Below, in pieces: positions 1-64,000 of a stretch of DNA of 64,000 bases (positions within the stretch are counted from its first letter, which is position 1; each line of letters opens with the position of its first letter). Both the position numbers and the translations under genes were made by a program. The DNA lies in contig CBDDKF010000015.1 in assembly GCA_965230015.1 (NCBI GenBank), forward strand, positions 47,393-111,392, in the 5' to 3' direction. The notes beneath the pieces are model-generated. The model was not told the origin of the DNA. It saw nothing but the letters and a program-made list of their open reading frames with translations, and ran no database searches. The DNA comes from Ilumatobacteraceae bacterium. GTDB taxonomy: Bacteria; Actinomycetota; Acidimicrobiia; Acidimicrobiales; Ilumatobacteraceae.

Positions 1-663
1 GACGGGTTCGACCCGACACTGCACCGCAAGGTCGACCGATGGTGGAAGGAACACGGCGACTTTCGGATCACGGCCGTGGGCGTCGTGTGGCAGGAACTCG
101 CGTTGGTGTTGCTCGGGCAACGGGTGACCACCCAAGAGGCGGTGAAGAGCTGGCGTCGGATGTGCTCGGCCCTCGCCGAGCCGGCGCCAGGTCCGTGCGA
201 GTTGTGGATGCCGCCAAGCCCCGACGCCGTGCAGTCGATCACCTATCGAGAGCTCCACCAGATGAATGTCGACCGTCGACGAGCCGACGCATTGCTGCTC
301 GCTGCCAAGCGCAGCGCACGCCTCGAGGAGGCCGCGACGATGTCGACTGCCGATGCATACACCCGGCTCACCGCGTTGCCCGGCTTCGGCGCGTGGACGG
401 CGACATCGACGCTGATCGCCTCACACGGCGATCCCGACGTGATCATGCTCGGCGACTACGGCATGCCGACCAAGGTGAACTACGCCTTCACGGGCGATGC
501 GACACGTCTGCCACCGGAGGACGGTGGCGACGAGGTGATGTGCGCCCATCTCGAGCCATGGCGCGGACATCGCCAGCGCATCGTCCGCCTGCTCTTCGCC
601 GCCGGGGTGAACCCGCCGCGGCGGGCCCCACGGGCGTTCAATCCCGACATCCGGCGGATGTAG
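1..663 (+). CDS. HhH-GPD family DNA glycosylase (AlkA-like 3-methyladenine glycosylase II), N-terminus outside window
   Basis: Frame 1 is open from base 1 to TAG 661-663; the listed ORF 76-663 starts at an internal GTG. LTALPGFGAWTATSTLIASHGDPDVIMLGDYG resembles the helix-hairpin-helix / Gly-Pro loop / catalytic Asp signature of AlkA-type glycosylases. Called from motif memory only. Confidence 0.6.
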   Translation, partial: DGFDPTLHRKVDRWWKEHGDFRITAVGVVWQELALVLLGQRVTTQEAVKSWRRMCSALAEPAPGPCELWMPPSPDAVQSITYRELHQMNVDRRRADALLLAAKRSARLEEAATMSTADAYTRLTALPGFGAWTATSTLIASHGDPDVIMLGDYGMPTKVNYAFTGDATRLPPEDGGDEVMCAHLEPWRGHRQRIVRLLFAAGVNPPRRAPRAFNPDIRRM

Positions 664-709
664 TCGCGCCGAGGCCACTCCGACGGCGCGCGAACGACAT
701 CATGACGAC

Positions 710-2353
710 ATGACCGCCGACGGCCACGAGCACGACGCTGCGACGCATCACGAGATCATCGTGCTCGGCGCAGGGGTGTCGGGGATCTACCAGATCAAGC
801 GGCTGATCGACCTGGACATCGACGCCATCGTGCTCGAAGCCGACGACGACCTCGGGGGCACCTGGTACCGCAACCGGTATCCCGGCTGCCGGTTCGACTC
901 CGAGAGCTACTCCTACGGCTACTCGTTCTCGAAGGAACTCCTCGACACCTGGCATTGGAAGGAGCGGTTCTCGTCGCAACCCGAGAACCTCCGCTACCTC
1001 AACTTCGTCGCCGACATGTTCGACCTCCGGCGACACATGCGGTTCAACGCCCGGGTCGAGTCGATGCGCTGGAACGAAGACGAACGGCAGTGGCGTCTCA
1101 CCCTGACGAGTGGCGAGGCGTAGACCGCGCGGTTCGTGATCACCGGCATCGGGGTGTTGTCGACGCCGACGCTTCCCGACTACCCCGGCCTCGACGACTT
1201 CGAGGGCGATGCGTTTCACACCTACTACTGGCCGAAGGAACCGGTGGCCCTCGATGGTCGCCGGGTCGGAGTGATCGGCACCGGCGCAACCGGTATCCAA
1301 GTGATCGCTGAGATCGCCGACAAAGTGGACGAGTTGTTCGTGTTCCAGCGGCGGCCGAACTGGGCAACACCGCTGAACAACTCGGCGATCTCCGCAAAGG
1401 AGATGGACGACATCAGGGCGCGCTACGACGACATCTTCGCCGCGTGCGCGTCGACGTTCGAGGGATTCGTCCATCAGCACGAGCCGCGGCGGTTCCACGA
1501 AGCGACGGCCGAAGAACGCCGAGCCCACTGGGACGAGCTGTATGCCTCGCCGGGATTCGCCATCATGGCGGCGAACTTCCCCGACATCTTCTTCGACGAA
1601 GACGCCAACAGGGAGATGTCGAACTACGTCGCCGACCGGATCCGCGAGCGGGTACACGACCCCGAGATCGCGGAGCAACTGATCCCCACGGACCACGGCT
1701 TCGCCATGCAACGCCTCCCACTGGAGACCAACTACTACGAGGCGTACAACCGGCCCAACGTGCACCTCGTGAATCTCGCCGAAACGCCGATCGAGCGCGT
1801 GAGCGGGCGCGGCATCGTCACTGCCAACGCCGAGTACGAGCTCGATCTCATCGTGATGGCGACCGGATTCGATGCGATCACCGGCGCGTGGGATCGGATG
1901 GACATCACCGGCGTCGATGGACGTTCGTTGGCCGATGCCTGGAGCGACGGCCCGCGCACCTACTACGGGCTCATGACCCACGGGTTCCCCAACCTGCTGA
2001 TGGTCGCCGGGCCGCAGAGCGTGTCGGGGTCGACCAACTTTCCCCGCGCGATCGAAGGCGGCGTCGACTGGATCACCGACTTCGTCAGCGACGTGCGCGA
2101 GCGCGGCATCACCCGCTTCGAGGCGACCACAGCCGCCGAGCAGGAATGGGTCGACGAGGTCGTCGCTCGACAGGATCGCTTGCTGATCCGCCGGAGCCAA
2201 GGCTGGTACACGGGCTACAACCGCAACGTCGCCGGGCACGGCCAGGGTACGGCGCGTTACATGGCGTACTGGGGCGGTGCGCCCCGGTATCACGCGATGA
2301 TCAACGACCTCGCTGCCAACGGGTACCCGGGGGTGGACGTCGATCCGCGCTGA
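710..2353 (+). pseudogene. Baeyer-Villiger (cyclohexanone-type) flavin monooxygenase interrupted by a single in-frame TAG at 1121-1123
   Basis: ORFs 710-1123 and 1136-2353 share one frame and together give a typical ~547-codon BVMO. Motifs: FAD GxGxxG IIVLGAGVSGI, GGTWYRNRYPGCRFDSES, NADPH Rossmann VGVIGTGATGIQ. Read through, the junction is LTSGEA-TAG-TARFVITGIGVLSTP, which is continuous with BVMO architecture. Confidence 0.75.
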
Positions 2354-2383
2354 CGACCGATTGCGCTGGCTGGTCGATACCGG

Positions 2384-3946
2384 TCAGGGCTCGCTGAACC
2401 CGGAGTAGCGCACGCCGCTCAGCTTGGCCATCCGATCGTCCCACGTCGCCAAGTCGCCCTTGTGGAACTTGCCGAGATGGTCGTGGCCACACGCCCGGGC
2501 CATCACGCTCATCAGGGCCACCGACGCCTCGAAGAAGTTGGCCAGTCGCTGGCTTGCGACCTCGACGTCGAGTCGGGCGCGCAGCTCGGGCTTCTGCGTG
2601 GCGACGCCGGTGGGGCAGTTGTTCGAGTTGCACATGCGCGCCCCCACACAACCGATCGCCTGCATCGCCGAGTTCGACACGGCAACTCCATCTGCGCCGA
2701 GGGCCAGCGCTTTGGCGAAGTCGATCGGCACGCGCAGGCCACCCGTCACGATCAGCGTGACCCGTCCGCTCGCCCCACGCTCGTCGAGGCAACGACGGGC
2801 CCGCGCCAACGCCGGGATCGTCGGAACACTGATGTGGTCGCGAAAGATCTCCGGCGCCGCGCCGGTACCGCCGCCGCGCCCATCGAGAATGATGTAGTCC
2901 ATGCCCGCGTCAAGCGCGAACCCGATGTCGGCTTCGACGTGGTTCGCGCTGAGCTTCATCCCGACGGGGATGCCACCGCTGACCTCACGCACGCGGTCGC
3001 CAAACCGGCGGAAGTCATCCGCGGTATCGAGATCGGCGAAGCGCGACGGAGAGATCGCCGGCTGTCCTTCCGGGATGCCGCGCACCTCGGCGATCTTGCC
3101 GATGTTCTTCGATCCGGGCAGATGTCCTCCGGTGCCGGTCTTGGCCCCCTGGCCACCCTTGAAGTGGAAGGCTTGCACGAGCGGCAACACCGCTTCGTCG
3201 TAGCCGAATCGCGCGCTCGCCAGCTCGTACAGGTACCGACTGTTGGCCTGCTGTTCTTCGGGCAGCATGCCGCCCTCGCCCGAACAGATTCCGGTGCCGG
3301 CGAGTTCAGCGCCAGTCGCCAACGACACCTTGGCTTCCTCCGACAGCGCGCCGAAGCTCATGTCGGACACGAACAGCGGGATGTCGAGTCGCAGCGGCCG
3401 GTCGGCCTCGGGCCCGATCACCAGCTCGGTACCCACCGGGTGATCGTCGAGCAACGGCTTGGTGGCCATCTGGGCCGTCATCATCTGCAGGTCGTCCCAA
3501 TGGGGCAGGTCCTTGCGCGGCACGCCCATCGAGGTCATCGGGCCGTGATGGCCAAGGGTCGACAAGCCTTCGCGCGCCAACCGATGGACGAACTCGACCG
3601 TCGGTTCTTCGGCGGTCGCCCGCGGCTCAGGAGCGCCGCCTGCACCAACCTGCACCGCCGTCACGACCGGAGCGGCGCCTCCGCCGTCGGTACCGACGAG
3701 CGCGTCGTCGAACTGCGCATGGGTGCCATCGCAGAAGGGCCGATTGCCGGTCCGCTTACATGCGCACAAGAACGCCTCGCCGTTGTCGTCGGCGACAAAA
3801 GGCACCGGGGTGAACTCGGTCCCGACGTGCGAACCGTCGCAGAACGGCTGGTTCTGCGAACGCCCGCACGCACACCACAAGTACTCGTCGCCCGCAACGA
3901 GATCTACCGCCTTCGGGTGGTTGGCGGCGATGATCGGATCGGCCAT
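2384..3946 (-). CDS. FMN-dependent glutamate synthase-related protein (GltB domain 2-like) with two N-terminal CDGSH iron-sulfur domains
   Basis: Two CDGSH motifs (CACGRSQNQPFCDGSH and CACKRTGNRPFCDGTH). These are followed by GltS FMN-domain signatures CSGEGGMLPEE, FKGGQGAKTGTGGHLPG and ILDGRGGGTGAAP. Confidence 0.8.
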   Translation of the reverse strand: MADPIIAANHPKAVDLVAGDEYLWCACGRSQNQPFCDGSHVGTEFTPVPFVADDNGEAFLCACKRTGNRPFCDGTHAQFDDALVGTDGGGAAPVVTAVQVGAGGAPEPRATAEEPTVEFVHRLAREGLSTLGHHGPMTSMGVPRKDLPHWDDLQMMTAQMATKPLLDDHPVGTELVIGPEADRPLRLDIPLFVSDMSFGALSEEAKVSLATGAELAGTGICSGEGGMLPEEQQANSRYLYELASARFGYDEAVLPLVQAFHFKGGQGAKTGTGGHLPGSKNIGKIAEVRGIPEGQPAISPSRFADLDTADDFRRFGDRVREVSGGIPVGMKLSANHVEADIGFALDAGMDYIILDGRGGGTGAAPEIFRDHISVPTIPALARARRCLDERGASGRVTLIVTGGLRVPIDFAKALALGADGVAVSNSAMQAIGCVGARMCNSNNCPTGVATQKPELRARLDVEVASQRLANFFEASVALMSVMARACGHDHLGKFHKGDLATWDDRMAKLSGVRYSGFSEP

Positions 3947-4001
3947 GGCGTTCCCCTTCCCATGCAGTTCCGCTACACAGAGTTGTTTAAGCTACAAGTT
4001 G

Positions 4002-4017
4002 TTGTCGAAAGCGACAA
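4002..4017. promoter_or_regulatory. Palindrome TTGTCG-aaag-CGACAA in the divergent gltS-like/TetR intergenic region (candidate TetR operator)
   Basis: Perfect 6-bp inverted repeat with 4-bp spacer, read directly. It lies 23 bp upstream of the TetR start at 4040. Confidence 0.35.
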
Positions 4018-4039
4018 GGCAAAGCAACAAGGTGCTGAC

Positions 4040-4648
4040 GTGAGCGTTCAACCGGCGACCGAGATGGAGCGCGTCAACCCGCGGACCCGTCGGGTCCGTG
4101 CAGCAATCCTCGACGGCGCAACGGCGCTCCTACGGGATCACGGGCCGGAGCACGTCACCGTGGCGTTGGTCGCCGAGCGCGCCGACGTGGCCCGCACCAC
4201 GATCTACCGCCATTGGCCAGACCAGCGCAGCCTGCTGTTGGCGGCGATCGACCAGCTGACCGTGCCGCATCATCACATCGAGACGACCGGTCGTCTCGAT
4301 GACGACGTGCGATCCGCGTTGGCTCAGCTGCGGACGCGGATGGTCAAGCGATCGGTGCGATCGATGTTCGCCGCCTTTGCGACGCACGCCGCACACGACA
4401 CCACCTTCAGCGATGGTCAGCGACGCTTTGCGCTCCAGCTCGGTGCGCCCACCTACGAGGTCCTCCGTGACGCCCAGGAGCGGGGCGACATCGGCCCCGA
4501 CGTCGACTGCGAAGTCGAAGCGAACGTGCTCGCGGGAGCGGTGATCCACCACTACGTCACACTGCACGACGACGTCAGCGATGAGTTCCTCGACCTCGTC
4601 GTCGACCGTTGGCTGGCACGTCAGCCGCGGACCTCCCACTCGAAGTAG
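4040..4648 (+). CDS. TetR/AcrR family transcriptional regulator
   Basis: Lies in the frame of the artefactual long ORF 2462-4648. GTG 4040 (or ATG 4064) precedes the TetR HTH VTVALVAERADVARTTIYRHWPDQRSLL. Stop is TAG 4646-4648. Confidence 0.8.
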   Translation: MSVQPATEMERVNPRTRRVRAAILDGATALLRDHGPEHVTVALVAERADVARTTIYRHWPDQRSLLLAAIDQLTVPHHHIETTGRLDDDVRSALAQLRTRMVKRSVRSMFAAFATHAAHDTTFSDGQRRFALQLGAPTYEVLRDAQERGDIGPDVDCEVEANVLAGAVIHHYVTLHDDVSDEFLDLVVDRWLARQPRTSHSK

Positions 4649-5661
4649 GGATCGCCGACGTCGAGCCGCCGCTGCACGACGAGTTGCACGTCCTCCATCA
4701 TCGCCAGGCCTTCCCACAACGCGTTCCAACTCTCGAAGACCACCGAGTGGACCGTCGCCGGGTCGAACAAGCGCCACTCACGTACGCGCACCCGGTGGAC
4801 GTCGCCATCGCTGTCGAGTTCGCAGTCGGGTCCGTGTCCGCCGAGCAGGCGGGCGAACCGTGCGGCGAAGGGTGTGTCCTCCGGCGCGGATGCCGTATCC
4901 GTCGTCAACGTGGCCATCACCGCTTGGTGGTACTGCATGCCGATCTGATGCCCGACCACGGTGGCCACGCTGCGGGTGTCGGCGGGGCCGAGCACTTCGG
5001 TCATCGCCGGCAGGATCGTGTGGATGTAGTTCATCGAGTAGTTGCGCTCGACCTTGGCGAGCCGTACCGGATCCCAGCTCGGCACCGGGAGCGGCTGAGC
5101 GGGGCCGGGCGGTTGTTCGCCGGGACGAAACCGGACGCGGTCATCCGGGGCGAGCGGCTCGGGTTCTTCGATGTAGTACCCGACGAGACCCGGTTGGCCG
5201 TCGGTGGTTTGTGAGGTCGCGACGAATCCGAGACGGTCGTTGCCGAGCGATACGCCGTTGTGCCCGTGCCATCCGCGCAACATCGCCCGGCTGAGTTCGG
5301 TGGGGATGCCGCACACCGCCGTGCCGTCGAAGATCCATCGAGGCGGGAGGTAGCGCACCCACGACTTCGTGTCCGACTCGGGGATCCACTCCACGCGCAC
5401 ACCGCCGAGCGCGTTCGACAACACGTGGTACTTGGCGCACGCCACCGCGTCGGGTTCGTCGGTCAGGCCGAGCTTCTCCAAACCGGGCAAGAACGCCCCG
5501 AGATGCTGGTTGCGGAACACACGAAACATCACGTCAGCGGCCGGGGCGGTTCCCAGGCGAGTGACCATCCCGAGCAACAGTCCGGTGAGTTGCCGGTGGT
5601 ACAGCTCCGCCAAGGCAGCCCAGCCGGCCGGGTCGTCGACGGCACGTGGTGATTCGCTCAT
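4621..5661 (-). CDS. Hypothetical protein (346 aa), no recognisable motif
   Basis: C-terminal part of ORF 4621-6606. ATG at 5661 (MSESPRAVDD...) sits directly after an AT-rich promoter-like gap. The region upstream of it is antisense to the crotonase gene. The 3' end overlaps the convergent TetR gene by 28 nt. Confidence 0.55.
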   Translation of the reverse strand: MSESPRAVDDPAGWAALAELYHRQLTGLLLGMVTRLGTAPAADVMFRVFRNQHLGAFLPGLEKLGLTDEPDAVACAKYHVLSNALGGVRVEWIPESDTKSWVRYLPPRWIFDGTAVCGIPTELSRAMLRGWHGHNGVSLGNDRLGFVATSQTTDGQPGLVGYYIEEPEPLAPDDRVRFRPGEQPPGPAQPLPVPSWDPVRLAKVERNYSMNYIHTILPAMTEVLGPADTRSVATVVGHQIGMQYHQAVMATLTTDTASAPEDTPFAARFARLLGGHGPDCELDSDGDVHRVRVREWRLFDPATVHSVVFESWNALWEGLAMMEDVQLVVQRRLDVGDPYFEWEVRG

Positions 5662-5686
5662 CACCGCATCTTGACAGGATTCCGTT

Positions 5687-5733
5687 GAAAAGTGAATCTC
5701 TTTCACATAAATTAATGAAAGCACTTCACTTTT
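5687..5733. promoter_or_regulatory. AT-rich divergent promoter/operator with repeated GTGAA/TTCAC half-sites
   Basis: The 81-bp gap 5662-5742 is strikingly AT-rich for this DNA. AAAAGTGAA (5688-5696) is the perfect inverted repeat of TTCACTTTT (5725-5733). Two internal small palindromes are GTGAA-n5-TTCAC (5692-5706) and TGAA-agcac-TTCA (about 5716-5728). Confidence 0.5.
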
Positions 5734-5742
5734 GGAGGAACC

Positions 5743-6636
5743 ATGGAGTTCGAGACCGTGCTGTACACCGTCGACGCCCCGATCGCCACGATCACGCTGA
5801 ACCGTCCGGAGGAACTCAACACGATCGTCCCGCCGATGCCCGACGAGTTCGAGGAGGCAGTGCGCCGCGCCACGGTCGACGACGACGTCAAAGTGATCGT
5901 CGTGCGCGGCGCCGGCAGGGCGTTCTGCGGCGGCTACAACTTCGGCGGCGGGTTCAACCACTGGGGCGAGCGGATCAGCACCGACGGGAAGTGGGATCCG
6001 GGCAAGGACTTCGCGTGGAGTACCGACCGACTGACCGCGCCGACCCAGAAGTTCATGTCCATCTGGCATTCGCACAAGCCGGTCATCGTGCAGATCCACG
6101 GGTGGTGTGTCGGCGGGGCGAGCGACACGGCGTTGTGCGGCGACCTCGTGATCGCCGCCGACGACGCCCGCATCGGCACGCCGTACTCGCGGATGTGGGG
6201 CGCCTACCTGAGCGGGATGTGGCTCTATCGGTTGGGCCTCACCAAGGCCAAGGAGTACGCCCTCACCGGCAAGCCGCTGTCTGGAGTGGAGGCGGCCGAC
6301 ATCGGACTGATCAACGAGTCGGTTTCCTTCGACCAGTTGGAGGCGACCGTGCACGAACGAGCGATGCAGCTGGCATCGATCCCGTCGTCGCAGTTGGCGG
6401 CGATGAAGCTCGTCGTCAATCACGCGTACGAGAACATGGGAGTGTCGAGCACACAGGTGCTCGGTCCGATCCTCGACGGTCTGATGCGCAACACGCCCGA
6501 CGCCATCGACTTCATCGAGCGCGCGCAGTCCGAAGGGGTGCGCGCCGTGATCACCGACCGCGACGGCCTGTTCGGCGACTACAGCCAGGCGCCTGCCGAC
6601 GAGCAACCGGATCCGTCACACGTGATCACCCCATGA
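5743..6636 (+). CDS. Enoyl-CoA hydratase/isomerase (crotonase) family protein
   Basis: ATITLNRPEELN and VRGAGRAFCGGYNFGGG are typical crotonase-fold oxyanion-hole segments. An RBS-like GGAGGAA precedes the ATG. Confidence 0.8.
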   Translation: MEFETVLYTVDAPIATITLNRPEELNTIVPPMPDEFEEAVRRATVDDDVKVIVVRGAGRAFCGGYNFGGGFNHWGERISTDGKWDPGKDFAWSTDRLTAPTQKFMSIWHSHKPVIVQIHGWCVGGASDTALCGDLVIAADDARIGTPYSRMWGAYLSGMWLYRLGLTKAKEYALTGKPLSGVEAADIGLINESVSFDQLEATVHERAMQLASIPSSQLAAMKLVVNHAYENMGVSSTQVLGPILDGLMRNTPDAIDFIERAQSEGVRAVITDRDGLFGDYSQAPADEQPDPSHVITP

Positions 6637-6643
6637 GCAGCGT

Positions 6644-7267
6644 GTGTCGCGGCATGATGGCCCGATGACGGCCGCACCCAGCGACCATCTCACCGAGAAG
6701 GGTCGGCGAACTCGCGATCGCCTCCTCGAGGTCGCCGGCCTCGAACTCCGCGATCACGGCGTCGTCGAGGTCACCTCGGTCGCCGAACGAGCGAGCGTCA
6801 GCGTGGGGCTGCTCTATCGCTACTTCGCCAACAAGGACGGGCTGGTCACGGCGCTGATCGACGAGTTCTACGACCAGTACGAGGCCGTGGTCTTCTCCGA
6901 AGCGCCGCCGGCCGACGTGCATTGGACCGAGTTCGAGCGGGCGCGCATCGCCCGCGAGGTCGACTTCGTGTTCGACCATCCACTCGGCCGAGCGATCATC
7001 GGTGGACCACCCGCCGAGCCTGCGGCCGCGCTCGCCGACGGGCGCCGCCTCGGCCGGCACATCGAAATGGCGGCCCGCAACATCGCCCACGGCGTGCGTC
7101 GCGGCGAGATCGAGGTGTCGGTCGACCCCCGCTTGGCGGGAGCTGCGATCATCGGCGGGCTGCGATCGTGTTTGGCGATGGCCCTCGCCGCGGGCAACGA
7201 CATCAATCGGGCCGACGTCGTCGACGCAGTCGAGCAGAGCTCGGCGGGCCTGATCACGCCGCTGTAG
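6644..7267 (+). CDS. TetR/AcrR family transcriptional regulator
   Basis: N-terminal HTH VEVTSVAERASVSVGLLYRYFANKDGLV. The exact start is uncertain (6644 or an internal Met). Confidence 0.8.
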   Translation: MSRHDGPMTAAPSDHLTEKGRRTRDRLLEVAGLELRDHGVVEVTSVAERASVSVGLLYRYFANKDGLVTALIDEFYDQYEAVVFSEAPPADVHWTEFERARIAREVDFVFDHPLGRAIIGGPPAEPAAALADGRRLGRHIEMAARNIAHGVRRGEIEVSVDPRLAGAAIIGGLRSCLAMALAAGNDINRADVVDAVEQSSAGLITPL

Positions 7268-7294
7268 CAGCGGCGCGCGTGCGACGATTGCGCC

Positions 7295-8038
7295 GTGGGT
7301 GACGACCGCCGTGGGGCACTGCTGTTCGACTTCTTCGGCACGTTGGTCGACTTCGAGCCCGACCTCACGCGCCTCGGCGCGCCTGCCACCCACGACGCAG
7401 CCCGAGCGTTGGGCTACCCGGGCGGCCATGACGAATTCGTCGACCAACTCGACCGGGCGTGGACCCGGCTGGCCGACGAATCGCAGCGCACGATGCGCGA
7501 GTTCGACGCGGCGACGGCCTTCACCTCGTTCACCGACACGCACCTCCCCACGCTGAGCGCGGCCGAAGTGGAGCAGTTGGCCGACGGGTTCAGCGAAGAG
7601 TGGACCGCCCACATCCGTCCGGTCGTGGGAGCGAGCGACATGCTGCGACGGCTTGCCAACACCTGGTCGATCGCCATCGTGTCGAACACGCACAGCACAT
7701 CGATCGTGCCGAGCGTGATGCAGTCGATGGGCATCGACGACGTGGTCGACACCGTCGTGCTGTCGGTCGACCACGGCTGGATCAAACCGCATCGATCGAT
7801 CTACGACGTTGCGCTCACGCAACTCGGCGCCGACCCCGCCGTGTCATGGTTCGTCGGCGACAGCTTCGAGCCGGACTACTCGGGGCCCCGCGCCGTAGGG
7901 ATGCAGTCGTTGTTGATCGATCCACGCGGTCGGCACCCGGTTCCCCCCGAGCACCGCCTGCGCACCGTGCTCGATGCCGAGTCCGCCGTCGCCGGCCCGC
8001 CCAGCACGCACGACGCACCGCTGCCGGGCCAGGCCTAG
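7295..8038 (+). CDS. HAD superfamily hydrolase (subfamily IA-like)
   Basis: Motif I LLFDFFGTLVD, motif II IVSNTHS, motif IV FVGDSFEPDY. GTG start. Confidence 0.75.
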   Translation: MGDDRRGALLFDFFGTLVDFEPDLTRLGAPATHDAARALGYPGGHDEFVDQLDRAWTRLADESQRTMREFDAATAFTSFTDTHLPTLSAAEVEQLADGFSEEWTAHIRPVVGASDMLRRLANTWSIAIVSNTHSTSIVPSVMQSMGIDDVVDTVVLSVDHGWIKPHRSIYDVALTQLGADPAVSWFVGDSFEPDYSGPRAVGMQSLLIDPRGRHPVPPEHRLRTVLDAESAVAGPPSTHDAPLPGQA

Positions 8039-8715
8039 TCGTCGTACTGGTCGTGGCGCCGTAGCCATGCCATCGACCAATCGAGGCTGTCCTCGTCCCG
8101 ACCCTTCGGCACCATGTCGAGCATCTGGTAGGCGTTGTTGAAGAGGTCGAGACCACGCGCATACGCCGAGTAGGTGTGAAACACCTCGTCGCCATCGCGC
8201 ACGAAGACGCTGAAACCGGGCATCTCGTCGATCGGGTCGTCGACGTGGCGATAGTTGTACCGAGTCGATCCAGCGACCTCGAAGTCACGGTTGAACGAGG
8301 TGCCTCCCGACGACACCCACGGGAACGTCCAGCCCATGCGCGCGCGATAGTCGAGCAGCGTCTCGATGCAGGCGGTCGAGACCGCCACGACGGCAACGTC
8401 GCGTGCGGCGAGGTGGGGCACCACGCCGTTGTACCCGTCGGCCCAGAACGAGCAACTCGGACAACCCTCCGGCCAGTCGTCGCCAAACATGAAGTGCCAG
8501 ACGATGAGTTGGCTGCGGGCACCGAACAGGTCGCGCAACGACTGTGACCCATCGGCTCCGATGAACGAGTACTCGCGTTCCACGCGCACCCACGGGAGCG
8601 CGCGTCTCCGTCGGGCGAGATCGTCGAGTTGCACCGTGAGCTGCTTCTCCGCCTCGAGCAGCGCGCGACGCGCCTCGTCGAACTCGACGCGGCCAACCAC
8701 GGGATGGGACGTCAT
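8035..8715 (-). CDS. DUF899 thioredoxin-like family protein
   Basis: VWHFMFGDDWPEGCPSCSFWADG and the C-terminal ...AWLRRHDQYDD are characteristic of DUF899. Start chosen at ATG 8715 (MTSHPVVGR...) rather than the longer ORF start at 8784. Confidence 0.7.
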   Translation of the reverse strand: MTSHPVVGRVEFDEARRALLEAEKQLTVQLDDLARRRRALPWVRVEREYSFIGADGSQSLRDLFGARSQLIVWHFMFGDDWPEGCPSCSFWADGYNGVVPHLAARDVAVVAVSTACIETLLDYRARMGWTFPWVSSGGTSFNRDFEVAGSTRYNYRHVDDPIDEMPGFSVFVRDGDEVFHTYSAYARGLDLFNNAYQMLDMVPKGRDEDSLDWSMAWLRRHDQYDD

Positions 8716-8785
8716 GGTGAGACTCCCTGCATTCGGACAGCAATCGGACAGTGTGCGGACACCGGGGTAACCCGCCGACATCATA

Positions 8786-8805
8786 ATGTAAGCGAATGCT
8801 TACAT
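8786..8805. promoter_or_regulatory. Perfect palindrome ATGTAAGC-gaat-GCTTACAT in a divergent intergenic region
   Basis: 8-bp inverted repeat with 4-bp spacer, read directly. It lies between the DUF899 gene (-) and the LLM gene (+) in an AT-richer patch. Confidence 0.45.
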
Positions 8806-8809
8806 AGAT

Positions 8810-8823
8810 CCCCCCCCCCCCCC
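8810..8823. repeat. Homopolymeric C14 tract
   Basis: 14 consecutive C residues read directly, 5 bp from the palindrome and 66 bp upstream of the LLM start codon. Confidence 0.9.
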
Positions 8824-8888
8824 ACGGCTTCGGCGTCAGCTCACCAGCCGTTGACGTCAACACGCCATGAACACGTACGGTCGCGAGC

Positions 8889-9709
8889 ATGTCGAACGCC
8901 GAGTTGAAGCCGAACCGTCCAGTCCGGATCGCGGTCCAGTTGCACCCCCAACACGCCGACTACAGCGCACTACGCGATGCCGTGATGCGTGCGGAGTCGA
9001 TGGGTGTCGACGTCGCCTACAACTGGGACCACTTCTTCCCGCTGTACGGCGACGCCGACGGCAAGCATTTCGAAGCGTGGACGATGCTCGCCGCGTGGGC
9101 CGAGCAGACCTCGTCGATCGAGATCGGCTGCCTCGTCACCTGCAACTCGTACCGCAACCCAGAGCTGCTCGCCGACATGGCCCGCACGGTCGACCACATC
9201 AGCGACGGTCGGTTGATTCTCGGGATGGGTTCGGGGTGGTTCCAGCGCGACTACGACGAGTACGGCTACGAGTTCGGCACGGCTGGTTCACGTCTCGACG
9301 CGCTCGGCGAGAACCTGCCACGCATCGAGGCGCGGTGGTCGGCGCTCAATCCGGCGCCGACCCGCGACATCCCGATCCTGATCGGCGGCACCGGGCGACG
9401 CAAGACGTTGCGTCACGTCGCCCGTCATGCGGCGATGTGGCACGCGTTGTTCCCGGAACAGCCCGACGACCTGCGCAGTGCGGTCGACGCGCTGCGCGGC
9501 TGGTGCAACGAGTTCGATCGCGACCCGGCCGATATCGAGTGGGGCATCGGACTTCAGCCGGGCGACTCGAATCGTGTGTTCGACGAGCACGCCGGCGAGT
9601 ACCTGTCGCGGGATTCACCCAGTTCACGTTCGGCACGAACGGCCCCGACTACTCCTTCGACGGGCTGGAACGGTGGCTCGCGTGGCGGGACGAGATCAGC
9701 GGCGGCTGA
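8889..9709 (+). pseudogene. LLM-class (luciferase-like, probably F420-dependent) oxidoreductase with an apparent frameshift near 9600-9612
   Basis: The N-terminal 240 aa (…YNWDHFFPLYGD…LILGMGSGWFQRDYDEYGYEFG…IPILIGGTGRRKTLRHVARHAAMWH) are in frame 0. The expected C-terminus (AGFTQFTFGTNGPDYSFDGLERWLAWRDEISGG-stop at 9709) is in frame 2 (ORF 8867-9709). After position ~9610, frame 0 becomes low-complexity nonsense. The 821-nt length is not a multiple of 3. Confidence 0.65.
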
Positions 9710-9733
9710 CCGGCGAGCGTCGCCGCCCGGCCA

Positions 9734-10441
9734 TCAATCGGCCGCGAGGGCGCTGGCGATGATCGACCAGACGTCGGGGTCCACGCCGAGCCCGAAGTGC
9801 GACGAGCCGACCTCGACATGGCGAATGTTGGTCGCCCACGGGTCGACGCACGCTTTCCAATCGACCACCCCGTCGGCCTTGGTGTAGATCGCCGTCGTCG
9901 GGAGCGCCAACGGATCGTTGCGATTGGCATCGTCTTGCATCTCGGCGATGCGGGCGCACTCGTCGGCACCGAACCGACTCGCTCCTGCGGTGAAGCTAGG
10001 TCCGCCCTGCGCCGGAGTACCGAACGTCACCAGCCGATCGACGAGATCGGGGCGGTTGCGCGCCGTTTCGCGGGCGATGACGCCGCCCAACGACCAGCCG
10101 ACCAATGCTGCGGGTCGACCATCGCCGCCCGCCACGAGTTCCTCGAGCACCGGTTCGAAGCGCTCGACGGTTGCCTCGACGTCGCTCCCATTCCTTCCGA
10201 GTTGCCACGGCACCGCGGTGTGGCCCAGCGAATTGAGGTACCAGCGCAGCGGCGCCAGGCTCTCCGACCCCGTCAACCACCCAGGAATGTCGACGACGAG
10301 CCGTCCGTCGCCGCGCGGCGCCCGTCGCAGATCGACGCTCTGGCGCAGCAAGCGGAACGGCTGAAGTGCCGTCGTCCACTCCGCAGCAAGACGATTGCGG
10401 GCGGGCGGACCGGCTGGCGACTCGGTGGTGGGCAGTTCCAT
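9734..10441 (-). CDS. Alpha/beta hydrolase (lipase/esterase-like)
   Basis: Nucleophile elbow LVGWSLGGVIA, and overall size typical of the fold. The start is uncertain (ATG 10441, 10456 or 10483). 10441 is chosen so the twin palindromes stay intergenic. The rest of ORF 9734-11020 is antisense to the TetR gene. Confidence 0.65.
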   Translation of the reverse strand: MELPTTESPAGPPARNRLAAEWTTALQPFRLLRQSVDLRRAPRGDGRLVVDIPGWLTGSESLAPLRWYLNSLGHTAVPWQLGRNGSDVEATVERFEPVLEELVAGGDGRPAALVGWSLGGVIARETARNRPDLVDRLVTFGTPAQGGPSFTAGASRFGADECARIAEMQDDANRNDPLALPTTAIYTKADGVVDWKACVDPWATNIRHVEVGSSHFGLGVDPDVWSIIASALAAD

Positions 10442-10483
10442 GACGCTGTCATGCATGAGTGCATTCAACCATGACGCTGTCAT
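10440..10483. promoter_or_regulatory. Two copies of palindrome ATGAC-gct-GTCAT (candidate TetR operator pair)
   Basis: The identical 15-mer CCATGACGCTGTCAT occurs at 10438-10452 and 10469-10483. Each contains a 5-3-5 palindrome. It lies between the hydrolase gene (-) and the TetR gene (+, GTG 10493). Confidence 0.55.
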
Positions 10484-10492
10484 ACTTGCAAC

Positions 10493-11131
10493 GTGACCCG
10501 AGCCGCAACGAACACGAGCGCCACATCGCCGGCCAGAGGACGACGCCCGGCCGTCGATGCCGGAACCGTGCTCGATGCCGCCGAGACACTGCTCGACCAC
10601 GACGGTTTCGACGGGATCTCGGTTCGGCGACTGGCCGATGCGGTGGGCGTGTCGCGCCAAGTCGTGTACACGCACTTCGGCGGGATGAACGGGTTGCTCG
10701 ATGCACTGCACGAGCGCCTGTCGAGGCGACTCACCGAGGCGATGGACGCCGTCGACGCCACACCGGGAACCACCGAGTACCTCCTCGCTGGCGCAGCCGG
10801 CTACCGACACGCGGCGCGACGATGGCCCGAGCTGTACCAACTCGTGTTCGAGCGTCCCGTGCCCGACTACGTCGTAGGGACCGACACCGCCGCGGCCAGC
10901 GTGCGCTCGTTCGAACCGATCGTCACCATGTCCGGCGACTGGCTCCGCACGCATGGCCAACCCGATGCGACCCGCATCAACGCGATCGACCTGGCGCGCT
11001 CGATGTGGTCGTCGCTGCACGGGTTCATCGTGCTGGAGCGCGTTGGATTCGCCACCGAGCCGGAGACCGACCGCCTGTCGCAGCGGGCGATCGAAGCGTT
11101 GCTCAGAGGGTGGACGGCCCGCTCGACGTAA
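10493..11131 (+). CDS. TetR/AcrR family transcriptional regulator
   Basis: HTH ISVRRLADAVGVSRQVVYTHFGGMNGLL. Confidence 0.8.
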   Translation: MTRAATNTSATSPARGRRPAVDAGTVLDAAETLLDHDGFDGISVRRLADAVGVSRQVVYTHFGGMNGLLDALHERLSRRLTEAMDAVDATPGTTEYLLAGAAGYRHAARRWPELYQLVFERPVPDYVVGTDTAAASVRSFEPIVTMSGDWLRTHGQPDATRINAIDLARSMWSSLHGFIVLERVGFATEPETDRLSQRAIEALLRGWTARST

Positions 11132-11209
11132 CTCGCGCCACAGCGTGCACGGCGCAGCCGTGCTCGCTACTGTCGGCGCAGCGGGCGCTGATCGAGAAGA
11201 GCTGCTGGG

Positions 11210-13831
11210 ATGGCCGAGCGCCAGAATTCGACGAGCCGTGACCGTTCATCGCCGGCCGCTGCGCGGTGGAGCCCCGACCGCTGGGACCATCCGGACGAGC
11301 GCTACTTCCTGATCGACGATGAGGGGTGGGCGATTCCGTTCGAGCACGGCACCGGCCGCGCGCCGACGCTCGCAGCCCGTCGTCGGCTAACCCGCCGGCG
11401 CGTGTCGGTCGCCCGTTGGGCATCGTCGCTCGCCGCCGCGTTGGTGATCGCCATTGCCCCATCATCGGTGGTGTTCGGTGACGACGCAGGGCCCACCGAC
11501 ATCGCCGGCACCCCGCTCGGGGCCCACGCCGAAACCACCGACACGGCACCCGTGCCCGCTCCGCAGTTCGACTCGGCTGGGCGCCAGGTGGTCAGGATCG
11601 CCGTGGTCGCCGATTCGTTCGGCGTCGGCGAGGGCGCCGAACGCTACGTCGGTGACGACGCCCGCCACATCTCCGAGGTTGGACCGGTACCGGCCGCGGT
11701 GGCGGGACTGATGGCGGCCAATCCCGACGTGGTGTTCGAGGTGGTGGTGGTCGGATCGTCGGGCGCGACCACACTCGACGTGTACGCGCCGCAAATGGAC
11801 GGAGACCGGGCGCGCAATCACGCGCAGATCTCGACGTTGCCCACCGACGTCGACATGGTCGTGGTGCAGCTCGGCGGCAACGACGCACAGTTCGGGCCGG
11901 TGGTCGGCGACTTCGCCTTCGACGACTATCCCGATGACGAGGCCGCCGAAGGCGTGCTGCGCGATCACGGGTCGCTCGATGTGACCGAGCCGGTCGGTGC
12001 CCTGGATGCCGCCGAACAGATCCGTGAGGCTGACGCGAGCGGCGACCCACCAACACCGCCCGCCTCGCTTGCCGCGCGGATCGAGATGGTGATCGGCGAC
12101 CTACGCGAGGTGGTCGGCGACGTTCCCATCGTGGTCAACTCGTACCCCCTGGCTGTCGACGACCAGCTCATCGGCGACGACGAGCCGTTCGACGACGGGG
12201 CGATGATGGACCCGCCCGAGCTGCGGCAGATGGAGGTGCTCGGCACGCGGGTCAACGAACAACAACGAGTCGGCGCGCTGCGCGCGGGCGCCACATGGGT
12301 CGACCAATCGACGGTGCTCGAGGGCCACGAGCTGTACTCCGAAGATCCATACGTTCGCGATCTGCTGTTCCCGGCCGACCGCGAGCTCGACCGGCAAGAA
12401 GCGGCGCACCCCAACGCCGACGGCGCGATGGCGCAAGCTGGCCGCCTCGCACCGGTACTTGCCGAGCGCCTCGGCTTGGAACCACCCGGCGACGGGCCGT
12501 ACGACCTCGATGCCTACCCCGTGGAACCGATCGTGCCGCCGACGCCAACCTACGAGGGCTGGCCGTGGAACCGAGAGATGGTGCCGCCCGAGCGCATCGA
12601 ACTGCCCCCGCGCTTCGACGAACAGCCGGCGCCAGAGGTGTCGCCGACCGCGCCCAACGCACCCACGACGCCGGATGCTGCGCCAGCGGCGCCCACGATC
12701 AACGCCGCAACCGACGACCCGCCGAGCCAACCCGACGCGCCATCTGCTCCGCCCCCGCCAACCCCCGACCAGCCACCGCAACTACCGCCGCCTGCGGCAC
12801 CCGCCGACCCACCGCCCGACCCGGCACCCGCCGACCCACCGCCCGACCCGGCAGAGCCAGCTCCCCCGGCGCCACACCCGCCGGAACCAGCCGAGCCGGC
12901 CGCACCGCCGGCTGACGACCCGGCGCCGACGCCGATCGGCTTCGACCCGGGGAGTGGCGCGCCAGCCGACCCGCCACCAGGACCCTCGCCAGTGATGCCC
13001 GCACCCGAAGCGCCAGCGCCGAGCGGTCCCACAGGGCCCGCGGCGATCGACGTCGACGACGACATCCCAGAGCCGCCGACCGACGAACCATCGAACGACG
13101 ACTGGGACGGCCCCGACTCGACCGACGAAACGCCGGCGCCGCCATCGCCATCAACGTCACCACCATCAACGTCACCACCTGCATCCCCGTCAACGACACC
13201 ATTCCCGGCACCGGCGCCGGCGCCGCCGGTGTCCAACGACGTACCCGACGTGGTCAAGCCCGACGACGACGACCGCGACGACGATGACGACCGCGACGAC
13301 GATGACGACCGCGACGACGATGATGATGACGACGATCGCGACGACGAACGCGACGAACACACCAACAACGACACCCAGAGCCCCCCGCCGACGTCGAACC
13401 AGCCACCGACCGTGCACGACGAGCCGCCGCAGGCGCCGTCGCCTCCGACGGTCGACTCGTCGAGCGGATGGTCGGCCAGCGACGATGACGACGGTGGGTA
13501 CGACCCGCCGTCCGTACCCGAACCACCCTCACGACCCGACCCGCCGTCCGCACCGGAGCCGCCCTCACGACCCGAGCCCCCGTCCGCACCGGAGCCACCC
13601 TCACGACCCGAGCCGCCGTCCGCATCCGAACCGCCCTCACCGCCGGCACGACCGGACCCGCCATCGCGACCGGACCCACCGTCACCACCATCACCACCGG
13701 ATCCGCCATCGCCACCGGATCCGCCGGCCGCTCCGGACGACGACTGGACGAGCGAGTGGGACCACGACGGCGACTGGGATCCCAACCCGTCGCCCAGCTC
13801 GAATCCGTTCGACGGATGGTTCGGCGTCTGA
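11210..13831 (+). CDS. Membrane-anchored/secreted SGNH (GDSL-like) hydrolase with a ~450-aa Pro-rich, poly-acidic low-complexity C-terminal region
   Basis: Hydrophobic anchor WASSLAAALVIAIAP. SGNH block I IAVVADSFGVGEG, block III VVVQLGGNDAQF, block V EAAHPNADG. Then PAPxDPPP stretches, DDDRDDDDDRDDDDDRDDDDDDDDRDDERDEH, and PPSxPEPPSRPE repeats. Confidence 0.7.
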   Translation: MAERQNSTSRDRSSPAAARWSPDRWDHPDERYFLIDDEGWAIPFEHGTGRAPTLAARRRLTRRRVSVARWASSLAAALVIAIAPSSVVFGDDAGPTDIAGTPLGAHAETTDTAPVPAPQFDSAGRQVVRIAVVADSFGVGEGAERYVGDDARHISEVGPVPAAVAGLMAANPDVVFEVVVVGSSGATTLDVYAPQMDGDRARNHAQISTLPTDVDMVVVQLGGNDAQFGPVVGDFAFDDYPDDEAAEGVLRDHGSLDVTEPVGALDAAEQIREADASGDPPTPPASLAARIEMVIGDLREVVGDVPIVVNSYPLAVDDQLIGDDEPFDDGAMMDPPELRQMEVLGTRVNEQQRVGALRAGATWVDQSTVLEGHELYSEDPYVRDLLFPADRELDRQEAAHPNADGAMAQAGRLAPVLAERLGLEPPGDGPYDLDAYPVEPIVPPTPTYEGWPWNREMVPPERIELPPRFDEQPAPEVSPTAPNAPTTPDAAPAAPTINAATDDPPSQPDAPSAPPPPTPDQPPQLPPPAAPADPPPDPAPADPPPDPAEPAPPAPHPPEPAEPAAPPADDPAPTPIGFDPGSGAPADPPPGPSPVMPAPEAPAPSGPTGPAAIDVDDDIPEPPTDEPSNDDWDGPDSTDETPAPPSPSTSPPSTSPPASPSTTPFPAPAPAPPVSNDVPDVVKPDDDDRDDDDDRDDDDDRDDDDDDDDRDDERDEHTNNDTQSPPPTSNQPPTVHDEPPQAPSPPTVDSSSGWSASDDDDGGYDPPSVPEPPSRPDPPSAPEPPSRPEPPSAPEPPSRPEPPSASEPPSPPARPDPPSRPDPPSPPSPPDPPSPPDPPAAPDDDWTSEWDHDGDWDPNPSPSSNPFDGWFGV
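13271..13324 (+). repeat. 3 x 18-bp tandem repeat (GACCGCGACGACGATGAC) encoding DRDDDD units
   Basis: Read directly. Two perfect copies plus one with a single change, inside the SGNH hydrolase gene. Confidence 0.85.
13505..13612 (+). repeat. 3 x 36-bp tandem repeat encoding PPS(V/A)PEPPSRP(D/E)
   Basis: In-frame 12-aa units read directly. Degenerate copies continue to about 13740. Confidence 0.85.
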
Positions 13832-14341
13832 TCAGCCGCGCTCGACCACGCCGGCGGCCCCGAGCGGATCGCGAACGAGCGTCATCAGCGACATACCGAG
13901 CCCATACGTGTGCACCCGTGCAGGCACCTCCACTCGGATGAAGCATCCCTCGGGCAGATCGAGTTCACCGTGCCCGGTGATCGAGCCGAGCCTGCCGGCA
14001 GCGACGAGGGTCGTGATCTCGGGGCCTTCAGCATCGAGCAACTCCGCGCGACCTTGGAACTGCACAGCCGAGGGTGGAGCACCAACCGGTACGCGGCGGA
14101 TCGGCACCACTACAGCGGCGTACGGATTCGCCGCCACGTTGCGTGCCTTGCGGCTCGTCCGCAGCGTGCTCACGTAGAGCGCGTCGTCGACGTATTCGTA
14201 CAGCACGCCGGCGACGTGCGGGCGACCGGCATTCGACGTGGTGGCCAGCGTGGCATACGACCGCTTGGCGATGGCCCGCATCACCGCTGCGGCGTCGGGG
14301 CGATGGAGGGTTGCTGACTGGGGAACAGTAGTTGTTGACAT
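13832..14341 (-). CDS. Pyridoxamine 5'-phosphate oxidase-like (FMN/F420-binding split-barrel) family protein
   Basis: YATLATTSNAGRPHVAGVLY…LYVSTLRTSRKARNVAANP is typical of the PNPOx-like fold. Its stop abuts the stop of the convergent SGNH gene (TGA-TCA). Confidence 0.65.
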   Translation of the reverse strand: MSTTTVPQSATLHRPDAAAVMRAIAKRSYATLATTSNAGRPHVAGVLYEYVDDALYVSTLRTSRKARNVAANPYAAVVVPIRRVPVGAPPSAVQFQGRAELLDAEGPEITTLVAAGRLGSITGHGELDLPEGCFIRVEVPARVHTYGLGMSLMTLVRDPLGAAGVVERG

Positions 14342-14422
14342 GATCTCATCGAAACACCGGGTGAAGAGACTTGGAATAGTTCAGAAGCTCAATTCCATAA
14401 TTGATCGTCTACGATTGCTCTC

Positions 14423-15364
14423 ATGGATCCGCTCACCGGTTTGCTCGACAGCCCGCGTGCGCGTGGGGCGTTCGTGATCCGGATGGTGATGGAACCGCCG
14501 TGGGGCGTGCGTGTGCTCGATCGGGCACCGCTCACGATCGCCGCCGTCACCGCTGGCGAGGCATGGGTGTCGCCGAGCGTTGGCGAGCCTCGCCCCCTGC
14601 GCCGGGGCGAGATCGCCGTCTGCCGCGGCCCCGACCCATACGACCTCGCCGATCGGCCCGAGACTGCACCCGAGGTGATCGTCCATCCGGGGCAGCGCTG
14701 CGAGGACCGGTCCGGCCGTTCGCTCGAAGAGCCCTTCATGCGTGGCGTGCGCACCTGGGGCAACTCGCCCGACGGCGAACTCGAGATGATCATCGGGACC
14801 TACGAACACCTCGGCGAGTCGGGACGGCGTCTGCTCGACGCCCTTCCGCCCTTTCTGGTCGTCGATCGCAACGACGTCGGGCCGGCAGCGCTCGACCTGC
14901 TCGCCACCGAACTCACCCGGGATGCTCCCGGACAGACGCTCGTGCTCGACCGGCTCCTCGACCTGGTGACCGTGTCGGTACTCCGCTACTGGTTCGATCG
15001 TCACGGCGACGATGCTCCCGGCTGGTGGCGGGCCGCAACCGATCCGGTGGTGGGACCCGCGCTGCGGCTTCTGCAACACAATCCGGGACACGGTTGGACG
15101 GTGGCCGAGGTGGCGTCGGAGGTGGGTGTCTCCCGTGCATTGCTCGCTCGGCGCTTCAACGAGTTGGTCGGCCAGCCCCCGATGCAGTTTCTCACCGAGT
15201 GGCGGTTGGCCCTGGCGGCCGATCTGCTACTCGAGCCCGACAGCACGGTGCAGGCGGTCGCCGCACAGGTGGGATACGGCAGCGGGTTCGCGCTGAGCAC
15301 TGCGTTCAAGCGAGCGCACGGCCTGACCCCCACCGAGTACCGGGCGCGCACGCTCGCGGCGTGA
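14423..15364 (+). CDS. AraC family transcriptional regulator (cupin-type sensor plus AraC HTH)
   Basis: C-terminal double HTH: WTVAEVASEVGVSRALLARRFNELVGQPPMQFLTEWRLALAADLL and VAAQVGYGSGFALSTAFKRAHGLTPTEYR. Confidence 0.85.
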   Translation: MDPLTGLLDSPRARGAFVIRMVMEPPWGVRVLDRAPLTIAAVTAGEAWVSPSVGEPRPLRRGEIAVCRGPDPYDLADRPETAPEVIVHPGQRCEDRSGRSLEEPFMRGVRTWGNSPDGELEMIIGTYEHLGESGRRLLDALPPFLVVDRNDVGPAALDLLATELTRDAPGQTLVLDRLLDLVTVSVLRYWFDRHGDDAPGWWRAATDPVVGPALRLLQHNPGHGWTVAEVASEVGVSRALLARRFNELVGQPPMQFLTEWRLALAADLLLEPDSTVQAVAAQVGYGSGFALSTAFKRAHGLTPTEYRARTLAA

Positions 15365-15373
15365 GCGCCCCCG

Positions 15374-15751
15374 TCAGTAGTTGAACACCAGCGCGCCGCC
15401 TTGCGTGTACTCGTACACGCTCGGCGCGCCCACCACCTCGACGTTCTTCGTCCAGGTGGCGCCCGTGAGATTGCGCAGCTTGACGCAGACGGGGCAGGCA
15501 AAGAAGCGGCCGCCACGCTCGACGAACTCGGCGTGCAGGTCGGCGATCGCCGGCGCGCCGGGAACACCGATCTGCTCCGCGGCGCCATCGACTGCGATGT
15601 CCACACCGTCCTTGGTGAGCCACAGCACGGCGTCCTTGCCCGCGCGCAACGCTTCGACGCTCATCAGGTAGGCGATGAGCACGCTCTCGGGTTCGTCGGC
15701 ACCGTGGGTCAGTCCGACGAGGACCTTCTGATCGGTTGCGGTGGTCATCAC
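15374..15751 (-). CDS. DsrE/DsrF-like (COG2210-type) sulfur-relay family protein
   Basis: A 125-aa protein: VLVGLTHGADEPESV…LWLTKDGV…FFACPVCVKLR fits the DsrE-fold small-protein pattern. A 4-nt ATGA overlap with the upstream small ORF indicates coupling. Confidence 0.6.
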   Translation of the reverse strand: MMTTATDQKVLVGLTHGADEPESVLIAYLMSVEALRAGKDAVLWLTKDGVDIAVDGAAEQIGVPGAPAIADLHAEFVERGGRFFACPVCVKLRNLTGATWTKNVEVVGAPSVYEYTQGGALVFNY

Positions 15752-16008
15752 GCTGCGGCGGGCCGGTTCTGGATCAGCAAGTGGTGACGCCAGGCGCCGG
15801 GGTTGCGCACGGTGCGGCCGACGTCACGGCACCACTCGATCAAGCTGCGCCGGTTGTCGCGGTCGCAGGGCACGGCGAGAACGGCGCCATCGGTCATGTG
15901 GTCGAACGAGTGCTCGACGGCACGATGGAAGTCACGGGTGGCACCGAAGGGAGCCGAGAGCACGACGGCGTCGTAGCTCATGTGGGTGGGGGCGGTGGTG
16001 GTGAACAT
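15748..16008 (-). CDS. Small hypothetical protein (86 aa), weakly TusA-like but lacking the CPxP active-site motif
   Basis: RBS-like AAAGGAAA lies upstream of ATG 16008. MTDGAVLAVPCDRDNRRSLIEWCRDVGRTV resembles the second half of TusA/SirA proteins. Low-confidence assignment. Confidence 0.4.
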   Translation of the reverse strand: MFTTTAPTHMSYDAVVLSAPFGATRDFHRAVEHSFDHMTDGAVLAVPCDRDNRRSLIEWCRDVGRTVRNPGAWRHHLLIQNRPAAA

Positions 16009-16053
16009 TGGTCGTTTCCTTTCAGGGGATTGGTGGGTGTGAGAGATGGGTGT

Positions 16054-16860
16054 TCAGCCCGGCTTGCGAGCGATGAACGGATAGCCGTGGACGTCGAAGT
16101 TGCGGGCGTTGGCTTCGCCTCCCGCACCGCCGAACGTGTCGACTGGCGCTCCGATGCGCACGTCGACGAAACCGGCGGCTTCGAGCAGTGACTGCCAGCC
16201 TGCGCACGGCAGGCCTCCGGCGATTCAACCGGTCCACAAGTCGATGTGCCGCTACGCTTCCTCGGGCACTGGACGGCCGTTGGCGATGTCGGCGAACTGG
16301 ACGACGCCACCTGGCCGGAGCACCCGGAACACCTCGGCGAACACCGCGTGCTTGTCGGGGGCCAGGTTGATCACGCCGTTGGAGATCACGACATCGACCG
16401 ATGCGTCATCGAAGGGCAGTTCCTCGATGTAGCCCTCGCGGAACTCGACGTTGTTGAGGTCGAGATGCTGCGCCGTGTCACGGGCCTTGGTGAGCATTGC
16501 GGGCGTCATGTCGATGCCGACGACCTGCCCGGTTGGGCCCACGGCATGAGCAGCGAGGAACGCATCCATTCCTGCGCCCGAACCGAGGTCGACGACACGT
16601 TCGCCTGCTTCGAGGCAACGCAGCTCGAACGGGTTGGCCACGCCGGCGAACGACTCGACCGCCACGTCGGGCAGGATCTCGATGTCGGTCGCGGCGTACC
16701 GGCACCGATCGGCGATGAACCGTCCGGTGTGGAAGTGGAAGTCACCAGCGGGTTCGATGGCGACGGCGGCGTACTTGGCCTGTACCTCGGTGCGCAGTTC
16801 GCACACGTCGACGACGTCGGGCGAGGCGCTGAAGTTGGCGTGTTCGGTCATGGCGAACAC
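16054..16860 (-). pseudogene. ArsM-like class I SAM methyltransferase whose frame continues through TAG (16252-16254) and TGA (16225-16227); either a pseudogene or a recoded (selenocysteine) gene
   Basis: SAM motif VVDLGSGAGMDAF, then VDVVISNGVINLAPDK…LRPGGVVQFADI. The same frame continues PVPEEA-TAG-RHIDLWTG-TGA-IAGGLPCAGWQSLLEAAGFVDVRIGAP…FIARKPG-stop at 16054. The TGA aligns with the Cys of the ArsM LW.GC(I/L)AGA motif. Confidence 0.6.
16198..16214 (-). other. Candidate SECIS-like hairpin GCCUGC-CGUGC-GCAGGC, 10 nt downstream of the in-frame UGA of the ArsM-like gene
   Basis: 6-bp GC stem and 5-nt loop with G at the second loop position, read directly on the minus strand. Confidence 0.4.
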
Positions 16861-16929
16861 GTTCGTCGAGGACCCTTCCCCGATCCTTCCGCCTTCGCGA
16901 TTCAGCGGGGAAGGGCGCGAATCACCTGC

Positions 16930-19900
16930 TCAGAGGGCTACAGGCGAGCGCGCGTCGAGCAAGCCCGAGGCCGTGGCGATCGTGTAGGCGGCAACATCGG
17001 CCGGCCCCAGCCGCTGGCCGTGGTCCCACCAGCGGGCGAAGTCGTCGGGATACTCACGGCGCAGGCGGTCGGCTTGGAGCAGTGCGTACTTGGCGCTGAA
17101 CCCTGCCCGATACCCGGCGGCGTCGCGTGCGCCGAGCACGGTGACCGCCGCATCGGGGCGCTCGGCTCGCTCGAACAGTGCACCAGCGGTGCCCAGACCC
17201 GACAGCGCCCAATGCCACAGACCTCGTTCGGAAGCGAACGCCTCGACCTGGATCATCGCGTCGAGGGCGCGATCGAGCGTGCCGTGGGCGACCATGGCGA
17301 ATGCCCGGATGCTGCGACCGGTCATCGACGAGTTGACCAGGCCGAACCGGTCCGACAGCTCGATGCACGCATCGGCGTCGGCGATGGCACCTTCGCCGTC
17401 GGTCCACATCCGACTCAGCGCCCGTGTACCCAGGGCCAGTGAGCGCGCCGATGCGCCGAGATCGGCCGACAACACGTCGAGCAGATGGGCCACATCGCGG
17501 AGATCGTGATCGTCGGCGAAGTCCATCGTCGAGCGCGTGTGCATCGCCCCGAACTTCGCCTGCACAGCCTCGGGGGCAGGGTTGTCGATGATCCGATCGA
17601 GCCACATGCGCGCGTCGTCGAGGTCGCCGTCGGTGTACCTGCGCCAGGCCACCGCCCACGCCGCCTCGGCAAGTTCGGGCTCGGCCTCGGCAACGGCGTG
17701 CGACAGTCGGTCGCTCAGTGCCCAATCGCCATGGAAGTTGGCCAACACGGCCCAGCCCGCATACGCCCGAGCTTCCTGGTCGCTGGTGTAGCTGGTCGTG
17801 CCAACGTCGAGCAGTTGGTCGTACCACTCGAGCATCTCGAAGCGCATCGCCACGTTGCCGTACAAGCCAGACCTGGAGAGCAACTCGATCACATCGGTGC
17901 GCCGCTCGAGTTGTGCCGCCATGAACACGGCCGCACGCAGATCGTCCCACCGATCGGCGAAGCGCCGCACGCCGTCGTTGTCGGGCGCGCCGATCGTTTC
18001 CCGCCACACGTCGACCAAGGCGACGAGGTGGTCGACGTATCGATGCCGCACTGCGTCGGTCAATCGTTCGCGGGTGAACAACCGGACGCTCTCGAGCAGC
18101 CGATAGCGAGGCCCAAGCTCGGACGGCTCCGGGCCGATCAACAACGATCGCTGCGTGAGCTCGTCGACCATGGCGATGCGTTCGAGCGGCGACGCATCGC
18201 TCATGGCGCCGATGTCGTTCATATCGAACCGGTCGGCGAACACGCTGAGCGCGGTCAGGAACTCGCGCACGGGACGATCGAGGGCGTTCACCGACCAGGC
18301 GATCGTGGTGCGCAGCGTCTGTTGGTGCTCGAGCCCGCCCGGCTCTGCGTCGGTGAGGAACTCGAACCGGTCGGCGAGCAGCGACTCGAGCGTGGGTAGA
18401 TCGATCGACCGGGCGCGGGCAGCTGCCAGGCGCACGGCGAGAGGAAGGTCGTCGAGGCGGGCACAGATACGCGACACGGCCGGATCGGCGGCGTCGATCG
18501 GCTGTCCGTGACGGCGAGCTTCGCTGACGAACAGCTCGATCGCTGCGGCCCGCTCGAGGGGGTGGATTCGTCGCACCACCTCGCCAGCCGAGCCGAGCGG
18601 CGCCCGCGACGTCGCCAGGACGCGCACACGGGGACACTCGGCGAGTATCTGGTCGATGAGTGGGGCCACCCCATCGCGAACGTGTTCGCAGTTGTCCACC
18701 AGGAGCAGCGCATCGCGCTCGCCGAGCGTGCTGACAATCGAGTCGGCGACCGTGGCGGTGGCGTGCTGAAGGCCGCCGATGGCGGTCAGGATCTCCTGCC
18801 CGGCGGCTCCATCGCTGTCGAGCGTGCCGAGTTGGCAGAGCCATGCACCACCCGTGAACCGGTCGGCGAGATCGGCGCCGACGTGCAGCGCCAAGTGCGT
18901 CTTGCCCGCGCCGCCGGGCCCGACGAGCGTGACGATCCGTGCACGTTGCAGTTCGCCGCCCAACTCAGCGCGTTCAACCTCACGGCCGAACGTGTGCGTG
19001 CGCAGCGGTGGAATCGGTCGTCCGCCGACGCGCATCGACCGTGGCGGCGCAGCGGCAACTTCGAGGTCGGGGGCGGTGACACGCCACAGCGTGAGCGGTG
19101 CCACATCGGCGAGCCGGTAGAGACCGAGATCGACGAACTCGACACCATCGCCGACGTCGGAGGCCATCTCGGCCACCACCGGCGAACACAGGATCTGATC
19201 CCCCGAGCCGGCATCCATGATGCGTGTGGTTCGGTCGACCGGCCGGCCGTACCAGCCGCCCTCACGTTGACGTGCTTCACCCGTATCGATGCCGATGCGC
19301 ATCCGCGGTCGTGCCCCAGGCCACTCGGTGGTCTGCAACCGCCGCTGCGCCTCGACCGAGGCTCGCACTGCAGCAGCAACGGAGGTGAAGGCGGCGCACA
19401 CGCCGTGGGCGGGACCCGTGAACGGCACTCCGCCATGCTCGATCATCGCCGACGACACGATCTCGCCGTACTGCTCGTGCAGCGTGAGATCTGCCTGTTG
19501 ATCAGCCCCTTGATCGGGTGCGGCCGACGCGGGGTCCGTCGAGCCCGCCAGATCGGTGACGACGAAGGTGCGCATCGCCGAGCCAGCCTCGGCTCCCGCC
19601 GCCGCTTGATCCCGAATGGCGACCGCGGCCGGGCTCGGGACCACGCCGAGCTGCTCGTCGAGCGTGCGTTCGAGTACCGCGAAGCGACGGGCCACGGCGT
19701 CGGCATCGCCGCGCGCCAACGACTGACGCATCAGCGCGATGTGTGCCGATTCGTCGGTCGGGTCGAGGACGAGCACCGCTTCCCAACGGCCGGCGGCACG
19801 CAGCAACTCGATCTGGCGCAGCAACAGCTCGTTGCGCGCCTCGACCGTCCACTCGTCGTAGGGCAGGTCGGGAAGCAACTCGCCGGCGGCTGCGGCAGCG

Positions 19901-20250
19901 AGTGCGTCGTCGTCGGAGTCGTGGTGCCGCACGGCGATGGCGTCGACCCACACGTCGTGCTCGGGGAGGAGGGCGAGCACGTCGTCGCGCACGACGATGG
20001 CCTCGCGCACACCGAGAGCTTGGCGGGCGTACGTGGCAGCCTTGTTCAGCCGGTTCATAGCGGCGCCGCGTTCGGCGTCGGGCCACAACGCGTCGAGCAC
20101 CTGCTCACGATGTCGTCGCCGCTGAGGACTCAGCGCCAACAACGCCACCAGGTCGGCGCCACTACGACGCTCGAACGACGCGGCGGTCACGTTGAGGCCA
20201 TCGATGTCGACCGAGAAGTCACCGAGCAGGCGAACCCGCACCACACCCAC
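16930..20250 (-). CDS. Large multidomain regulator: SARP/BTAD DNA-binding domain + class III nucleotide cyclase-like domain + NB-ARC/AAA P-loop ATPase + TPR-like C-terminal region
   Basis: N-terminus VRVRLLGDFSVDIDG…RSGADLVALLAL (SARP wHTH) followed by a BTAD-like helical part. FVVTDLAGST…RMRIGIDTGEA is cyclase-like. Walker A is LVGPGGAGKTHLAL. LLLVDNCEHV is NB-ARC-like. GTG starts at 20250/20244/20241; the longer ORF to 21114 is antisense to the neighbouring lipoprotein gene. Confidence 0.75.
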   Translation of the reverse strand: MGVVRVRLLGDFSVDIDGLNVTAASFERRSGADLVALLALSPQRRRHREQVLDALWPDAERGAAMNRLNKAATYARQALGVREAIVVRDDVLALLPEHDVWVDAIAVRHHDSDDDALAAAAAGELLPDLPYDEWTVEARNELLLRQIELLRAAGRWEAVLVLDPTDESAHIALMRQSLARGDADAVARRFAVLERTLDEQLGVVPSPAAVAIRDQAAAGAEAGSAMRTFVVTDLAGSTDPASAAPDQGADQQADLTLHEQYGEIVSSAMIEHGGVPFTGPAHGVCAAFTSVAAAVRASVEAQRRLQTTEWPGARPRMRIGIDTGEARQREGGWYGRPVDRTTRIMDAGSGDQILCSPVVAEMASDVGDGVEFVDLGLYRLADVAPLTLWRVTAPDLEVAAAPPRSMRVGGRPIPPLRTHTFGREVERAELGGELQRARIVTLVGPGGAGKTHLALHVGADLADRFTGGAWLCQLGTLDSDGAAGQEILTAIGGLQHATATVADSIVSTLGERDALLLVDNCEHVRDGVAPLIDQILAECPRVRVLATSRAPLGSAGEVVRRIHPLERAAAIELFVSEARRHGQPIDAADPAVSRICARLDDLPLAVRLAAARARSIDLPTLESLLADRFEFLTDAEPGGLEHQQTLRTTIAWSVNALDRPVREFLTALSVFADRFDMNDIGAMSDASPLERIAMVDELTQRSLLIGPEPSELGPRYRLLESVRLFTRERLTDAVRHRYVDHLVALVDVWRETIGAPDNDGVRRFADRWDDLRAAVFMAAQLERRTDVIELLSRSGLYGNVAMRFEMLEWYDQLLDVGTTSYTSDQEARAYAGWAVLANFHGDWALSDRLSHAVAEAEPELAEAAWAVAWRRYTDGDLDDARMWLDRIIDNPAPEAVQAKFGAMHTRSTMDFADDHDLRDVAHLLDVLSADLGASARSLALGTRALSRMWTDGEGAIADADACIELSDRFGLVNSSMTGRSIRAFAMVAHGTLDRALDAMIQVEAFASERGLWHWALSGLGTAGALFERAERPDAAVTVLGARDAAGYRAGFSAKYALLQADRLRREYPDDFARWWDHGQRLGPADVAAYTIATASGLLDARSPVAL

Positions 20251-20335
20251 GACGCGATGGTACCGAGGCGAACGCGGCCCCGCCCGAACGTCCGGTTGCC
20301 ACAACTCACACCGTCGGCGGTGAAAGACTGGAGGG

Positions 20336-21664
20336 GTGGATGCGCGCCGGAGCGGTCGACGAGGTGCCGGCACCGTCGCGGTGGCGCTGGCGATCGCCGC
20401 ATGCGGATCGAGCGACGACAGCGCCGGCGACACCACCACGGCCGTAACCACCGCGCCGGTCGTCACCACGATTCCGCGTCCGACCGCACCGGCGACGTCG
20501 GCGACACCTGCGACGTCATCACCCGCCGCCACCGGCGAATCGACGCCCACCACAGCCACGCCGACCACCGCACCTCCGACGACGGCAACGCCGACCACCA
20601 CCACCCTGCCGCCGGCACCACCGCCGCCGAACGCCAACTTCGACGCGGTGCAGATCGCCTTCGAGCAGGTGGCCGATGTGAACGCCCCCACCGCTGTGGC
20701 CTGGCGCGACGGCGACCCGTCGATGTACATCACCACCCAAGACGGGTTCATCTCACGCACCACACCCGACGGGTTGGCGCCGGTCGGCGACCTGTCCGGG
20801 GAGACGATCGAGCTGCTCGCTGGCTCCGAACGCGGGCTGCTCGGGCTGGCCTTCGACCCTCGCGACGGGCGGCTGTTCGTGAACCTGACCGACCTCGACA
20901 ACAACACTCGCGTGTGGTCGTACGAGATGGTCGATGGGGCCATTGCCCTCGACACCCGCCGCGAGGTGCTGGCCATCGAGCAGCCCGGTGTGGGACACAA
21001 CGGCGGCGGGTTGCTGTTCGACCCCGACGGCAACTTGTTCATCGGCTCGGGCGACGGCGGCGGCAGCAACGGACGCGACGCCGCCGACACGTCGAAGCTG
21101 CTCGGGGTGATCATGCGGTTGACCCCGAACCTCGACGGCGACGGCTACACCATTCCCGCCGACAACCCGTTCGTGGATGGTGCCGCGGATCGGCCCGAGG
21201 TCTGGGCCCGCGGGTTCCGCAACCCGTGGAGCTTCTCGATCGACTGGCCGACCGGCGACATGTGGGTTGGCGACGTGGGGAACGACGAGCGAGAAGAGGT
21301 GAGCGTGATGCGCGGCGGCGAGCGAGGCCTCAACTTCGGGTGGCCCTGGTTCGAGGGAACGAACACCCGCCGATCGGGCGCACCCGAGGGCGTGATCCCA
21401 CCGGTGTTCGACTACCCGCGCAGCGATGGCGTGGCCGTGATGGGTGGACACGTGTACCGCGGGTCGGCGTTTCCTGAGCTGGAGGGCGCGTATCTGTTCG
21501 CCGATCTCGGCGGGGCGATGTGGGCGATCGGCGCCGAAGGGGTGTCTCGGCTCTCGGTCGATCCGCCGAACGGCATCGTCGGCTGGGGCGAGGACCCCGA
21601 TGGCGAGCTGTACCTGTTGTCGCTGTACGACGGCGTGTTCAAGCTCGTCCCGAACGTCGGCTGA
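20336..21664 (+). CDS. PQQ-dependent sugar (glucose/sorbosone) dehydrogenase family lipoprotein
   Basis: Lipobox LAIAACGSS and a Thr/Pro-rich linker. The beta-propeller signatures are GLLGLAFDP, GHNGGGLLFDPDGNLFIGSGDGG and GFRNPWSFS. RBS GGAGGGG precedes GTG 20336. Confidence 0.8.
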   Translation: MDARRSGRRGAGTVAVALAIAACGSSDDSAGDTTTAVTTAPVVTTIPRPTAPATSATPATSSPAATGESTPTTATPTTAPPTTATPTTTTLPPAPPPPNANFDAVQIAFEQVADVNAPTAVAWRDGDPSMYITTQDGFISRTTPDGLAPVGDLSGETIELLAGSERGLLGLAFDPRDGRLFVNLTDLDNNTRVWSYEMVDGAIALDTRREVLAIEQPGVGHNGGGLLFDPDGNLFIGSGDGGGSNGRDAADTSKLLGVIMRLTPNLDGDGYTIPADNPFVDGAADRPEVWARGFRNPWSFSIDWPTGDMWVGDVGNDEREEVSVMRGGERGLNFGWPWFEGTNTRRSGAPEGVIPPVFDYPRSDGVAVMGGHVYRGSAFPELEGAYLFADLGGAMWAIGAEGVSRLSVDPPNGIVGWGEDPDGELYLLSLYDGVFKLVPNVG

Positions 21665-21670
21665 CCGGAG

Positions 21671-22690
21671 ATGGCGCGGCGGTGGCGGGCGGCTGCGGCG
21701 CTGGCGGTGGCGGGCACGGTGATCGCCGGCTGCAACACCATCGATTCGGACGGGTCATCGACCAGTACCACCGTGTCGAGCACCACTGGTTCGAGCACCA
21801 CTGGTTCGAGCACCACTGGTTCGAGCACCACTGGTTCGAGCACCACCGTTTCGAGCACGAGCGGCACGACGAGCAACACGATTGCGCCCATCCCGTCCGA
21901 TGTCGTCGCTCCATTCCCGAACGACGGAACGAACACGATCGCCGATGTCGGCGAGTTCCAGATGGACAGCGTGTTCGCATCGATCGAGTGGTACTCGGCG
22001 CCGCTCCAGGACCTCGACGTCGCCGACGGCGTGACGTCGAAGACCTACGGGCAGGCCGACGACCCCAGCCCGTACTACGACGATCAACTCGAAGTGATCG
22101 ACGCGGCACGCAGGTGCGTCGACGAAGCGATGGCCCGCGACCAGCCCGATCAGCCGGCCGTGGTTTTCGACGTCGACGACACCACGCTGTCGTCGTTCTG
22201 GCTCACCCAGCTCCAGGGGTTCGGCTACGACCGCTGGCTACAGAACTCGATGTACCTGTACTCCGCCGATCCGGCGATCGAGCCCACACTCGAGTGGTTC
22301 AACGACCTCGTCGAGCAGGGCGTCCAGCCGATCCTGATCACCGGTCGCTCCGAGACCGTCACCGTGACGTCGCCGATCGACGGTTCCACCAGCTCCTTGG
22401 CGGTGGGCCCGGCGACCATCGTGAACCTCCGGCGTGCGGGCTTCGTCACCGGCGGCCCGAACAATCCCGACGACGACGGATACCTGCTGTTCTTCCAGCC
22501 GAGCGACCGATCGAGCGGCGTCGCGACCTTCAAGTCCGACACCCGTGCTCAGCTCGCTGAGGAGTTTGATCTGATCGGCAACGTCGGCGATCAGATCAGC
22601 GACCTGACCAACGCCGACGGAACCGTGGCGCCGCCGATCGAGTGCAACTACAAGTTGCCCAACCCGTACTACTTCATCCCCGGCGGGTAG
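21671..22690 (+). CDS. HAD-superfamily class B acid phosphatase-like lipoprotein
   Basis: Lipobox TVIAGCNT, a Ser/Thr-rich linker with 5-aa repeats, catalytic motif VVFDVDDTTLS, and later ILITGRSE and GDQISDL. Confidence 0.7.
   Translation: MARRWRAAAALAVAGTVIAGCNTIDSDGSSTSTTVSSTTGSSTTGSSTTGSSTTGSSTTVSSTSGTTSNTIAPIPSDVVAPFPNDGTNTIADVGEFQMDSVFASIEWYSAPLQDLDVADGVTSKTYGQADDPSPYYDDQLEVIDAARRCVDEAMARDQPDQPAVVFDVDDTTLSSFWLTQLQGFGYDRWLQNSMYLYSADPAIEPTLEWFNDLVEQGVQPILITGRSETVTVTSPIDGSTSSLAVGPATIVNLRRAGFVTGGPNNPDDDGYLLFFQPSDRSSGVATFKSDTRAQLAEEFDLIGNVGDQISDLTNADGTVAPPIECNYKLPNPYYFIPGG
21779..21838 (+). repeat. 4 x 15-bp perfect tandem repeat (AGCACCACTGGTTCG) encoding STTGS units in the lipoprotein linker
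   Basis: Read directly. Flanked by two diverged copies. Confidence 0.9.
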
Positions 22691-22720
22691 CCGGCACCGG
22701 CGTGACAGGCGCCCACCCAG

Positions 22721-23758
22721 CTACGGCGACTTGAGGCCGGCGCCACAGAGGGGCACCACGACACGCACGCCGTGGCTCTGGTCGGCTGACCGATGCGCAG
22801 CTGCGAAGGCGACCGCGCCGGTCGGCTCGACGAACCAACCGGCTGCCGCGAGCAGACGGCGCGCACTCGACACCTCGGCATCGTCGACCGTGACGAACTC
22901 GCCGTGCGACGAGGTCACCGCGTCGACGATCTCTTCGATCCGCGGCGGAGCGGCGACTGCGATGCCGTCGGCGATCGTCGATGCGCGAGGAATCGCCCGA
23001 CCAGTCGCTCGCTCGACGATCGGCGCACAGCCGACGGCTTGCACGGCAACGATGGGAGGCACGGCGTCGACCAGCCCCGCCAACCGCAGTTCCTCGAACC
23101 CGAGCCACGCACCCAGCACCAACGTGCCGTTGCCCACCGGCAACACGAGCCGATCGGGGGCACGTCGCCCCAACTGCTCCCAGATCTCGAAGGCGAACGT
23201 CTTCGTGCCCGCGATGAAGCTCGGTTCCCACACGTGGCTGGCGTAGAAGCCGTCCCCCCGGGCGACCGCGTCGAGCGCCGCCGCAGCAGCCGCCGCGCGA
23301 TCGCCATCGACGCGTACCACCGTGGCGCCATGGGCCTCGGCCTGCACCGTCTTGCTGCTCCCCGTGCTGGCCGGCACGTACACGTGACAATCGAGTCCGG
23401 CGCGGGCGGCGTAGGCGGCGATCGCCGTTCCGGCGTTGCCACTGGAATCGCACACCACCCGTTCGGCGCCGGCCTCGATGGCCCGTGCGATCACGACCAC
23501 CGCCCCCCGATCCTTGAACGACAGGGTCGGGCTGGCGTACTCGACTTTGACCAACAGGTCGGAGCCCGGCCGCCACGGACGCAGCGGCGTCCCACCTTCT
23601 CCCAAACTGAGTCGCGCCTCGACGGCACCCGGGTCGGCAACGCCCAACACCGCGCCGTAGCGCCACAACGTCGCGCCGATCGATGCGCTCGGCGGCGCGT
23701 CGACCGGGAACGGCCGCGCGATGGCCCGTTCCGGCGGGCCGTGCACTAGAGGGTCCAT
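22721..23758 (-). CDS. PLP-dependent threonine synthase-like enzyme (tryptophan synthase beta superfamily)
   Basis: PLP-lysine motif PTLSFKDRGA, then SSGNAGTAIAAYAARAG and LPVGNGTLVLG. Confidence 0.75.
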   Translation of the reverse strand: MDPLVHGPPERAIARPFPVDAPPSASIGATLWRYGAVLGVADPGAVEARLSLGEGGTPLRPWRPGSDLLVKVEYASPTLSFKDRGAVVVIARAIEAGAERVVCDSSGNAGTAIAAYAARAGLDCHVYVPASTGSSKTVQAEAHGATVVRVDGDRAAAAAAALDAVARGDGFYASHVWEPSFIAGTKTFAFEIWEQLGRRAPDRLVLPVGNGTLVLGAWLGFEELRLAGLVDAVPPIVAVQAVGCAPIVERATGRAIPRASTIADGIAVAAPPRIEEIVDAVTSSHGEFVTVDDAEVSSARRLLAAAGWFVEPTGAVAFAAAHRSADQSHGVRVVVPLCGAGLKSP

Positions 23759-24411
23759 CCTCCGTCGGTCGGCACGATCGCCCCGAACACGTACGACGAC
23801 TCATCCGAGGCCAGCCACCACAACACGTCGGCGGCCTCTTTCCCTTTGCCCAGGCGTTGGGCGGGCACGGCGTCACGCAACGACGCTTGAAACGCAGGAT
23901 CGGCGACGGTCTCGGGTGGAAAGTACGAAGGGTTCTCGATGAAGTTCGGGGCGATCCCGTTCACCCGCACGCCGTGCCGGGCGACCTCGTGGCCGACGCT
24001 GCGCACCAGCGCGAGTTGCGCAGCACGAGCTGCCTCGTAGCCCGCGATCGGATGCGACGACGACCGGATGGCGGTCGCCGACGTAGGGATCACGATCGCC
24101 CCGTGGCCTGCGGCGATCATCGGCGGGAGGCACTCGGCGAAGAGCCAGAACAATGGATGCACCAATCGGTCGAAGAGTTCGCCGACGACGGCATCAGCGT
24201 GCTCGGTGATCGGTGCAACGGTGATCGGCGCCTCGAGGTTGGCGACGACCACGTCGAATGGTCCGTGTTCGGCGACGATCCGGCGAGTGTCGTCGGCCGA
24301 CCGCAGCGGCTCCGTGTGGGCATGCACCTCGTCGCCGCCGGTGCGGAAGCGTTCCACCGCAGCCGGTCCGACGAACTCGCCCGCATCGGTGATCAGCACA
24401 CGCCGAGACAT
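23746..24411 (-). CDS. SDR family oxidoreductase (divergent, short N-terminal glycine motif)
   Basis: VLITDAGEFVG…, active-site-like YEAARAA, VRVNGIAPNF, and C-terminal GAIVPTDGGWTL. The start ATG 24411 shares one base with the pcp stop (TGATG). Confidence 0.65.
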   Translation of the reverse strand: MSRRVLITDAGEFVGPAAVERFRTGGDEVHAHTEPLRSADDTRRIVAEHGPFDVVVANLEAPITVAPITEHADAVVGELFDRLVHPLFWLFAECLPPMIAAGHGAIVIPTSATAIRSSSHPIAGYEAARAAQLALVRSVGHEVARHGVRVNGIAPNFIENPSYFPPETVADPAFQASLRDAVPAQRLGKGKEAADVLWWLASDESSYVFGAIVPTDGGWTL

Positions 24412-25085
24412 CAGATTTGGAACAGCGAATGCACGTGCTCGTCGACGTCGGTCGGATGGGCGAGCGCGGCGGCGATCGCCGCACGGACACCTGCGACAGA
24501 CGTGTCGAGCGACATGCTCGGGTTGCCGAGATTCTCGTCGGCGGCAGCGACCTCCGGGAGCTGCGGCAGGTGCACCCAACCAGCTTTGATATCGAGGCCC
24601 TCGGAGGCGATGTGGTAGAGCACTCCATACATCAGGTGGTTGCACATCAGCGTGCCGCCGGTATCGGAGATGTCGGCCGGCACGCCGGCTCTGCGCATGG
24701 CCAACACCATCGCGCGAATCGGCAACGTGGCGTAGATCCCCACCGGACCACCGGGAATCGTCTCATCGTCCTCCAGCACCACACCGTCGTTGTCGGCGAT
24801 GCCGTAGCGGGCCGAGTCGTTGAGATTCTGAGCGATTCGCTCGGTGGTGATCATCGACCGACCGAAGTACTCGCCGAGCATCACGACATGCGAAGGAGCG
24901 CACTCACCAATCGCGGCCGTCACCACGTCGATGCAACGGAACCACCGACTGGGCGCCATCCGTCCGACGACGGGCACACCGTCGATGACCTCACCGTCGA
25001 GTGCCTCGGCGGTGAGCTGCGCTGGGTTGGTTGTGGTGGTGCCGTAGGGCTCGAACCCCGTCACCAGCACCCGTGGGGTCTCCAT
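24411..25085 (-). CDS. pcp: Pyroglutamyl-peptidase I
   Basis: VLVTGFEPYG…NPA, LGEYFGRS (Glu), GGTLMCNHLMY (Cys-His). These are classic peptidase C15 signatures. Start at ATG 25085 (METPRVLV). Confidence 0.85.
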   Translation of the reverse strand: METPRVLVTGFEPYGTTTTNPAQLTAEALDGEVIDGVPVVGRMAPSRWFRCIDVVTAAIGECAPSHVVMLGEYFGRSMITTERIAQNLNDSARYGIADNDGVVLEDDETIPGGPVGIYATLPIRAMVLAMRRAGVPADISDTGGTLMCNHLMYGVLYHIASEGLDIKAGWVHLPQLPEVAAADENLGNPSMSLDTSVAGVRAAIAAALAHPTDVDEHVHSLFQI

Positions 25086-25250
25086 GTCGCTCCGTTCTGC
25101 TGTTGTTCGTTCTGATGTTGTTCGTTCGGCAGTCGCTCGTTCGGCGCCGTTGTCGGCGGCCGACGCGGAGACTAACGAAGCGCCGTCACACACTGCCGTG
25201 GCGCATACCGTCACTCCTCGGCACCGGGTTCGATTGGTCGACCTGGCAAT

Positions 25251-26387
25251 GTGGGAGGCGTGATCCTCGACACGCTCGACATCAACACCGACACGTTCTT
25301 CGCCGGAACCGGCTGGCAGATCAAGCCCGAAGGAGCGTGCAAGGGCGAAGTGTGCGTCCCGCTGCCCGACGGTTTCTCGCTCGAGTACGCCGCGCAGCGA
25401 CTGGGCATGGCCGTGGTGGCCGACGAACCGTCGGGTCGTTGGGCGCTGGGCCCGGAGTCGCTCAATGGTCAAGCCCTCGTCACCGCCGAGGCGCCGGAGC
25501 TGGTACTCGACGACATCGATGGCCACGAGTTCCGCCTGTCGTCGCTGCGTGGCAAGAAGGTGGTGCTCGTCGCGTGGGCGCCGTATTGAGGTTGCCGCTA
25601 TGACCTGCCCGGGTGGCAGGCACTCCACGAAGAGCTGAGCCCGCAGGGCGTCGAGATCGTCACCGTGTCGCTCGAACTGAGCGGTCCAGAGGTGTCACGC
25701 CCGTTCATCGACGCGGCGTCGCCGACGCACCCGTCGTTGCTCGACCCGACACATCAGCTGGGTGCGTTGTTCGGTGTGGTCAACATCCCGAACGTGATCT
25801 GGATCGACGAGCAAGGAACGATCGTGCGGCCCGCCGAGCCCGGGTTCCCTGGCGGCGACCACTACCCCGACTGGCTGCGCAGCTACCTCGATGAACGCGA
25901 CGCAGCGGCGGAATCGAAGGCGAAAGAAATCGAAGCGACCGATCCGGAGCTCGCGGCGAAGATGCGCGGCGGACAGGATCAACAGTCGTACGCCGATGCG
26001 ATCCGCGACTGGGCGACCAACGGTGCCGACAGCCGCTTCGCCTTGTCGCCCGACGAGGTGATCGCGGCGTCGCAACCACGTCCTGCTGCCGTGTCGGAAG
26101 CCGCCGCGCACTTCGAGCTCGCCAACGACCTGTGGCGCAGCGACCAACGAGACGCGGCGATCCCCCACTTCAACGCCGCGCATCGGCTGCAACCCGACAA
26201 CTGGACCTACAAGCGCCAAGCGTGGTCGCTCGTCGGCAACGAACGCGCCGGCGGCGGCGAACTCGGTCGGTTCAACCAGGGTCCGCTCCCCGGCGAAGAG
26301 GACGACTGGCCGTTCGAGGGCAACTTCGCCGACGAAGCCGGCAGCACCCCGGCTGGCGACTACTACCCCAAGACCCTCGACGTCTGA
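25251..26387 (+). CDS. Thioredoxin-fold (TlpA/ResA/redoxin-like) protein with an in-frame TGA at 25587-25589 at the redox-active position (candidate selenoprotein, motif W-A-P-Y-U-G-C)
   Basis: ORFs 25251-25589 and 25665-26387 are in the same frame. Read through, the sequence is LRGKKVVLVAWAPY-TGA-GCRYDLPGWQALHEELSPQGVEIVTVSLE…NIPNVIWIDEQGTIV, a continuous redoxin fold with the TGA where the first CxxC-type Cys is expected. Confidence 0.75.
25604..25620 (+). other. Candidate bacterial SECIS hairpin CCUGCC-CGGGU-GGCAGG, 14 nt downstream of the in-frame UGA
   Basis: 6-bp GC stem and 5-nt loop with G at loop positions 2-4, read directly. Confidence 0.5.
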
Positions 26388-26394
26388 TCGCCCG

Positions 26395-27270
26395 TCACGG
26401 GCGCGACGGGAAGATCCCCACCGCGCAGATCGTGTAGGTCAACCCGTTCGGCGCAGCCGCGCGCAGGTCCGGTACGGCAAACACCGTCATTGCATCACCG
26501 CCGTAGAGCGTTCCGAGCAGCGCGTACAGCGCCTGGTAGCTGTTGATCGGGAGCAGCTGTCCGTTCGCCAGGACTTGTCCGTGCGAGGTCGTTCCCGCGG
26601 TCAGGATGATCTCTCCGAGCGTGCATTCGCCGCCAGAACCAGCGGCGGCCACCTCGGTATTCGTCCCGAACACGTCGGCGCCTGGACCCGGAGGTCCTGG
26701 GGGGCCAGCGGGGCCGGGGACACCAGCGGTCGCCGACAACTCGCTGAGCGACGATCCCGAGTAGAAGCCGACCACGTCGGCCAACACGTTGACGGTGCCG
26801 TTCTGGTTGAACAGGGTGATCTGGCCGTCGGTCGACAACTTGACATCGACCTTGTTCGGCGTGGGCGATTGGCCCGGCAACCAGTTCAGGCTCGACACGG
26901 TGGGCACCTCGGTCACGTCCGACGGGTAGATGCGTAGGTTCGACTGCGCGGTCGGATCGGTGATGGTCACGTTCATCGCGACGGCGATGGCCGACGACGG
27001 GATCGAACAGTTGCCGACATCGCCGGTCACCTGCTGCACGTGGACGTTCGACTCGCCCGCGGCCAACGGTGTCTTCTTGTCGCCGTCGGGCTCGGCACCC
27101 GGCCGGAAGTCGAACAGGCGGCACGGCTCGATCGGGAACAGGGTGGCATCCTCGTCGCCGGGAGCGGCCCCCGCCGACCACGGCTCGACGACGAGCAGCG
27201 CGCACACCAGCGCCAACACTCCGGTACTCGCCATCCAGGCGATGCTCGGGATACGGGAAAGACGGTCCAT
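26395..27270 (-). CDS. Secreted protein: conserved N-terminal domain (paralogous to the two genes at 28.9-31.8 kb) + short collagen-like GPx run + C-terminal phage tail-collar-like domain
   Basis: Signal/anchor IAWMASTGVLALVCALLVV. The N-domain runs …AVAMNVTITDPTAQSNLRIYPSD…PNKVDVKLSTDGQITLFNQNGTVNVLADVVGFYS. Then GVPGPAGPPGPPGPG, and a tail-collar-like C-terminus GEIILTAG…LANGQLLPINSYQALYALLGTLYGGD…FAVPDLR. Start at ATG 27270. Confidence 0.7.
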   Translation of the reverse strand: MDRLSRIPSIAWMASTGVLALVCALLVVEPWSAGAAPGDEDATLFPIEPCRLFDFRPGAEPDGDKKTPLAAGESNVHVQQVTGDVGNCSIPSSAIAVAMNVTITDPTAQSNLRIYPSDVTEVPTVSSLNWLPGQSPTPNKVDVKLSTDGQITLFNQNGTVNVLADVVGFYSGSSLSELSATAGVPGPAGPPGPPGPGADVFGTNTEVAAAGSGGECTLGEIILTAGTTSHGQVLANGQLLPINSYQALYALLGTLYGGDAMTVFAVPDLRAAAPNGLTYTICAVGIFPSRP

Positions 27271-27390
27271 GGTCGACTCCTCCAGTACGGACAGCCGGAC
27301 CCCACGCCGGCTGTCGTCGAGCGACAGCCTGTCACGCCACACACCACCCCCGAACCAGCTCCGGTCCTGATCCACCCGCTCGCCGAAAAA

Positions 27391-27433
27391 CCGGGGATTT
27401 CATGCGCCTGGCGCATGATGTCGCGAACAGAAC
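27391..27433 (+). repeat. 43-nt repeat element, copy a (CCGGGGATT-palindrome-CGCGAACAGAAC)
   Basis: CCGGGGATTTCATGCGCCTGGCGCATGATGTCGCGAACAGAAC. The internal perfect palindrome TCATGCGCC-T-GGCGCATGA is at 27400-27418. The element ends 41 nt upstream of ATG 27474. Confidence 0.8.
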
Positions 27434-27473
27434 GGGGGGTTGTCCGGTGACCGTGCGGTGCCGATACAGATGT

Positions 27474-28472
27474 ATGGGAGATCGCACAAGCGGGCGAGTC
27501 GGCGCGGTGCTGGTTGCTGCCGCGGCGCTGATGATCTCGGTTGTCGCAGTCGCCGCACCGACACGTGTTGACGGTCCAGCGAGCGTGACCGAACGAGCGG
27601 TGCGCCTCGGCGTGCAGGGTGGACCGACGATCGCTGGTTGTCCAGTGTTCCCGTCGGACAACGCCTGGAACACACCGATCGACGGCGCTCCGCTCCATCC
27701 GCGCAGCGACTCGATGATCGCCACGATCCACGACAACGGTGGCGACTTCCTGCATCCTGACTTCGGCGAGAACCCCAACTACGGGATTCCGTTCGTGGTG
27801 GTCCCCGAGTCGCAGACACCGGTGCCGATCACCTACGACGCCTACGGCAGCGAGAGCGATCCGGGCCCCTTTCCCATCCCGCTCGACGCGCCCATCGAAG
27901 GAGAGCCGGGCGCAACGAGCGGGGATCGGCACGTCATCGCCGTGCAACGCGGCACATGCGAACTGTTCGAGCTGTACGTCGCTCGACCCTCGAGCACTGG
28001 ATGGACCGCCGCGTCTGGCGCACGGTTCAACCTCCGGTCCAACGATCTCCGCCCACTCGGTTGGACCAGTGCTGACGCTGCGGGCCTCCCGATCTTCCCC
28101 GGACTGGTCCGCTACGAGGAGGTCGCCGCGGGCGAGATCCGCCATGCGATCCGCGTGACCTTCAGTCGCACCCAACGCGGCTACATCCTCCCGGCGACGC
28201 ACTTCGCGTCGAACGACACCAACCCCGATCTGCCACCGATGGGGCTGCGCCTACGGCTCAAGTCGAGCTACGACATAGACCAGCTCACCGGCCAGGCACG
28301 GGTGATCGCCACGGCAATGCAGCGCTACGGGTTGATCGTGGCCGACAACGGATCGAACTGGTACTTCCAAGGAGCCCCGAGCCCCGGTTGGGACGACGAC
28401 GACCTCAACCAGCTGAAGAGCGTGCCCGGCACCGCGTTCGAGGTGGTCGATACCGGGCCAGTGCGTCGCTAA
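27474..28472 (+). CDS. Secreted hypothetical protein (332 aa)
   Basis: Signal-like N-terminus RVGAVLVAAAALMISVVAVAAP. The rest is coding-like with no motif I can name. ATG 27474 is chosen within the longer ORF 27069-28472. Confidence 0.55.
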   Translation: MGDRTSGRVGAVLVAAAALMISVVAVAAPTRVDGPASVTERAVRLGVQGGPTIAGCPVFPSDNAWNTPIDGAPLHPRSDSMIATIHDNGGDFLHPDFGENPNYGIPFVVVPESQTPVPITYDAYGSESDPGPFPIPLDAPIEGEPGATSGDRHVIAVQRGTCELFELYVARPSSTGWTAASGARFNLRSNDLRPLGWTSADAAGLPIFPGLVRYEEVAAGEIRHAIRVTFSRTQRGYILPATHFASNDTNPDLPPMGLRLRLKSSYDIDQLTGQARVIATAMQRYGLIVADNGSNWYFQGAPSPGWDDDDLNQLKSVPGTAFEVVDTGPVRR

Positions 28473-28918
28473 CCGTGCCCCTCAGCTGGTCGGCGCGGCG
28501 GGAACAGTCGCACCACGAGGTACACCACCACGAACGGCAACCCGAAGCGAAAGGCCGTGACGAGCAAGGTCAGCGCGAAGTCCTGACCTGAGCCGATCAC
28601 GTCGGCAACTTCGACCTCACGACCGTCGGTGAATACGCACGCCGCAGGTTGACCACCGGTGGTGAAGCTGCCGTCGCCCTGCTGAATTGAGGCCACGTCG
28701 CCCTCCCGTCCGCACAACGGTTCGTAGACCACCCTGTTCACGACCCACGTCGCGCCGAGCACGATCGGCACGTACGCGATCACGAAGAAGCCGAGAATCC
28801 AGATCGCACGTCGAGCACTCGGATGGGCGCCACCGCCTCCCGAGCCGCTTGCTGCAGCGACTCCCTCGGCCTCGGCCCGCTCGTCGGCGTCGAGGCCCTC
28901 GTACGGATCGTTGCTCAC
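28469..28918 (-). CDS. Small membrane protein (149 aa, two predicted TM helices), translationally coupled to the upstream fibre-protein gene
   Basis: GTG 28918 overlaps the upstream TGA (GTGA). Hydrophobic segments are IWILGFFVIAYVPIVLGATWVV and FALTLLVTAFRFGLPFVVVYLVV. Confidence 0.55.
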   Translation of the reverse strand: MSNDPYEGLDADERAEAEGVAAASGSGGGGAHPSARRAIWILGFFVIAYVPIVLGATWVVNRVVYEPLCGREGDVASIQQGDGSFTTGGQPAACVFTDGREVEVADVIGSGQDFALTLLVTAFRFGLPFVVVYLVVRLFPPRRPAEGHG

Positions 28919-30417
28919 AGCGGACCCCCAGGGCCTTCGCCACAGACCCGAGCCACGTTGGCCACCGAGCACGTGACACCGTCGCCACCGGCGATCGACT
29001 CGTTCCCACCGTTGGCCTCGTTCAACAACCCGCCAGCGACCGCCGAGTTCTGAGCCGAGGCCGTGTTGTTCGAACCACCGACTACCGACGACGCGGTCCC
29101 GGTGGCCTGATTGGCATTGCCACCAGACACCGACGCGCTCTCGCCCGAGGCCACGCTGAAGTTGCCGCCAGACACCGACGCGTAGTCCCCGGCTGCCGTG
29201 TTGTGATCGCCGCCCACTACCGATGACTGTTGGCCACTGGCGATGTTGCTATTGCCACCAGACACCGATGCACCGCGCCCGGTAGCGGCGTTTCCGATCC
29301 CACCTGACACGGTTGCATGTTCAGCCGACGCGGCGTTGAAGGAGCCGCCAACCACGGCAGCTCCGGACTGCGATGCTTCGTTGTTGACGCCCCCGAACAC
29401 CGCGGCAAACAGACCAGACGCGGCATTGTTGCGACCACCAGCGATCGACGAGAGCGCATCGCCTGCGGTGTTGCCAAACCCACCGGCAACGGTCGCACCA
29501 TCTCCGGACGCCGCATTCGCCACCCCACCAACGACACTCGCATACGGCCCGCTGACCGTGTTCCCTGAGCCGCCGAGCAGACCCGAGAAGCTGGTCCAGT
29601 CGTGGTCGAAGCCGACCACGAGGTTGTGGCTGCCACTGCGCGTTTCAGGTGTGCCCGGGTCCTCGTTGTAGCCAATCATTAGATTTCCGACGCCATTGCA
29701 CGCCTCGAAGCCGATTGCGTTGCACTCGGTGTTGTTGCTGCCGTCGACGACCTGCACATTGACACCGCTGAAGCGGACCGTGCGGTGGCCCTCGACATCG
29801 AGCACGGTGACGTCGGCGAGCTTCGCTTCGAGCGCCGCGATCCTCGAGTCTTGTTCGGCGAGTCGGGTGTGGAGTTCGCTGAGGCTGGCCGTGGAGTAGT
29901 AGCCGACCACATCACCCACCACCGACACCTGACCGTTCTGGTTGAACAACTTGATCGCCCCCGACGGCGACAACGACACATCCACCTTGTTCGGAAACGG
30001 CGCCTGACCCGCCGAGAAGTTCAAGTTGGAGATCAACGGCACCTCGGTCAGATCCGCCGGAAACAACCGCAGATTCGACTGCGCCGTCGGACCCACCGCA
30101 GTGACATTCATCGCCACCCCCACCGCATCGCCCGGGATCGCCAACTCCCCCACACACTCACCAACACCACCGGTGATCTGCTGCACAAACACCTCACCAG
30201 CACCCAACGGCTCAGACCGCGGACCCACCTGATTCGGCGCCGGCCGATAATCGAACGCTCGACACCCCGCCGTCGGCACAAACGTCGCATCCGAATCACC
30301 CGGCGCGGCATCCACCCGCCACGCCGCCAACAACGCAACGAGTGCGGCGATCCCAGAAGCCACGACGAGCCCGATCAACAGCCGTCGAACGCCGACGGTC
30401 GAGACCGCCGCGCCCAT
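28915..30417 (-). CDS. Secreted/anchored fibre-like protein B: N-terminal conserved domain + coiled-coil neck + 15-residue SVSGGxxNxAxGxxS beta-roll repeats (YadA-head/tail-fibre-like)
   Basis: ATG 30417 shares one base with the stop of the upstream paralog. Anchor LLIGLVVASGIAALVALLAA. Neck LSELHTRLAEQDSRIAALEAKLADV. There are more than 12 repeats such as ASVSGGNSNIASGQQ / SSVVGGDHNTAAGDY / ASVSGGNANQATGTA. The Cys-containing C-terminus is GGDGVTCS…ARVCGEGPGGPL. Confidence 0.7.
   Translation of the reverse strand: MGAAVSTVGVRRLLIGLVVASGIAALVALLAAWRVDAAPGDSDATFVPTAGCRAFDYRPAPNQVGPRSEPLGAGEVFVQQITGGVGECVGELAIPGDAVGVAMNVTAVGPTAQSNLRLFPADLTEVPLISNLNFSAGQAPFPNKVDVSLSPSGAIKLFNQNGQVSVVGDVVGYYSTASLSELHTRLAEQDSRIAALEAKLADVTVLDVEGHRTVRFSGVNVQVVDGSNNTECNAIGFEACNGVGNLMIGYNEDPGTPETRSGSHNLVVGFDHDWTSFSGLLGGSGNTVSGPYASVVGGVANAASGDGATVAGGFGNTAGDALSSIAGGRNNAASGLFAAVFGGVNNEASQSGAAVVGGSFNAASAEHATVSGGIGNAATGRGASVSGGNSNIASGQQSSVVGGDHNTAAGDYASVSGGNFSVASGESASVSGGNANQATGTASSVVGGSNNTASAQNSAVAGGLLNEANGGNESIAGGDGVTCSVANVARVCGEGPGGPL
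29864..30332. repeat. 469-bp direct repeat, copy 1 (1 mismatch versus 31276-31744)
   Basis: Constant offset of 1412 bp, shown by identical ORF-track entries (29912-30157 = 31324-31569; 30026-30232 = 31438-31644). The single mismatch is at 30307/31719. Covers the N-terminal domain coding region of fibre gene B. Confidence 0.9.
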
Positions 30418-31826
30418 CACAACGGCCCTCCGAGCCCGTCGCCGCACACGCGGGCACCCAGGGCGAAGCTGCACGTGACGCCGTCGCCACCGGCGACCGA
30501 GTCGTTCTCGCCGGTTGCCTGGTTCATGAATCCACCGGACACCGAGGTGCGCTCACCGCCGGCTGTGTTGTTGGCACCACCGGAGACCGACGATGCGGTG
30601 TTGACCGCGTCGTTGTTCGATCCACCCGACACCGACGCTCCGGTGCTCGTCGCCTCGTTGTTCAGGCCGCCGGACACCGAGGAATGCACACCTGACGCGG
30701 CGTTGCCATTCCCTCCCGACACCGAAGCGCCGTTGCTCCCAGCGGTGTTGTCACGTCCGCCGCTCACCGACGACCAAAAGGCGTTCGCCTCGTTGTCGCG
30801 ACCTCCCGAGATCGACGACGCCTGCGACGTGGCGGTGTTCCCGTAACCGCCGAGGACACTCGCGTAGCTCCCCTCGGTTGCGTTGACCGCGCCACCCGTC
30901 ACGACCGTTGCGGTGCCGCCGGCGGTGTTGCTGTTACCGCCGAGCACGTTCGAATACGGGCCCTCGATCGTGTTGAACGATCCGGCGACGATCCCGCCGT
31001 AGCTGACCCAGCTGTTATGAGTCCCGACCACGAGGTTGTGACTACCGCTTCGCACAGCGGGCAGGTTCGCGTCTTCGTTGTAGCCGATGATCAGGTTGCC
31101 AACACTTGTGCAGCTCTCCGGGAAGGTTCCGCCACACGGCGTGGATCCCCTTCCATCGACGACTTGCACGTTTACTCCCGAGAACCGGAGCGTGTCGATG
31201 CCGTCGACCTCGAGTCGGCTGACACCTTCGAGCCGGCCGAGCAAGGTGTCGAGCTCGGCCTCCACAGCGTTGAGCCGGGTGTGGAGTTCGCTGAGGCTGG
31301 CCGTGGAGTAGTAGCCGACCACATCACCCACCACCGACACCTGACCGTTCTGGTTGAACAACTTGATCGCCCCCGACGGCGACAACGACACATCCACCTT
31401 GTTCGGAAACGGCGCCTGACCCGCCGAGAAGTTCAAGTTGGAGATCAACGGCACCTCGGTCAGATCCGCCGGAAACAACCGCAGATTCGACTGCGCCGTC
31501 GGACCCACCGCAGTGACATTCATCGCCACCCCCACCGCATCGCCCGGGATCGCCAACTCCCCCACACACTCACCAACACCACCGGTGATCTGCTGCACAA
31601 ACACCTCACCAGCACCCAACGGCTCAGACCGCGGACCCACCTGATTCGGCGCCGGCCGATAATCGAACGCTCGACACCCCGCCGTCGGCACAAACGTCGC
31701 ATCCGAATCACCCGGCGCCGCATCCACCCGCCACGCCGCCAACACGACCGCCGCAACAACGGCCCCGATCATCGCTGCGGTGACCAACCAGACCACCGAC
31801 CGCACTCGAACTACTGCTGCGGACAT
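30417..31826 (-). CDS. Secreted/anchored fibre-like protein A (paralog of 28915-30417)
   Basis: ATG 31826 is preceded by GGAGGGA. Anchor VVWLVTAAMIGAVVAAVVLAA. The N-domain is identical to paralog B. Neck LSELHTRLNAVEAELDTLLGRLEG. Repeats include SSISGGRDNEANAFW / SSVSGGRDNTAGSNG / ASVSGGNGNAASGVH. The C-terminus is GGDGVTCSFALGARVCGDGLGGPL. Confidence 0.7.
   Translation of the reverse strand: MSAAVVRVRSVVWLVTAAMIGAVVAAVVLAAWRVDAAPGDSDATFVPTAGCRAFDYRPAPNQVGPRSEPLGAGEVFVQQITGGVGECVGELAIPGDAVGVAMNVTAVGPTAQSNLRLFPADLTEVPLISNLNFSAGQAPFPNKVDVSLSPSGAIKLFNQNGQVSVVGDVVGYYSTASLSELHTRLNAVEAELDTLLGRLEGVSRLEVDGIDTLRFSGVNVQVVDGRGSTPCGGTFPESCTSVGNLIIGYNEDANLPAVRSGSHNLVVGTHNSWVSYGGIVAGSFNTIEGPYSNVLGGNSNTAGGTATVVTGGAVNATEGSYASVLGGYGNTATSQASSISGGRDNEANAFWSSVSGGRDNTAGSNGASVSGGNGNAASGVHSSVSGGLNNEATSTGASVSGGSNNDAVNTASSVSGGANNTAGGERTSVSGGFMNQATGENDSVAGGDGVTCSFALGARVCGDGLGGPL
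31276..31744. repeat. 469-bp direct repeat, copy 2
   Basis: See copy 1. Covers the N-terminal domain coding region of fibre gene A. Confidence 0.9.
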
Positions 31827-31887
31827 CCCCGCTCCCTCCACGTCACGGCGCCGCCGATCGGCGCCGGTGCCAGGGAAACGGAGCGAC

Positions 31888-31905
31888 TGCTCAGACGCCT
31901 GAGCA
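31888..31905. promoter_or_regulatory. Palindrome TGCTCAG-acgc-CTGAGCA between fibre operon (-) and LuxR/LAL gene (+)
   Basis: 7-bp inverted repeat with 4-bp spacer, read directly in the 136-bp divergent gap. Confidence 0.35.
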
Positions 31906-31962
31906 ACCGTTACTCAATGTGTGAAATCCACCCGTCGGCAGGTCCCGTAGCATCGACGAGCG

Positions 31963-34587
31963 GTGGGGGTCATCGGTCGAGACGAGGAGCTGACGAGGGC
32001 ATTGGCCGCGCTGACGGCAGCACCCGGATGTCTCGTGCTCACCGGAACAGCAGGTGTCGGCAAGACCCACCTCGCTGGCGCGATCGGGGCGCAACTCGCC
32101 TCCCAAGGCCACTCCGTGTCGCGTGTGGTCGGCACGCGCACCGCAGCATCGGTGCCCCTCGGCGCACTCGCGCCATTGCTGCCGACGATGCCGGCAAACC
32201 CCGACATCGAGAACGCGGCTGCGGGTGCCGGCACGCTGATGATGCTGCAACATGCGATCGGCAGCTTGACCGGCGACAACGACGGCCACCGGCGCGTGCT
32301 GATCATCGACGACGCGCAGCACCTCGACCCGACGTCGGCGATCGTCGTGTCACAGCTCAGCGTCGACGGCCAGGTCACCACCATCCTCACGATGCGCAGC
32401 GGCGACGCCACGCCCGAGCCGATCACCGCGCTCAGCAGGAGCGGCTCGACGATACGCATCGACCTCGATCCGCTCGACGAAGTCCAGAGCGGCACACTCG
32501 CCGCAGCGCTGCTCGGCGGCCCCCTCGACGGGGGCGCATCCCACCGCCTGTACTCGCTCGGGTTGGGAAACCCGCTGTACCTCGAGGAACTCATTGCCAG
32601 CGCACGACGCGACCATGCGCTCGTCCAATCCGACGGCGTATGGCGTCTGGTCGACGAGTGGCGGCCCGCCATCCACGGTGGGCGCGTCGCCGACCTCGTG
32701 CGCGCCCGACTCGACGAGCTCACCGACGACGAACGCGAGCGCCTGGAACTGCTGGCGCTGTCGGAGCCCGTGGACCTCGACCGCGCCGAACGCTTGGTCG
32801 AGCCGGCCACGCTGGAGGCGCTGGAGATGGCCGACCTCATCGCCATCAAAGACGGGCGCGTCGAGATCCGTCACCCACTCGTCGGCGAGGTGGTGCGGTC
32901 GAGCATCGCCGTCACCCGCCGCAAGCGGCTCTACGCGACGTTGGCCGCACACTCCGATCCAGACACCGACGACGACATCGGGATGATGCAGCACGCGCTG
33001 TGGGTGCTCGAGTCCGAAGTCGTCGACCGCGAACTCTTCGCGGCGGCCACCAAGTTCGCCCGGTTCGCCGACAACTACGCGCTCGGGCTGCGCTTCGCCG
33101 AGGCGATCGTGGCCAATGGCGAACACCTCGAGGCGACCGTGCTGGCCGGCGAGATGGCCTATCAACTGGGCGACTTCGCGGCCAGCGAAACGTGGCTGCG
33201 GCGAGCGGCCGATATCGCCAGCGGTCCCGACGAGGAAGCGCTGGTGGTGATCAATCAACTCTCGACGGTGTACTGGGGCCTCGCCGACTGGGAGGCATGC
33301 ACCGCCCTGGTCGACGACTTCCGCCGCCGGCATCCGCAGAGCGATTGGGCCGACGACCTCGAAGGGCTGGTTGCCAGCCAGTGCATGTTCAACGGCGAAC
33401 CCGACGCCGCGCTGGCACGACTCGATGGTCTGCGTCGACGCAGCGACCAACGCGCACGCGTGGAGGTTGCGTTCGTCACCGCGCCAGCACTGGGTCAGAA
33501 AGGGCAGGTCGGTGAGGCACTGGAGATCGCCGCGCGCGGCTTCGCCGAGCACGCGCAGCTCGGCGAACAGGTCGGCCTGGGCGCATCGGGCAATCACGTG
33601 TTGACGACGTTGAGCGTGCAGTCGAATGGCGGGCTGCTCGCAGAGGCGGAAGAGCTGGGTGCGGCGATGTACGACGCCGTCCGCCGCTCGTGGCAGCCCC
33701 TGGCGATCGTGATCGTGTGCTACACCAACGGCCGCACTGCGCTGGCCCAGGGCAGACCGGCCACGGCAGCCCGGTGGTTCCGCGAAGGCGCGGCGAACGC
33801 CCGCTCGGCGCTGTATCGCGATCCGCTGCGATGGTGTCTCGGTGGCCTCGCCCTGGCGCTGGCCCGAGTCGGCGACGACGAAGGTGGCAACGATGCGTTG
33901 GCGGAAGCCGCCGACCTCGACGGGCTCGCCCGCCTTGCCGACATCGACATGCAGCGCGCCACCGCCATGTTGCGCGTGAACCGAGGCGACGTGAGCGGTG
34001 CGGCGGCCGAGTTGGTCGCTCACGCTGCTCGGTGGCGAGCTGCCGGCCATGCGATCAACGAAGCTCAGGCCCTCCACGAGTTGATCTCGATCGGTGAACC
34101 GCAGCTGGCCAGCGAACGGCTCGCCGCGCTGGCCCAGCAGAGCGACGCCGCCTCGATCACCGTTCCCGCGGCCCATGCGGCAGCCGCGTCGGCCGGCGAT
34201 GTCGATGCACTCGAGGCAGTCGCTGCCGAGTACGACGCATACGGCGCGACGTTCGCCGCGGCCGAGGCGCTCGCCGCGGCTGCCCACCACGCCCGAGCGG
34301 CCGGCGAGGTGCGCCGGGCGACGGGACTCACCGCGCGATCGCGGGCACTGGCCGACGCATGCGAGGGATCGATCAACCCGGTGCTGATGACCGGCGACGA
34401 GCCGACGCCGTTGACCAAGCGCGAACGGGAGATCGCCTTGCTGGCCGCCAACGGGATGCGCAGCAAGCAGATCGCCGAGACGCTCACCGTGTCGGTGCGC
34501 ACCGTCGACAACCACCTGCAGAGCGTGTACACCAAACTCGGCATCAACGACCGCTCCGAACTCGCCCACGCGCTCACTCCATCCTGA
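31963..34587 (+). CDS. LAL-type (large ATP-binding LuxR family, MalT-like) transcriptional regulator
   Basis: N-terminal Walker A LTGTAGVGKTHLAG, Walker B VLIIDDAQHLD, and a long helical/TPR-like middle. C-terminal LuxR HTH is LTKREREIALLAANGMRSKQIAETLTVSVRTVDNHLQSVYTKLGI. GTG start. Confidence 0.85.
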   Translation: MGVIGRDEELTRALAALTAAPGCLVLTGTAGVGKTHLAGAIGAQLASQGHSVSRVVGTRTAASVPLGALAPLLPTMPANPDIENAAAGAGTLMMLQHAIGSLTGDNDGHRRVLIIDDAQHLDPTSAIVVSQLSVDGQVTTILTMRSGDATPEPITALSRSGSTIRIDLDPLDEVQSGTLAAALLGGPLDGGASHRLYSLGLGNPLYLEELIASARRDHALVQSDGVWRLVDEWRPAIHGGRVADLVRARLDELTDDERERLELLALSEPVDLDRAERLVEPATLEALEMADLIAIKDGRVEIRHPLVGEVVRSSIAVTRRKRLYATLAAHSDPDTDDDIGMMQHALWVLESEVVDRELFAAATKFARFADNYALGLRFAEAIVANGEHLEATVLAGEMAYQLGDFAASETWLRRAADIASGPDEEALVVINQLSTVYWGLADWEACTALVDDFRRRHPQSDWADDLEGLVASQCMFNGEPDAALARLDGLRRRSDQRARVEVAFVTAPALGQKGQVGEALEIAARGFAEHAQLGEQVGLGASGNHVLTTLSVQSNGGLLAEAEELGAAMYDAVRRSWQPLAIVIVCYTNGRTALAQGRPATAARWFREGAANARSALYRDPLRWCLGGLALALARVGDDEGGNDALAEAADLDGLARLADIDMQRATAMLRVNRGDVSGAAAELVAHAARWRAAGHAINEAQALHELISIGEPQLASERLAALAQQSDAASITVPAAHAAAASAGDVDALEAVAAEYDAYGATFAAAEALAAAAHHARAAGEVRRATGLTARSRALADACEGSINPVLMTGDEPTPLTKREREIALLAANGMRSKQIAETLTVSVRTVDNHLQSVYTKLGINDRSELAHALTPS

Positions 34588-34608
34588 AGTACCGGGGTTC
34601 CTGAAACA

Positions 34609-34651
34609 CCGGGGATTCCAGGCGCCAGGCGCTGGATTTCGCGAACAGAAC
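34609..34651 (+). repeat. 43-nt repeat element, copy b
   Basis: CCGGGGATTCCAGGCGCCAGGCGCTGGATTTCGCGAACAGAAC. A partial extra head, CCGGGGTTCC, is at 34592-34601. It lies between the LuxR stop and the patatin start. Confidence 0.8.
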
Positions 34652-34709
34652 CAGTTCGGGCGGTCCACGTGTCGTGGGAACATGGTGGGACGACCACGGG
34701 AGGCCCGCC

Positions 34710-36659
34710 ATGACCACCTCGACCACCACCTCCGAGCCACCGCCGTTCGCCTGCGACCTGGTGATGAAGGGGGGCATCACGAGCGGCGTCGTCTACCCGC
34801 CGGCGATCGTGGAGCTGGCCCGCGACCATCGGCTGTACAACATCGGAGGGGCGTCGGCGGGAGCGATCGCTGCGGTCGCCGCAGCGGCGGCCGAGTACGG
34901 GCGGCAAACCGGCGGCGGTGGGTTCGATGTGTTGGCAGGTATCCCCGACGAGCTGGCGACGACCGATCCCACAACGGGCGAGACGAAGCTGCAGGGACTG
35001 TTCGTCCCGCAGGACAACACGCGCACGTACTTCGACCTGATCTGGGAGCAACGCAAGCTCGGCGATGCGGGCGCGTTCGCCCGGCTGCGTTCGCTCGTGC
35101 CGACCGTGCTCGCCCGCTCGTCGGTGGTGCCGTCCCCGATCGTCGCCCTCGCAGCTTTCGTGCTGCCGATCGCCGCGCTCGTGTGGTTGATCCTCGATCC
35201 GGCCCCTGCGACCATCGCCTTCGCCGTACTCGCCCTGTTGGTCGGCGCAGTGGTCTACTTCGTTGCCCGCCTCGTCGCCGGGGCCCGCGCGCTGCTAGCG
35301 AGCGCACCTGCGCAGCTGAAGGAGAACCGGCACGGGTTGTGTTCGGGGGCGTCCGTGGGCGACCACGTCGGCTTGACGGAGTGGCTCCACGAGCGCATCG
35401 AGCAGATGGCCGGCCCGACACGGGTCGCGGAACCCGCTGGCGAGCGTCGACCGCTCACGTACGGCGACCTGCGCGTCTACGAGATCGGGCTGGTCACCCT
35501 CACTACCAACCTGTCGCAGAGTTCGAGCGAGAACTTCCCCTTCGACGACAACACCTGGGCGTTCGCTGCCGACGACATCACGGCGTTGTTCCCGGCCGCT
35601 GTGGCCGGCCACATCATCGACCGGGGTCGCGTGGCCACCAGCACCTCTCGCCAACGGGAGCAACTCGAGGGCCAAGGCCTCTTGCAGCTTCCGCCTGCCG
35701 ACGAACTCCCGATCCTGCTCGGCGCCCGCATCAGCCTGTCGTTTCCGGTGCTGCTGTCGGCGATCCCGCTGTGGCGCCTCACCCCGGTTCGCCACGGCGA
35801 GTCGTGGGACACCGAGTATCAGAAGGTGTGGCTGAGCGACGGCGGGATCTGTTCGAACCTCCCGGTGCACCTGTTCGACGCACCGCTCCCGTCACGGCCG
35901 ACGTACGGCATCAACCTGTCGTCGGGGACGAGCGGTCCACTCCCGACCTCCGACGACGAGGCGGTGGTGATGTCGTACGCCCACGAGAACGTGTGGCGGC
36001 CGATCGGCACGGGATCGGGACGGTCCGTGCCCGTCAGCGAGATCGACTCGACGATCGGTCTGCTCGGCGAGGTGTTGAACACGATGCAGAACTGGTCCGA
36101 CAACTCGATGACGCGGGCGCTCGGGGTGCGCGACCGGATCTGCACCATTCGCCTCGGACCCACCGAGGGCGGGATGAACCTCGACATGCCGACCGCGACC
36201 ATCGAGGGGCTGGGGCCGCGCGGTCTGGCCGCCGGACAGAACCTTGCCTGGATGGTGCGCGGCGAACGTCCGCCGTTCTCCACCGCCGCGGAGCACGACG
36301 ACGACATCGCCGGTGCCCAATGGACGCGGCACCGCTGGACCCGCCTGCGGTCGACCGCGCGCGGTGTCGGCGACTATCTCCAATCGATGACGGCAGGTCG
36401 GGTGAAGCAGGCGGTACCGCAAGCAGGCGACACACACGCCAACGACTACACCTACGACGACCTCACCGAGCGGGCCCGCGAGCTCACGTACCTGCCCTAC
36501 CGCAGCGCATGGAACGACGCCGCGGCGGCGTCGCTGAAGGACGGGATCGACGCGCTCGGCCACATCGACTTGTCGGCGGCGAACACCACGTCACCGCCGC
36601 CCTTGCGCCGACTGCTCCTGGGCACCCGGTCTGCACCCGAGACCGAGGTCAGCGAGTAA
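34710..36659 (+). CDS. Patatin-like phospholipase family protein with internal TM segments and a long C-terminal extension
   Basis: Oxyanion motif VMKGGITSGVVY, nucleophile GGASAGA (GxSxG), catalytic Asp LSDGGICSNLP. Hydrophobic stretch IVALAAFVLPIAALVWLILDPAPATIAFAVLALLVGAVVYFV. ATG 34710 is preceded by GGGAGG; an alternative GTG is at 34674. Confidence 0.75.
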   Translation: MTTSTTTSEPPPFACDLVMKGGITSGVVYPPAIVELARDHRLYNIGGASAGAIAAVAAAAAEYGRQTGGGGFDVLAGIPDELATTDPTTGETKLQGLFVPQDNTRTYFDLIWEQRKLGDAGAFARLRSLVPTVLARSSVVPSPIVALAAFVLPIAALVWLILDPAPATIAFAVLALLVGAVVYFVARLVAGARALLASAPAQLKENRHGLCSGASVGDHVGLTEWLHERIEQMAGPTRVAEPAGERRPLTYGDLRVYEIGLVTLTTNLSQSSSENFPFDDNTWAFAADDITALFPAAVAGHIIDRGRVATSTSRQREQLEGQGLLQLPPADELPILLGARISLSFPVLLSAIPLWRLTPVRHGESWDTEYQKVWLSDGGICSNLPVHLFDAPLPSRPTYGINLSSGTSGPLPTSDDEAVVMSYAHENVWRPIGTGSGRSVPVSEIDSTIGLLGEVLNTMQNWSDNSMTRALGVRDRICTIRLGPTEGGMNLDMPTATIEGLGPRGLAAGQNLAWMVRGERPPFSTAAEHDDDIAGAQWTRHRWTRLRSTARGVGDYLQSMTAGRVKQAVPQAGDTHANDYTYDDLTERARELTYLPYRSAWNDAAAASLKDGIDALGHIDLSAANTTSPPPLRRLLLGTRSAPETEVSE

Positions 36660-36674
36660 CGCCGCACGGAAATC

Positions 36675-36717
36675 CCGGGGATTCCAGGCGCCTCGCGCCG
36701 GAAACCGCGAACAGAAC
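36675..36717 (+). repeat. 43-nt repeat element, copy c
   Basis: CCGGGGATTCCAGGCGCCTCGCGCCGGAAACCGCGAACAGAAC. It lies between the patatin stop (36659) and the stop of the convergent TetR gene (36727). Confidence 0.8.
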
Positions 36718-36726
36718 CGCGGTGGG

Positions 36727-37365
36727 CTACGCCGCGGCGCGGACCACTTCGGCGAGCGAGTGAGCCACGCTGCGCAGCGGTGCACCATCGCGTGCCGTGC
36801 GGGCCAGCAACAGACCGCCTTCCATACCCGCCAGGATCAACGTGGCGAGTCGTTCGGCGGCGGGCTCGTCGACGCCGTAACTGCTGAGCGCGTCGGCCCA
36901 CTCCTGCGACCAACCGTTGAACACGTCGCGGCCTCGGCGGGCGAGCGCCTCCGAGTGGTGGGCCTGCTCGAGCATGGTCGTGGCGATCGGACACCCATTG
37001 GCGTAGCTGCTCTCCTCGAGCGCCTGGGCGGCGACCTCACCCCACGTTTCGAGGGCGGCCGCCGGATCGTGGTCGGCGAGCAACGCCGACAACAACGCGT
37101 GGAACCGACCGCCGCTGAGGTCGAGCGCCTCGTCGACGAGCTGGACCTTGCCCTGCGGAAAGTGATGGGCCTGAGAGCCCCACGGCGCATCGGCCTCGTC
37201 GACCACACGCCGCCAGCTCGTCGCGGCGTAGCCGTCGCGCTGGAGACACTTCGCGGCCGCAGCCACCATGCGTTCACGACTCGATCGTTCGCTCGCCACG
37301 CGCCGAGCGTACGCCCGGGGCAGAGCAGATGAGTCACGTCCCTGGGCAGCTTGACGAGGCATCAA
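36727..37365 (-). CDS. TetR/AcrR family transcriptional regulator
   Basis: RERMVAAAAKCLQRDGYAATSWRRVVDEADAPWGSQAHHFPQGKVQLV is a TetR-type HTH region. Confidence 0.75.
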   Translation of the reverse strand: MMPRQAAQGRDSSALPRAYARRVASERSSRERMVAAAAKCLQRDGYAATSWRRVVDEADAPWGSQAHHFPQGKVQLVDEALDLSGGRFHALLSALLADHDPAAALETWGEVAAQALEESSYANGCPIATTMLEQAHHSEALARRGRDVFNGWSQEWADALSSYGVDEPAAERLATLILAGMEGGLLLARTARDGAPLRSVAHSLAEVVRAAA

Positions 37366-37374
37366 GCGCGCGAC

Positions 37375-37390
37375 TAAGACAGTCGTCTTA
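37375..37390. promoter_or_regulatory. Palindrome TAAGAC-agtc-GTCTTA (candidate TetR operator) between the TetR and ADH genes
   Basis: 6-bp inverted repeat read directly in the divergent gap 37366-37447. Confidence 0.4.
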
Positions 37391-37447
37391 TTCGTGTGGT
37401 CGTGTCCGCACCCCCAGGCTCGACCAGCAGGTGAAGAGGAGAATCAG

Positions 37448-38473
37448 ATGCGCCAACTCGTCGTTGTCGATCACGGGTCACTGCGCTGGGACGAGGTCGC
37501 CGAGCCGCACATCGAGCACGACAACCAGGCGATCGTGCGCCCCCTCGCCGTGGCCACGTGCGACCTCGACGTCGCCGTGATCTCGGGTCGCTATCCGCTG
37601 CTCGGAGCGGCGTATCCGTTCGGCCACGAATCGGTCGCCGAGGTGGTCGAGGTCGGCGACGGCGTCCGTTCGGTCGCGCCCGGCGACCGCGTCGTCGTCC
37701 CGTTTCAGATCTCGTGCGGCGACTGCGATCGATGCCGCGCGGGACGTACCGGCAACTGCGCGGCGCATCCGCCGATGTCCACCTACGGCCTCGGGGAGAT
37801 GGGCGGCACCGCATGGGGCGGCCACGTCGCCGACCTGGTCGACGTACCCCACGCCGATGCGATGTTGGTACCGCTCCCCGACGGCGTCGCCCCACGCACC
37901 GCGGCGAGCTGCAGCGACAACATGCCCGACGCGTGGCGCACCGTCGGCCCGCCACTCGCCGCGTGGCCGGGCGCCGACGTGCTGATCATGGCCGGGCCCA
38001 GCGGTCCGAACTCGATCGGCCTGTACGCCGTTGGCTTGGCCGTCGCCGCAGGAGCAGGAGGCGTGGTCTACGTCGACGACGACCCCGATCGACTCGCACG
38101 GGCCGCCGCGCTCGGCGCCGACACGCGCGAGTGGGCCGACGATCGGCGGATCGGATCGTTCCCAGTGACGGTCGATGCCAGTGGTGACGAACGGCGGCTG
38201 CACTGCGCATTGCAGAGCACCGCGTCCGACGGCACCTGCACGTCGCCGTCGGTGTACCTCAACGACCCGACGATGCCGCTCGTGGCGATGTACTCGCGCT
38301 GCTGCACGTTCCAGACCGGACGAGCGCACGCACGACGCGACATCCCCGCCGTGTTCGAGGCGATCGACAACGGATTCGATCCCGACATCGTGACCACCGA
38401 CGTCGTGACCTGGGAGGACGCACCTGACGCACTGGCCGAGCCGTCGATGAAGATGATCATCGAGCGCCAGTAA
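37448..38473 (+). CDS. Zinc-dependent medium-chain alcohol dehydrogenase family protein
   Basis: ATG 37448 is preceded by GAAGAGGAG. Catalytic Zn region is CDLDV…GHESVAEVVEVG. Structural Zn cluster is CGDCDRCRAGRTGNC. Confidence 0.8.
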   Translation: MRQLVVVDHGSLRWDEVAEPHIEHDNQAIVRPLAVATCDLDVAVISGRYPLLGAAYPFGHESVAEVVEVGDGVRSVAPGDRVVVPFQISCGDCDRCRAGRTGNCAAHPPMSTYGLGEMGGTAWGGHVADLVDVPHADAMLVPLPDGVAPRTAASCSDNMPDAWRTVGPPLAAWPGADVLIMAGPSGPNSIGLYAVGLAVAAGAGGVVYVDDDPDRLARAAALGADTREWADDRRIGSFPVTVDASGDERRLHCALQSTASDGTCTSPSVYLNDPTMPLVAMYSRCCTFQTGRAHARRDIPAVFEAIDNGFDPDIVTTDVVTWEDAPDALAEPSMKMIIERQ

Positions 38474-38482
38474 CGAAACGAC

Positions 38483-38535
38483 CGTTTGCGTGCAACTTCG
38501 CGTCGACCTGTCGGTCGCAGAGTTGCACGCAAACG
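38483..38535. repeat. Conserved long hairpin, copy 1 (CGTTTGCGTGCAACT…AGTTGCACGCAAACG); probable bidirectional terminator at the left edge of the hydrogenase/cbb module
   Basis: 15-bp perfect outer stem plus an inner CGACC/GGTCG stem, read directly. It lies between the convergent ADH (+) and hypE (-) genes. Confidence 0.8.
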
Positions 38536-38546
38536 AACAAACGAGT

Positions 38547-39674
38547 TCAGCAGATGCGCGGGAGTTGTTCGCCGAGCGGGCGATCGATCACGCGGGTAGC
38601 GCCCAAACCCGTGCGGGCGACGACCACTCCGGGATGCTCGTCGACGACCGTGCCGATGCGCACGGCGCCGCTACCGGCGGGATCGGTGCGCATCGCCTCG
38701 ACGACGGCATCGGCGTGCTCGGCCGGCACGAAGGCGACGAGTCGTCCTTCGTTGGCCACGTGGATCGGATCGAGTCCGAGGAAGCCACACGCCGACCGCA
38801 CCGACTCGGGGATCGGCACCGCCCGCTCGTCGTACTCGACGCCGACGCCCGCGGTCTCGGCGAGTTCACACAGGCTGGCGGCGAGGCCGCCTCGAGTGCA
38901 GTCGCGCACTGCGTGGATGTCGGGGCACGCGGCGAGTGAGGCGGCAACGAGATCGGCCAGCGGGGCGGTGTCGGACGCGATCTCGGTCCCGAACTCCAGA
39001 CCCTCACGAACGCTGAGTACCGCGACGCCGTGCGCGCCGATGTCGCCCGACACGATGATCGCGTCGCCTGGTCGAATACGCGACGGGGCAAGGTCGACAC
39101 CGTCGGGGATCACGCCGACGCCGGCGGTATTGATGTACACGCCGTCGCCGTGCCCCTGCTCGACCACTTTGGTGTCGCCGGTGACCAGCTGCACCCCCGC
39201 CCGCTCGGCAGCGCGACCCATCGCCGCGGCGACCTGCTGCAAGACCTCGAGTTCGAGCCCTTCCTCGAGGATGAAGCCGGTCGACAAGGCAACCGGTCGG
39301 GCGCCGCTGGTGGCGAGGTCGTTGACCGTGCCGTTGACCGCCAGCTCGCCGATGTTGCCGCCGGGAAAGAACAGCGGCTGTACGACATAGCTGTCGGTGG
39401 TGAATGCCAGCCGACCGCCCGCCGACCCACCAACGACGAGATCGAGCATCGCGGCGTCGGTTGCTTGCGCCGTCGATGCGGCCGATCCAAACGCGGGGAG
39501 GAAGAGGTGCTCGATCAACTCGCCCGAGAGCTGGCCTCCGCCGCCGTGGCCGAGCACGATGCGTTCCTGATCACGGAGCGGCATCGGACACGACCAGCCT
39601 TCGATATCGGCCGTGGTCGCCGCCTCGGACGAAGCCGACACCGTTGCGTCAACCGTCGCATCAACGTCGGACAT
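38547..39674 (-). CDS. hypE: [NiFe]-hydrogenase maturation protein HypE (carbamoyl dehydratase)
   Basis: PurM-like fold with ERIVLGHGGGG…, GDTKVV and DCTRGGLA, and the diagnostic C-terminal PRIC. ATG 39674 shares one base with the hypD stop. Confidence 0.9.
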   Translation of the reverse strand: MSDVDATVDATVSASSEAATTADIEGWSCPMPLRDQERIVLGHGGGGQLSGELIEHLFLPAFGSAASTAQATDAAMLDLVVGGSAGGRLAFTTDSYVVQPLFFPGGNIGELAVNGTVNDLATSGARPVALSTGFILEEGLELEVLQQVAAAMGRAAERAGVQLVTGDTKVVEQGHGDGVYINTAGVGVIPDGVDLAPSRIRPGDAIIVSGDIGAHGVAVLSVREGLEFGTEIASDTAPLADLVAASLAACPDIHAVRDCTRGGLAASLCELAETAGVGVEYDERAVPIPESVRSACGFLGLDPIHVANEGRLVAFVPAEHADAVVEAMRTDPAGSGAVRIGTVVDEHPGVVVARTGLGATRVIDRPLGEQLPRIC

Positions 39675-40789
39675 CAGGATCGTGCTCCCACCGTGACCGG
39701 CGTGTCGATCCGGCGGTACTGGAAGTACGCCGCACAGGCACCCTCGCTCGAGACCATCGTGGCGCCCATCGGGGTGCGCGGCGTGCAGCTCGTACCGAAG
39801 CACTCACACTCGTCGGGTTTGATCAAGCCTTGGAGCACCTCGCCGGCACGACAGGCGGCCGGCTCGTCGACGTGCAACTCGCCCACGTCGAATCGGCGTT
39901 CGGCGTCGAACTCGGCGTAGTCGCTCAACAACCGCCATCCACTCGCGGGGATCATGCCGATACCCCGCCACTGTCGATCGCACACGTCGAACACGTCGGC
40001 CAACATCTCTTGGGCTGCCGGATTGCCTTCGGCGCGGACGGCGCGGGCGTAGGCGTTCTCTACCTCACCTCGGCCCTCTTCGAGCTGGGCGACCGTCCGG
40101 CGGATCCCGTCGAGCACATCGAGCGGCTCGAAGCCGGTGACCACGATCGGCACGCCGAACCGTTCAGCCAACGGTTCGTATTGCGCGGTGCCCATCACCG
40201 TGCACACGTGTCCGGCGGCGAGGAAGCCGTTGACCCGTGAGGTCCCAGAGGTCATCAGCGCCTCGATCGCCGGTGGCACCAGCACGTGGCTGACGAGCAT
40301 CGAGAAGTTGTCGAGGTTGCGTTGCCGGGCCTGGAACACGGCCATTGCGTTGGCAGGCGCGGTGGTTTCGAATCCGACGCCGAAGAACACGACCTGTTTG
40401 TCGGGGTGGTCGCTGGCGACTTCAACCGCGTCGAGTGGCGAGTACACGACGCGCACGTCGCCTCCGCGGGCCTTCACCGAGAACAGGTCGTGGGTACTGC
40501 CCGGCACGCGCAACATGTCGCCGAACGAGCAGAAGATCACACCGGGCCGGGCGGCGATCGCCAGCGCACGATCGATCATCTCGAGCGGCGTGACACACAC
40601 CGGACAACCGGGTCCGTGGATCAGCTCGATCTGCTCGGGGAGCAACTGGTCGATGCCGTTGCGGATGATCGAGTGGGTCTGCCCACCGCACACCTCCATG
40701 ATCGCCCACTGTTGCGTAGCGGTGCGCTCGATGTCGGCGAACAGTCCGGCGGCCAGCTCGGGGTCGTGAAACTCGTCGAGATACTTCAC
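39674..40789 (-). CDS. hypD: [NiFe]-hydrogenase maturation protein HypD
   Basis: [33 protein letters not shown], and C-terminal FQYR-type motifs. GTG 40789 overlaps the hypC stop (GTGA). Confidence 0.9.
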
Positions 40790-41097
40790 GAAGCCGGCTC
40801 GATTCGTGCGGGCTCGCTTCGTGCCGTTTCGACCTGAGCCATCATCGAGTCGTCGAGCCCCAGCTCGTCGTCGAGGAGCCCGACGTCGCGCATCATCTTC
40901 AACGTCTCGAGCGCCGACGCCTTGTCGAGCAGCGTGATCGCAAAGCCGGCGTGAATGATCGTGTAGTCGCCGACGTCGGCGTCGGGGACGTAAGCCAAGC
41001 AGATGTCCTTTTGCACGCCGCCGAAATCGACGGTGGCCATCTTGGTCCCGCGTTCATCGCGGATGTCGGTGACCTTCCCGGGGACTCCGAGACACAT
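40786..41097 (-). CDS. hypC: [NiFe]-hydrogenase assembly chaperone HypC/HupF family
   Basis: N-terminal MCLGVPGKV with the essential Cys2. 103 aa. Confidence 0.9.
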
Positions 41098-43487
41098 CAG
41101 GTGCTCCCTTCATCGACCACTCGCGTGCACGAGCGATCGAGCGTTGTGGCCGCGGCAATCGCCGCCTGGCCGAGTGACAACCCACCATCGTTCGGCGGGA
41201 CGAGGCGGTGGGTGAGCACCTCGAACCCGGTGAGTCGCTCGTGCGTCAAACGGGCGAGCAACGCGTTCTGGAACACCCCGCCGGTCAGCGCGACCGGGAG
41301 ATCGCCGGCACACCGGGCCGCCAGCCGGGCGACCACATCGGCCACCGCGTGGTGGAAGGCCGCGGCGAGATCGGCGCGATCGACACCGCGGCGACACCCC
41401 TCGACGATGCCGACCAGCACTGGCCGCGGGTCGATCACGAAGGACGAACCGGGTTCGTGCCGAAGATCGAACCGCAGTGAAACGCGCCCGGCGTCTCCCC
41501 GCTCGGCAAGGTGTTCGAGTTCGATCGCCGCCTGTGCCTCGTAGCTGATGCGGTGGCGTACGTCGAGCAGCGAACTGACGACGTCGAAGAGGCGGCCCAT
41601 GCTGGTGGTCGGCGTGCACCCGATGTTGCGCTCGACCTGCTGGGGCACGATGCGCCGCTCGACGTCGTCGCAGGCCTGCATGGCAGGATCGCCAGCCTCG
41701 ATGGAGATACCGAGCGCGGTGAGATAGGCCAGCGCCAGCCGGCACGGGTTGCGCACCGTTTCGTCGCCGCCGGGCAGCGGCAGCGGTTGCAGATGGGCGA
41801 CGCGCTCGAAACGTCGGTAGCCGGCGCGCAGGATCTCGCCGCCCCAGATCTCGGGTGCGCCGTCGGCGCCGATGCCGTACCCCGTGCCGTCGAAGGCGAT
41901 ACCCAACACGTCGGCGTCGAGGCCGACGCCGTGCTCGACCATCACCGCCGCGACGTGGGCGTGATGGTGTTGCACGTCGACCTGTGTGGCGGCGAGTTGG
42001 TCTGCGTTGTCGAGCGCCCACCGACGGGTGAGGTAGCCCGGGTGACAATCGACGCCGAGCACCTCAGGTGTGACTCGATACATCGTGGTGAACGCGTCGA
42101 CGCTGGCGGCGAACGCATCGAGCGTGGCCAGGTTCTCCATGTCGCCGATGTGTTGGCCGACCCACGCATGACGACCCGAAGCCACACAGCAGGTGTTCTT
42201 CAATTCGCCGCCGACGCCGAGCACGGGCGGCGCCGTGAACGGCAGCGCGACCGGCACCGGCGCATACCCCCGAGCTCGCCGGATCGGCTGCACCTCGCCG
42301 TCGACCACGCGCACCACCGAGTCGTCGCAGGGCAACTCGATCGGCCGATCGTGCAGGCAAAATGCGTCGGCGAGATCGCCCAGCCGAGCGAGTGCTTCGT
42401 CGTCGCGGAAGCAGATCGGTTCACTCGACCGATTCCCCGACGTCATCACCAGGGCGACCGGTGGATCGACGTCGCCATCGGGCACCGGCGCGAACAACAA
42501 GTGGTGCAGCGGCGTGTAGGCGAGCATCACGCCGATCAGCGGGTTCCCGGGAGCGACGCCGTCAGCGATCGGGGCATCAGTACAGCGCGGCAACAACACG
42601 ATCGGCCGTGCGGCGCTCGTCAGGGCCTCGGCGGCGATGTCGTCGACGTCGGCGACCACCCGCGCGGCGGCCAGGTCGGGGACCATCACGGCGAATGGCT
42701 TGTCGACACGTCCCTTGCGGCGACGCAGCTCGGCAACAGCGAGCGGATCACCTGCGTCGCACGCGAGGTGATACCCACCGAGCCCCTTCACCGCCACAAC
42801 CTGACTCGTGGCGAAGGCGCGGTGGACGGCGGCGAGGACCGCATCGGTTCCGCCCACGCGCACACCGGGCCGGGCGAACGTGAGCTGCGGTCCACATTCG
42901 GGGCAGGCCACCGGCTGAGCGTGATAGCGGCGATCGAGCGGGTCGGCGTACTCGTCGGCACACGCCGGACAGAGGTCGAAGTCGGCCATCGTGGTGGCCG
43001 GACGGTCGTAGGGCAGATCGCGAATGATCGTGAACCGGGGGCCACAGTTGGTGCAGTTGATGAAGGGGTACCGGTGGCGACGGTCAGCCGAGTCGAAGAG
43101 CTCGCTGAGGCAGTCGTCACAGGTCGCCACGTCGGGGGGAACGAGGGTGCGTGGACCATCGGTCGCGGCCGACTCGACGATGGTGAACGAGCTGTCGCCA
43201 CACCGGTCGACGTCGTGCACCACCACCTCGTCGATGCGCGCCAGCGGCGGCTGCTCGCGACGGAGCCGCGCGGCGAACTCGTCGAGCTGCACCGTTGCCC
43301 CTTCGATCTCGATGAACACGCCGTGCGCATCGTTGCCCACGTGGCCGACGAGACCGAGCTCGGTGGCCAGCGACCACACGAACGGACGAAAGCCGACTCC
43401 CTGCACGATGCCGGTCACCGTCAGTCGACGCCGCGCGGCCGACGCACCTAGGGGTGCACCGTGAGCTGCGACGTCGAGCAAACTCAC
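41097..43487 (-). CDS. hypF: Carbamoyltransferase HypF
   Basis: Acylphosphatase domain LTVTGIVQGVGFRPFV. Two zinc fingers, CDDCLSELFD…FINCTNCGPRFTI and CPACADEY…CPECGP, followed by YrdC- and Kae1-like parts. GTG 43487 overlaps the stop of the NHL gene (GTGA). Confidence 0.9.
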   Translation of the reverse strand: MSLLDVAAHGAPLGASAARRRLTVTGIVQGVGFRPFVWSLATELGLVGHVGNDAHGVFIEIEGATVQLDEFAARLRREQPPLARIDEVVVHDVDRCGDSSFTIVESAATDGPRTLVPPDVATCDDCLSELFDSADRRHRYPFINCTNCGPRFTIIRDLPYDRPATTMADFDLCPACADEYADPLDRRYHAQPVACPECGPQLTFARPGVRVGGTDAVLAAVHRAFATSQVVAVKGLGGYHLACDAGDPLAVAELRRRKGRVDKPFAVMVPDLAAARVVADVDDIAAEALTSAARPIVLLPRCTDAPIADGVAPGNPLIGVMLAYTPLHHLLFAPVPDGDVDPPVALVMTSGNRSSEPICFRDDEALARLGDLADAFCLHDRPIELPCDDSVVRVVDGEVQPIRRARGYAPVPVALPFTAPPVLGVGGELKNTCCVASGRHAWVGQHIGDMENLATLDAFAASVDAFTTMYRVTPEVLGVDCHPGYLTRRWALDNADQLAATQVDVQHHHAHVAAVMVEHGVGLDADVLGIAFDGTGYGIGADGAPEIWGGEILRAGYRRFERVAHLQPLPLPGGDETVRNPCRLALAYLTALGISIEAGDPAMQACDDVERRIVPQQVERNIGCTPTTSMGRLFDVVSSLLDVRHRISYEAQAAIELEHLAERGDAGRVSLRFDLRHEPGSSFVIDPRPVLVGIVEGCRRGVDRADLAAAFHHAVADVVARLAARCAGDLPVALTGGVFQNALLARLTHERLTGFEVLTHRLVPPNDGGLSLGQAAIAAATTLDRSCTRVVDEGST

Positions 43488-44653
43488 GACGCGCTCCACA
43501 CCATGACGCGGTTGTTGCCCGAGTCGGCGATCGCCAGGTGATCGGACGCGGCGTTGCCGCCGGCGCGGAACGACATGCCGTACGGCCAGCAACACGTGTC
43601 GTGCTCGACGCGATCCCAACGGTTCTCGCCGTTGCCGTTCTCGTCGGGCTGACCGAGCACCCGGTCGAACCCGGCGCCGGACGGCTGGGCGGCAAATGTG
43701 GTGGCCGGTTCGTCGATCACCGCGACCCGGTTGTTCGAGGTGTCACCGACGAACAGGCGCCCGTCGGGCGCGTGGGCGATCGCGTACGGGAAGCGCAGCG
43801 CGGCGCGCCCCTGGGGCCGGTACGGGCTCTCGAACGCGCTGGTGAAGTCGGGCTGACCGAACACCACGTCGGCAGGACGATCGGCGTCGACGGCGCCGCG
43901 CCACCCGAGCACTCGATGATTGCCGGCATCGGCCACAAAGAACAGGTCGCCCGACGACGCGAGCGCATGCGGCCAGCGCATCGAGTCGGCGGCCACGTCG
44001 TCGTCGCGGTTCTCACCGCGGGCGGTGAGGTTCGGTTGACCGAGCACGACGTCGGCGCCCTGCCCCGGCTCCGGGAGACCGTCGCGCCAGCCGAGCACCC
44101 GGCGGTTGCCGGTGTCAGCCACCCAGAACACACCGTCGATCTCGGCGATGCCAAACGGCCAATAGAAACGCTGCGGCCCACACCCCTCATCGGTGCCGTC
44201 GAGGCTGCGGGCCGGCTCCTGTCCGAGCACCGTTGGCGCGACACCCTGGATCGCCGCGTCGATGTCGTCCCACACCAACACCCGGTGATGCCACGCATCG
44301 GCCACGACGAACCGACCGTCGGCCGTCTCCACCATCCCGGTTGGCAGGTGGAACAGGTTGGGCCCCTCCGTGATCATGTCCGGCTGGCCGATCACATGAT
44401 CGGCATCCGCGTGATCCGCGTGGGGCACCGGCGTGTCCCACACGAGCAGTCGGTGGTTGCCGGTGTCGGCGGCGACCACTCGCTCGCCGGTGAGCAGCAC
44501 CGCACGCGGCGCGTACATCGTCGATGCACTCGGCGACGCGTCGGGCAGGGCCAAACCCATCGAACTCGGCCCGCCGAGCCAGCGCACCGGACGGTACGGC
44601 CCGTCGGCCGGCCACTGCGTGGCGCCAGCGGTCGACGTGAGGAGATCGGTCAC
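43484..44653 (-). CDS. NHL-repeat beta-propeller protein, hydrogenase-cluster accessory
   Basis: Six repeats of the type VADTGNHRLLVWD / VADAWHHRVLVWD / VADTGNRRVLGW / VADAGNHRVLGW / VGDTSNNRVAV / IADSGNNRVMVW. 4-nt overlaps on both sides. Confidence 0.8.
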   Translation of the reverse strand: MTDLLTSTAGATQWPADGPYRPVRWLGGPSSMGLALPDASPSASTMYAPRAVLLTGERVVAADTGNHRLLVWDTPVPHADHADADHVIGQPDMITEGPNLFHLPTGMVETADGRFVVADAWHHRVLVWDDIDAAIQGVAPTVLGQEPARSLDGTDEGCGPQRFYWPFGIAEIDGVFWVADTGNRRVLGWRDGLPEPGQGADVVLGQPNLTARGENRDDDVAADSMRWPHALASSGDLFFVADAGNHRVLGWRGAVDADRPADVVFGQPDFTSAFESPYRPQGRAALRFPYAIAHAPDGRLFVGDTSNNRVAVIDEPATTFAAQPSGAGFDRVLGQPDENGNGENRWDRVEHDTCCWPYGMSFRAGGNAASDHLAIADSGNNRVMVWSAS

Positions 44654-45243
44654 GCGTCGCCTTCTGCCGACGAGCGCCGCTTGATGGCGCTCACCGGGAT
44701 GATCGTCTCGGTTGGCGCATCGACCGCCGGCGCCTCCTGCACCTCACGCAGTTCGGGCAGATTCTCGAGCAGTGCCGTGGCCACCGAGTCGCGCAGCGTC
44801 TCGGTCGACGAACCGCAGCCCACGCAGGCGCCGAGCAGACGCACGTAGGCCACGCCCTCGTCGATCTTCACCAGCTCGACGTCGCCGTTGTGGCTGGTGA
44901 GGTACGGCCGAACTCCGTCGAGCACTTGGATCGCCCGCATCGCCAGCGATGGCTTCACGATCTCGGCTTTGACGAACGCGGCGTACACCTCGGGGTCGTC
45001 GACCAACTCGTACAGCAGCTCGCGACCGCGCGGGTCGGCGCGCAGGCTGCCGACGATCGTACGGAGCACCGACTCGTGCAGGTCCTCGATTGCGTCGGCC
45101 AGCTCACGCGCGGTGTCGCGATCGGCCGACTCGGTGAGCCGTTCGATCGCATGTGTCGCGGCGTCGATGCGCTTGGCGCGCACCTCGAACGGGTGTGGGG
45201 CAGCCTCGGCGGTGAGCGGTGTGGCTGGCTCAGCGATGGTCAT
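44650..45243 (-). CDS. NifU C-terminal (Nfu-type) domain iron-sulfur protein, HucE/HhyE-like hydrogenase accessory
   Basis: VRPYLTSHNGDVELVKIDEGVAYVRLLGACVGCGSSTETL is the Nfu CxxC module. Its position in the hydrogenase operon matches mycobacterial accessory Fe-S proteins (from memory). Confidence 0.7.
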   Translation of the reverse strand: MTIAEPATPLTAEAAPHPFEVRAKRIDAATHAIERLTESADRDTARELADAIEDLHESVLRTIVGSLRADPRGRELLYELVDDPEVYAAFVKAEIVKPSLAMRAIQVLDGVRPYLTSHNGDVELVKIDEGVAYVRLLGACVGCGSSTETLRDSVATALLENLPELREVQEAPAVDAPTETIIPVSAIKRRSSAEGDA

Positions 45244-46505
45244 GGTGTCGCTCCCTCCGGCGTCGTCGTTCCCCGGGCGGCCTCGATCTCGCCGAGCTGG
45301 GCATCGATCACCTCGATGATCTCCGGCTCTCCGGCGATGTCGAACAACGCCTTCGCCTCGTTGTACGCCTCGACCGCGCGCTCGAAGCGCCCGAGGTGAG
45401 CGAGGGCGTTCGCCTGATTAGCGAGTACCCGTCCGTAGCCGGCCGGGTCGCTGGCCTTCGACCGGTGGCGCAGTACGTCGGCGTACATCTCGACGGCTTC
45501 GGCGAGGTTGTCTTCGCGGTGCGTCGAGGGGAGGTACTGCAGGGCGTTGGCCAGGTTCATCTTGGACGACGACCACTCCCAGGGATGCGTCGCCGGATCG
45601 AACACGCGCAGTGCGGCGCGCAGCGACTGCACCGCCACACCGAGCCGTACCTGGTCGGAGGCGTCGGCCATCGGCATGGCCAGGTAGGCGATACCGATGT
45701 GCATGTTGGCGACCGCGAAGCGCTCGGGATCGGCCTCTTCGGTGATGTGAATCAGCGCCGATTGGTAGGAGCGCACCGCTGGCATCAGGCGATGCGGTTG
45801 TACATCGGCCATCTGATGGAGAGCGATGCCTCGCTCCAGCTGGAGGCCCGCCCGCAGATCGTCGAGGTTCGTGGCGGCGAGCACATCGATCGCCCGGTCG
45901 TACCACTCGAGCGATGCCTCAACCGCCTGCTGCGTGCGGAAGCGATGCTCGGCGACCATGCCGAGCAGCCGGCCATGCAGCGCCGGGCCGACCGATTCGG
46001 CAACCTCGGCGGCCTCGATGAGGATGCGCAACGCGCCGGGCGCGTCCGAGAACTCCATCGCTCGGGCCGCCCGTACGGTGTGGGCGAGCACGGCGAACTC
46101 GGCGTCGAGTCCCTCGGCGCTCGGCGGGTCGTCGCTCAAGTTGCTCACGTAAGCCGCTGCCGCGACGACCGCAGTGCGCAGTCGGTCGCCGGCGGCAGCG
46201 GCCAACGCTGCCTCCAGGTGCTCGGGTGTGGGAAGGAGCACCAGGCGGTTGATGACGTCGTCGACGCTGTCGCCGAGCATGGCGAGGGCGGCATCGATGT
46301 CGTCTCGTTCAGTTGCAGCCAGCACGGAACCGGCGGCGCCCCACTCGTCGGGACGGCCGAGCTCGGCCATCGCCGTGAGCAGCTCCGCCGCCCCGTCGCC
46401 GGGGGGTACGAGCAGTAGTCCGGCGGTGCCGTCGAGCACGCCCAACGGTTGTGGACGAACGAGCGGTTGAGTCATCGGTTCCTCGGTTCGGTCGGTGTCG
46501 GTCAT
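45240..46505 (-). CDS. TPR-like repeat protein, hydrogenase-cluster accessory
   Basis: The C-terminal half has helical-repeat character (…ANQANALAHLGRFERAVEAYNEAKALFDIAG…). ATG 46505 (MTDTDRTEE) follows the small ORF stop at 46507. Confidence 0.6.
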   Translation of the reverse strand: MTDTDRTEEPMTQPLVRPQPLGVLDGTAGLLLVPPGDGAAELLTAMAELGRPDEWGAAGSVLAATERDDIDAALAMLGDSVDDVINRLVLLPTPEHLEAALAAAAGDRLRTAVVAAAAYVSNLSDDPPSAEGLDAEFAVLAHTVRAARAMEFSDAPGALRILIEAAEVAESVGPALHGRLLGMVAEHRFRTQQAVEASLEWYDRAIDVLAATNLDDLRAGLQLERGIALHQMADVQPHRLMPAVRSYQSALIHITEEADPERFAVANMHIGIAYLAMPMADASDQVRLGVAVQSLRAALRVFDPATHPWEWSSSKMNLANALQYLPSTHREDNLAEAVEMYADVLRHRSKASDPAGYGRVLANQANALAHLGRFERAVEAYNEAKALFDIAGEPEIIEVIDAQLGEIEAARGTTTPEGATP

Positions 46506-46506
46506 G

Positions 46507-46704
46507 TCACATTCCCCATCCCGGTCCGGCATCGCGTTCGGCGGTGGCCTGAATGAACTTGGCGGCGACTTCGGCTTTGGCGCGCGAGTGGTACTCGCCA
46601 ACGCGGTGGCGCACGGCGCCGTCGGGAAACACCACGTCGAGGATCACGACGAACCTCCCCGACTCTTCGACCACTTCGGTCGATGCAAACGGTTCATCGC
46701 TCAC
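46507..46704 (-). CDS. Small conserved-looking hypothetical protein (65 aa) inside the hydrogenase operon
   Basis: ATGA overlap with the protease gene, with the stop 1 nt from the next start. The sequence MSDEPFASTEVVEESGRFVVILDVVFPDGAVRHRVGEYHSRAKAEVAAKFI is not low-complexity. Confidence 0.5.
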   Translation of the reverse strand: MSDEPFASTEVVEESGRFVVILDVVFPDGAVRHRVGEYHSRAKAEVAAKFIQATAERDAGPGWGM

Positions 46705-47198
46705 CCGACCGTCTCAGCCGCGGGCTCGATGTCGGCGTCGCCGAGCTCGGCCAGTTCGACGACGAGACGGTCGACGAGGCGATCGGCGGCCGCATCGACC
46801 GGCTCGCTCAGCGGATCGCCGAAGCCGAACGACTCGGCCTCGATGAGATACACGATGATCTCGTCGGGGTAGTCGTCTTTCAGCAGCCAGCGGGCGAACG
46901 CCAGCGCATGGTCCCAGCGGAAGCTGTGCAGGTTGATGGTCGAGAGGTCGGGAAGCTCTTCGACGTCGGCCCCGAGCATCCGATACAGCGCGCCGGGAGT
47001 GCCGCCGGTGTCGGCGGCGTCGAGCAGGATCACCCGGTCGGCGCCGCGCATGCGGAAGGCGACGTCCATGCCGCTCGTACCGCCGTCGGCGACTTCGGTG
47101 CCGTCCGGCAATCCCGCGTCGAGCAAGCGGCGCACCAGCACCGGCCCGACAGCATCATCTCCACGAAGCAGGTTCCCACACCCGATGACGAGGTTCAC
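46701..47198 (-). CDS. Hydrogenase maturation endopeptidase (HybD/HupD/HoxM family)
   Basis: VIGCGNLLRGDDAVGP…DGGT…H signature of the Ni-dependent C-terminal protease. Confidence 0.85.
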   Translation of the reverse strand: MNLVIGCGNLLRGDDAVGPVLVRRLLDAGLPDGTEVADGGTSGMDVAFRMRGADRVILLDAADTGGTPGALYRMLGADVEELPDLSTINLHSFRWDHALAFARWLLKDDYPDEIIVYLIEAESFGFGDPLSEPVDAAADRLVDRLVVELAELGDADIEPAAETVG

Positions 47199-47256
47199 TC
47201 GTCTCCCCTTTCAGTTCACGCCGACCCGGCGGCCGACGTATCTCACTGCGCCTGAA

Positions 47257-48861
47257 TCACATCCCATCGACGACGAAGCGCGACATCTCCTTGCCGGTCT
47301 TGCCGTCGTAGGCGTGCACCGTGCACACGATGCAGCTGTCGAAGCTGCGGGCCACGTGGCCGAGTTCGATCGGATCGTGCACGTCTTCGACGGGCGCACC
47401 GATGAACGACTCTTCCATCGGACCGTTCTGCTCCTGGCCGTCCTTGGGCCCGATGTTCCAGGCCGTCGGCGTGATCACCTGGTAGTTGGCGATCTTGTTG
47501 TCTTCGAGCACGATCCAGTCGGCGAGGGCACCGCGGGCCGCCTCGGTGGCACCGAAGCCCTTGCCCGATTCGCGTTCGACCGGCTTGATGTAGAAACGGT
47601 CGTGCAGGTCGACCTGGTCGATCCAGCTGCGCACCAGCTGGTAGTACTTCGCCGCCTCGTGCAGGCGGGCGAAGGTGCGCAGCATGATGCTCGGGCCGAT
47701 CTTGTCGTACATGTCGCGTACGAGCGGGTCGTAGGTCTGCCACGGCTGACGGTCGGGGTTGCCGGCCACCATCTGGCGGGCGAGCGGCCCGACCTCGAGT
47801 GGCACGTGGCCCTTGCCCTCGACGTCGTAGCGAGGGGCCTTGGCCCAGGTGTACTTGCCCTGGTCCTTGCCCACTGCCGGGTCGATCGGCGCGGTCACAC
47901 CGTCCCACGGATGGAGCGATCCGGTGCCTTCGAAGAACGAGTGGCTGACGTCTTCGCTGACCCGGAGGTGATCGAACTCGCTGTACTCGCCGTCGGAGTA
48001 GATCCCCGAGCGGGTGATCAGCGCGTTGTTGCGACCCTCGATGGTCGGCGTGGCGTACTGGCTCGGCTCGAAGAACGTGCCCATCGACAGGTAGTTGCCG
48101 TAGCCGGCGCCGTACTTGTCGAGTCCGATCTCCTGGCAGTAGCGGATGAAGAAGGCGAGGTCGCTGTTGTGCTGCGACTCGTTCTCGTCGCAGTACTCCA
48201 TCAGTTGCTCGTAGGTCTGGATCTCCATGTACCGCTCGAGCGAGCACCCGAACAGCTGGTTCTCCAGGAACTCCTGGCGGAAGTAGTCGAGGATGGCGAT
48301 CGACCGGGTGATGTCGGTGAGCGTGGGCGCACCCATCACGCCACCGGGGATCATGAACGAGCTGTGTGGCCACTGGCCGCCGAAGATGGCGTACACCTCG
48401 ACGGGCTTGGCGCCGAGCACCACGCCCGGCTCGTAGCTCTCGCCCACAAACGGGGCGAAGCGGCGCATCGCCTCGCCGTAGCTCGGCGTCTTGGCGTACT
48501 TCTTGTTCACCAGGTCGATGGCGAAGATGGCGTAGAACCAGCGGGGGATCGACTGCAGCGTCTCGCAGCCCTGACCGATGTTGCGCAGCAACACCGCGTT
48601 CGGTGGCAACACGGTCTTCCACGCGGTGTCGATGGCGTAGCAGGCCTTGGTGAGATGGCTGCCGCCACAGATGCCGCAGATGCGCGGCGTCATGATCAAG
48701 CCGGCCTGCGGGTCCTTGCCGCGCAGGATCATCTCGAACCCGCGGAACATCAGCGCTTCGGTGTACGCCTGGGTGACCACACCGTCTTCGATGGTGCAAT
48801 GCAGGTCGAGGTCGCCCTCCACTCGTCCGAGTGGGCTGACTTCCAGGTCGATGGCGGTCAT
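47257..48861 (-). CDS. hupL: [NiFe]-hydrogenase large subunit, cytosolic uptake type (most like group 2a HupL/HucL)
   Basis: L1 motif TPRICGICGGSH. C-terminal L2 is SFDSCIVCTVH, followed by an 18-aa extension for protease cleavage. At 534 aa it fits group 2a rather than the ~600-aa group 1h. The subgroup call is inference. Confidence 0.9.
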   Translation of the reverse strand: MTAIDLEVSPLGRVEGDLDLHCTIEDGVVTQAYTEALMFRGFEMILRGKDPQAGLIMTPRICGICGGSHLTKACYAIDTAWKTVLPPNAVLLRNIGQGCETLQSIPRWFYAIFAIDLVNKKYAKTPSYGEAMRRFAPFVGESYEPGVVLGAKPVEVYAIFGGQWPHSSFMIPGGVMGAPTLTDITRSIAILDYFRQEFLENQLFGCSLERYMEIQTYEQLMEYCDENESQHNSDLAFFIRYCQEIGLDKYGAGYGNYLSMGTFFEPSQYATPTIEGRNNALITRSGIYSDGEYSEFDHLRVSEDVSHSFFEGTGSLHPWDGVTAPIDPAVGKDQGKYTWAKAPRYDVEGKGHVPLEVGPLARQMVAGNPDRQPWQTYDPLVRDMYDKIGPSIMLRTFARLHEAAKYYQLVRSWIDQVDLHDRFYIKPVERESGKGFGATEAARGALADWIVLEDNKIANYQVITPTAWNIGPKDGQEQNGPMEESFIGAPVEDVHDPIELGHVARSFDSCIVCTVHAYDGKTGKEMSRFVVDGM

Positions 48862-48894
48862 GTTGGTCGTGCTCCGTTCAATCGTGTGCGTCGC

Positions 48895-49866
48895 TCAGAC
48901 GACGAACATGTCCTCTTTGGCCCACTCGGGGGCGCTGATGCGGGAAGCCGCGGCGGCGGCCAGGTAGGTCAGGTGGTCGGCGTCGGTCGGCAAGTCGCGG
49001 GGGATCACGCCGGAGACCTTCACTGTCTTGAACACGGTGCCGGGCATGAGATCGTCGATCGGGAAGTCGGGCTCGGTACAGCCGAGGCACGGGTGACCGG
49101 CACGGGTCTTCGACGACTGCCGGTTCCACAGGATGCGGTTGCACGAGCTGCGGGTCATCGGCCCCCGGCAGCCGAGTTCGTAGAACAAGCACCCCGTGCG
49201 TGTGCCCTGACCGAACTCGGGCGACGACTGCTTGTATTCGAAGAAACCGTTACGCGTGCAGCCGTTGTGGGTGAAGGTCGTGAACAGCGTGGCGGGACGG
49301 TTGTACTCGTCGAGGGCGAGATCGCCGGCACGTCCGGTGGCCACCGCCATCACGACCTGGCTGATCCAGTCGGGGTGCGACGGACAACCAGGGATGTTGA
49401 TCACCGGGAGACCGGCCTTCGATACCCAGTCGGCGCCGAGGTAGCCACCCTTCTCCTTGCGGTGGAACTGCAAGCCCGTCGAGTCGGAGGGGTTGGGCGG
49501 AACGGTCGGCAGCCCGCCGAAGGTGGCGCAATCTCCCACACCCACCACGATCGACGCGACTGCCGACAGATCCGTGATCCACTCGGTCATCGGGCGGTTG
49601 GCGAACATGTCCATCCGGCCGCTGCCGTTGGGCCCCTGAATCACGGTGCCCTCAACGACGAAGATGTCGAGTTCGCGCTTCTCTGTGACCAGGTCGTTGA
49701 GCAGCTCCTGCACCGCTTCGCCGAGCTCGGCACCAAGCGAGGGGTGCCACAGCAGCTCGACGCCGAAGTCGGTGAGCAGGTCGACGACCGTTGGCTCCTC
49801 GGCCTGCAGGAGCGAGATCGTGTTGCCGCTGCAGGCGCCTGCTTGCAGCCAGAGCATCGTTGCCAT
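48895..49866 (-). CDS. hupS: [NiFe]-hydrogenase small subunit without a Tat signal (group 2a HupS/HucS-like)
   Basis: Starts MATMLWLQAGACSGNTISLL with no RRxF Tat motif. Fe-S ligand segments are GDCATFGG, IPGCPSHP, GCTRNG, GCLFYELGCRGP…CN and HPCLGCTEP. ATG 49866 is preceded by GAAAGGA. Confidence 0.9.
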   Translation of the reverse strand: MATMLWLQAGACSGNTISLLQAEEPTVVDLLTDFGVELLWHPSLGAELGEAVQELLNDLVTEKRELDIFVVEGTVIQGPNGSGRMDMFANRPMTEWITDLSAVASIVVGVGDCATFGGLPTVPPNPSDSTGLQFHRKEKGGYLGADWVSKAGLPVINIPGCPSHPDWISQVVMAVATGRAGDLALDEYNRPATLFTTFTHNGCTRNGFFEYKQSSPEFGQGTRTGCLFYELGCRGPMTRSSCNRILWNRQSSKTRAGHPCLGCTEPDFPIDDLMPGTVFKTVKVSGVIPRDLPTDADHLTYLAAAAASRISAPEWAKEDMFVV

Positions 49867-49888
49867 GCGTGGTCCTTTCGGTGGGAGT

Positions 49889-50500
49889 TCAGCCGCCGGT
49901 GGGCGAAGTGGACGGCTGGGTAGTGGACGACTGAGTGGTGAGGGTGGTCGGGTCTTCGTCGTCGGCGAGGACTCGGCCGAACTCGCGCGCCACCTCGACG
50001 ATGAAGCCGAGGCCACGCTGTACGTCGGGGTCGCGGGTCGAACGCAAGGCGCCGGTGAGGCCGACGCGGGTGTCGTTGGCTTGCGCCGCCTTGAGGCCAC
50101 GGACCAGGGCGACCGCCGTTTCGCTGAGTACGTCGATCGGTTCGGGCTCGACGATCGGCGAGTCGAGGATGCGGTTGATCGCCGGCGACGCGTCGGCCAG
50201 TGTCGGGATCAGCGTCGACAGCTGCTGGGTCGTCTCGGCGGGATTGAGCCCCGACGCGTCGACCGCTGCTTTGGCTTCGGTGTACACCTCGGCGAGGGTG
50301 TCGCCGATCACCTCACCTTTGCGGGCCAGGCCATCCAACCCGCCGATCAGCACGGCGAGCAGCTCGATGTTGTCGAGCAGTGAGTTCAACGCGGCGGCGG
50401 TGTTCGGATCCTCGAGGCGATCGAGGAGGCGCTCGGCTTCGGGCCGGGCATGGTGACCGAAGCCGTTCAACGCTTCGATCGGTTCGGCGTCGACCGACAT
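49889..50500 (-). CDS. DUF1641-like protein, first gene of the hydrogenase operon (same position as mycobacterial hucM)
   Basis: LRSTRDPDVQRGLGFIVEVAREFG matches the DUF1641 C-terminal signature as I remember it. Ser/Thr/Pro-rich tail. ATG 50500. Confidence 0.55.
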   Translation of the reverse strand: MSVDAEPIEALNGFGHHARPEAERLLDRLEDPNTAAALNSLLDNIELLAVLIGGLDGLARKGEVIGDTLAEVYTEAKAAVDASGLNPAETTQQLSTLIPTLADASPAINRILDSPIVEPEPIDVLSETAVALVRGLKAAQANDTRVGLTGALRSTRDPDVQRGLGFIVEVAREFGRVLADDEDPTTLTTQSSTTQPSTSPTGG

Positions 50501-50529
50501 CGATGGATCCCCTCTCCGGATTCGTTCTC

Positions 50530-50549
50530 GTGCCAGATCTGCCTGGCAC
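50530..50549. promoter_or_regulatory. Inverted repeat GTGCCAG-atctgc-CTGGCAC just upstream of the hydrogenase operon
   Basis: 7-bp arms read directly, 30 bp upstream of ATG 50500. A second IR, CAGGTC-n10-GACCTG, is at 50631-50652 near the LysR gene. Confidence 0.35.
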
Positions 50550-50698
50550 ACACCCCGTGCGCATTGCGCTGTCGATCGAGTATCCGAGAGGCCGCCGAAG
50601 GGGTCAAATGAGTCCTTCGTCGCTATTCATCAGGTCGAACTAATATGACCTGCGTCGGGCGCTCGCCGCGTCCGGAACGCATCATGGGGGATGCGTCC

Positions 50699-51595
50699 AT
50701 GATCACTTTGCACCAACTTCAGGTGTTCGCCGTCGTCGCCGACGAAACATCGGTGAGCCGCGCTGCCGACCGGCTGTGCGTAAGCCAGCCCGCGGTGTCG
50801 GCGACACTGGCCGCGTTGCGCAAGGAGATCGGCGTCGATCTGGTGGCCCGAGACGGCCGAGGGATCGCCCTCACCGACGCGGGCCGCACGATGTTCAAGT
50901 ACGCCCAAACGGTGCTCGGCCTGCTCGACGAAGCCGTCGAAGAGGTGCGCAGCGCGACCACCGACGAAGAGCGCCCCGTGCGGATCGCCACGTCGAGTTC
51001 GCTGGTGTCGAGCGTGGTCGCCCCGATTCTGGGGACGATGCGCGAACGCCGTGCCGGCGAGGGCGGCGACCTCCCGTTCTCGCTGGCGGTCGGCAACCGC
51101 AACGCGGTGTGGCGGATGCTCGCCGGGCGGGAGACCGACCTGGCGCTCACCACCAAACCGCCGACGAATCAGGACTTCGAGACATTGGCCACGATGCCGA
51201 ACTCGTTCGTGGTCGTGAGCCGACCCGGCTCGGTGTTCGCCGGTCGGCTCGAGCACGCCACGTGGCTGGTACGCGAAGACGGCGCCGCCTTGCGTTCGGT
51301 CGCCGACGAGATCATCGCCAGCCTCGGCATCGAGCCGGCGCGTATCGAGATCGGCTCAGACGACGCGCTGCTCGGGTCGGTCGAGGCCGGGCTCGGCGTC
51401 GGCGTGCTCCCTCACTCCACGGTCGAGTCGGCGCTGCGCTCGCGTGCGCTGGTCACCGTGCCCACGCCGATGACACCCCTCGACCGGCCGTGGCACCTGA
51501 TCACGCGCCGTGACGACGTCAACGACAGGCGCATCAGCTCGTTCGCCGCCGACATGGTCGCCGCCGACGATCGGCTCACGTGGACGGGGAGCTGA
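50699..51595 (+). CDS. LysR family transcriptional regulator, divergent from the hydrogenase operon
   Basis: MITLHQLQVFAVVADETSVSRAADRLCVSQPAVSATLAALRKEIGVDL is the LysR HTH. Alternative upstream starts are 50645 and 50684. Confidence 0.8.
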   Translation: MITLHQLQVFAVVADETSVSRAADRLCVSQPAVSATLAALRKEIGVDLVARDGRGIALTDAGRTMFKYAQTVLGLLDEAVEEVRSATTDEERPVRIATSSSLVSSVVAPILGTMRERRAGEGGDLPFSLAVGNRNAVWRMLAGRETDLALTTKPPTNQDFETLATMPNSFVVVSRPGSVFAGRLEHATWLVREDGAALRSVADEIIASLGIEPARIEIGSDDALLGSVEAGLGVGVLPHSTVESALRSRALVTVPTPMTPLDRPWHLITRRDDVNDRRISSFAADMVAADDRLTWTGS

Positions 51596-52502
51596 CGGGC
51601 ACCGCCGGGAGGAATTCCGCCGCGCGGTCGGCGAGGAACCGCCACAGTGCGTTGGCGGTGGGCAAGGGTTGGTGATCGCTCCGCCGGAGTAGCTGCCACG
51701 AGCGCATCGCGGGGAGCCCACTCACGTCGAGTACGGCCAGCCGCCGGTCATCGAGTTCGGCCGCGATCGTATGAGCCGAGATCACGGCGATGCCGAGCCC
51801 GGCGATCACCGCCTGCTTGATCGTTTCGTTGCTCGACATCTCCAACCCAACAGGTGGCTCGATGTCGTGTGGCCAGAACAGCTCGTCGTGCAGCATGCGC
51901 GTTCCCGAGCCGGGCTCGCGCACCATGAACCGCTGGTCGAGCAACTCGGTGATCGACAGGTCGCGGCGACCGACGAGCGGATGATCGGGGGCGGCGATGA
52001 TCACGTGCGGGTGCTCGGCGATGCGCTCGGTGACGAGGTCGAGGTCGGCCGGCGGCCGACCCATCATCGCCAAGTCGACATCGCCGCTGCGCAACAGCTC
52101 GATCGTTTCGGTGCGATTGCCGATCGCCAGCTGTACCTCCACATCGGGATGCTCGGCCCAGAACGCAGCGAGGATGATCGGCGCGACGTACTTGGCGGTA
52201 CTGACCGCCGCAAACACCACTCGCCCACCGGTGCCGCTACGGATCGCCTCGATCGCCCGCGAACAGCGCGACAGCTCGGCATCGATGCGCGCGCTGGCCT
52301 CGATCAACTCACGTCCCGCATCGGTGGCCCGCGCGCCGTCGGCGGTGCGCTCGATGAGTGGCAACCCACTCGCCCGCTCGAGGAGGCGCAGCTGCTGCGA
52401 CACCGCCGGTGGGGTCACGTGCAGGCGCTCGGCGGCACCCACGATGGTCCCGGCATCGACCGTCGCTGCGAGGGCGCGCAGCTGCTTCAGCGTGACGTCC
52501 AT
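51576..52502 (-). CDS. cbbR: LysR family regulator divergent from the cbb operon (CbbR-like)
   Basis: MDVTLKQLRALAATVDAGTIVGAAERLHVTPPAVSQQLRLLE. It has the classic divergent arrangement with cbbF. The symbol is assigned by synteny only. Confidence 0.7.
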   Translation of the reverse strand: MDVTLKQLRALAATVDAGTIVGAAERLHVTPPAVSQQLRLLERASGLPLIERTADGARATDAGRELIEASARIDAELSRCSRAIEAIRSGTGGRVVFAAVSTAKYVAPIILAAFWAEHPDVEVQLAIGNRTETIELLRSGDVDLAMMGRPPADLDLVTERIAEHPHVIIAAPDHPLVGRRDLSITELLDQRFMVREPGSGTRMLHDELFWPHDIEPPVGLEMSSNETIKQAVIAGLGIAVISAHTIAAELDDRRLAVLDVSGLPAMRSWQLLRRSDHQPLPTANALWRFLADRAAEFLPAVPVSSPST

Positions 52503-52521
52503 CGGTCCAGAGTAGGCAAAT

Positions 52522-52547
52522 GTTTCCTTTCGTCAAGCGAAAGAAAC
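52522..52547. promoter_or_regulatory. Imperfect inverted repeat GTTTCCTTTCG-tcaa-GCGAAAGAAAC in the cbbR-cbbF intergenic region (candidate CbbR site)
   Basis: Read directly. A third CTTTCG half-site follows at about 52558-52566. The region is AT-richer than its surroundings. Confidence 0.45.
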
Positions 52548-52590
52548 TTCAACTGGACTTTCGCTCGCTGAGTCCGCACGCTGGCCGGCC

Positions 52591-53694
52591 ATGAGCACGA
52601 CGTGCCGCACAACGGGTGACCCGGCCAGCACTACGACGATCCGCCGTGGCGACCCACTTGACGAGTTGCTCGCTGCGACCGACGCACCGACCGCCTCGGC
52701 CGTTCGGGCGTGCGCGGCCGCCGCCATCGAGATCGGCGAGCGCATCGCCGTGCATCCTTTCGACCACGACCCCGACGACCGCGACGGTCTACGTCTGGGC
52801 ACCAACGCCACCGGCGATCGGCAGCAACTGCTCGACATCGTCGGCGACGCCGTGATGGCCCGCCACCTCGGCCGGGCCGGCGTGGCCACCATCGCCTCGG
52901 AGGAGCGGCGCGACGCCGAATTCCTCGATCCCGTTGGCGACATCGCCGTCGCCTACGACCCGATCGATGGTTCGAAGAACGTCACCACCAACTCGGCAGT
53001 GGGGATGATCTTCTCCATTCGGCCCCATCCGGGCGGCGACGATCCGGCTGCCGCCTTCATGCTCGACGGAACGACGCAGACCGCCGCCGGTCTGGTCCTG
53101 TACGGGCCGGCGACCGTGATGGCGTTGACCGTCGGCGAGGGCACCCATCTGTTCGCCCTCGATCCGGCGACAGGCCGGTTCATCGCCGCCGACACACATC
53201 TCGCCATCCCCCACGGCACGACCGAGTACGCGATCAACGCGTCGAACCGGCGCCACTGGACACCCGAGGTCCGGCAGTACGTGAACGACCTCGTCGCCGG
53301 CGCGAGCGGACCGCGCGAGCGCAACTTCAACACCCGCTGGCTCGGTGCGCTGGTGGGCGAGGTGATCCGAATCCTCCGCCAGGGCGGCATCTATCTGTAT
53401 CCGGCCGACCGCCGCGCCACCCACCGCCAGGGCAGCTTGCGGCTGGTCTACGAGGCGCACCCCGTGGCGCTGCTCGTCGAGCAGGCCGGCGGTACCGCGA
53501 CCGATGGAGGCCGCCCCATCCTCGACTGTGCGCCCAGCACCCTGCACGCCCGCACGCCACTCGTGTTTGGATCTCCCGACAAGGTCGAGCGTTTCAGCCG
53601 CTACACGGGCGACTCGTTCGGCAACGCCGAAACCGCTCCGCTGTTCGGTGGGCGCGGCCTCTTCCGCGACGATCACACCGGAACTGCGCCATGA
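52591..53694 (+). CDS. cbbF: Class 1 fructose-1,6-bisphosphatase (Calvin-cycle FBPase/SBPase type)
   Basis: AYDPIDGSKN, AAGLVLYGP, GGIYLYPAD and RLVYEAHPVALLVEQAGG are FBPase class 1 signatures. ATGA overlap with prk. Confidence 0.85.
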   Translation: MSTTCRTTGDPASTTTIRRGDPLDELLAATDAPTASAVRACAAAAIEIGERIAVHPFDHDPDDRDGLRLGTNATGDRQQLLDIVGDAVMARHLGRAGVATIASEERRDAEFLDPVGDIAVAYDPIDGSKNVTTNSAVGMIFSIRPHPGGDDPAAAFMLDGTTQTAAGLVLYGPATVMALTVGEGTHLFALDPATGRFIAADTHLAIPHGTTEYAINASNRRHWTPEVRQYVNDLVAGASGPRERNFNTRWLGALVGEVIRILRQGGIYLYPADRRATHRQGSLRLVYEAHPVALLVEQAGGTATDGGRPILDCAPSTLHARTPLVFGSPDKVERFSRYTGDSFGNAETAPLFGGRGLFRDDHTGTAP

Positions 53695-54566
53695 CCCTCG
53701 CGCATCCGATCATCTCGGTCACCGGCTCGTCCGGCGCGGGGACCACCACCGTCAAACACACCTTCGACCAGATCTTCCGACGCGAGGGCGTGTGCGCTGC
53801 AGCGATCGAAGGCGACGCCTTCCACCGCTACGACCGCGCCGGCATGCGCGCGGCCATCGCCGAACGGGAAGCAAACGGTCAGCACAGCTTCAGCCACTTC
53901 GGACCCGACGCCAACTTGCTCGACGAGCTCGAGCACACGTTCGCCGCCTACGGCCGCGACGGCGGCGGACGGACGCGCCACTACGTGCACGACGACGCCG
54001 AAGCCGAACGCTACGGATGCTCGCCCGGAACGTTCACCGACTGGGAGCCGTTGCCACCCAACACCGATGTGCTGTTCTACGAGGGGCTGCACGGGGCCGC
54101 GGTGACGCCCAGCGCCGACATCGCCGGCCACGTCGACTTGAAGATCGGGGTGGTTCCGGTGGTCAACCTCGAGTGGATCCAGAAGGTCCACCGCGACTCT
54201 GCCACCCGCGGCTACTCGGCCGAGGCGGTCACCGACACGATCCTGCGACGGATGCCCGACTACGTGAACCACATCTGTCCGCAGTTCACGCGCACCGACA
54301 TCAACTTCCAGCGGGTCCCGGTGGTCGATACCTCGAACCCGTTCATCTCGCGCTACATCCCGACCGCCGACGAGTCGCTCGTGGTCATCCGCTTTCGCGA
54401 CGCCGTGGGCATCGACTTCTCGTACCTCTTGACGATGCTCCACGACAGCTTCATGTCGCGGGCCAACTCGATCGTCATCCCTGGCGGGAAGCTCGACCTG
54501 GCGATGCAGCTGATCCTCACGCCGATGATCGACCGCCTGATCGAACGACGCCGCCGCGCTGCCTGA
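53691..54566 (+). CDS. prk: Phosphoribulokinase
   Basis: P-loop [13 protein letters not shown], then [32 protein letters not shown] and [13 protein letters not shown] are typical of bacterial class I PRK. Confidence 0.9.
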
Positions 54567-54657
54567 GACGTCTTCGCCGCACCACCTACCCGCACGAGCC
54601 GCTGAACGCTTTCACTCAACCGAATCCAGACCGACAACATCAGAAGGGACCGAACCG

Positions 54658-56064
54658 ATGAGTTACGACGCCGGGGTCAAGGAGTACCGCCAGACCTACT
54701 GGGACCCCGACTACGAGCCACGCGACACCGACCTGCTCGCCTGCTTCAAGATCACGCCGCAAGCCGGCGTCGATCGCGAAGAGGCCGCGGCCGCGGTCGC
54801 CGCCGAGAGCTCCACGGGCACGTGGACCACGGTGTGGACCGACCTGCTCACCGACCTCGACTACTACAAGGGTCGGGCGTACCGCATCGAGGACGTGCCT
54901 GGCGACGAGGAACGGTTCTACGCCTTCGTCGCCTACCCGATCGACCTGTTCGAAGAGGGGTCGATCGTCAACGTGTTGACGTCGCTGGTCGGCAACGTGT
55001 TCGGCTTCAAGGCGATTCGCGCGCTCCGGCTGGAAGACATCCGCTTCCCGCTGCACTACGTGATGACGTGTGGCGGACCGCCCAACGGTATCCGGGTGGA
55101 ACGCGACAAGCTCGACAAGTACGGACGTCCGCTGCTCGGGTGCACGATCAAACCCAAGCTCGGACTGTCGGCGAAGAACTACGGCCGCGCGGTCTACGAG
55201 TGCCTACGCGGTGGCCTCGACTTCACCAAGGACGACGAGAACGTCAACAGCCAGCCGTTCATGCGTTGGCGCGACCGGTTCGAGTTCGTCGCTGCCGCGG
55301 TGAAGCAGGCCGAGGCCGAGACCGGCGAGCGCAAGGGCCACTACCTCAACGTGACCGCGCCGACCGTCGAGGACATGTACGAACGCGCCGAGTTCGCCAA
55401 GTCGCTCGACATGCCGATCATCATGCACGACTACCTCACCGCCGGGTTCAGCGCGAACACGTCGCTGGCCAACTGGTGTCGCCGCAACGGGATGCTCTTG
55501 CACATCCACCGGGCGATGCATGCGGTGATCGACCGCAACCCGCACCACGGCATCCACTTCCGCGTGCTCACCAAGTGTCTGCGCCTGTCGGGTGGCGACC
55601 ACCTGCACTCGGGCACCGTCGTCGGCAAGTTGGAAGGCGACCGCCAGGCCACACTCGGGTGGATCGACCTAATGCGCGAACGCTTCGTGCCGGAAGACCG
55701 CAGCCGCGGCATCTTCTTCGATCAGGACTTCGGGCACATGCCGGCGATGTTCCCGGTGGCCTCCGGCGGTATCCACGTCTGGCACGTCCCCGCACTGGTC
55801 TCGATCTTCGGCGACGACGCGGTGATGCAGTTCGGCGGCGGCACGCTCGGACACCCGTGGGGCAACGCGGCCGGCGCAACGGCCAACCGCGTGGCGGTCG
55901 AAGCCTGCGTGCGGGCCCGCAACGAGGGACGCCAGCTCGAACTCGAATCGCACGAGATCATGACCGACGCCGCCCGCCACAGCCCCGAGCTGGCCGCCGC
56001 GCTCGAGACGTGGAAAGAAGTCCGCTTCGACTTCGACGTCGTCGACAAGTTGGCGCCCACCTGA
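54658..56064 (+). CDS. cbbL: RuBisCO form I large subunit
   Basis: [75 protein letters not shown] and [12 protein letters not shown]. Confidence 0.95.
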
Positions 56065-56141
56065 GACCTTCTGTGCCCGACCACCCTGACCACTCACTCC
56101 CCGACCATTGACACCCATGTCCCGCTTCCGGAGGTTGCGCA

Positions 56142-56510
56142 ATGACCATCAACACCGCTCCCGACCACCTTGCCGCCGACGCCGACGGCCAACGCTTCGG
56201 CACCTTCTCGTACCTGCCCGCCATGGACTCGGAGCAGCTCCGTGCCCAGATCCAACATCTCGTCACGATCGATCTCGACCCCGCCATCGAACACACCTCC
56301 GTCGAACCCAACGCGGCAGGCCGCGCCGGTGAGCGGTTTTGGCAGATGTGGCATCTACCGTTCTTCGGCGAACGCGACGTCGACGCCATCGAGAGCGCGA
56401 TCGAGACCTGTCGCCTGGCGTATCCCGGCGACGTGATCCGCCTGATCGGCTACGACAAGCTGCGTCAGACCCAGGCCGCGGCGTTCGTGGTGCACGACCC
56501 GCACCGATGA
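56142..56510 (+). CDS. cbbS: RuBisCO small subunit
   Basis: TFSYLP…, WQMWHLPFFG and VIRLIGYD are small-subunit hallmarks. It lies immediately after cbbL. Confidence 0.9.
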   Translation: MTINTAPDHLAADADGQRFGTFSYLPAMDSEQLRAQIQHLVTIDLDPAIEHTSVEPNAAGRAGERFWQMWHLPFFGERDVDAIESAIETCRLAYPGDVIRLIGYDKLRQTQAAAFVVHDPHR

Positions 56511-56543
56511 ACCCTCGAACAGGGATCTGAGTACGGTGACCGC

Positions 56544-56897
56544 ATGCACGAGCTGTCGATCTGCACGTCGCTGGCAGCGATCGTCGCCGAGCATGCCGAC
56601 GGCCGGCCCGTGGAGCGTGTGCATCTCGACATCGGTCACCTGCGCCAGGTGATCCCCGACACGTTGCGCTATTCGTGGGACATCGTGGCCACCGATCCGC
56701 CGCTCACCGGGTCGAAGCTGGTGATCAACCACATCCCGGCGGTGCTCGCGTGCAACGACTGCGGCGCGGAGACGACCATCGAGCACCCGGTGTTTCGCTG
56801 CGCCAGTTGCGGCTCGACCAACACCGAGGTGCAGAGTGGTCGCGAGCTACTGGTGCGCTCACTGGAACTGGCCGACGACGCCCCGGTAGGGAGGTAG
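56544..56897 (+). CDS. hypA: Hydrogenase nickel-insertion protein HypA
   Basis: N-terminal MHELSI, and zinc motifs CNDCG…CASCG. Confidence 0.9.
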   Translation: MHELSICTSLAAIVAEHADGRPVERVHLDIGHLRQVIPDTLRYSWDIVATDPPLTGSKLVINHIPAVLACNDCGAETTIEHPVFRCASCGSTNTEVQSGRELLVRSLELADDAPVGR

Positions 56898-56899
56898 CG

Positions 56900-57667
56900 A
56901 TGGGACGATTTCACCCACACGGCGATCACGACCATCACCATCACGACGAACACGCCCACGATCACGAGCACCGGGATGTCGGCGATCACAGCGGCTACGC
57001 CACCGGTGGTGTACGGGTCGAGGTGCTCGAAGAGATCCTCGGCGAGAACGAGCGCACGGCGGCTGCCAACCGTGACGACTTCGCGGCGCACGGCGTACGC
57101 GTGATCAACGTGATGTCGTCACCCGGCGCCGGAAAGACGTCGCTGTTGCGTGAGGTGTTCATCCGCTCGGGTGAGCGCACGCGCTTCGGCGTGGTCGAGG
57201 GCGACATCGAGACAGCGATCGATGCCGACCGACTCGCCGAGACCGGCGTCGCGGTGTCGCTGGTCAATACCGCTAATGGTTTCGGCGGCGAGTGCCATCT
57301 CGATGCCACGATGGTCCGCTCGGCGCTGCCTCGTCTGTCGCTGCCCGACCTCGACGTGGTGATCATCGAGAACGTCGGCAACCTCGTGTGTCCCGCCGAG
57401 TTCGACGTCGGCGAGCACGCCCGCCTCATGGTGTTCTCGGTCACCGAGGGTGAAGAGAAGCCGCTGAAGTACCCGGTGATGTTCCGCTCGGCCGACGCCA
57501 TCGTGGTCAACAAGACCGATCTCCTCCCCCACCTCGACTTCGACCTCGATCTGTTCTTGCACCACGTCGAATCGGTCCATCCAGGAGTGCCGGTGCTGCA
57601 CACGTCCGCACGCACGGGAGAAGGCGTCGACGCCGTCGTCGACTGGATCACCTCGCCCTCCCAGTAA
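56900..57667 (+). CDS. hypB: Hydrogenase nickel-incorporation GTPase HypB (His-rich N-terminus)
   Basis: HPHGDHDHHHHDEHAHDHEH, P-loop MSSPGAGKTSLL, ENVGNLVCPAEFD, NKTDL. ATG 56900 is 2 nt after the hypA stop. Confidence 0.9.
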   Translation: MGRFHPHGDHDHHHHDEHAHDHEHRDVGDHSGYATGGVRVEVLEEILGENERTAAANRDDFAAHGVRVINVMSSPGAGKTSLLREVFIRSGERTRFGVVEGDIETAIDADRLAETGVAVSLVNTANGFGGECHLDATMVRSALPRLSLPDLDVVIIENVGNLVCPAEFDVGEHARLMVFSVTEGEEKPLKYPVMFRSADAIVVNKTDLLPHLDFDLDLFLHHVESVHPGVPVLHTSARTGEGVDAVVDWITSPSQ

Positions 57668-57668
57668 T

Positions 57669-57720
57669 CGTTTGCGTACAACTCTCGGCGCGACGGGTCG
57701 CGCAGAGTTGCACACAAACG
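57669..57720. repeat. Conserved long hairpin, copy 2 (CGTTTGCGTACAACTCT…AGAGTTGCACACAAACG) at the right edge of the hydrogenase/cbb module
   Basis: Lies between convergent hypB (+) and the OmpR-NB-ARC gene (-). The two arm mismatches are C:A/A:C on the plus strand but G:U wobbles on the minus-strand RNA. The inner stem is GCGCGAC-gg-GTCGCGC. Confidence 0.8.
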
Positions 57721-57733
57721 ACGGAGCACGGGG

Positions 57734-60121
57734 TTAGTGCGCGGCGTCGAGCGCGGCGAGGGCGTGCTCCACCGCCCATCGAACGCTCTGGCCGCTACCG
57801 GTGGCGATCCAAGTAGCCACCGCCGCGGAACCGTTGCGCTGCTCCATGGTGCGCCGCGCCTCGGCGAGGTCGGCGAGCTCGTCACCGTAGGAGTCCGATC
57901 CGGCGCTGGTGTCGAGCGCTCCGAGCAGCTCGCACGCCACCTGATCGCGTTCCAAACGTGCGAGGAGCACCACCACGTTGCGCAACGCCGTGACGACGTG
58001 GGTGACGTCGTGGGTGAATCGGTACTGGCGCAACGCCGGCACGAACGCCGCAACCGCAGCGTCGACGTCGCCGGCCTTCGACAGCGCTGACAAGCGCGTC
58101 ACTTGCGCCACGCTGACCACGAAGCCCGAGCGCACCGACTCACCGACGCGGATCGCCCGCTCGACGGCGACGAGAGCATCGTCGACGTCGCCGGCCGCCA
58201 ACGCCGCCTCGGCATCGGCATAGTCGAGCCACGCCCGAATGGTTGGCGCCAGGTCGCCGATGGGACGGTCGTCGCGCAGCGTCGCACGAGCGCGCTCCAC
58301 GTCGCCCGCGTAGGCCCACGCCAACGAGCTCGAGTTGGCGCCGAGCATCCAGATGAACGGGTCGTCGTGCGAGCGGCCGAGGTCGCGGAGCGCCGCGCCA
58401 TGGACGTGGACCTCATCGAGGTCGCCCTCGTACAGGCCGAGATTGGCGAGCGTGTCGAGCGCACTCGCCCGCACGCGCAGGTCGGTGCTGTGCACGGCCC
58501 GTTCGGCGTGCACCCGGGCATCGACGAGCCGGCCGCGATTCGCCGCGTCGGCGGCGACGGCGGCATGGTGCGCTGACGCGCACGACGGATCGGCGACGAG
58601 CCCGGTCGACCACTCGGCCACCTCGGGCCACTGCCGCTCCTGGGCGTACAGCAACAACGCGGCAGTGAGCTCGGTAGCCAGCTCGGGGTGGTGCTGCCGT
58701 GCCCACCGGTGTGCCACACGCGCATCGGCGACAAGTTCGTCGAGGCGCACGGCCGCCGTTGCTTCGTCGATCGTGCGCAGGCCGCGATCGGCCTCGGCCG
58801 CCACCTCGACGACCCATGCGGCATGGCGCGACTCGAGGTCGGCCGACCGTTGGGGAGCGACAACGGCGCGGACCGTGTCGAGCAGCCGATAGCGCGTCGG
58901 CACGTGTGACGTGTCGGTGACGATCAACGAGTGCTCGATCAGCTCGGCCAACGAGCCCAGACCGCGCACCTGTTGGTCGACCGGGGCGACGGCAGCGATG
59001 TCGTCGAGACGAGCGGGTCCAGCGAACGCCGACACCGTGACCAACAGCGAGTTCGCGTCGGGGCTCAACAACGGCAACGACCACTCGACGAGGGCACGCA
59101 GCGTTTGGTGGCGAGCCTCACGACCGCGTGTCGGCGACTGCAGCAGGTCGAGGCCATCGGCGAGATGCTCGACGAGCTCGCGGGGTCCGAACATCGGCAG
59201 CCGGGCAGCAGCCATCTCGATCCCGAGCGGGAGATGGTCGACCATCTCGAGCAGCCGTCGTATCGAATCGTCGTCGTCGGGCCAGACGTAGGCCGAGTTG
59301 ATGCGCTCGACCGACGTCCGCAGCAGCTCGACCGCCGGGGCGACCGCGAGTGGGGCGACAGGCTGTACTCGTTCGCTGGCGACGCCGAGGCGCTCGCGGC
59401 TCGTCGCCACGATGGCCACATCGCCGCCGCGCTCGTCGATCGCCGCAACGAGCCGCGCCACTTCGTCGATCACATGCTCACAGTTGTCGAGCACCACGAG
59501 CGCATCGAGCGCGGCGACGGCCGACACCAACGACGTCTCGTCGGTCCCCGCGTGAGCGAGCTCGAGATCGAGGCGGAGGGCGTGAACGACCTCGTGCGGG
59601 TCGCGCAGTCGGCCCAAGCGCACCACGAACACGCCGTCGCGGTGTCGGTCACCACGCACCCGCCCGATCTCCAATGCCAGCGTGGTCTTGCCGACACCGC
59701 CCGGACCGACGAGGGTGAGCAACCAGTCGGTTTCGAGCAGCGCCACCGCCGCCGCGAGGTCGTCACCGCGGCCGACCAGCGACGAAGCCGGAGTGCCACG
59801 ACGTTGCGCCGCCGCATCAGGCTGCAACTCGGCGATGAAGCGGTAGCCACGGCCGCGTACGTTCTTGATCACCTGCTGGCGGGAGCCATCGTCGCCGACC
59901 GCCCGTCGCACCTCTTTGATGCGCGTGGTCAGCGCCGCGTCCGACACGAACTGGTCGCCCCACACCGCGTCGAATATCTCGTGCTTCGGCACCACCCGCT
60001 GCCGCTCGGCGAACAAGAAGGCCAAGAGATCAAACGCTTGCGGTTCGAGGTGCTGCGGCTCGCCGTCGAGGTGAACCCGACGACCGTCGATGTCGAGCGT
60101 CACCGCGCCGAACTGCACCAT
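57734..60121 (-). CDS. OmpR/PhoB-type winged-helix + NB-ARC/AAA ATPase + TPR-like regulator (AfsR-like, no receiver domain)
   Basis: LEPQAFDLLAFLFAERQRVVPKHEIFDAVWG…IKNVRGRGYRF (trans_reg_C). Walker A is LVGPGGVGKTTLAL. LVVLDNCEHV. Long helical C-terminus. Confidence 0.8.
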   Translation of the reverse strand: MVQFGAVTLDIDGRRVHLDGEPQHLEPQAFDLLAFLFAERQRVVPKHEIFDAVWGDQFVSDAALTTRIKEVRRAVGDDGSRQQVIKNVRGRGYRFIAELQPDAAAQRRGTPASSLVGRGDDLAAAVALLETDWLLTLVGPGGVGKTTLALEIGRVRGDRHRDGVFVVRLGRLRDPHEVVHALRLDLELAHAGTDETSLVSAVAALDALVVLDNCEHVIDEVARLVAAIDERGGDVAIVATSRERLGVASERVQPVAPLAVAPAVELLRTSVERINSAYVWPDDDDSIRRLLEMVDHLPLGIEMAAARLPMFGPRELVEHLADGLDLLQSPTRGREARHQTLRALVEWSLPLLSPDANSLLVTVSAFAGPARLDDIAAVAPVDQQVRGLGSLAELIEHSLIVTDTSHVPTRYRLLDTVRAVVAPQRSADLESRHAAWVVEVAAEADRGLRTIDEATAAVRLDELVADARVAHRWARQHHPELATELTAALLLYAQERQWPEVAEWSTGLVADPSCASAHHAAVAADAANRGRLVDARVHAERAVHSTDLRVRASALDTLANLGLYEGDLDEVHVHGAALRDLGRSHDDPFIWMLGANSSSLAWAYAGDVERARATLRDDRPIGDLAPTIRAWLDYADAEAALAAGDVDDALVAVERAIRVGESVRSGFVVSVAQVTRLSALSKAGDVDAAVAAFVPALRQYRFTHDVTHVVTALRNVVVLLARLERDQVACELLGALDTSAGSDSYGDELADLAEARRTMEQRNGSAAVATWIATGSGQSVRWAVEHALAALDAAH

Positions 60122-60197
60122 CGGCTCCAGTCTGCCGCCCCAGCGCCCTCACCCTGCGCCGCGTTCCTCCCGCGCGTTCCTCAGGGAGTCTGCAGCT

Positions 60198-60225
60198 GAT
60201 CCTCAAGCTTCTCGACCTGAGGATC
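60198..60225. promoter_or_regulatory. Inverted repeat GATCCTCA-n12-TGAGGATC upstream of the PhyH gene
   Basis: 8-bp arms read directly. The direct repeat CGCGTTCCTC x2 is at about 60160-60181, in the same divergent gap. Confidence 0.35.
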
Positions 60226-60285
60226 CTCATGATCGCTCGGGCCACATCGGCGGCGCATCGCCGACCGAGCACAGGAGCCCACTCG

Positions 60286-61158
60286 ATGTCCACCACCATC
60301 ACACACTCGATTCCCCATCTCCCCAAGTCGGCGAGCGCCGCCGACATCAACACCGCCATCGACGAACACGGCGTGGTCGTGATCGACCGATTGTTCGACC
60401 GCTCGCTCATCGAGCGCGTCAATCACGACCTCACGCCGTGGATGTCGGCGACCGCGCCTGGCAGTCGAAGCGGCGACCCGGAGTGGGAGCTGTTCCACGG
60501 CAACAACACGATTCGCGTGAACGGCATCGCGTCGAAGACGGCCGAGTTCACCACCGTGGGCTTGCATCCGTCGATCCTCGGCGCAGCCGATCGGCGGTTG
60601 ATCCCCGACGGCGGGTCGATCCAGATCAGCGACACCCAGGTCATATCGATCGGCCCGGGCGAGCCGGCGCAGTACCTCCACCGCGATCAGAGCGGATGGC
60701 CGTGGTTCAACCAACTGCTCCCCGACGGGCCGGAGATCATCGTGATCGCCATGGTGGCGTTGACCGACTGCACCGAGCGCAACGGCGCGACGCGCGTCGT
60801 GCCGGGTAGCCACCGCCAGGCCGACCATCCCGAGCTGTTCGAGGCGGCCAACAGCGTTCCCGCCGAGATGAATGCCGGCTCGGTGCTGTTGTTCAGCGGC
60901 AAGACGATTCACGGTGGCGGCGCCAACCACACGACTGACGAATGGCGCAGCGCACTGCACCTGAGCTACCTGCTCGGCTGGCTGCGCGCCGAAGAGGCGC
61001 ACGCCTTCACCATCCCTCACGCCACTGCGGCCGCGCTCCCCCGTCGAGCCAAAGAGCTCCTCGGGTTCGCCGAGTACAACCCGGCGCCCAACGACGGCGG
61101 CCGCTTGTGGCTCGTCGACTTCGAAGACCCCGCCGAGCTGTTCACGCCCGCGAGCTGA
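60286..61158 (+). CDS. Phytanoyl-CoA dioxygenase (PhyH) family Fe(II)/2-oxoglutarate oxygenase
   Basis: QYLHRDQ (His-x-Asp), ATRVVPGSH, TIHGGGANHT… are consistent with the PhyH fold. ATG 60286 (MSTTITH). Confidence 0.65.
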   Translation: MSTTITHSIPHLPKSASAADINTAIDEHGVVVIDRLFDRSLIERVNHDLTPWMSATAPGSRSGDPEWELFHGNNTIRVNGIASKTAEFTTVGLHPSILGAADRRLIPDGGSIQISDTQVISIGPGEPAQYLHRDQSGWPWFNQLLPDGPEIIVIAMVALTDCTERNGATRVVPGSHRQADHPELFEAANSVPAEMNAGSVLLFSGKTIHGGGANHTTDEWRSALHLSYLLGWLRAEEAHAFTIPHATAAALPRRAKELLGFAEYNPAPNDGGRLWLVDFEDPAELFTPAS

Positions 61159-61198
61159 GCCACCACGTCCCACGCAGATCCACCCGAAAGGAACCACC

Positions 61199-62341
61199 AT
61201 GACCACCCTGATCGATCCCATCGACACCACCGACAACACGGGCCCCACCGGCACCCCCACCGACACAGCGCCCACCGACGACGTCATCGCCGCCTTCGCC
61301 GACCGCGCCTTCGGCGACTTCCTCGGCGCGATGAACACCTATGCGATCACGATCGGGACGCGCCTCGGCTGGTACGACGCGCTCGCCGATGCCGACACGC
61401 TGAATAGCGCCGAGCTGGCATCTGCCACCGATACCGACGAGCGGTACGCCCGCGAGTGGCTCGAACAGCAGACGGTCGTCGGCACCCTCGAGGTGATCGA
61501 TCCGACGGTCGCCCCGACCGCCCGCAGGTACCGGCTCCCGGCGGCCCACGCCGCGGTGCTCGCCGACACCGAATCGCTCGCCTTCATGGCCCCGTTCGCC
61601 AGTGCGGTGTCGACGTTCGGTAGTCACCTCGACCAGCTGATCGAGGCCTACCGCACGGGCGACGGGTTCGGCTGGCACGACCACGGCGACGGCGCACGCT
61701 GTGGCCAAGCGGCCGGCAATCGGGCGATGTTCCTCCAGCAACTCGGACCGGAGTACCTCGCATCGATTCCCGACGTTGCGGCCGCACTCGACGCGGGTGC
61801 CCGCGTCGCCGACGTTGGCTGCGGGCTCGGGTGGTCGTCGATCGGCATCGCCCAGGCGTACCCCAACACCACCGTCGACGGCTACGACATCGATGTTCCC
61901 TCGATCGACATGGCCCGCCAAGAGGCGGTGAACCATGGCCTCGACGAACGGGTGCGGTACTTCGCCGGCGACGCGGCCGACGCGACGGCTAGCGACTACG
62001 ACCTCGTGCTCGCGCTGGAGTGCATTCACGACATGCCCGATCCGGTGTCGGTGCTCACCACGATGCGCAAGATGGCCGCCGACGACGGCGCCGTCATCGT
62101 GATGGACGAGAAGGTCGGCGACGTGTTCACCGGTGAGCCCGACCCGATCGAGCAACTGATGTACGGCTTCAGCCTGATCTGTTGCCTGCCCGACGGGCGC
62201 AGCGCCCCCGAGTCGGTGGCCACCGGCACCGTGATGCGCCTGCCGACGTTCGAGGGTTACGCCCGCGACGCCGGTTTCACCTCGGTTGAGGTGCTGCCCA
62301 TCGAGCACGACATGTTCCGCTTCTACCGCCTCCACCCGTAA
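61199..62341 (+). CDS. Class I SAM-dependent methyltransferase with an N-terminal helical/wHTH-like domain
   Basis: SAM motif I is VADVGCGLGWSSIGIA. Acidic loop is VDGYDID, followed by LVLALECIHDM. Confidence 0.7.
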   Translation: MTTLIDPIDTTDNTGPTGTPTDTAPTDDVIAAFADRAFGDFLGAMNTYAITIGTRLGWYDALADADTLNSAELASATDTDERYAREWLEQQTVVGTLEVIDPTVAPTARRYRLPAAHAAVLADTESLAFMAPFASAVSTFGSHLDQLIEAYRTGDGFGWHDHGDGARCGQAAGNRAMFLQQLGPEYLASIPDVAAALDAGARVADVGCGLGWSSIGIAQAYPNTTVDGYDIDVPSIDMARQEAVNHGLDERVRYFAGDAADATASDYDLVLALECIHDMPDPVSVLTTMRKMAADDGAVIVMDEKVGDVFTGEPDPIEQLMYGFSLICCLPDGRSAPESVATGTVMRLPTFEGYARDAGFTSVEVLPIEHDMFRFYRLHP

Positions 62342-62359
62342 CACCTCGTTTGTGTGCTT

Positions 62360-62410
62360 GTTTGTGTGTGACTTTTGGGCGGACCGGTCCGCCCAAAGTC
62401 GCACGCAAAC
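62360..62410. repeat. Conserved long hairpin, copy 3 (GTTTGTGTGTGACTTTTGGGCGGACC / GGTCCGCCCAAAGTCGCACGCAAAC)
   Basis: About 25-bp stem with the same outer GTTTG(C/T)GTG…CAC(G/A)CAAAC ends as copies 1 and 2. An extra half-arm, CGTTTGTGTGC, is at 62347-62357. It lies between the methyltransferase and MFS genes. Confidence 0.8.
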
Positions 62411-62438
62411 GTCAGGGGTGCCGCCGTAGGGTGCCGGG

Positions 62439-63761
62439 GTGCAGGCGGGACGTTGGCCGTTCGATCCGCGACGGGTCGGCTTCTACTACGGGTGGGTGAT
62501 CCTCGTCGCCGCCACGATCGGGGCGGTCGCCTCGATCCCCGGCCAAACCGCCGGGGTCAGCGTGTTCACCGACGACCTCAGCGACACCACCGGGTTGACC
62601 CGCCTGCAACTGTCGATCGCCTACCTCGTGGGCACCGGCTCGAGCGGGCTGCTGCTCGGCTATGGCGGCACGGCGATCGATCGCTACGGATCGCGCGTGG
62701 TCGCGTTCGTGGCCACGATCGGGCTGGCGGCGACCACCTTGGCGCTCAGCTTCATCGGCCCGATGGGCACCGTTGTCGGGCTGGTGGTGATGAGCCTGGG
62801 GTTCGGTGCGCTGCGCTTCACGGGCCAGGGCCTGTTGACACTGGCATCGCGCACCATGCTCGCCCAGTGGTTCGATCGCCGTCGCGGTTTGGTCAGCTCG
62901 ATCTCGACGTCGATCGTCAGCTTCTCGTTTGCCGCGTCACCTGCGCTGTTGTTCGCATTGATCGAGATCGACGGATTCCGCACGGCGTGGCGGTTGATCG
63001 CCATCGGGCTGGTGCTGATCGTGGGAACGATCATCGTGGTGCTCTTTCGGGTGAGCCCCGAAGCGTCGGGATTGGTGATCGACGGTGGCGCCGCACCCGA
63101 CTCGCACGACGATCGGCCGACGGTGATCGGTACCGACGACGATGCGACGCGCGACGAGGCGGTGCGCGATGTCCGCTTCTGGGCGCTGTCGCTGCCGGTG
63201 GTTGCGCTGGCATCCACGGCGACGGCGTTGACGTTCCACATCGTCGACATCGGCACCGAGCAGGGGCTCGATGAAGCAACGATCGTGCGGGTGTTCGTGC
63301 CGATCGCCTTCGTCAGCGTGCCGATCACGTTGCTCACCGGTTGGATGATCGACCGAGTGTCGCCGTTGGTAATCGCTGCCGCCATGGCGGTTGCCCAGCT
63401 GGTGATGTACCTCACCTTCGGCCATCTCGACGCACCGATCACCTTCGCCCTGGCGGTCGCCGGATGGGGCATCGCCCAAGGGTGTTTCTCGTCGTTGACC
63501 TCGGCTGCGATCCCGCGTGTGTTCGGGCGCCGCCACTTGGGCTCGATCGCCGGCGTGCAGATGAGCGCGATGGTCGTTGGGAGCGCGATCGGCCCGGCGT
63601 TGTTTGCGTTGTCGCGCTCGTTGACCGACAGCTATCGGCCGGCGTTGTGGACGTCGACGCTGATCCCCTTGGCGTCGTTGGCGCTCATCGCGATGTCGTG
63701 GCCGAAACGCGACGGCGGTGTCCGTACCGAGTCGAGCGACGCGGTTGCGCAACCGTCGTAG
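62439..63761 (+). CDS. MFS transporter
   Basis: About 12 hydrophobic segments, with the loop 2-3 motif [16 protein letters not shown] start. Confidence 0.8.
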
Positions 63762-63773
63762 ACGGAGCGTCCA

Positions 63774-64000
63774 TCAGTCGACGCGGCCGACACGACCCAG
63801 TACCGGAAATCGAATCTCGAGCAGCTCGGCACCTGCCGCGGACCGCAGCGCGGTCGCAAAGCTCTGGAACTCGTCGCCACGACCGGCGTCTCGAAGCTGT
63901 TTGACGCCCGACCACGTCGAGACGTAGCCGAGGAACTCGTCTGCGGTCCACGATCGTTCGATCCACAGCTCGGGTATCGCCACCTCGGGAAACGGAAACT
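63774..64000 (-). CDS. C-terminal fragment of a class I SAM-dependent methyltransferase (N-terminus outside window)
   Basis: The frame is open to the window edge. W(T)ADEFLGYVSTWSGVKQ…FPVLGRVGRVD resembles the C-terminal tail of Methyltransf_11-type proteins. Weak. Confidence 0.45.
   Translation of the reverse strand, partial: FPFPEVAIPELWIERSWTADEFLGYVSTWSGVKQLRDAGRGDEFQSFATALRSAAGAELLEIRFPVLGRVGRVD

Follow-up and report, generated by a model that had tools for sequence, protein, structure and literature searches.

The methyltransferase gene at 16054-16851 on the minus strand of the window (the whole stretch of 64,000 nucleotides of Ilumatobacteraceae DNA analysed here) very probably contains a genuine selenocysteine (Sec) codon, TGA 16225-16227, and, judged by comparison with related loci, encodes a Sec-type methyltransferase. 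The copy present in this genome is also interrupted by an in-frame TAG, for which we favour the reading of a real and very young nonsense allele.

Selenocysteine codon, hairpin and C-terminal tail

The features of the gene are the following:
16054..16851, minus strand: ORF of an ArsM-like SAM methyltransferase, 265 codons plus stop, containing a single TAG and a single TGA (Sec) in frame
16252..16254, minus strand: in-frame TAG (amber) in a variable, non-catalytic column, nine codons before the Sec codon
16225..16227, minus strand: UGA, putative Sec codon, in the motif U-I-A-G at the ArsM Cys224 position, TGA also in relatives
16197..16215, minus strand: SECIS-type hairpin (GGCCUGC-CGUGC-GCAGGCU; 7 bp, 5-nt loop), predicted from fold and comparison

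According to the original prediction, the minus-strand frame continues past the TAG listed as its stop, and translation confirmed this base for base. The region 16054-16860 reads ...GRPVPEEA, TAG, RHIDLWTG, TGA, IAGGLPCAGWQSLLEAAGFVDVRIGAPVDTFGGAGGEANARNFDVHGYPFIARKPG and a final stop (TGA 16054-16056), with the segment after the internal TGA running from IAGGLPCAGW to ARKPG. The motif NGVINL was found in the same translation. The start codon is probably ATG 16851 (MTEH..., as in the homologs) rather than GTG 16860. A SAM-binding Rossmann domain is present, since the Pfam profile Methyltransf_31 matched with E=3e-34 and ran through both the TAG and the TGA, and in an alignment with 19 homologs these continue through the codons that follow the TAG.

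The column of the TGA was compared in 60 related GTDB loci, looking for Cys or Sec. TGA was found in 46 of them and Cys (TGC) in the remainder, and the TGA-bearing loci span Actinomycetota, Chloroflexota, Gemmatimonadota, Acidobacteriota and Proteobacteria. Forms with Trp (TGG) occur in Blastococcus deserti. In the solved ArsM structures (5evj, 4fr0) the residue aligned with the TGA is the Cys of GEC(L/I)AGAL, i.e. C224, which agrees with the earlier proposal that the TGA replaces an ArsM-type Cys.

The hairpin begins 9-10 nt 3' of the UGA. Its core (GCCUGC-CGUGC-GCAGGC) spans 16198-16214 and is extended to 7 bp by one extra G·U pair. A hairpin was located at the same position in 30 loci and its pairing is kept in 23 sequences, with 97.5% of cells paired vs 24-44% when the 3' partner was slid. 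Compensatory changes occurred in 3 of the 7 pairs (24 cells changed on both sides), and the covariation score was reached by none of 500 shuffles. The hairpin covaries despite the different peptides that the two subclades encode there (GLPCAGW vs ALLEAEL), and none of the Cys-type homologs examined has such a hairpin. The folding-energy z-score of the region alone was 0.04, which is uninformative in such G+C-rich sequence, and the SECIS call is therefore carried by the comparative evidence. By this evidence the hairpin behaves as a bacterial SECIS element. The recurrence of TGA or Cys in the 60 loci, together with the conserved pairing and the compensatory changes, indicates that the combination of TGA and hairpin is more than chance.

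The codons downstream of the TAG had been regarded as the genuine C-terminus of the enzyme, and both the homolog alignment and the substitution pattern agree. For the 65 codons after the TAG, dN/dS against six relatives was 0.13-0.49, compared with 0.18-0.31 for the upstream part, so that the segment is constrained and not neutral. Against the nearest relative (L103) the ω value of the tail was 0.034, and the last 34 codons differ by 8 synonymous changes and 1 nonsynonymous change. Had the tail been untranslated since the split from L103, ~15 nonsynonymous changes would be expected in those 34 codons. These values indicate that the C-terminal tail is under strong purifying selection.

If the TGA were a plain stop, which is how most databases treat it, the product would be a 208-residue methyltransferase followed by 56 untranslated codons. 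Eleven close homologs retrieved in the first protein search are indeed deposited in that form, as proteins of 206-222 residues ending at LWTG, the UGA. The comparative data refute this reading: in every locus the frame stays open downstream of the TGA and matches the C-terminal part of the full-length Cys-type homologs, its ω values lie at 0.03-0.28, the hairpin covaries, and the column is that of the catalytic Cys224 of ArsM.

The window contains one more selenoprotein gene:
25587..25620, plus strand: UGA (25587-25589) and hairpin (25604-25620) of a ResA-like WAxxUGC selenoprotein gene

This gene matched the curated family NF041054 (WAxxUGC) with 387 bits vs a cutoff of 300 bits. The AhpC-TSA profile spans its TGA and resumes at profile position 40 right after it. 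The hairpin is CCUGCC-CGGGU-GGCAGG, and the likeness of the methyltransferase hairpin to that of this redoxin gene, remarked on earlier, is thus a likeness to a gene that scores within a selenoprotein family. The presence of this second, curated selenoprotein indicates that the genome decodes UGA as Sec. No tRNA or Sec-machinery genes were found in the 64-kb window, and Rfam and ARAGORN scans of it gave no matches. The gene at 38550-39803 was considered as a possible SelD and rejected, as it is HypE.

Relation to ArsM and gene neighbourhood

The methyltransferase shares with canonical ArsM/AS3MT enzymes (CmArsM 4fr0/4kw7 and Chlamydomonas 5evj, the latter with E=1e-29) the Rossmann SAM core (VLDLGSGxGxD), a C-terminal domain, and the motifs SNxVINL and GxCxAGA, which are ordered as in those enzymes. 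It differs from them in having FAGVANP in place of FWGCGNP, SNGVINL in place of SNCVINL, and Sec in place of C224. Alignment to 5evj/4fr0, in which the C44 region lies outside the HMMER alignment, gave Val at the C72 equivalent, Gly at the C174 equivalent and Sec at the C224 equivalent. Throughout the clade of 60 loci the C72 equivalent is Val or Thr and the C174 equivalent is Gly. Canonical ArsM proteins have been delimited by the working criterion of at least three of the four conserved cysteines C44, C72, C174 and C224 (PMC5552862), and the methyltransferase falls short of that number. Judged by these residues the clade is not canonical ArsM, as had been supposed from the Gly of NGVINL, to which the Val at C72 can now be added. 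Since the arsenite-binding cysteines are absent, As(III) is an unlikely substrate.

Selenoproteins of the ArsM type with a UxxG motif were catalogued already by the GOS selenoproteome study (PMC2398784) and are listed in reviews (PMC9312934, PMC13188914). Members of this family (PRK11873/NF008823, UxxG) have the same fold, Sec at the same site (U-I-A-G), and the UGA followed by a SECIS element. The Sec methyltransferase is hence a further example of a catalogued and widespread selenoprotein type, and by sequence comparison it belongs to a large, mostly Sec-containing clade of ArsM-like SAM-dependent methyltransferases. The top NCBIfam match was the arsenite methyltransferase PRK11873 (231.6 bits, cutoff 263), and the scores stayed below every curated cutoff (the others being 220 vs 510, 200.5 vs 575 and 198 vs 460). 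Fused variants of the ArsM selenoproteins are known as NF041537 (ArsM/AhpD), NF041536 (ArsM/DUF2284) and NF047649 (MTase/UXPK-star); unlike these, the protein analysed here has a single domain and a single Sec. It also differs from the catalogued ArsM-family selenoproteins in that cysteines equivalent to C72 and C174 are missing from its clade, in the clade's invariant HFHTG motif, in its pairing with a CxxC DsrE-like gene, and in the TAG that interrupts its own copy.

Three genes adjoin the methyltransferase on the same strand:
15748..16008, minus strand: predicted TusA-fold protein, 86 aa, with APFGAT in place of the CPxP cysteine; rare accessory gene
15374..15748, minus strand: DsrE-like protein, 124 aa, with the motif C85-P-V-C88
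16930..20100, minus strand: ORF of a large P-loop/TPR-type regulator immediately upstream, N-terminal boundary uncertain

The 86-aa protein had been described as TusA-like without CPxP. It gave no Pfam or NCBIfam match (PF01206 included), and only 7 relatives were found among 1.84 billion representatives. From the 7-sequence alignment an AlphaFold model was obtained (pLDDT 76), and the top three PDB matches of this model in Foldseek were E. coli TusA/YhhP, with probability 0.93-0.99 and TM 0.58-0.66 and with E only 0.06-0.17. Alignment to TusA with hhalign fell in the expected register and was weak (probability 10%), and pairwise BLAST against E. coli TusA gave a meaningless result. The tentative fold prediction and the APFGAT sequence are compatible with the description.

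The last gene, taken earlier for DsrE-like, matched PF02635 with 33.9 bits, above the gathering threshold of 22.7. Its CPVC motif is invariant in 20 homologs, which carry the names 'DsrE family protein' or 'predicted peroxiredoxin'. In L001, L002, L003, L004 and L009 the DsrE-like gene lies directly after the Sec-methyltransferase gene, with the small TusA-fold gene in between in L004; the small gene is absent in L001 and L002. Tight coupling had been claimed for both downstream genes. It holds for the small gene and the DsrE-like gene, where the stop of the former overlaps the ATG of the latter (TGATG), and does not hold between the methyltransferase and the small gene, which are separated by a gap of 45 nt with a AAAGGAAA ribosome-binding site. 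No Pfam match at E<1e-5 was obtained for the upstream regulator, and its place in L002, upstream of the methyltransferase ortholog, is taken by an AAA_16 regulator of 911 aa.

The neighbourhood resembles the TusA-DsrE(FH) sulfur relay in combining a TusA-like predicted fold with a DsrE/DsrF-family domain. In contrast to that system, the TusA-fold protein here lacks the persulfide-carrying CPxP Cys, and instead of a DsrEFH heterohexamer there is a one-subunit DsrE-like protein with the annotation 'predicted peroxiredoxin'. Neither an IscS nor a rhodanese gene was seen near the locus. DsrE-like selenoproteins with UxxC have been catalogued (PMC13188914, PMC2398784), and the DsrE-like protein here has an invariant CxxC.

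In-frame TAG codons

At the column of the TAG the relatives have CAG, CAA, CGG, CGA, GTC, ATG or CTT, without a gap, and the homologs have Q, R, K, V, M, L, A or I. The sense codon that was looked for at this column was found in all the relatives compared. The TAG is one substitution away from CAG, a codon present in several relatives, and among the matches listed in the gene-family search only the product of this genome (P0001, 199 aa) ends at the TAG.

A second in-frame TAG was detected in the window:
1121..1123, plus strand: TAG inside an otherwise intact Baeyer-Villiger monooxygenase (BVMO) gene, 710-2353

The BVMO aligns to OTEMO (3uov) with E=8e-157 through this TAG without a gap, and the codon in relatives is TAC, CAC or TTC (Y/H/F). 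The two TAGs are 15 kb apart. Both are located at variable columns and both are preceded by Glu-Ala (GAR GCG TAG); their shared context is nothing longer than GAR-GCG. A frameshift or split gene at either site was rejected, because the homologs align through both in the same frame and without a gap. Three scans of the window gave no further in-frame TAG, and in 208 kb of the relatives' loci only gene junctions were found and no in-frame TAG. Neither frameshifts nor stops interrupt about 45 other genes of the window, which speaks against an assembly full of errors throughout.

TAG accounts for ~20% of the stops in the window and is therefore not depleted. At least six genes end at TAG where their Pfam profiles end, and those of DUF899, acid phosphatase, PALP, a TetR regulator and HypA do so within a few residues. 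Global reassignment of TAG was rejected on these grounds; readthrough would also fuse the TetR regulator to a HAD hydrolase. A systematic miscall at the motif was likewise rejected, as the window contains 106 copies of GCGCAG and 25 of GCGTAG, without depletion.

The TAG of the methyltransferase is probably a real, very young nonsense allele. The reading of a young allele is supported by the 8 synonymous changes and 1 nonsynonymous change in the last 34 codons, as against the number expected of an untranslated tail. The original prediction had proposed either recent inactivation or a sequence error; this is also our best reading, with a base-call error the less likely of the two. Two fresh nonsense alleles of the same codon, with no frameshift at all, would nevertheless be an unusual pattern for ordinary gene decay, and other explanations had to be weighed. 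In one of them both TAGs stem from errors of base calling, polishing or consensus, or from minority strain variants picked up by the assembler, and the organism itself has an intact gene that gives a full-length selenoprotein. This fits the intact surroundings of the TAG, the SECIS element, identical to that of the relatives, the ω value of the tail and the conservation of the downstream genes. The common GAR-GCG-TAG context could indicate a sequence-specific artefact, and the species is apparently represented in the public databases by this one assembly only. By our own estimate, ~3-4% of random substitutions create a stop, so two stop-making errors would imply dozens of errors in 64 kb, yet the other genes show no defect. 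The abundance of GCGCAG speaks against a systematic C→T conversion at the motif, and the likely ancestral codons of the two sites differ (CAG/CGG vs TAC/CAC/TTC), so that different base changes would be needed. Sequence error is on balance an unlikely explanation.

Decoding of UAG by an amber-suppressor tRNA (Pyl-type or other) would leave the BVMO full length and would require the methyltransferase mRNA to be recoded twice within nine codons. We retained this reading because of the second in-frame TAG in an intact gene and the undisrupted state of the remaining genes. Both conserved genes are disrupted in no other way, their TAG sites are at substitution-tolerant columns, and downstream purifying selection is undiminished; moreover, some bacteria use Sec as well as Pyl, and for Actinobacteria there is a report of two PylRS genes (PMC11764691). 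Suppression is nonetheless improbable in view of the genes that terminate at TAG, of TAG columns that are unconserved (Q/R/K/V/M in the methyltransferase relatives, Y/H/F in the BVMO relatives), and of the uniqueness of the in-frame TAGs among the relatives' loci. No tRNA with anticodon CUA was found in the window or in those loci, and there are no Pyl or methylamine-methyltransferase genes among the ORFs scanned. A readthrough-promoting structure after the BVMO TAG was sought and rejected, since none is common to the relatives. A last possibility is that the TAG itself encodes Sec through a tRNA-Sec with anticodon CUA, as documented in Geodermatophilus and Blastococcus (PMC5330540), in which case the protein would have two Sec residues. 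Double-Sec ArsM-type proteins do exist (NF041536, NF041537, NF047649), and distant Cys-type homologs have a second Cys beside the TAG column (AVCEIDLWTGC). The TAG, however, is one position before that second Cys column, which is Arg across the Sec subclade. At the two Sec sites of the window the codon is UGA and a separate hairpin accompanies each, and the residues aligned with the BVMO TAG are Val, Ile or Tyr, not Cys. The hairpin loop is ~43 nt from the methyltransferase TAG, beyond the 16-37 nt range of bacterial SECIS distances, and insertion of Sec at UAG is close to refuted. What the TAG has in common with the Geodermatophilaceae UAG-Sec and Pyl sites is an in-frame UAG in an otherwise intact actinobacterial gene; the known sites are found again in orthologs, at columns conserved as Cys/Sec or Pyl (PMC5330540, PMC11764691), whereas the TAG described here is in a variable column, is unique to this genome and adjoins a UGA-Sec codon.

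Proposed decoding and significance of the methyltransferase clade

In the proposed model, translation of the Sec-type gene would start at ATG 16851, and UGA 16225-16227 would be read as Sec by SelB and Sec-tRNA under the direction of the 7-bp hairpin 9 nt downstream. Translation would then proceed to 16054 and produce an enzyme of 265 residues. The amber stop nine codons before the Sec codon would have arisen by substitution of one base, in the simplest case CAG→TAG, and the gene as written would yield a product of 199 residues that lacks both the Sec loop and the C-terminal domain.

The chemistry can be proposed only tentatively, from the gene neighbourhood and from the residues that are present or missing. 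Sec at the ArsM Cys224 position would be the sole active-site chalcogen ligand. Because the enzyme lacks the remaining cysteines that bind arsenite in canonical ArsM, As(III) is probably not its substrate. The substrate may instead require just one Se-X bond, as might a soft metalloid, a selenium species or a sulfane-sulfur species, and would be held by the Sec during methylation by SAM. The co-transcribed DsrE-like protein with its invariant CxxC might serve as donor or as resolving reductant, assisted at this locus by the cysteine-less TusA-fold protein. A function of the module in 'sulfur/selenium relay plus methylation', as first suggested, may be inferred on this basis.

The amber codon matters only if it is read through, and an ordinary explanation is more likely. 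If amber suppression were true, an acidimicrobial-type actinobacterium would read through in-frame UAGs that lie in ordinary enzymes, here the Sec-methyltransferase and the BVMO, at sites tolerant of substitution. For the family, the comparison indicates that a large clade of ArsM-like methyltransferases is mostly of the Sec type. The label 'arsenite methyltransferase' is probably wrong for this clade, since the arsenite-binding cysteines are absent, and the conserved association with a DsrE-like protein of invariant CxxC suggests a so far unstudied system of chalcogen or metalloid methylation.

In-frame TGA of the methyltransferase gene

The minus-strand methyltransferase frame, re-read from its coordinates and translation, runs …ANGRPVPEEA-TAG-RHIDLWTG-TGA-IAGGLPCAGWQSLLEAAGFVDVRIGAPVDTFGGAGGEANARNFDVHGYPFIARKPG-TGA, and frame, TAG, TGA and hairpin had all been correctly described in the original prediction, nearly every other point of which was borne out as well.

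16252–16254, minus: in-frame TAG
16225–16227, minus: in-frame TGA (putative Sec codon)
16054–16056, minus: terminator TGA, end of the frame

Two starts are possible, GTG 16860 or ATG 16851, and the latter is the likely one because homologs begin with MTEH or MNEH. A class-I methyltransferase domain was detected across the region with Pfam.

A search of 5.8 billion proteins retrieved two types of close homologs. Those of 258–270 residues carry Cys at the TGA column (Trp in two cases), and those of 206–222 residues, 70–79% identical, end exactly at …DLWTG. At the DNA level the shortened homologs show a TGA and then an open frame for the same C-terminal 56 residues. The column is occupied by TGA in 46 and by the cysteine codon TGC in 14 of the 60 related loci listed from species-representative genomes, the TGA forms being found in Actinomycetota, Chloroflexota, Gemmatimonadota, Acidobacteriota, Proteobacteria and others. 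Against six relatives, dN/dS 3′ of the TGA (0.13–0.49) was not above that of the upstream part (0.18–0.31), and both lie in the purifying range. On these sequence comparisons, the TGA is a selenocysteine codon.

In two full-length homologs, P0005 (Blastococcus deserti) and P0006, the Sec column holds Trp (LWTGWIAGG), the others having Sec or Cys; a single step separates TGG from TGA. Use of UAG for Sec has been reported in Blastococcus (PMC5330540), and therefore UGA may have turned into a sense codon in this lineage after the switch.

The predicted hairpin was recovered by folding at 16198–16214, extendable by one G·U pair to 7 bp, and begins 9 nt 3′ of the TGA in all TGA-type loci. It reads GGCCUGC-CGUGC-GCAGGCU in the subclade of the window and GCUCUGCU-GGA-AGCAGAGC in the other subclade, where the encoded peptide differs. 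Among 23 sequences, 97.5% of the hairpin cells were paired, versus 24–44% when the 3′ partner was slid; compensatory changes occurred at three of the seven pairs, and the covariation score was reached by none of 500 shuffles. No common hairpin was found at the same position in the Cys-type homologs. As had been proposed, the hairpin resembles that of a redoxin gene in the window:

~25250–26387, plus: ResA-like WAxxUGC selenoprotein gene (NF041054, 387 bits, cutoff 300)
25587–25589, plus: its TGA
25604–25620, plus: its hairpin, similar to that of the methyltransferase gene

NF041054 ('ResA-like WAxxUGC motif-containing protein') is a known selenoprotein family, and the protein has a C-terminal extension with TPR. 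The presence of this second, curated-family selenoprotein gene indicates that the source organism reads UGA as Sec. Scans for tRNAs and genes detected no Sec machinery within the 64-kb window. In the related locus L004 (Actinomycetota MAG P01_F01_bin.57, the closest GTDB relative among the matches listed), a glutathione-peroxidase-like ORF reads VNTASR-TGA-GLTPQY (TGA at 10315–10317) and is likely a further Sec gene in the lineage.

In-frame TAG codons in two genes

Every relative has one sense codon, without gaps, at the TAG column of the methyltransferase (CAG, CAA, CGG, CGA, GTC, ATG or CTT); the position is variable (Q/R/K/V/M/L/A/I), and CAG to TAG is a single transition. Identity of this column with the second-Cys column of distant Cys-type homologs (AVCEIDLWTGC) was rejected; the second Cys lies one column further on, where the whole Sec subclade has Arg. 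The nearest relative found, the metagenome contig L103 (JGI 3300007151, Ga0101649_1001770), starts inside the C-terminal tail. In the final 34 codons, comparison of this contig with the window gives eight synonymous differences and a single nonsynonymous one (dS 0.39, ω 0.034), supporting the claim that the codons after the TAG are the genuine C-terminus. If the tail had gone untranslated on the window branch since the split, some 15 nonsynonymous changes should have accumulated; hence, the TAG is very young, not real, or read through.

The whole window was scanned for stops with coding signal on both flanks, and a second case was found:

710–2353, plus: Baeyer-Villiger monooxygenase (BVMO) gene, otherwise intact, aligned to OTEMO 3uov (E=8e-157) without gaps through the TAG
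1121–1123, plus: in-frame TAG of the BVMO gene

Relatives have TAC, CAC or TTC at this codon. Glu-Ala precedes the TAG in the BVMO and methyltransferase genes alike (in the forms GAG GCG TAG and GAA GCG TAG). Further in-frame stops or frameshifts were absent from the ~45 window genes checked against Pfam and from 208 kb of relatives' loci. Two TAG-interrupted but otherwise pristine genes are one thread worth pulling.

Both TAGs are probably real nonsense alleles of very recent origin. At a genomic G+C content of 68%, TAG is the stop that common codons such as CAG, TAC and GAG turn into most readily, which favours this reading, as does the accessory nature of both genes. The original prediction had likewise read the TAG as recent inactivation unless it was a sequence error; relatives have a sense codon at the position. 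An error in the sequence or consensus is unlikely: two errors that create stops should come with many silent ones, yet no frameshift was seen in the ~45 genes, and the GCGCAG motif is not depleted in the window. Readthrough by amber suppression, which would also account for the conserved tail, is very improbable, given that about one stop in five is TAG and that TAG ends the DUF899, acid phosphatase, PALP enzyme, TetR regulator and HypA genes a few residues from the profile ends. Moreover, the two TAG columns are unconserved and hold different residues, no tRNA-CUA was found in the window or the relatives' loci scanned, and no Pyl gene among the ORFs scanned. Geodermatophilaceae-type UAG-Sec (PMC5330540) does not apply, since the Sec codons of the source genome are UGA.

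Other features of the window

A hydrogen-oxidation and CO2-fixation island occupies 38550–57000, with HypE, HypD, HypF, HypA, a HycI protease, an NHL-repeat protein, a NifU-like protein, two LysR regulators, FBPase and the following genes:

47260–48894: [NiFe]-hydrogenase large subunit
48898–50208: [NiFe]-hydrogenase small subunit
54541–56507: RuBisCO large and small subunits

Outside the island lies the following gene:

26398–27399, minus: phage tail collar domain gene

It adjoins ~3 kb without any ORF of genome-typical GC3 signal, and the region 26398–30417 may be foreign or degraded DNA. A second SAM methyltransferase (60965–62338, plus; Rv2258c-like winged-helix domain) is unrelated to the ArsM-like one.

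Enzyme class, neighbouring genes and possible chemistry

In NCBIfam the methyltransferase matched PRK11873 (arsenite methyltransferase) best and three curated ArsM-type selenoprotein models next, none of the four scores reaching the cutoff of its model. Alignment to solved ArsM structures places the Sec at the Cys of GEC(L)AGAL (C224), in agreement with the prediction that the TGA replaces the chalcogen-binding Cys. In contrast, ArsM FWGCGNP is FAGVANP here and SNCVINL is SNGVINL, the latter as predicted together with a non-canonical enzyme. These substitutions are common to all 60 related loci listed; the N-terminal HFHTG motif is invariant in the clade. One published working criterion for ArsM is at least three of the four conserved cysteines (PMC5552862), and the clade has fewer; hence it is named ArsM-like, not ArsM, and As(III) is an unlikely substrate. 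ArsM selenoproteins with the motif UxxG have been listed from the GOS selenoproteome study onward and in recent reviews (PMC2398784, PMC9312934, PMC13188914); the methyltransferase is a further ArsM-like member of this already known selenoprotein type.

Upstream of methyltransferase, in the window and likewise in the related locus L002: large P-loop regulator
15748–16008, minus: putative TusA-fold gene
15374–15748, minus: DsrE-like gene, last of the group (PF02635)

The Pfam match bears out the predicted DsrE-like neighbour. Its CPVC motif is invariant in 20 homologs, and close homologs (63–86% identical) lie directly 3′ of the Sec-methyltransferase in five related loci. For the 86-residue middle protein, no family match was found, and only seven relatives were present among 1.84 billion representatives. 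The top three PDB matches of its AlphaFold model (pLDDT 76) were all E. coli TusA, with a fold probability of 0.93–0.99, a TM of 0.58–0.66 and weak E-values, and APFGAT occupies the stretch aligned to CPxP. The predicted label, TusA-like without the cysteine, is reasonable, with moderate support. The gene is inserted only occasionally: L004 and L103 carry it, L001 and L002 do not. On L103 (1–486) the methyltransferase tail is identical at 33 of 34 positions and the TusA-fold gene is 79% identical; after the latter come an unrelated ORF of 246 aa and a gene of the IF-2B family, and no DsrE-like gene.

From the residues present and synteny, we infer a scheme in which the single Sec would capture a chalcogen or soft-metalloid species, which would then be methylated by SAM, with the CxxC DsrE-like protein donating the substrate or resolving the Se–X bond. 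The ArsM-like clade is usually annotated as shortened proteins, and its label of arsenite methyltransferase is probably wrong.

Follow-up and report, generated by a model that had tools for sequence, protein, structure and literature searches.

Our analysis indicates that positions 25260–26387 of the window (the whole 64-kb stretch of DNA that was analysed) form one gene encoding a cytoplasmic three-domain selenoprotein of the WAxxUGC type, that is, a UGC-containing ResA/TlpA/Prx-like protein. We assign this reading a probability of roughly 0.93. It is based on a reading frame and a fold that continue across an in-frame TGA, a cysteine at the corresponding column of homologs, the conservation of the stop codon and its switch to TAG, the constraint on a downstream hairpin, the adjacency of orthologs to sel genes, and the NCBIfam model NF041054. 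An initial annotation had called the gene a probable selenoprotein, a proposal that the Cys homologs, the stop-codon counts, the hairpin and NF041054 now support.

Translation of the window showed a single frame on the plus strand, running from a GTG at 25260 to a terminal TGA at 26385–26387, with the TGA at 25587–25589 as its sole interruption. The complete selenoprotein gene would thus comprise 375 codons including that for Sec, plus the terminal TGA. The two open reading frames listed originally share this frame, with the TGA at 25587–25589 in frame between both, and the peptide read across it is ...GKKVVLVAWAPY*GCRYDLPGWQALHEEL..., so that the read-through product quoted at the outset is borne out. 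With the valine at 25260 numbered V1, the UGA would be read as selenocysteine 110 (U110), the first position of a U-G-C redox motif. The surrounding sequence W-A-P-Y-TGA-G-C (25575–25595) conforms to the motif W-A-x-x-U-G-C with a recoded stop at U, a motif present in 81/81 orthologs. In a window of 67.6% G+C, GC3 is of coding type on both sides of the TGA (0.78 and 0.82), and both halves of the gene are intact, with no further stops or frameshifts. The frame given by the initial annotation stands, but its start most likely does not. That start, the GTG at 25251 on the plus strand, lies upstream of 25260 and would add 3 residues; the GTG at 25260 is most likely the true start, because N-terminal database fragments are 109 aa long and begin with V/M-I-L-D, and because of the N-termini of homologs.

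When the read-through protein was used as a query, 3264 matches were obtained, and the best 120 were nearly all of about 240–270 aa, covering the C-terminal two-thirds only. The part preceding the stop retrieved 3818 clusters. Nearly every one of the top 120 was exactly 109 aa long, with V/M-I-L-D at its start and, as its last residue, the Tyr that precedes the stop. Such 109-aa and ~240-aa fragments of the gene number in the thousands in public protein databases, as foreseen by the earlier remark that gene callers would split it. No record matches the window protein exactly; the nearest database fragments are 91–93% identical to it, and the closest relatives, 74–93% identical, have their architecture in common with the window gene. 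Full-length homologs (P0002, P0011 and P0051; 57–61% identical) align on both sides of the TGA, read WAPY-C-GC-R and have a Cys exactly at the TGA column.

We then considered the genomic orthologs. A scan with one genome per species yielded more than 573 encoding loci, of which the best 80 were analysed; the 81-sequence sets referred to below are stop-codon forms. Among these best 80 orthologs, the Sec column is occupied by TGA in 77/80 and by TAG in 3/80, and a sense codon was seen in 0/80. A stop at this same column in 80/80 species-representative orthologs is far more than chance would give. In principle, the TGA could stem from faulty sequencing or assembly, or from a nonsense change that recently hit TGC or TGT and left a pseudogene or artefact, as it is one base away from these codons and Cys-form homologs exist. 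This explanation is extremely improbable, however, given that the stop recurs in all 80 independent species-level assemblies and that thousands of independently assembled fragments break here, namely the 3818 N-terminal clusters and the 3264 full-length-query matches. Separately, when metagenome DNA was scanned with a pattern for the Cys form (TGGGCNCCNTAYTGYGGNTGY), 98 matches were obtained, and all 80 loci examined were chance occurrences outside the family.

The three TAG loci (L026, L027 and L029) belong to Geodermatophilus sp. CPCC 205761 and two Blastococcus, and carry the same hairpin after the TAG. According to a passage in PMC5330540, citing Mukai et al. 2016, Geodermatophilaceae have a tRNA-Sec with a CUA anticodon and TAG at Sec sites, and the TAG-Sec genes include 'AhpC' of Blastococcus saxobsidens DD2. 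Orthologs of the window gene in these UAG-Sec Geodermatophilaceae thus use TAG, whereas the window gene has the canonical UGA. This pattern bears on the idea that the UGA is decoded other than as Sec, either by reassignment to Trp or Gly or by near-cognate read-through inserting Trp or Cys, which the hairpin could in principle stimulate. The switch to TAG occurs precisely in the tRNA-Sec(CUA) lineage, and non-Sec decoding can hardly account for a stop identity that tracks the anticodon of tRNA-Sec. Moreover, the gene is linked to selABCD in four genomes, and the residue that replaces the stop in homologs is a Cys at the redox site. UGA is also the commonest terminator in the window, ending about 30 of the 51 coding-like segments. 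As these include the genes for the RuBisCO large subunit and NiFe hydrogenase, whose Pfam profiles were matched to their ends, the code is not reassigned. Altogether, we regard non-Sec decoding of this UGA as highly improbable. A second read-through candidate in the window, at 56112–56897, was rejected since it consists of a RuBisCO small subunit followed by HypA, and the other contiguous same-frame ORF pairs are ordinary neighbouring genes rather than cases of read-through.

Within the 64-kb window, selA, selB, selD and tRNA-Sec were not found, and no tRNA of any kind was detected there. The only AIRS-family ORF of the window (38547–39803, minus strand) was tried as SelD and rejected, as it corresponds to HypE (TIGR02124, 422 bits). 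In four loci (L048, L056, L062 and L071), the ortholog directly adjoins tRNA-Sec(UCA), SelD, SelB and SelA. The scores beside the ortholog were 321 and 330 bits for SelD (TIGR00476), 381 for SelA (TIGR00474) and 256 for SelB (TIGR00475). Two loci, L056 and L071, were tested with the NCBIfam models for SelA, SelB and SelD, and each model scored above its cutoff in one or both of them, in agreement with Pfam; the SelB ORF of L071 is shorter and scored under the TIGR00475 cutoff. Such linkage was seen in only 4/80 loci, and in most loci the sel genes simply lie elsewhere in the genome. We infer the Sec competence of the window's organism from its relatives; Sec use in Acidimicrobiia was recently noted for Actinomarina (2026 preprint).

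The lack of sel genes and tRNA-Sec within the window would also fit a selenoprotein gene undergoing decay or silencing in a host whose Sec machinery has been lost, in which case only the 109-aa fragment, or nothing functional, would be made. This scenario is very unlikely in view of the intact, coding-type halves of the gene, a hairpin that is perfect and equal to the family consensus, the 74–93% identical relatives with the same architecture, and the usual location of sel genes away from this locus. A functional selenoprotein gene remains our preferred reading, and the hairpin provides further evidence for it.

The putative bacterial SECIS core lies at 25604–25620 (plus strand) and is 17 nt long (CCTGCC-CGGGT-GGCAGG), with a 6-bp stem (CCUGCC/GGCAGG) and a 5-nt loop, CGGGU. 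It begins 14 nt past the stop, its loop begins 20 nt past the stop, and it is embedded in the codons for D-L-P-G-W-Q-A. The coordinates, stem, loop and spacing given initially for this element were confirmed. The same annotation had placed G at the first two loop positions; this holds for position 2 (G occupies positions 2–4) but not for position 1, which is C. According to the published bSECIS consensus, the loop is of 3–9 nt, the stem of 4–16 bp and the MFE <= -7.5 kcal/mol (PMC13188914, Fig. 2A), with G in the first two loop positions, usually then G/U, and a spacing of 16–37 nt (PMC13188914). When these constraints were checked, the window hairpin fell within all of them (5-nt loop, 6 bp, loop G2 followed by G, 20-nt spacing, -11.1 kcal/mol). 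Like the prototypes E. coli fdhF and fdnG, it lies inside the ORF, directly 3' of the UGA, and carries a small apical loop with G followed by G or U. It differs from the bSECIS model in being very short (17 nt), nearly invariant in the family and with a stem largely dictated by the peptide. An Rfam scan of the window matched no family; Rfam covers bacterial SECIS elements poorly (2026 Actinomarina preprint). The fold energy of the 71-nt context was no better than that of shuffles (z=+1.16), and the significance of the hairpin therefore comes from comparative data and not from thermodynamics.

The stem is perfect in 80/81 stop-codon forms, variation being confined to the two outer pairs, and the window hairpin is itself perfect and identical to the family consensus. 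CG-to-UA double changes were observed in L080 (CUUGCC/GGCAAG) and in three loci with GAU...ACN. In a covariation test on 43 distinct sequences, with 500 shuffles and slid controls, 99.6% of cells paired and 2/6 pairs had changed on both sides. The covariation score was reached by 0/500 shuffles and slid controls paired only 21–76%; this signal stems from few events, and neither the Fisher nor the shuffle statistics correct for shared ancestry, so that the p-values serve only as a guide. RNAalifold recovered the same helix unprompted, and no conserved lower stem was detected. Codon choice within the hairpin is restricted as well. The codon entropy of Leu+6 is 0.17 bits, compared to 1.29–1.99 at 16 other conserved Leu columns, and that of Gln+10 is 0.10 bits, compared to 0.62–0.94 at 5 others. 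Pro+7 is encoded only by CCC or CCA, and among 22 Gly columns the entropy is lowest at Gly+8. The loop always reads [C/A]-G-[G/U]-[G/U]-U; when its first base is A, this base pairs with the last U to give a 7-bp stem and a triloop.

As a control, we retrieved the DNA of 8 Cys-form loci through exact-protein look-ups, two of them close and six divergent. These Cys-form genes keep 4–6 of the 6 stem pairs (6, 4, 5, 6, 5, 5, 5 and 5), since the peptide D-L-P-x-W-Q, when encoded by GC-preferred codons, comes close to spelling out the stem. The argument that the stem alone proves a SECIS was therefore rejected, as Cys homologs already possess most of that stem. The two forms nevertheless differ. A perfect stem is found in 80/81 stop-codon forms versus 2/8 Cys forms (p=3e-7, relatedness ignored), and the loop rule is kept in 81/81 versus 4/8. 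Uncompensated synonymous changes occur in 0/81 stop-codon forms and 3/8 Cys forms, and the Pro codon CCG in 0/81 and 4/8, respectively. Residue +8 is Gly or Val in stop-codon forms, while it is G, S, E, V, A or I in Cys forms. The SECIS may have been exapted from a pre-existing hairpin.

On the upstream side, TAT precedes the UGA in 70 of the 77 UGA forms that have Tyr at this position, compared to a TAT usage of about 16% elsewhere in these genes. We note this marked bias towards U directly 5' of the UGA, together with the clean UGA/UAG switch across lineages, as observations in their own right.

At the protein level, three regions were distinguished, all encoded on the plus strand. The N-terminal domain of about 70 aa (25260–25481) has no match in Pfam and no known fold. 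It is followed by a ResA/TlpA-like thioredoxin-fold domain with the Sec codon inside (25482–25826), assigned from Pfam, PDB sequence matches and Foldseek, and by a C-terminal helical, TPR-like domain with a tail (25857–26384), assigned from a weak TPR_2 match (E=6.6e-4, under the Pfam cutoff) and from AF2 helices at residues 206–328. Pfam matches extend across the stop, at residues 78–192 of the 378-aa read-through product, to AhpC/TSA (PF00578; E=1.1e-15, 58.2 bits versus a gathering threshold of 26) and Redoxin (E=3.3e-10). PDB sequence matches (3kcm, ResA and TlpA; E from 5e-13 to 3e-10) are limited to residues ~72–200. In the C-terminal domain, the motif NWTYKRQAWS is invariant among orthologs.

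Structural modelling with AF2 used the natural Cys form P0002, which is 61% identical to the window protein. The model (pLDDT 88.2, pTM 0.84) shows the thioredoxin fold flanked by an alpha/beta domain on the N-terminal side and a helical domain on the C-terminal side. In a Foldseek search with this model, only the central third matched ResA (2h1b/1st9; E=7e-11, TMt 0.75–0.78), and P0002 superposed on ResA with an rmsd of 1.8 A over 116 columns. Modelled alone, the N-terminal domain had a pLDDT of 76.8, and a Foldseek search of the PDB with it gave no significant match (best E=1.3). The N-terminus folds as a soluble domain in the AF2 models. By inspection, no signal peptide or anchor is visible in the window protein, the N-terminus VILDTLDINTDTFFAGTGW being without a hydrophobic segment.

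The redox-capable positions C27, C32, U110 and C112 are all invariant in 81/81 orthologs. Cys27 and Cys32 (codons at 25338–25355, plus strand) form a CX4C pair in the N-terminal domain, which sits on a beta-hairpin in AF2 models and is conserved in the wider Cys family. Cys112 (25593–25595, plus strand) is the predicted resolving partner in U-G-C and aligns with the second Cys of ResA. In the PDB sequence alignments, the U is matched to the first Cys of CEPC in ResA, and one residue is deleted ahead of the second. The initial placement of the UGA at the first active-site Cys of a TlpA/ResA/redoxin fold accordingly agrees with both the Cys-bearing homologs and the ResA alignment; the UGA does occupy the first redox position, but the spacing is not that of CxxC, since the gap in the ResA alignment leaves a U-x-C motif. 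Both W-A-x-x-C-x-C and the CX4C pair are retained in the wider family of Cys-containing proteins, of which some distant members have signal peptides. A search for a conserved gene neighbourhood found none that would suggest a partner; even the most frequent set of neighbours, made up of generic acyl-CoA and SDR enzymes, was present in at most 10/81 loci.

Comparison with curated families showed that the protein belongs to the NCBIfam equivalog NF041054 (query with C in place of U; 445.8 bits versus a cutoff of 300, E=1.2e-133). Residues 5–374 matched profile positions 2–351 of 354, corresponding to the full-length 'long' architecture. This family (WAxxUGC_long, 'ResA-like WAxxUGC motif-containing protein') has the same motif and three-domain length, and we saw no difference of substance. 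In the literature, the 2008 GOS selenoproteome described a 'Prx-like (UGC-containing)' family with pfam00578 and UGC, comprising 46 Sec sequences and 855 Cys homologs and more abundant in non-marine samples (PMC2398784), and a 2026 review also has 'Prx-like (UGC-containing)' (PMC13188914). This published family, a predicted selenoprotein with many Cys homologs, has PF00578 and the UGC motif in common with the window gene; the hairpin and the two outer domains, N-terminal with CX4C and C-terminal helical, go unmentioned in the papers on it. Judged by motif, domain and NCBIfam name rather than by direct alignment, the window gene is a member of this Prx-like (UGC-containing) family. The string 'WAxxUGC' was absent from the papers in our literature search, and no experimental Sec insertion or enzymatic activity for the family was found in the literature searched.

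The protein is distinct from its better-known relatives. With ResA, TlpA, StoA and DsbE it has in common the thioredoxin fold, including the ResA-type insertion (cd02966), and an active site at the same helix N-terminus. In contrast to these extracytoplasmic CxxC proteins, its motif is UxC, one residue shorter, it has no visible signal peptide or anchor, and it carries the additional N-terminal CX4C and C-terminal helical domains. Scores with the NCBIfam models for ResA (62 versus a cutoff of 170), StoA (42 versus 210) and TlpA (38 versus 230) were far under the cutoffs. By inspection, the peroxiredoxin motif PxxxT/SxxC is absent, the sequence being A-W-A-P-Y-U-G-C with Ala three residues before U; the selenoprotein Prx as listed in PMC13188914 uses TxxU.

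From these data, we propose that a ribosome reaching the UGA at 25587–25589 would encounter the 17-nt hairpin 14 nt downstream acting as a bacterial SECIS. The hairpin would recruit SelB-GTP with Sec-tRNA(Sec), and Sec would be inserted in place of termination by release factor 2. For this organism, both the insertion of Sec and the binding of SelB to the hairpin are predictions. Sec110 would then serve as the nucleophile, in the place of the N-terminal Cys of a thioredoxin-fold active site, and by analogy with thioredoxin-fold enzymology it most likely cycles with Cys112 via a selenenylsulfide, which would confer a thiol-disulfide oxidoreductase or peroxidase-like activity. The Sec110-Cys112 pair could possibly be recycled through C27/C32. 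More tentatively, and in our view rather unlikely in its entirety, the protein might go beyond a selenium variant of ResA and work as a self-contained cytoplasmic redox relay in which the N-terminal CX4C recycles U110-C112 and the TPR-like domain picks the client, its synthesis depending on a minimal exapted SECIS aided by a hitherto undescribed context requirement for uridine at -1.

The discovery value of this finding is small. The gene is not a discovery but a clear ortholog within a selenoprotein family that has already been curated and published, with its UGC motif and selenoprotein status on record. The remaining interest lies in the function of the protein and its N-terminal domain, the minimal peptide-embedded SECIS, the U 5' of the UGA and the UGA/UAG switch. 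In practical terms, standard gene callers yield a 109-aa and a ~240-aa hypothetical protein at this locus, and recognising the family mends the gene model. Membership in the family also marks the organism, an Acidimicrobiia/Ilumatobacteraceae-like actinobacterium, as Sec-decoding. The WAxxUGC family is widespread in soil and freshwater Actinomycetota, almost always in the Sec form, and is a reasonable experimental target; cultured isolates of Geodermatophilus and Blastococcus carry the family gene with TAG.

The Tyr codon directly 5' of the Sec codon (window 25584-25586) was compared at the same column in L001-L080, the best 80 of more than 573 loci that encode the gene, taken with one genome per species. 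Among the 77 UGA forms with a Tyr there, 70 use TAT, whereas TAC predominates at the remaining conserved Tyr columns in these genes (51/79, 73/80, 74/78, and 76/78), and the share of TAT elsewhere in them is about 16%. Because the -1 codon is rich in TAT while the other Tyr columns are mostly TAC, this sequence comparison suggests that U is selected for immediately before the UGA (position -1). We know of no described equivalent of such a preference. RNAalifold also drew a second tiny helix (GC.CC/GG..GC) at window 25578-25595, which would place UAUUGA into a 7-nt loop. The Ala, Pro, Gly, and Cys codons dictate its pairs through their first two positions; therefore, conservation of this helix is uninformative on structure.

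At the Sec column of the Geodermatophilus and Blastococcus orthologs, TAG replaces TGA (10334-10336 in both L026 and L027, 10259-10261 in L029). All three TAG forms have TAC as the -1 codon, and the same hairpin as in the UGA forms lies 3' of the TAG. Recoding of UAG as Sec has been published for Geodermatophilaceae (PMC5330540), and the TAG in these orthologs is consistent with it. Across up to 21 kb of sequence per locus, no tRNA-Sec(CUA) was found in these three cases.

In four genomes, a complete sel cluster (selA, selB, selD, and tRNA-Sec) directly adjoins the ortholog (L048, 731-6299; L056, 10001-15571; L062, about 10001-15706; L071, 5482-11137). An ORF for an AurF-like di-iron oxygenase lies just past this region in L056 and L071.

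Four stop-codon-form orthologs (L019, L034, L039, and L074), 59-67% identical, come from MAGs with the labels Deltaproteobacteria, Myxococcota, Tepidiformaceae, and Dehalococcoidia. Horizontal transfer or mis-binned actinobacterial contigs could account for them. In the wider family, sampled as the divergent Cys-form relatives P0241-P0386, the W-A-x-x-C-x-C motif and the N-terminal CX4C pair are retained; in P0253 (WASWSEC) and P0338 (WAGWCES), one active-site Cys has been lost. Three of these relatives (P0259, P0281, and P0299) carry N-terminal signal peptides.

Elsewhere in the window, two predicted secreted proteins (26395-27375 and 28915-30474, both on the minus strand) are alike over an N-terminal region of about 200 aa, with the common pattern AAPGD..ATF.P...CR.FD.RP...NVT...PTAQSNLR..P.D...LFNQNG.V....DVVG.Y. 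Their C-termini are unlike, with a phage-tail Collar domain in one and a glycine-rich beta-roll-like repeat region in the other. Four large coding-like ORFs, of 1404 aa (16930-21144, minus), 467 aa (27069-28472, plus), 498 aa (30417-31913, minus), and 467 aa (45240-46643, minus), had no Pfam match at E<=1e-5.

A hydrogen/CO2 chemolithoautotrophy island extends over 38547-56897. Its minus strand encodes HypE (38547-39803), HypF (41097-43742), a hydrogenase maturation protease (46701-47210), and the NiFe hydrogenase large subunit (47257-48894), and its plus strand FBPase (52516-53694), the RuBisCO large and small subunits (54541-56510), and HypA (56511-56897); two LysR regulators also lie within it. 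Unrelated to the selenoprotein finding, this island is notable for an Acidimicrobiia-like genome.

Follow-up and report, generated by a model that had tools for sequence, protein, structure and literature searches.

Three neighbouring fibre-like genes, A, B and C, of a marine-type, uncultured actinobacterium belong to an undescribed family of modular secreted proteins whose tip-swapped copies number dozens per genome, and we read their products, with moderate confidence, as Sec-secreted, homotrimeric cell-surface spikes specific to one lineage (Acidimicrobiia/Ilumatobacteraceae). All three open reading frames (ORFs) lie on the minus strand of the window, that is, the whole 64,000-nucleotide stretch of DNA that was analysed, at the coordinates of a preliminary description of the sequence. 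That description had proposed secreted, modular proteins with a common N-terminal domain (N-domain) and swapped, trimer-type C-termini that fit no described system, a view that holds. The locus and its neighbours read as follows:

26395..27270, minus strand: gene C, 291 aa; signal peptide, N-domain, SLSEL, five G-X-Y triplets, Phage Tail Collar domain
27474..28472, plus strand: secreted conserved hypothetical between the B/2-TM genes and C; long ORF from 27069
28469..28918, minus strand: 2-TM membrane protein, 149 aa; start overlaps the stop of B as GTGA
28915..30417, minus strand: gene B, 500 aa; A-like layout with 13 x 15-aa units; start overlaps the stop of A
30417..31826, minus strand: gene A, 469 aa; signal peptide, N-domain, coiled-coil neck, junction, 11 x 15-aa UspA1-type beta-roll, Cys tail
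31963..34587, plus strand: LAL/LuxR-type regulator, AAA_16 + GerE (Pfam); divergent from A

A and B are tandem and coupled, as previously noted: their junction reads GTGATG, the stop of A (TGA, 30419-30417) overlapping the start of B (ATG, 30417-30415). The locus layout is kept in two related MAGs, and a syntenic locus in a related MAG (L040) has identical architecture, with a C ortholog at 89% DNA identity.

The product of gene A, identical to the public protein P0028 (from a contig of 130,577 bp), is built from the following modules:

31719..31826, minus strand: signal peptide, residues 1-36; predicted cut after RVDA, before APGD
31299..31718, minus strand: N-domain, residues 37-176; 8-strand beta-sandwich with an invariant Cys pair
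31218..31298, minus strand: coiled-coil neck, residues 177-203, SLSELHTRLNAVEAELDTLLGRLEGV...
30501..30998, minus strand: beta-roll array, residues 277-442; 11 units of 15 aa at exact 15-residue spacing
30420..30500, minus strand: C-terminal Cys tail, SVAGGDGVTCS...ARVCGDGLGGPL

Two Arg in the n-region precede a hydrophobic core of ~22 residues. The neck follows a heptad 3-4 pattern (hydrophobics at 2, 5, 9, 12, 16, 19, 23 and 26), and the model of the mature protein places a helix at 143-162, the neck region. The full-length model of A reached a pLDDT of 83.8, with values of 95-97 in the beta-roll array and low confidence in the A/B junction region (mature residues 180-260). The Cys tails of A and B share 79% aa identity, and an A-type tail is also present in P0030 and L002. 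The A/B stalk comprises only about 25 residues; at a roughly estimated 15-20 nm, these would be short spikes and not long fibres.

The ~140-aa N-domain common to A, B and C was modelled by AF2 as a confident beta-sandwich (pLDDT 91.2, pTM 0.84) and is matched by no Pfam or NCBIfam model. A profile search retrieved 33,086 cluster representatives of a large unannotated superfamily, of which the A/B/C N-domain is a single-copy offshoot. Elsewhere the domain mostly comes as a tandem of three, also of 6 or 9, at one end, often the extreme C-terminus, of secreted enzymes, among which peptidoglycan hydrolases (M23, CHAP, GH25) account for a minority of partner domains (5/70). The best fold matches, weak at a TM of at most 0.57, are trimeric jelly-roll knobs (the Bd2133 tip, a phage cement protein and BclA), and CBMs (CBM6, CBM35) and lectin jelly rolls are also among the matches. 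Besides the Cys pair, the polar residues R, D, R, N, T, S, N, N, K and D are invariant; no match to known wall-binding families was found, nor any sequence similarity to SLH or CWB2. The N-terminal hydrophobic segment, previously called an anchor, is present, but its sequence looks like a cleavable signal peptide: the site W-x-x-x-A|APGD, whose -3 and -1 positions hold small residues, is kept family-wide, and the mature N-terminus is invariant. Secretion of A, B and C is assigned because of this conserved signal peptide together with the invariant Cys pair.

At the other end, A and B carry repeats of strictly 15 residues (45 bp), and two indels between them each span exactly one unit. An earlier assignment to a YadA-head or tail-fibre type stands as far as the TAA-head type is concerned, but neither profile nor fold searches with the repeats returned a YadA or Hia head. 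Specifically, these GG..N.A.G..S repeats are homologous to the beta-roll of the Moraxella catarrhalis UspA1 head (3pr7; PF18792, UspA1_rep), as seen with phmmer (E=3e-18), with the family profile (E=1.9e-56) and with Foldseek (top match, E=1.6e-6; 33% identity, 190 columns), and close homologs of the A/B C-module score above threshold for the UspA1_rep model. Gene C, in turn, combines, as had been described, a diverged N-domain (E=4e-69 against the N-domain HMM; about 62% DNA identity to the A/B copies) with collagen triplets and a tail-collar tip (PF07484 Collar, E=9.8e-16, 57.9 bits vs cutoff 24). The idea of phage-fibre-like modules thus applies to C at the profile level, including a weak match to PHROG tail proteins (E=7e-6), but tblastn of all three modules against 50,697 phage genomes gave no match, and the neighbourhood of A, B and C, as examined, is not prophage.

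The N-domain module of A and B has been homogenised by gene conversion, over two copies of one tract:

29864..30332, minus strand: conversion tract, B copy, 469 bp, 1 mismatch vs 31276-31744
31276..31744, minus strand: conversion tract, A copy, 469 bp, 1 mismatch vs 29864-30332

Alignment reproduced the claimed identity exactly: 29864-30306 equals 31276-31718 over 443 bp without any mismatch, and the sole mismatch of the full tract lies at 30307. Because the flanks are just 56-69% identical, a chance run of such length is excluded. Synonymous differences between A and B affect 2/156 conserved codons inside the tract vs 86/163 (about 50%) outside, which identifies the tract, spanning the signal-peptide end to the neck start, as a gene conversion, as had been suspected, with limits at module edges.

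Family-wide, the N-domain was found in 110 ORFs spread over 79 MAG loci of Acidimicrobiia/Ilumatobacteraceae; one MAG alone has about 35 of the loci. Every paralog contains trimer-type modules (heptad neck, collagen triplets, UspA1 head, Tail Collar); PF01391 collagen occurs in relatives, and an NHL propeller is among the tips. The N-domain is the conserved end and the tips, of at least 15 unrelated types, are the varying one. Median N-domain identity is 57.9% for same-tip vs 55.2% for different-tip pairs, and unrelated tips were found on N-domains 92% identical; N-domain relatedness is not tracked by tip type. The proposed variable fibre system therefore exists as a genome-wide multigene family with dozens of paralogs, but not as cassettes at the locus, which is the same in the syntenic MAG.

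Building on the observed architecture, homologies, conversion, family expansion and tip shuffling, we infer trimerisation, surface localisation and retention through the N-domain, and adhesion to a ligand. In the proposed chain order, a signal peptide, probably cut at W-x-x-x-A|APGD, would be followed by one N-domain folded as a beta-sandwich, a stalk that trimerises through either collagen or a short heptad coiled coil, and an interchangeable C-terminal tip. Three N-domains would meet at the trimer axis and form the three-domain unit elsewhere encoded as three tandem copies; as wall-proximal base, this unit would hold non-covalently to the cell wall, while the stalk would project the ligand-binding tip outward, a UspA1-type left-handed beta-roll head in A and B and a gp12-like tail-collar domain in C. 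Diversity would arise from recombination at module boundaries, with the 469-bp tract as a recent conversion replacing exactly the N-domain module. We place the N-domain at the base because it is the conserved end, because SLH or CWB2 occupies the same position in C-module homologs, because tandem superfamily copies occur on secreted enzymes including peptidoglycan hydrolases, and because its best, if weak, fold matches are trimeric knobs.

The best reading, by analogy, is that the spikes resemble Bdellovibrio MAT fibres and act as an inverted TAA for a single-membrane cell. The UspA1 head is a crystallographic trimer adjoined by a neck or coiled coil, as in A and B, for which an adhesive, trimeric function would likewise be expected. 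A and B differ in having no C-terminal beta-barrel translocator, in a host phylum without an outer membrane, in their inverted order (base, stalk, head at the C-terminus), in a very short stalk, and in two features that UspA1 lacks, the additional Cys tail and the conserved junction 'RFSGVNVQVVDG...GNLIIGYNE...SGSHNLVVG'; having no autotransporter anchor, they are therefore not TAAs, and this assignment was rejected. Among monoderm surface proteins, homologs of the A C-module in other phyla (P0040, P0031) carry one SLH or CWB2 wall-binding domain at the N-terminal position. SLH and CWB2 function as three-copy pseudo-trimers, paralleling the three-copy habit of the N-domain superfamily, whereas the N-domain, which may itself bind the wall, has another predicted fold, an all-beta sandwich. 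C ends in a Collar domain preceded by collagen triplets, like phage short tail fibres (T4 gp12-type receptor-binding region), and shares with BclA-type proteins the layout of collagen stalk plus C-terminal trimeric knob; it differs from tail fibres in a cellular N-terminal domain instead of baseplate attachment and in its lack of phage context, and from both in a collagen run of only five triplets. The MAT (mosaic adhesive trimer) fibres of Bdellovibrio bacteriovorus likewise form a multigene family, of 21 genes (Caulton et al. 2024, PMC10769870) vs dozens per genome here, with an invariant N-terminal cell-proximal domain, a trimeric shaft (presumed for A, B and C) and exchanged C-terminal tips. 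Sequence homology between the two families was not detected, and the trimeric beta-sandwich tip of Bd2133, the best PDB fold match of the N-domain, sits at the opposite end from the putative base in A, B and C. Moreover, MAT shafts are long beta-helices, many ending in S74 chaperone-protease domains (PMC10769870), and their host is a diderm predator, not a monoderm actinobacterium.

The N-terminal segment could instead be an uncleaved type-II signal anchor and the N-domain a membrane-proximal spacer or oligomerisation domain, so that the proteins would end within the wall or barely emerge from it. The ~22-residue core can span a membrane, the preliminary description read it as an anchor, and there is neither a sortase motif nor a known wall-binding domain; we nevertheless judge this unlikely, as the family-wide cleavage site and invariant mature N-terminus are typical of signal peptidase I processing, and the superfamily domain often sits far from any membrane anchor on secreted enzymes. 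Still more doubtful is release as soluble lectin- or collectin-like trimers, perhaps to capture particles or polysaccharides, with the N-domain as glycan-binding head. Since the domain belongs to no known wall-binding family and has CBMs among its weak fold matches, it could bind an external glycan, and its invariant polar residues would fit a ligand site, in line with the missing anchor motif. However, the UspA1 head, the tail-collar domain and the NHL propeller found at the variable end are known elsewhere as distal binding tips, wall anchors stand N-terminal to homologous C-modules, and attached fibres show just this combination of a constant base with varying tips (PMC10769870).

Very little probability falls to an ice-binding or antifreeze role of the A/B roll, with a flat Ser/Thr/Asn-rich face as in the Lolium ice-recrystallisation-inhibition protein. 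The PF21300 beta-roll model is sub-threshold in B (27.1 bits, cutoff 30) and above threshold in several C-module homologs, the repeat profile matches 3ult (E=8.6e-9), and some relatives come from cold-environment MAGs; yet the UspA1 match is far stronger, relatives live in many non-cold habitats, and the other tip types and gene C would be left unexplained. An equally slim chance is given to mis-assembly of the tract or tandem duplication, or to homogenisation of the paralogs by short-read polishing. Short reads that map to several places can even out near-identical repeats, and polishing with them could have inflated the tract identity, but both copies have unique, in-frame, diverged flanks and lie in complete ORFs with their own signal peptides and C-modules, two independent short-read MAGs break inside the orthologous A and B N-domains, as a real repeat predicts, and the orthologous B-2TM-ORF467-C layout occurs independently in L040.

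As for the genes around the putative spikes, the coupled 2-TM gene encodes, as described, two hydrophobic stretches, at residues ~38-60 and ~114-136, but has no match in Pfam, NCBIfam or PHROG; since L040, the syntenic locus, was the sole place to yield an ortholog, the gene is no partner of the family as a whole. The plus-strand hypothetical, likely starting at 27474 with a signal peptide, matches no family in the same three collections and has an ortholog in L040 (E=1e-217). The LAL/LuxR regulator, also correctly described, is divergently transcribed 136 bp upstream of A, an arrangement kept in MAG P01_E01_bin.47, and this conserved divergent synteny suggests that it probably controls the A-B-2TM operon.

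Genes A, B and C lie on chromosomal DNA of high GC content (65-71%), and a matching minus-strand open reading frame (ORF) was found at each of the coordinates assigned to them in the preliminary description. The locus comprises:

25251-25589, plus strand: 112-aa ORF whose C-terminal end is a redoxin-like motif (…KKVVLVAWAPY)
25665-26387, plus strand: 240-aa ORF following the 112-aa ORF in another frame, without Pfam match, conserved in L040, the syntenic locus of the related MAG J06638_25
26395-27270, minus strand: gene C
27069-28472, plus strand, likely start 27474: ORF467, a secreted hypothetical protein gene between the B/2-TM genes and C, with a signal-peptide-like N-terminus
28469-28918: 2-TM gene, with two hydrophobic segments (residues ~38-60, ~114-136)
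28915-30417, minus strand: gene B
30417-31826, minus strand: gene A
divergent from A: LAL/LuxR regulator gene, ~870 aa, with an N-terminal AAA/STAND ATPase and a C-terminal GerE/LuxR helix-turn-helix

A and B had been described as tandem and coupled, with the 2-TM gene coupled as well, and stop/start overlaps are present at both junctions: A's TGA overlaps B's ATG in the sequence GTGATG, and the 2-TM gene starts at a GTG that shares bases with B's TGA. This translationally coupled gene is conserved at the syntenic locus only and is absent beside other UspA1-type family members, so we rejected it as a family-wide partner. The order B, 2-TM gene, ORF467, C recurs independently in L040, where an ORF467 ortholog occupies the same position (E=1e-217); ORF467 itself has no Pfam, NCBIfam or PHROG match. 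The ORFs at 25251-25589 and 25665-26387 may belong to a single gene that is frameshifted or wrongly started, or else be separate genes. The LAL/LuxR regulator reported beside the cluster matched both expected Pfam models, PF13191 (E=3.6e-10) and PF00196 (E=1.1e-15). Its divergent arrangement with A is kept in a related MAG, and a regulatory role for this gene would be plausible. A promoter and terminator scan was uninformative in this high-GC sequence.

Direct comparison at an offset of 1412 bp reproduced the DNA identity between A and B, which agree over 29864-30306 (443 bp) and, extended to 29864-30332 (469 bp), differ at position 30307 only. In a codon alignment the tract spans residues 29-184 of A. 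Inside it, amino acid identity is 100%, nucleotide identity 99.6%, and 2 of 156 conserved codons differ synonymously; outside, by contrast, the respective values are 50-79%, 56-69% and 86 of 163. Because selection on the protein cannot erase synonymous differences, the tract is a recent, non-reciprocal exchange, namely gene conversion, in keeping with the original proposal of recent conversion or duplication. One of its edges lies where the signal peptide ends and the other where the neck makes its first turn (SELHTRL), so exactly the N-domain module was copied, and the A/B pair is a clean case of conversion limited by module edges.

An assembly artefact appears unlikely as the source of the tract, because each copy sits within a complete gene with diverged flanks, because the B-2TM-ORF467-C layout is independently present in L040, and because the contigs of two short-read MAGs break inside the orthologous N-domains: one (L003) stops 393 bp into that of A, and L040 opens with the last ~228 bp of that of B. 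Polishing with short reads could still have inflated the identity. Among the other paralogs, we found no further conversion tracts beyond overlapping-frame artefacts and one internal repeat in locus L078, in short-read MAGs of a kind that cannot show such tracts. Between genomes as well as between paralogs, nucleotide conservation of the N-domain module lies well above the genomic background. The N-domain DNA of the window (29864-30332 and 31276-31744) matches the orthologous stretches at L003:9975-10395 and L040:2-229 with 91.4% and 96.1% identity, compared with 73.7% for the LuxR gene, 78.7% for the 2-TM gene, 82-83% for B's C-module and 83.1% for ORF467 on the same contigs. This excess would fit pervasive concerted evolution or module exchange.

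The preliminary description had suggested examining the N-domain by profile and structure prediction. No Pfam, NCBIfam or PHROG model matched it, and PDB sequences yielded only chance matches to filovirus GP1 (E~0.1). AF2, run on a 14-sequence alignment, confidently predicted an eight-strand beta-sandwich (pLDDT 91.2, pTM 0.84). Foldseek matches of this model were weak (TM <=0.57), mostly to jelly-roll knobs of trimeric fibres and lectins, and included the Bd2133 tip (TMq 0.53), a phage cement protein, BclA, Pgp3, BC2L-C, CBM6/35 and phage tail-fibre models. At this level the predicted structure points to a shared fold class only, and CBM6/35, TNF/C1q and the Bd2133 tip were accordingly set aside as homologs.

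A word-indexed search retrieved 27 close relatives of the N-domain, all from uncultured Actinomycetota, and an exhaustive profile search retrieved 33,086 cluster representatives, of which 9,317 reached E<=1e-30. Among the best 150 of the 33,086 matches, the domain nearly always comes as a tandem of three, with 6 or 9 copies in some proteins, and its usual place is directly behind the signal peptide or at the very C-terminus. A common motif set (RLLDTR...LNVTV...ASNLNF...PN.V.VK.G...DVVGW/YF) is visible in the three-copy proteins, and by profile homology and these motifs the N-domain belongs to an 'RLLDTR...NVT...SNLN...DVVGY' beta-sandwich superfamily. Neither Pfam, NCBIfam nor other sources hold a name for it, its proteins being listed as 'hypothetical' or by their partner domain, and motif and topic searches of the literature returned no description of the N-domain or of the A/B/C family. 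In a census of 70 superfamily proteins, the partners were fn3 (12), PKD, PD40, RCC1, M23 (2), CHAP (2), GH25 (1), subtilase, GH43 and GDSL lipase. No profile of a known wall-binding family in Pfam or NCBIfam (SLH PF00395, CWB2 PF04122, LysM and others) matched the N-domain, so that its likeness to such modules would be one of position and copy number.

At the other end of A and B, the long array of 15-mers held up as a beta-roll of the adhesin type. A has 11 repeat units and B has 13, each exactly 15 residues long, and both indels between the two proteins comprise one whole unit each. A phmmer comparison of A with the Moraxella UspA1 head structure 3pr7 gave E=3e-18, the compositional-bias term being large. 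The profile made from 88 members of the family matched 3pr7 over ~150 residues (E=1.9e-56), followed by 3ntn (2e-11) and the Lolium ice-recrystallisation-inhibition beta-roll 3ult (8.6e-9); it matched no other TAA head. Close homologs exceed the cutoff of PF18792, and A and B themselves fall below Pfam thresholds. In the AF2 monomer model of mature A at full length, the N-terminal sandwich is predicted confidently, a helix spans 143-162, the junction at ~180-260 is poorly predicted, and a roll of periodic strand pattern reaches pLDDT 95-97; the best PDB match of the model is again 3pr7 (Foldseek E=1.6e-6, 33% identity over 190 columns). Profile and model together place the A/B repeats, at the domain level, in the UspA1-type head repeat family (PF18792/3pr7).

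Textbooks treat UspA1-type heads as components of Gram-negative autotransporters, and Actinomycetota are a monoderm phylum. In trimeric autotransporter adhesins (TAA), as defined in PMC2942831, the head is N-terminal and the stalk and anchor C-terminal, whereas A and B run from signal peptide through N-domain and neck to the head; the TAA host has an outer membrane, whereas the close relatives of A and B are all in Actinomycetota MAGs (Acidimicrobiia/Ilumatobacteraceae). A TAA is, besides, an obligate homotrimer. Pfam gave no match of any kind for A and no anchor match for B, and both proteins end 24 residues past the last repeat. Lacking a beta-barrel anchor, with a C-terminal head and in an Actinomycetota host, A and B were thus rejected as trimeric autotransporters (type Vc secretion). 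The module formed by the neck, a conserved 'RFSGVNVQVVDG...GNLIIGYNE...SGSHNLVVG' junction and the roll gave 927 matches in several phyla, joined N-terminally to SLH (public protein P0040), CWB2 (P0031), collagen, TSP3, InlB B-repeats or a coiled coil alone; P0030 and P0049, the latter an Ilumatobacter MAG protein, have the full architecture of A and B. These ~927 proteins (P0068 and P0098 are further examples) come without an autotransporter anchor, and some carry a single SLH or CWB2 domain plus coiled coil N-terminally. Such 'inverted' UspA1-head proteins look like a widespread, apparently undescribed class. UspA1-type heads are here widespread outside type V secretion and, in single-membrane bacteria, are mounted in reverse on N-terminal bases such as SLH, CWB2 or the N-domain.

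Gene C encodes a signal peptide, an N-domain with ~60% amino acid identity to that of A, an SLSEL motif, five G-X-Y triplets and, C-terminally, a tail-collar domain, as expected of the proposed third paralog with diverged N-domain and collar-like C-terminus. This last domain matches the Phage Tail Collar model PF07484 at 57.9 bits (Pfam gathering score 24; E=9.8e-16), aligning over profile positions 1-56 of 57. The short triplet run (GVPGPAGPPGPPGPG) has no PF01391 match at E<=0.1; paralogs elsewhere with long collagen runs pass that model. The suggestion that the cluster was built from phage-fibre-like modules applies to the Collar domain of C, which also gives weak PHROG tail-protein matches and is the only phage-related module among A, B and C. 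It does not extend to the rest: tblastn of the C tip, the A tip and the N-domain against 50,697 phage genomes returned no match, and the neighbours of the locus are metabolic (SDR, pyroglutamyl peptidase, patatin, ADH), which led us to reject a prophage or tailocin origin.

The idea of a shared N-domain with swapped C-termini was borne out on a larger scale when the N-domain alignment was scanned against species-representative genomes. This returned 79 loci, almost all in Acidimicrobiia/Ilumatobacteraceae MAGs, with ~35 in one MAG and ~17 in another; a six-frame HMM search counted 110 N-domain ORFs in these loci, and exactly three in the window. Beyond the stalk, which is either coiled coil or collagen, the C-termini form at least 15 clusters unrelated to one another.

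C-terminal tip clusters of N-domain proteins
~100-aa Cys-containing beta domain: 37
Collagen with NHL propeller or other ends: 12
UspA1-type roll: 8
Collagen plus collar: 2
Many singletons

The median N-domain identity of pairs that share a tip type is 57.9%, against 55.2% for pairs with different tips; unrelated tips occur on N-domains that are 92% identical, and A's nearest N-domain relatives (77-82%) carry four tip types. Tip type is thus decoupled from N-domain relatedness, which is direct evidence of module shuffling. Paralog clustering is common in the family. Arrays of four to five adjacent members occur at L068:5284-14716 (MAG VAR_4_metabat_259) and L035:7146-11934 in other genomes. 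At the former, the four members have collagen stalks; NHL propellers are among their tips, as is a 596-aa collagen plus Cys-repeat tip.

To our knowledge, the heptad coiled coil, collagen, the UspA1 head and the collar are each obligate trimer formers where studied. With all stalk and tip types of this kind, A, B and C are most likely homotrimers, judging from the heptad neck, the collagen and the homology to the UspA1 head, which is trimeric. Three single-copy N-domains would thereby recreate the set of three copies that is the norm elsewhere in the superfamily, and this three-copy habit, alongside a single-copy-plus-trimeriser variant, provides a concrete, testable hypothesis on superfamily function and quaternary structure. 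The N-domain may act as a wall-proximal retention base and the variable end as a distal binding tip, because the N-domain is the invariant end, takes the position of SLH/CWB2 in C-module homologs and elsewhere sits on secreted enzymes, including peptidoglycan hydrolases. A conserved W-x-x-x-A|APGD site suggests signal-peptidase cleavage; if cleaved there, the protein would be retained on the wall non-covalently. Given a ~25-residue neck and a roll of 11-13 turns, A and B would form short spikes, not long fibres.

As whole proteins, A, B and C appear to be modular trimeric adhesin-like fibres that fit no described system; the literature yielded none, as the preliminary description had anticipated. 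Their closest functional analogue is the mosaic adhesive trimer (MAT) fibres of Bdellovibrio, 21 paralogs that combine an invariant cell-proximal N-terminal domain of unknown ligand with swapped trimeric tips (PMC10769870). MAT hallmarks are a homologous invariant N-terminal domain and a beta-helical meandering trimer shaft (PMC10769870). The A/B/C family, however, has no sequence relationship to MAT fibres, the sole link being the weak N-domain fold match to the Bd2133 tip; its shaft is coiled coil or collagen, and the host differs too. We therefore regard it as an analogue that lies outside the MAT family.

The Ilumatobacteraceae are actinobacteria of water and soil, abundant there but for the most part uncultured, and next to nothing is known about their cell surface. 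With tip-swapped spikes by the dozen in a genome, they may have a candidate repertoire for particle or partner recognition, which could bind to particles, polysaccharides or partner cells. More speculatively, the N-domain might define a new, very large class of (pseudo-)trimeric cell-wall-retention modules in Actinomycetota and other bacteria, equivalent to SLH/CWB2. The single-copy Ilumatobacteraceae branch would then be a 'monoderm inverted-TAA/MAT-like' repertoire in which each genome encodes dozens of adhesive spikes with swapped tips, gene conversion keeping the bases uniform so that all tips dock to the same wall ligand. We consider this extended reading possible rather than probable.

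Elsewhere in the window, 11210-13831 (plus strand) encodes a GDSL-like lipase whose tail of ~450 residues is of low complexity, Pro-rich and acidic (PPDP/PEPPS repeats, D runs), and this gene accounts for a composition anomaly at 12001-14000 (GC 0.714, GC skew -0.167, AT skew +0.326). A HypF hydrogenase maturation gene at 41097-43619 (minus strand) and HypC-, HypD- and HypE-like genes on a related MAG contig (L001:1-2310) are unrelated to A, B and C.
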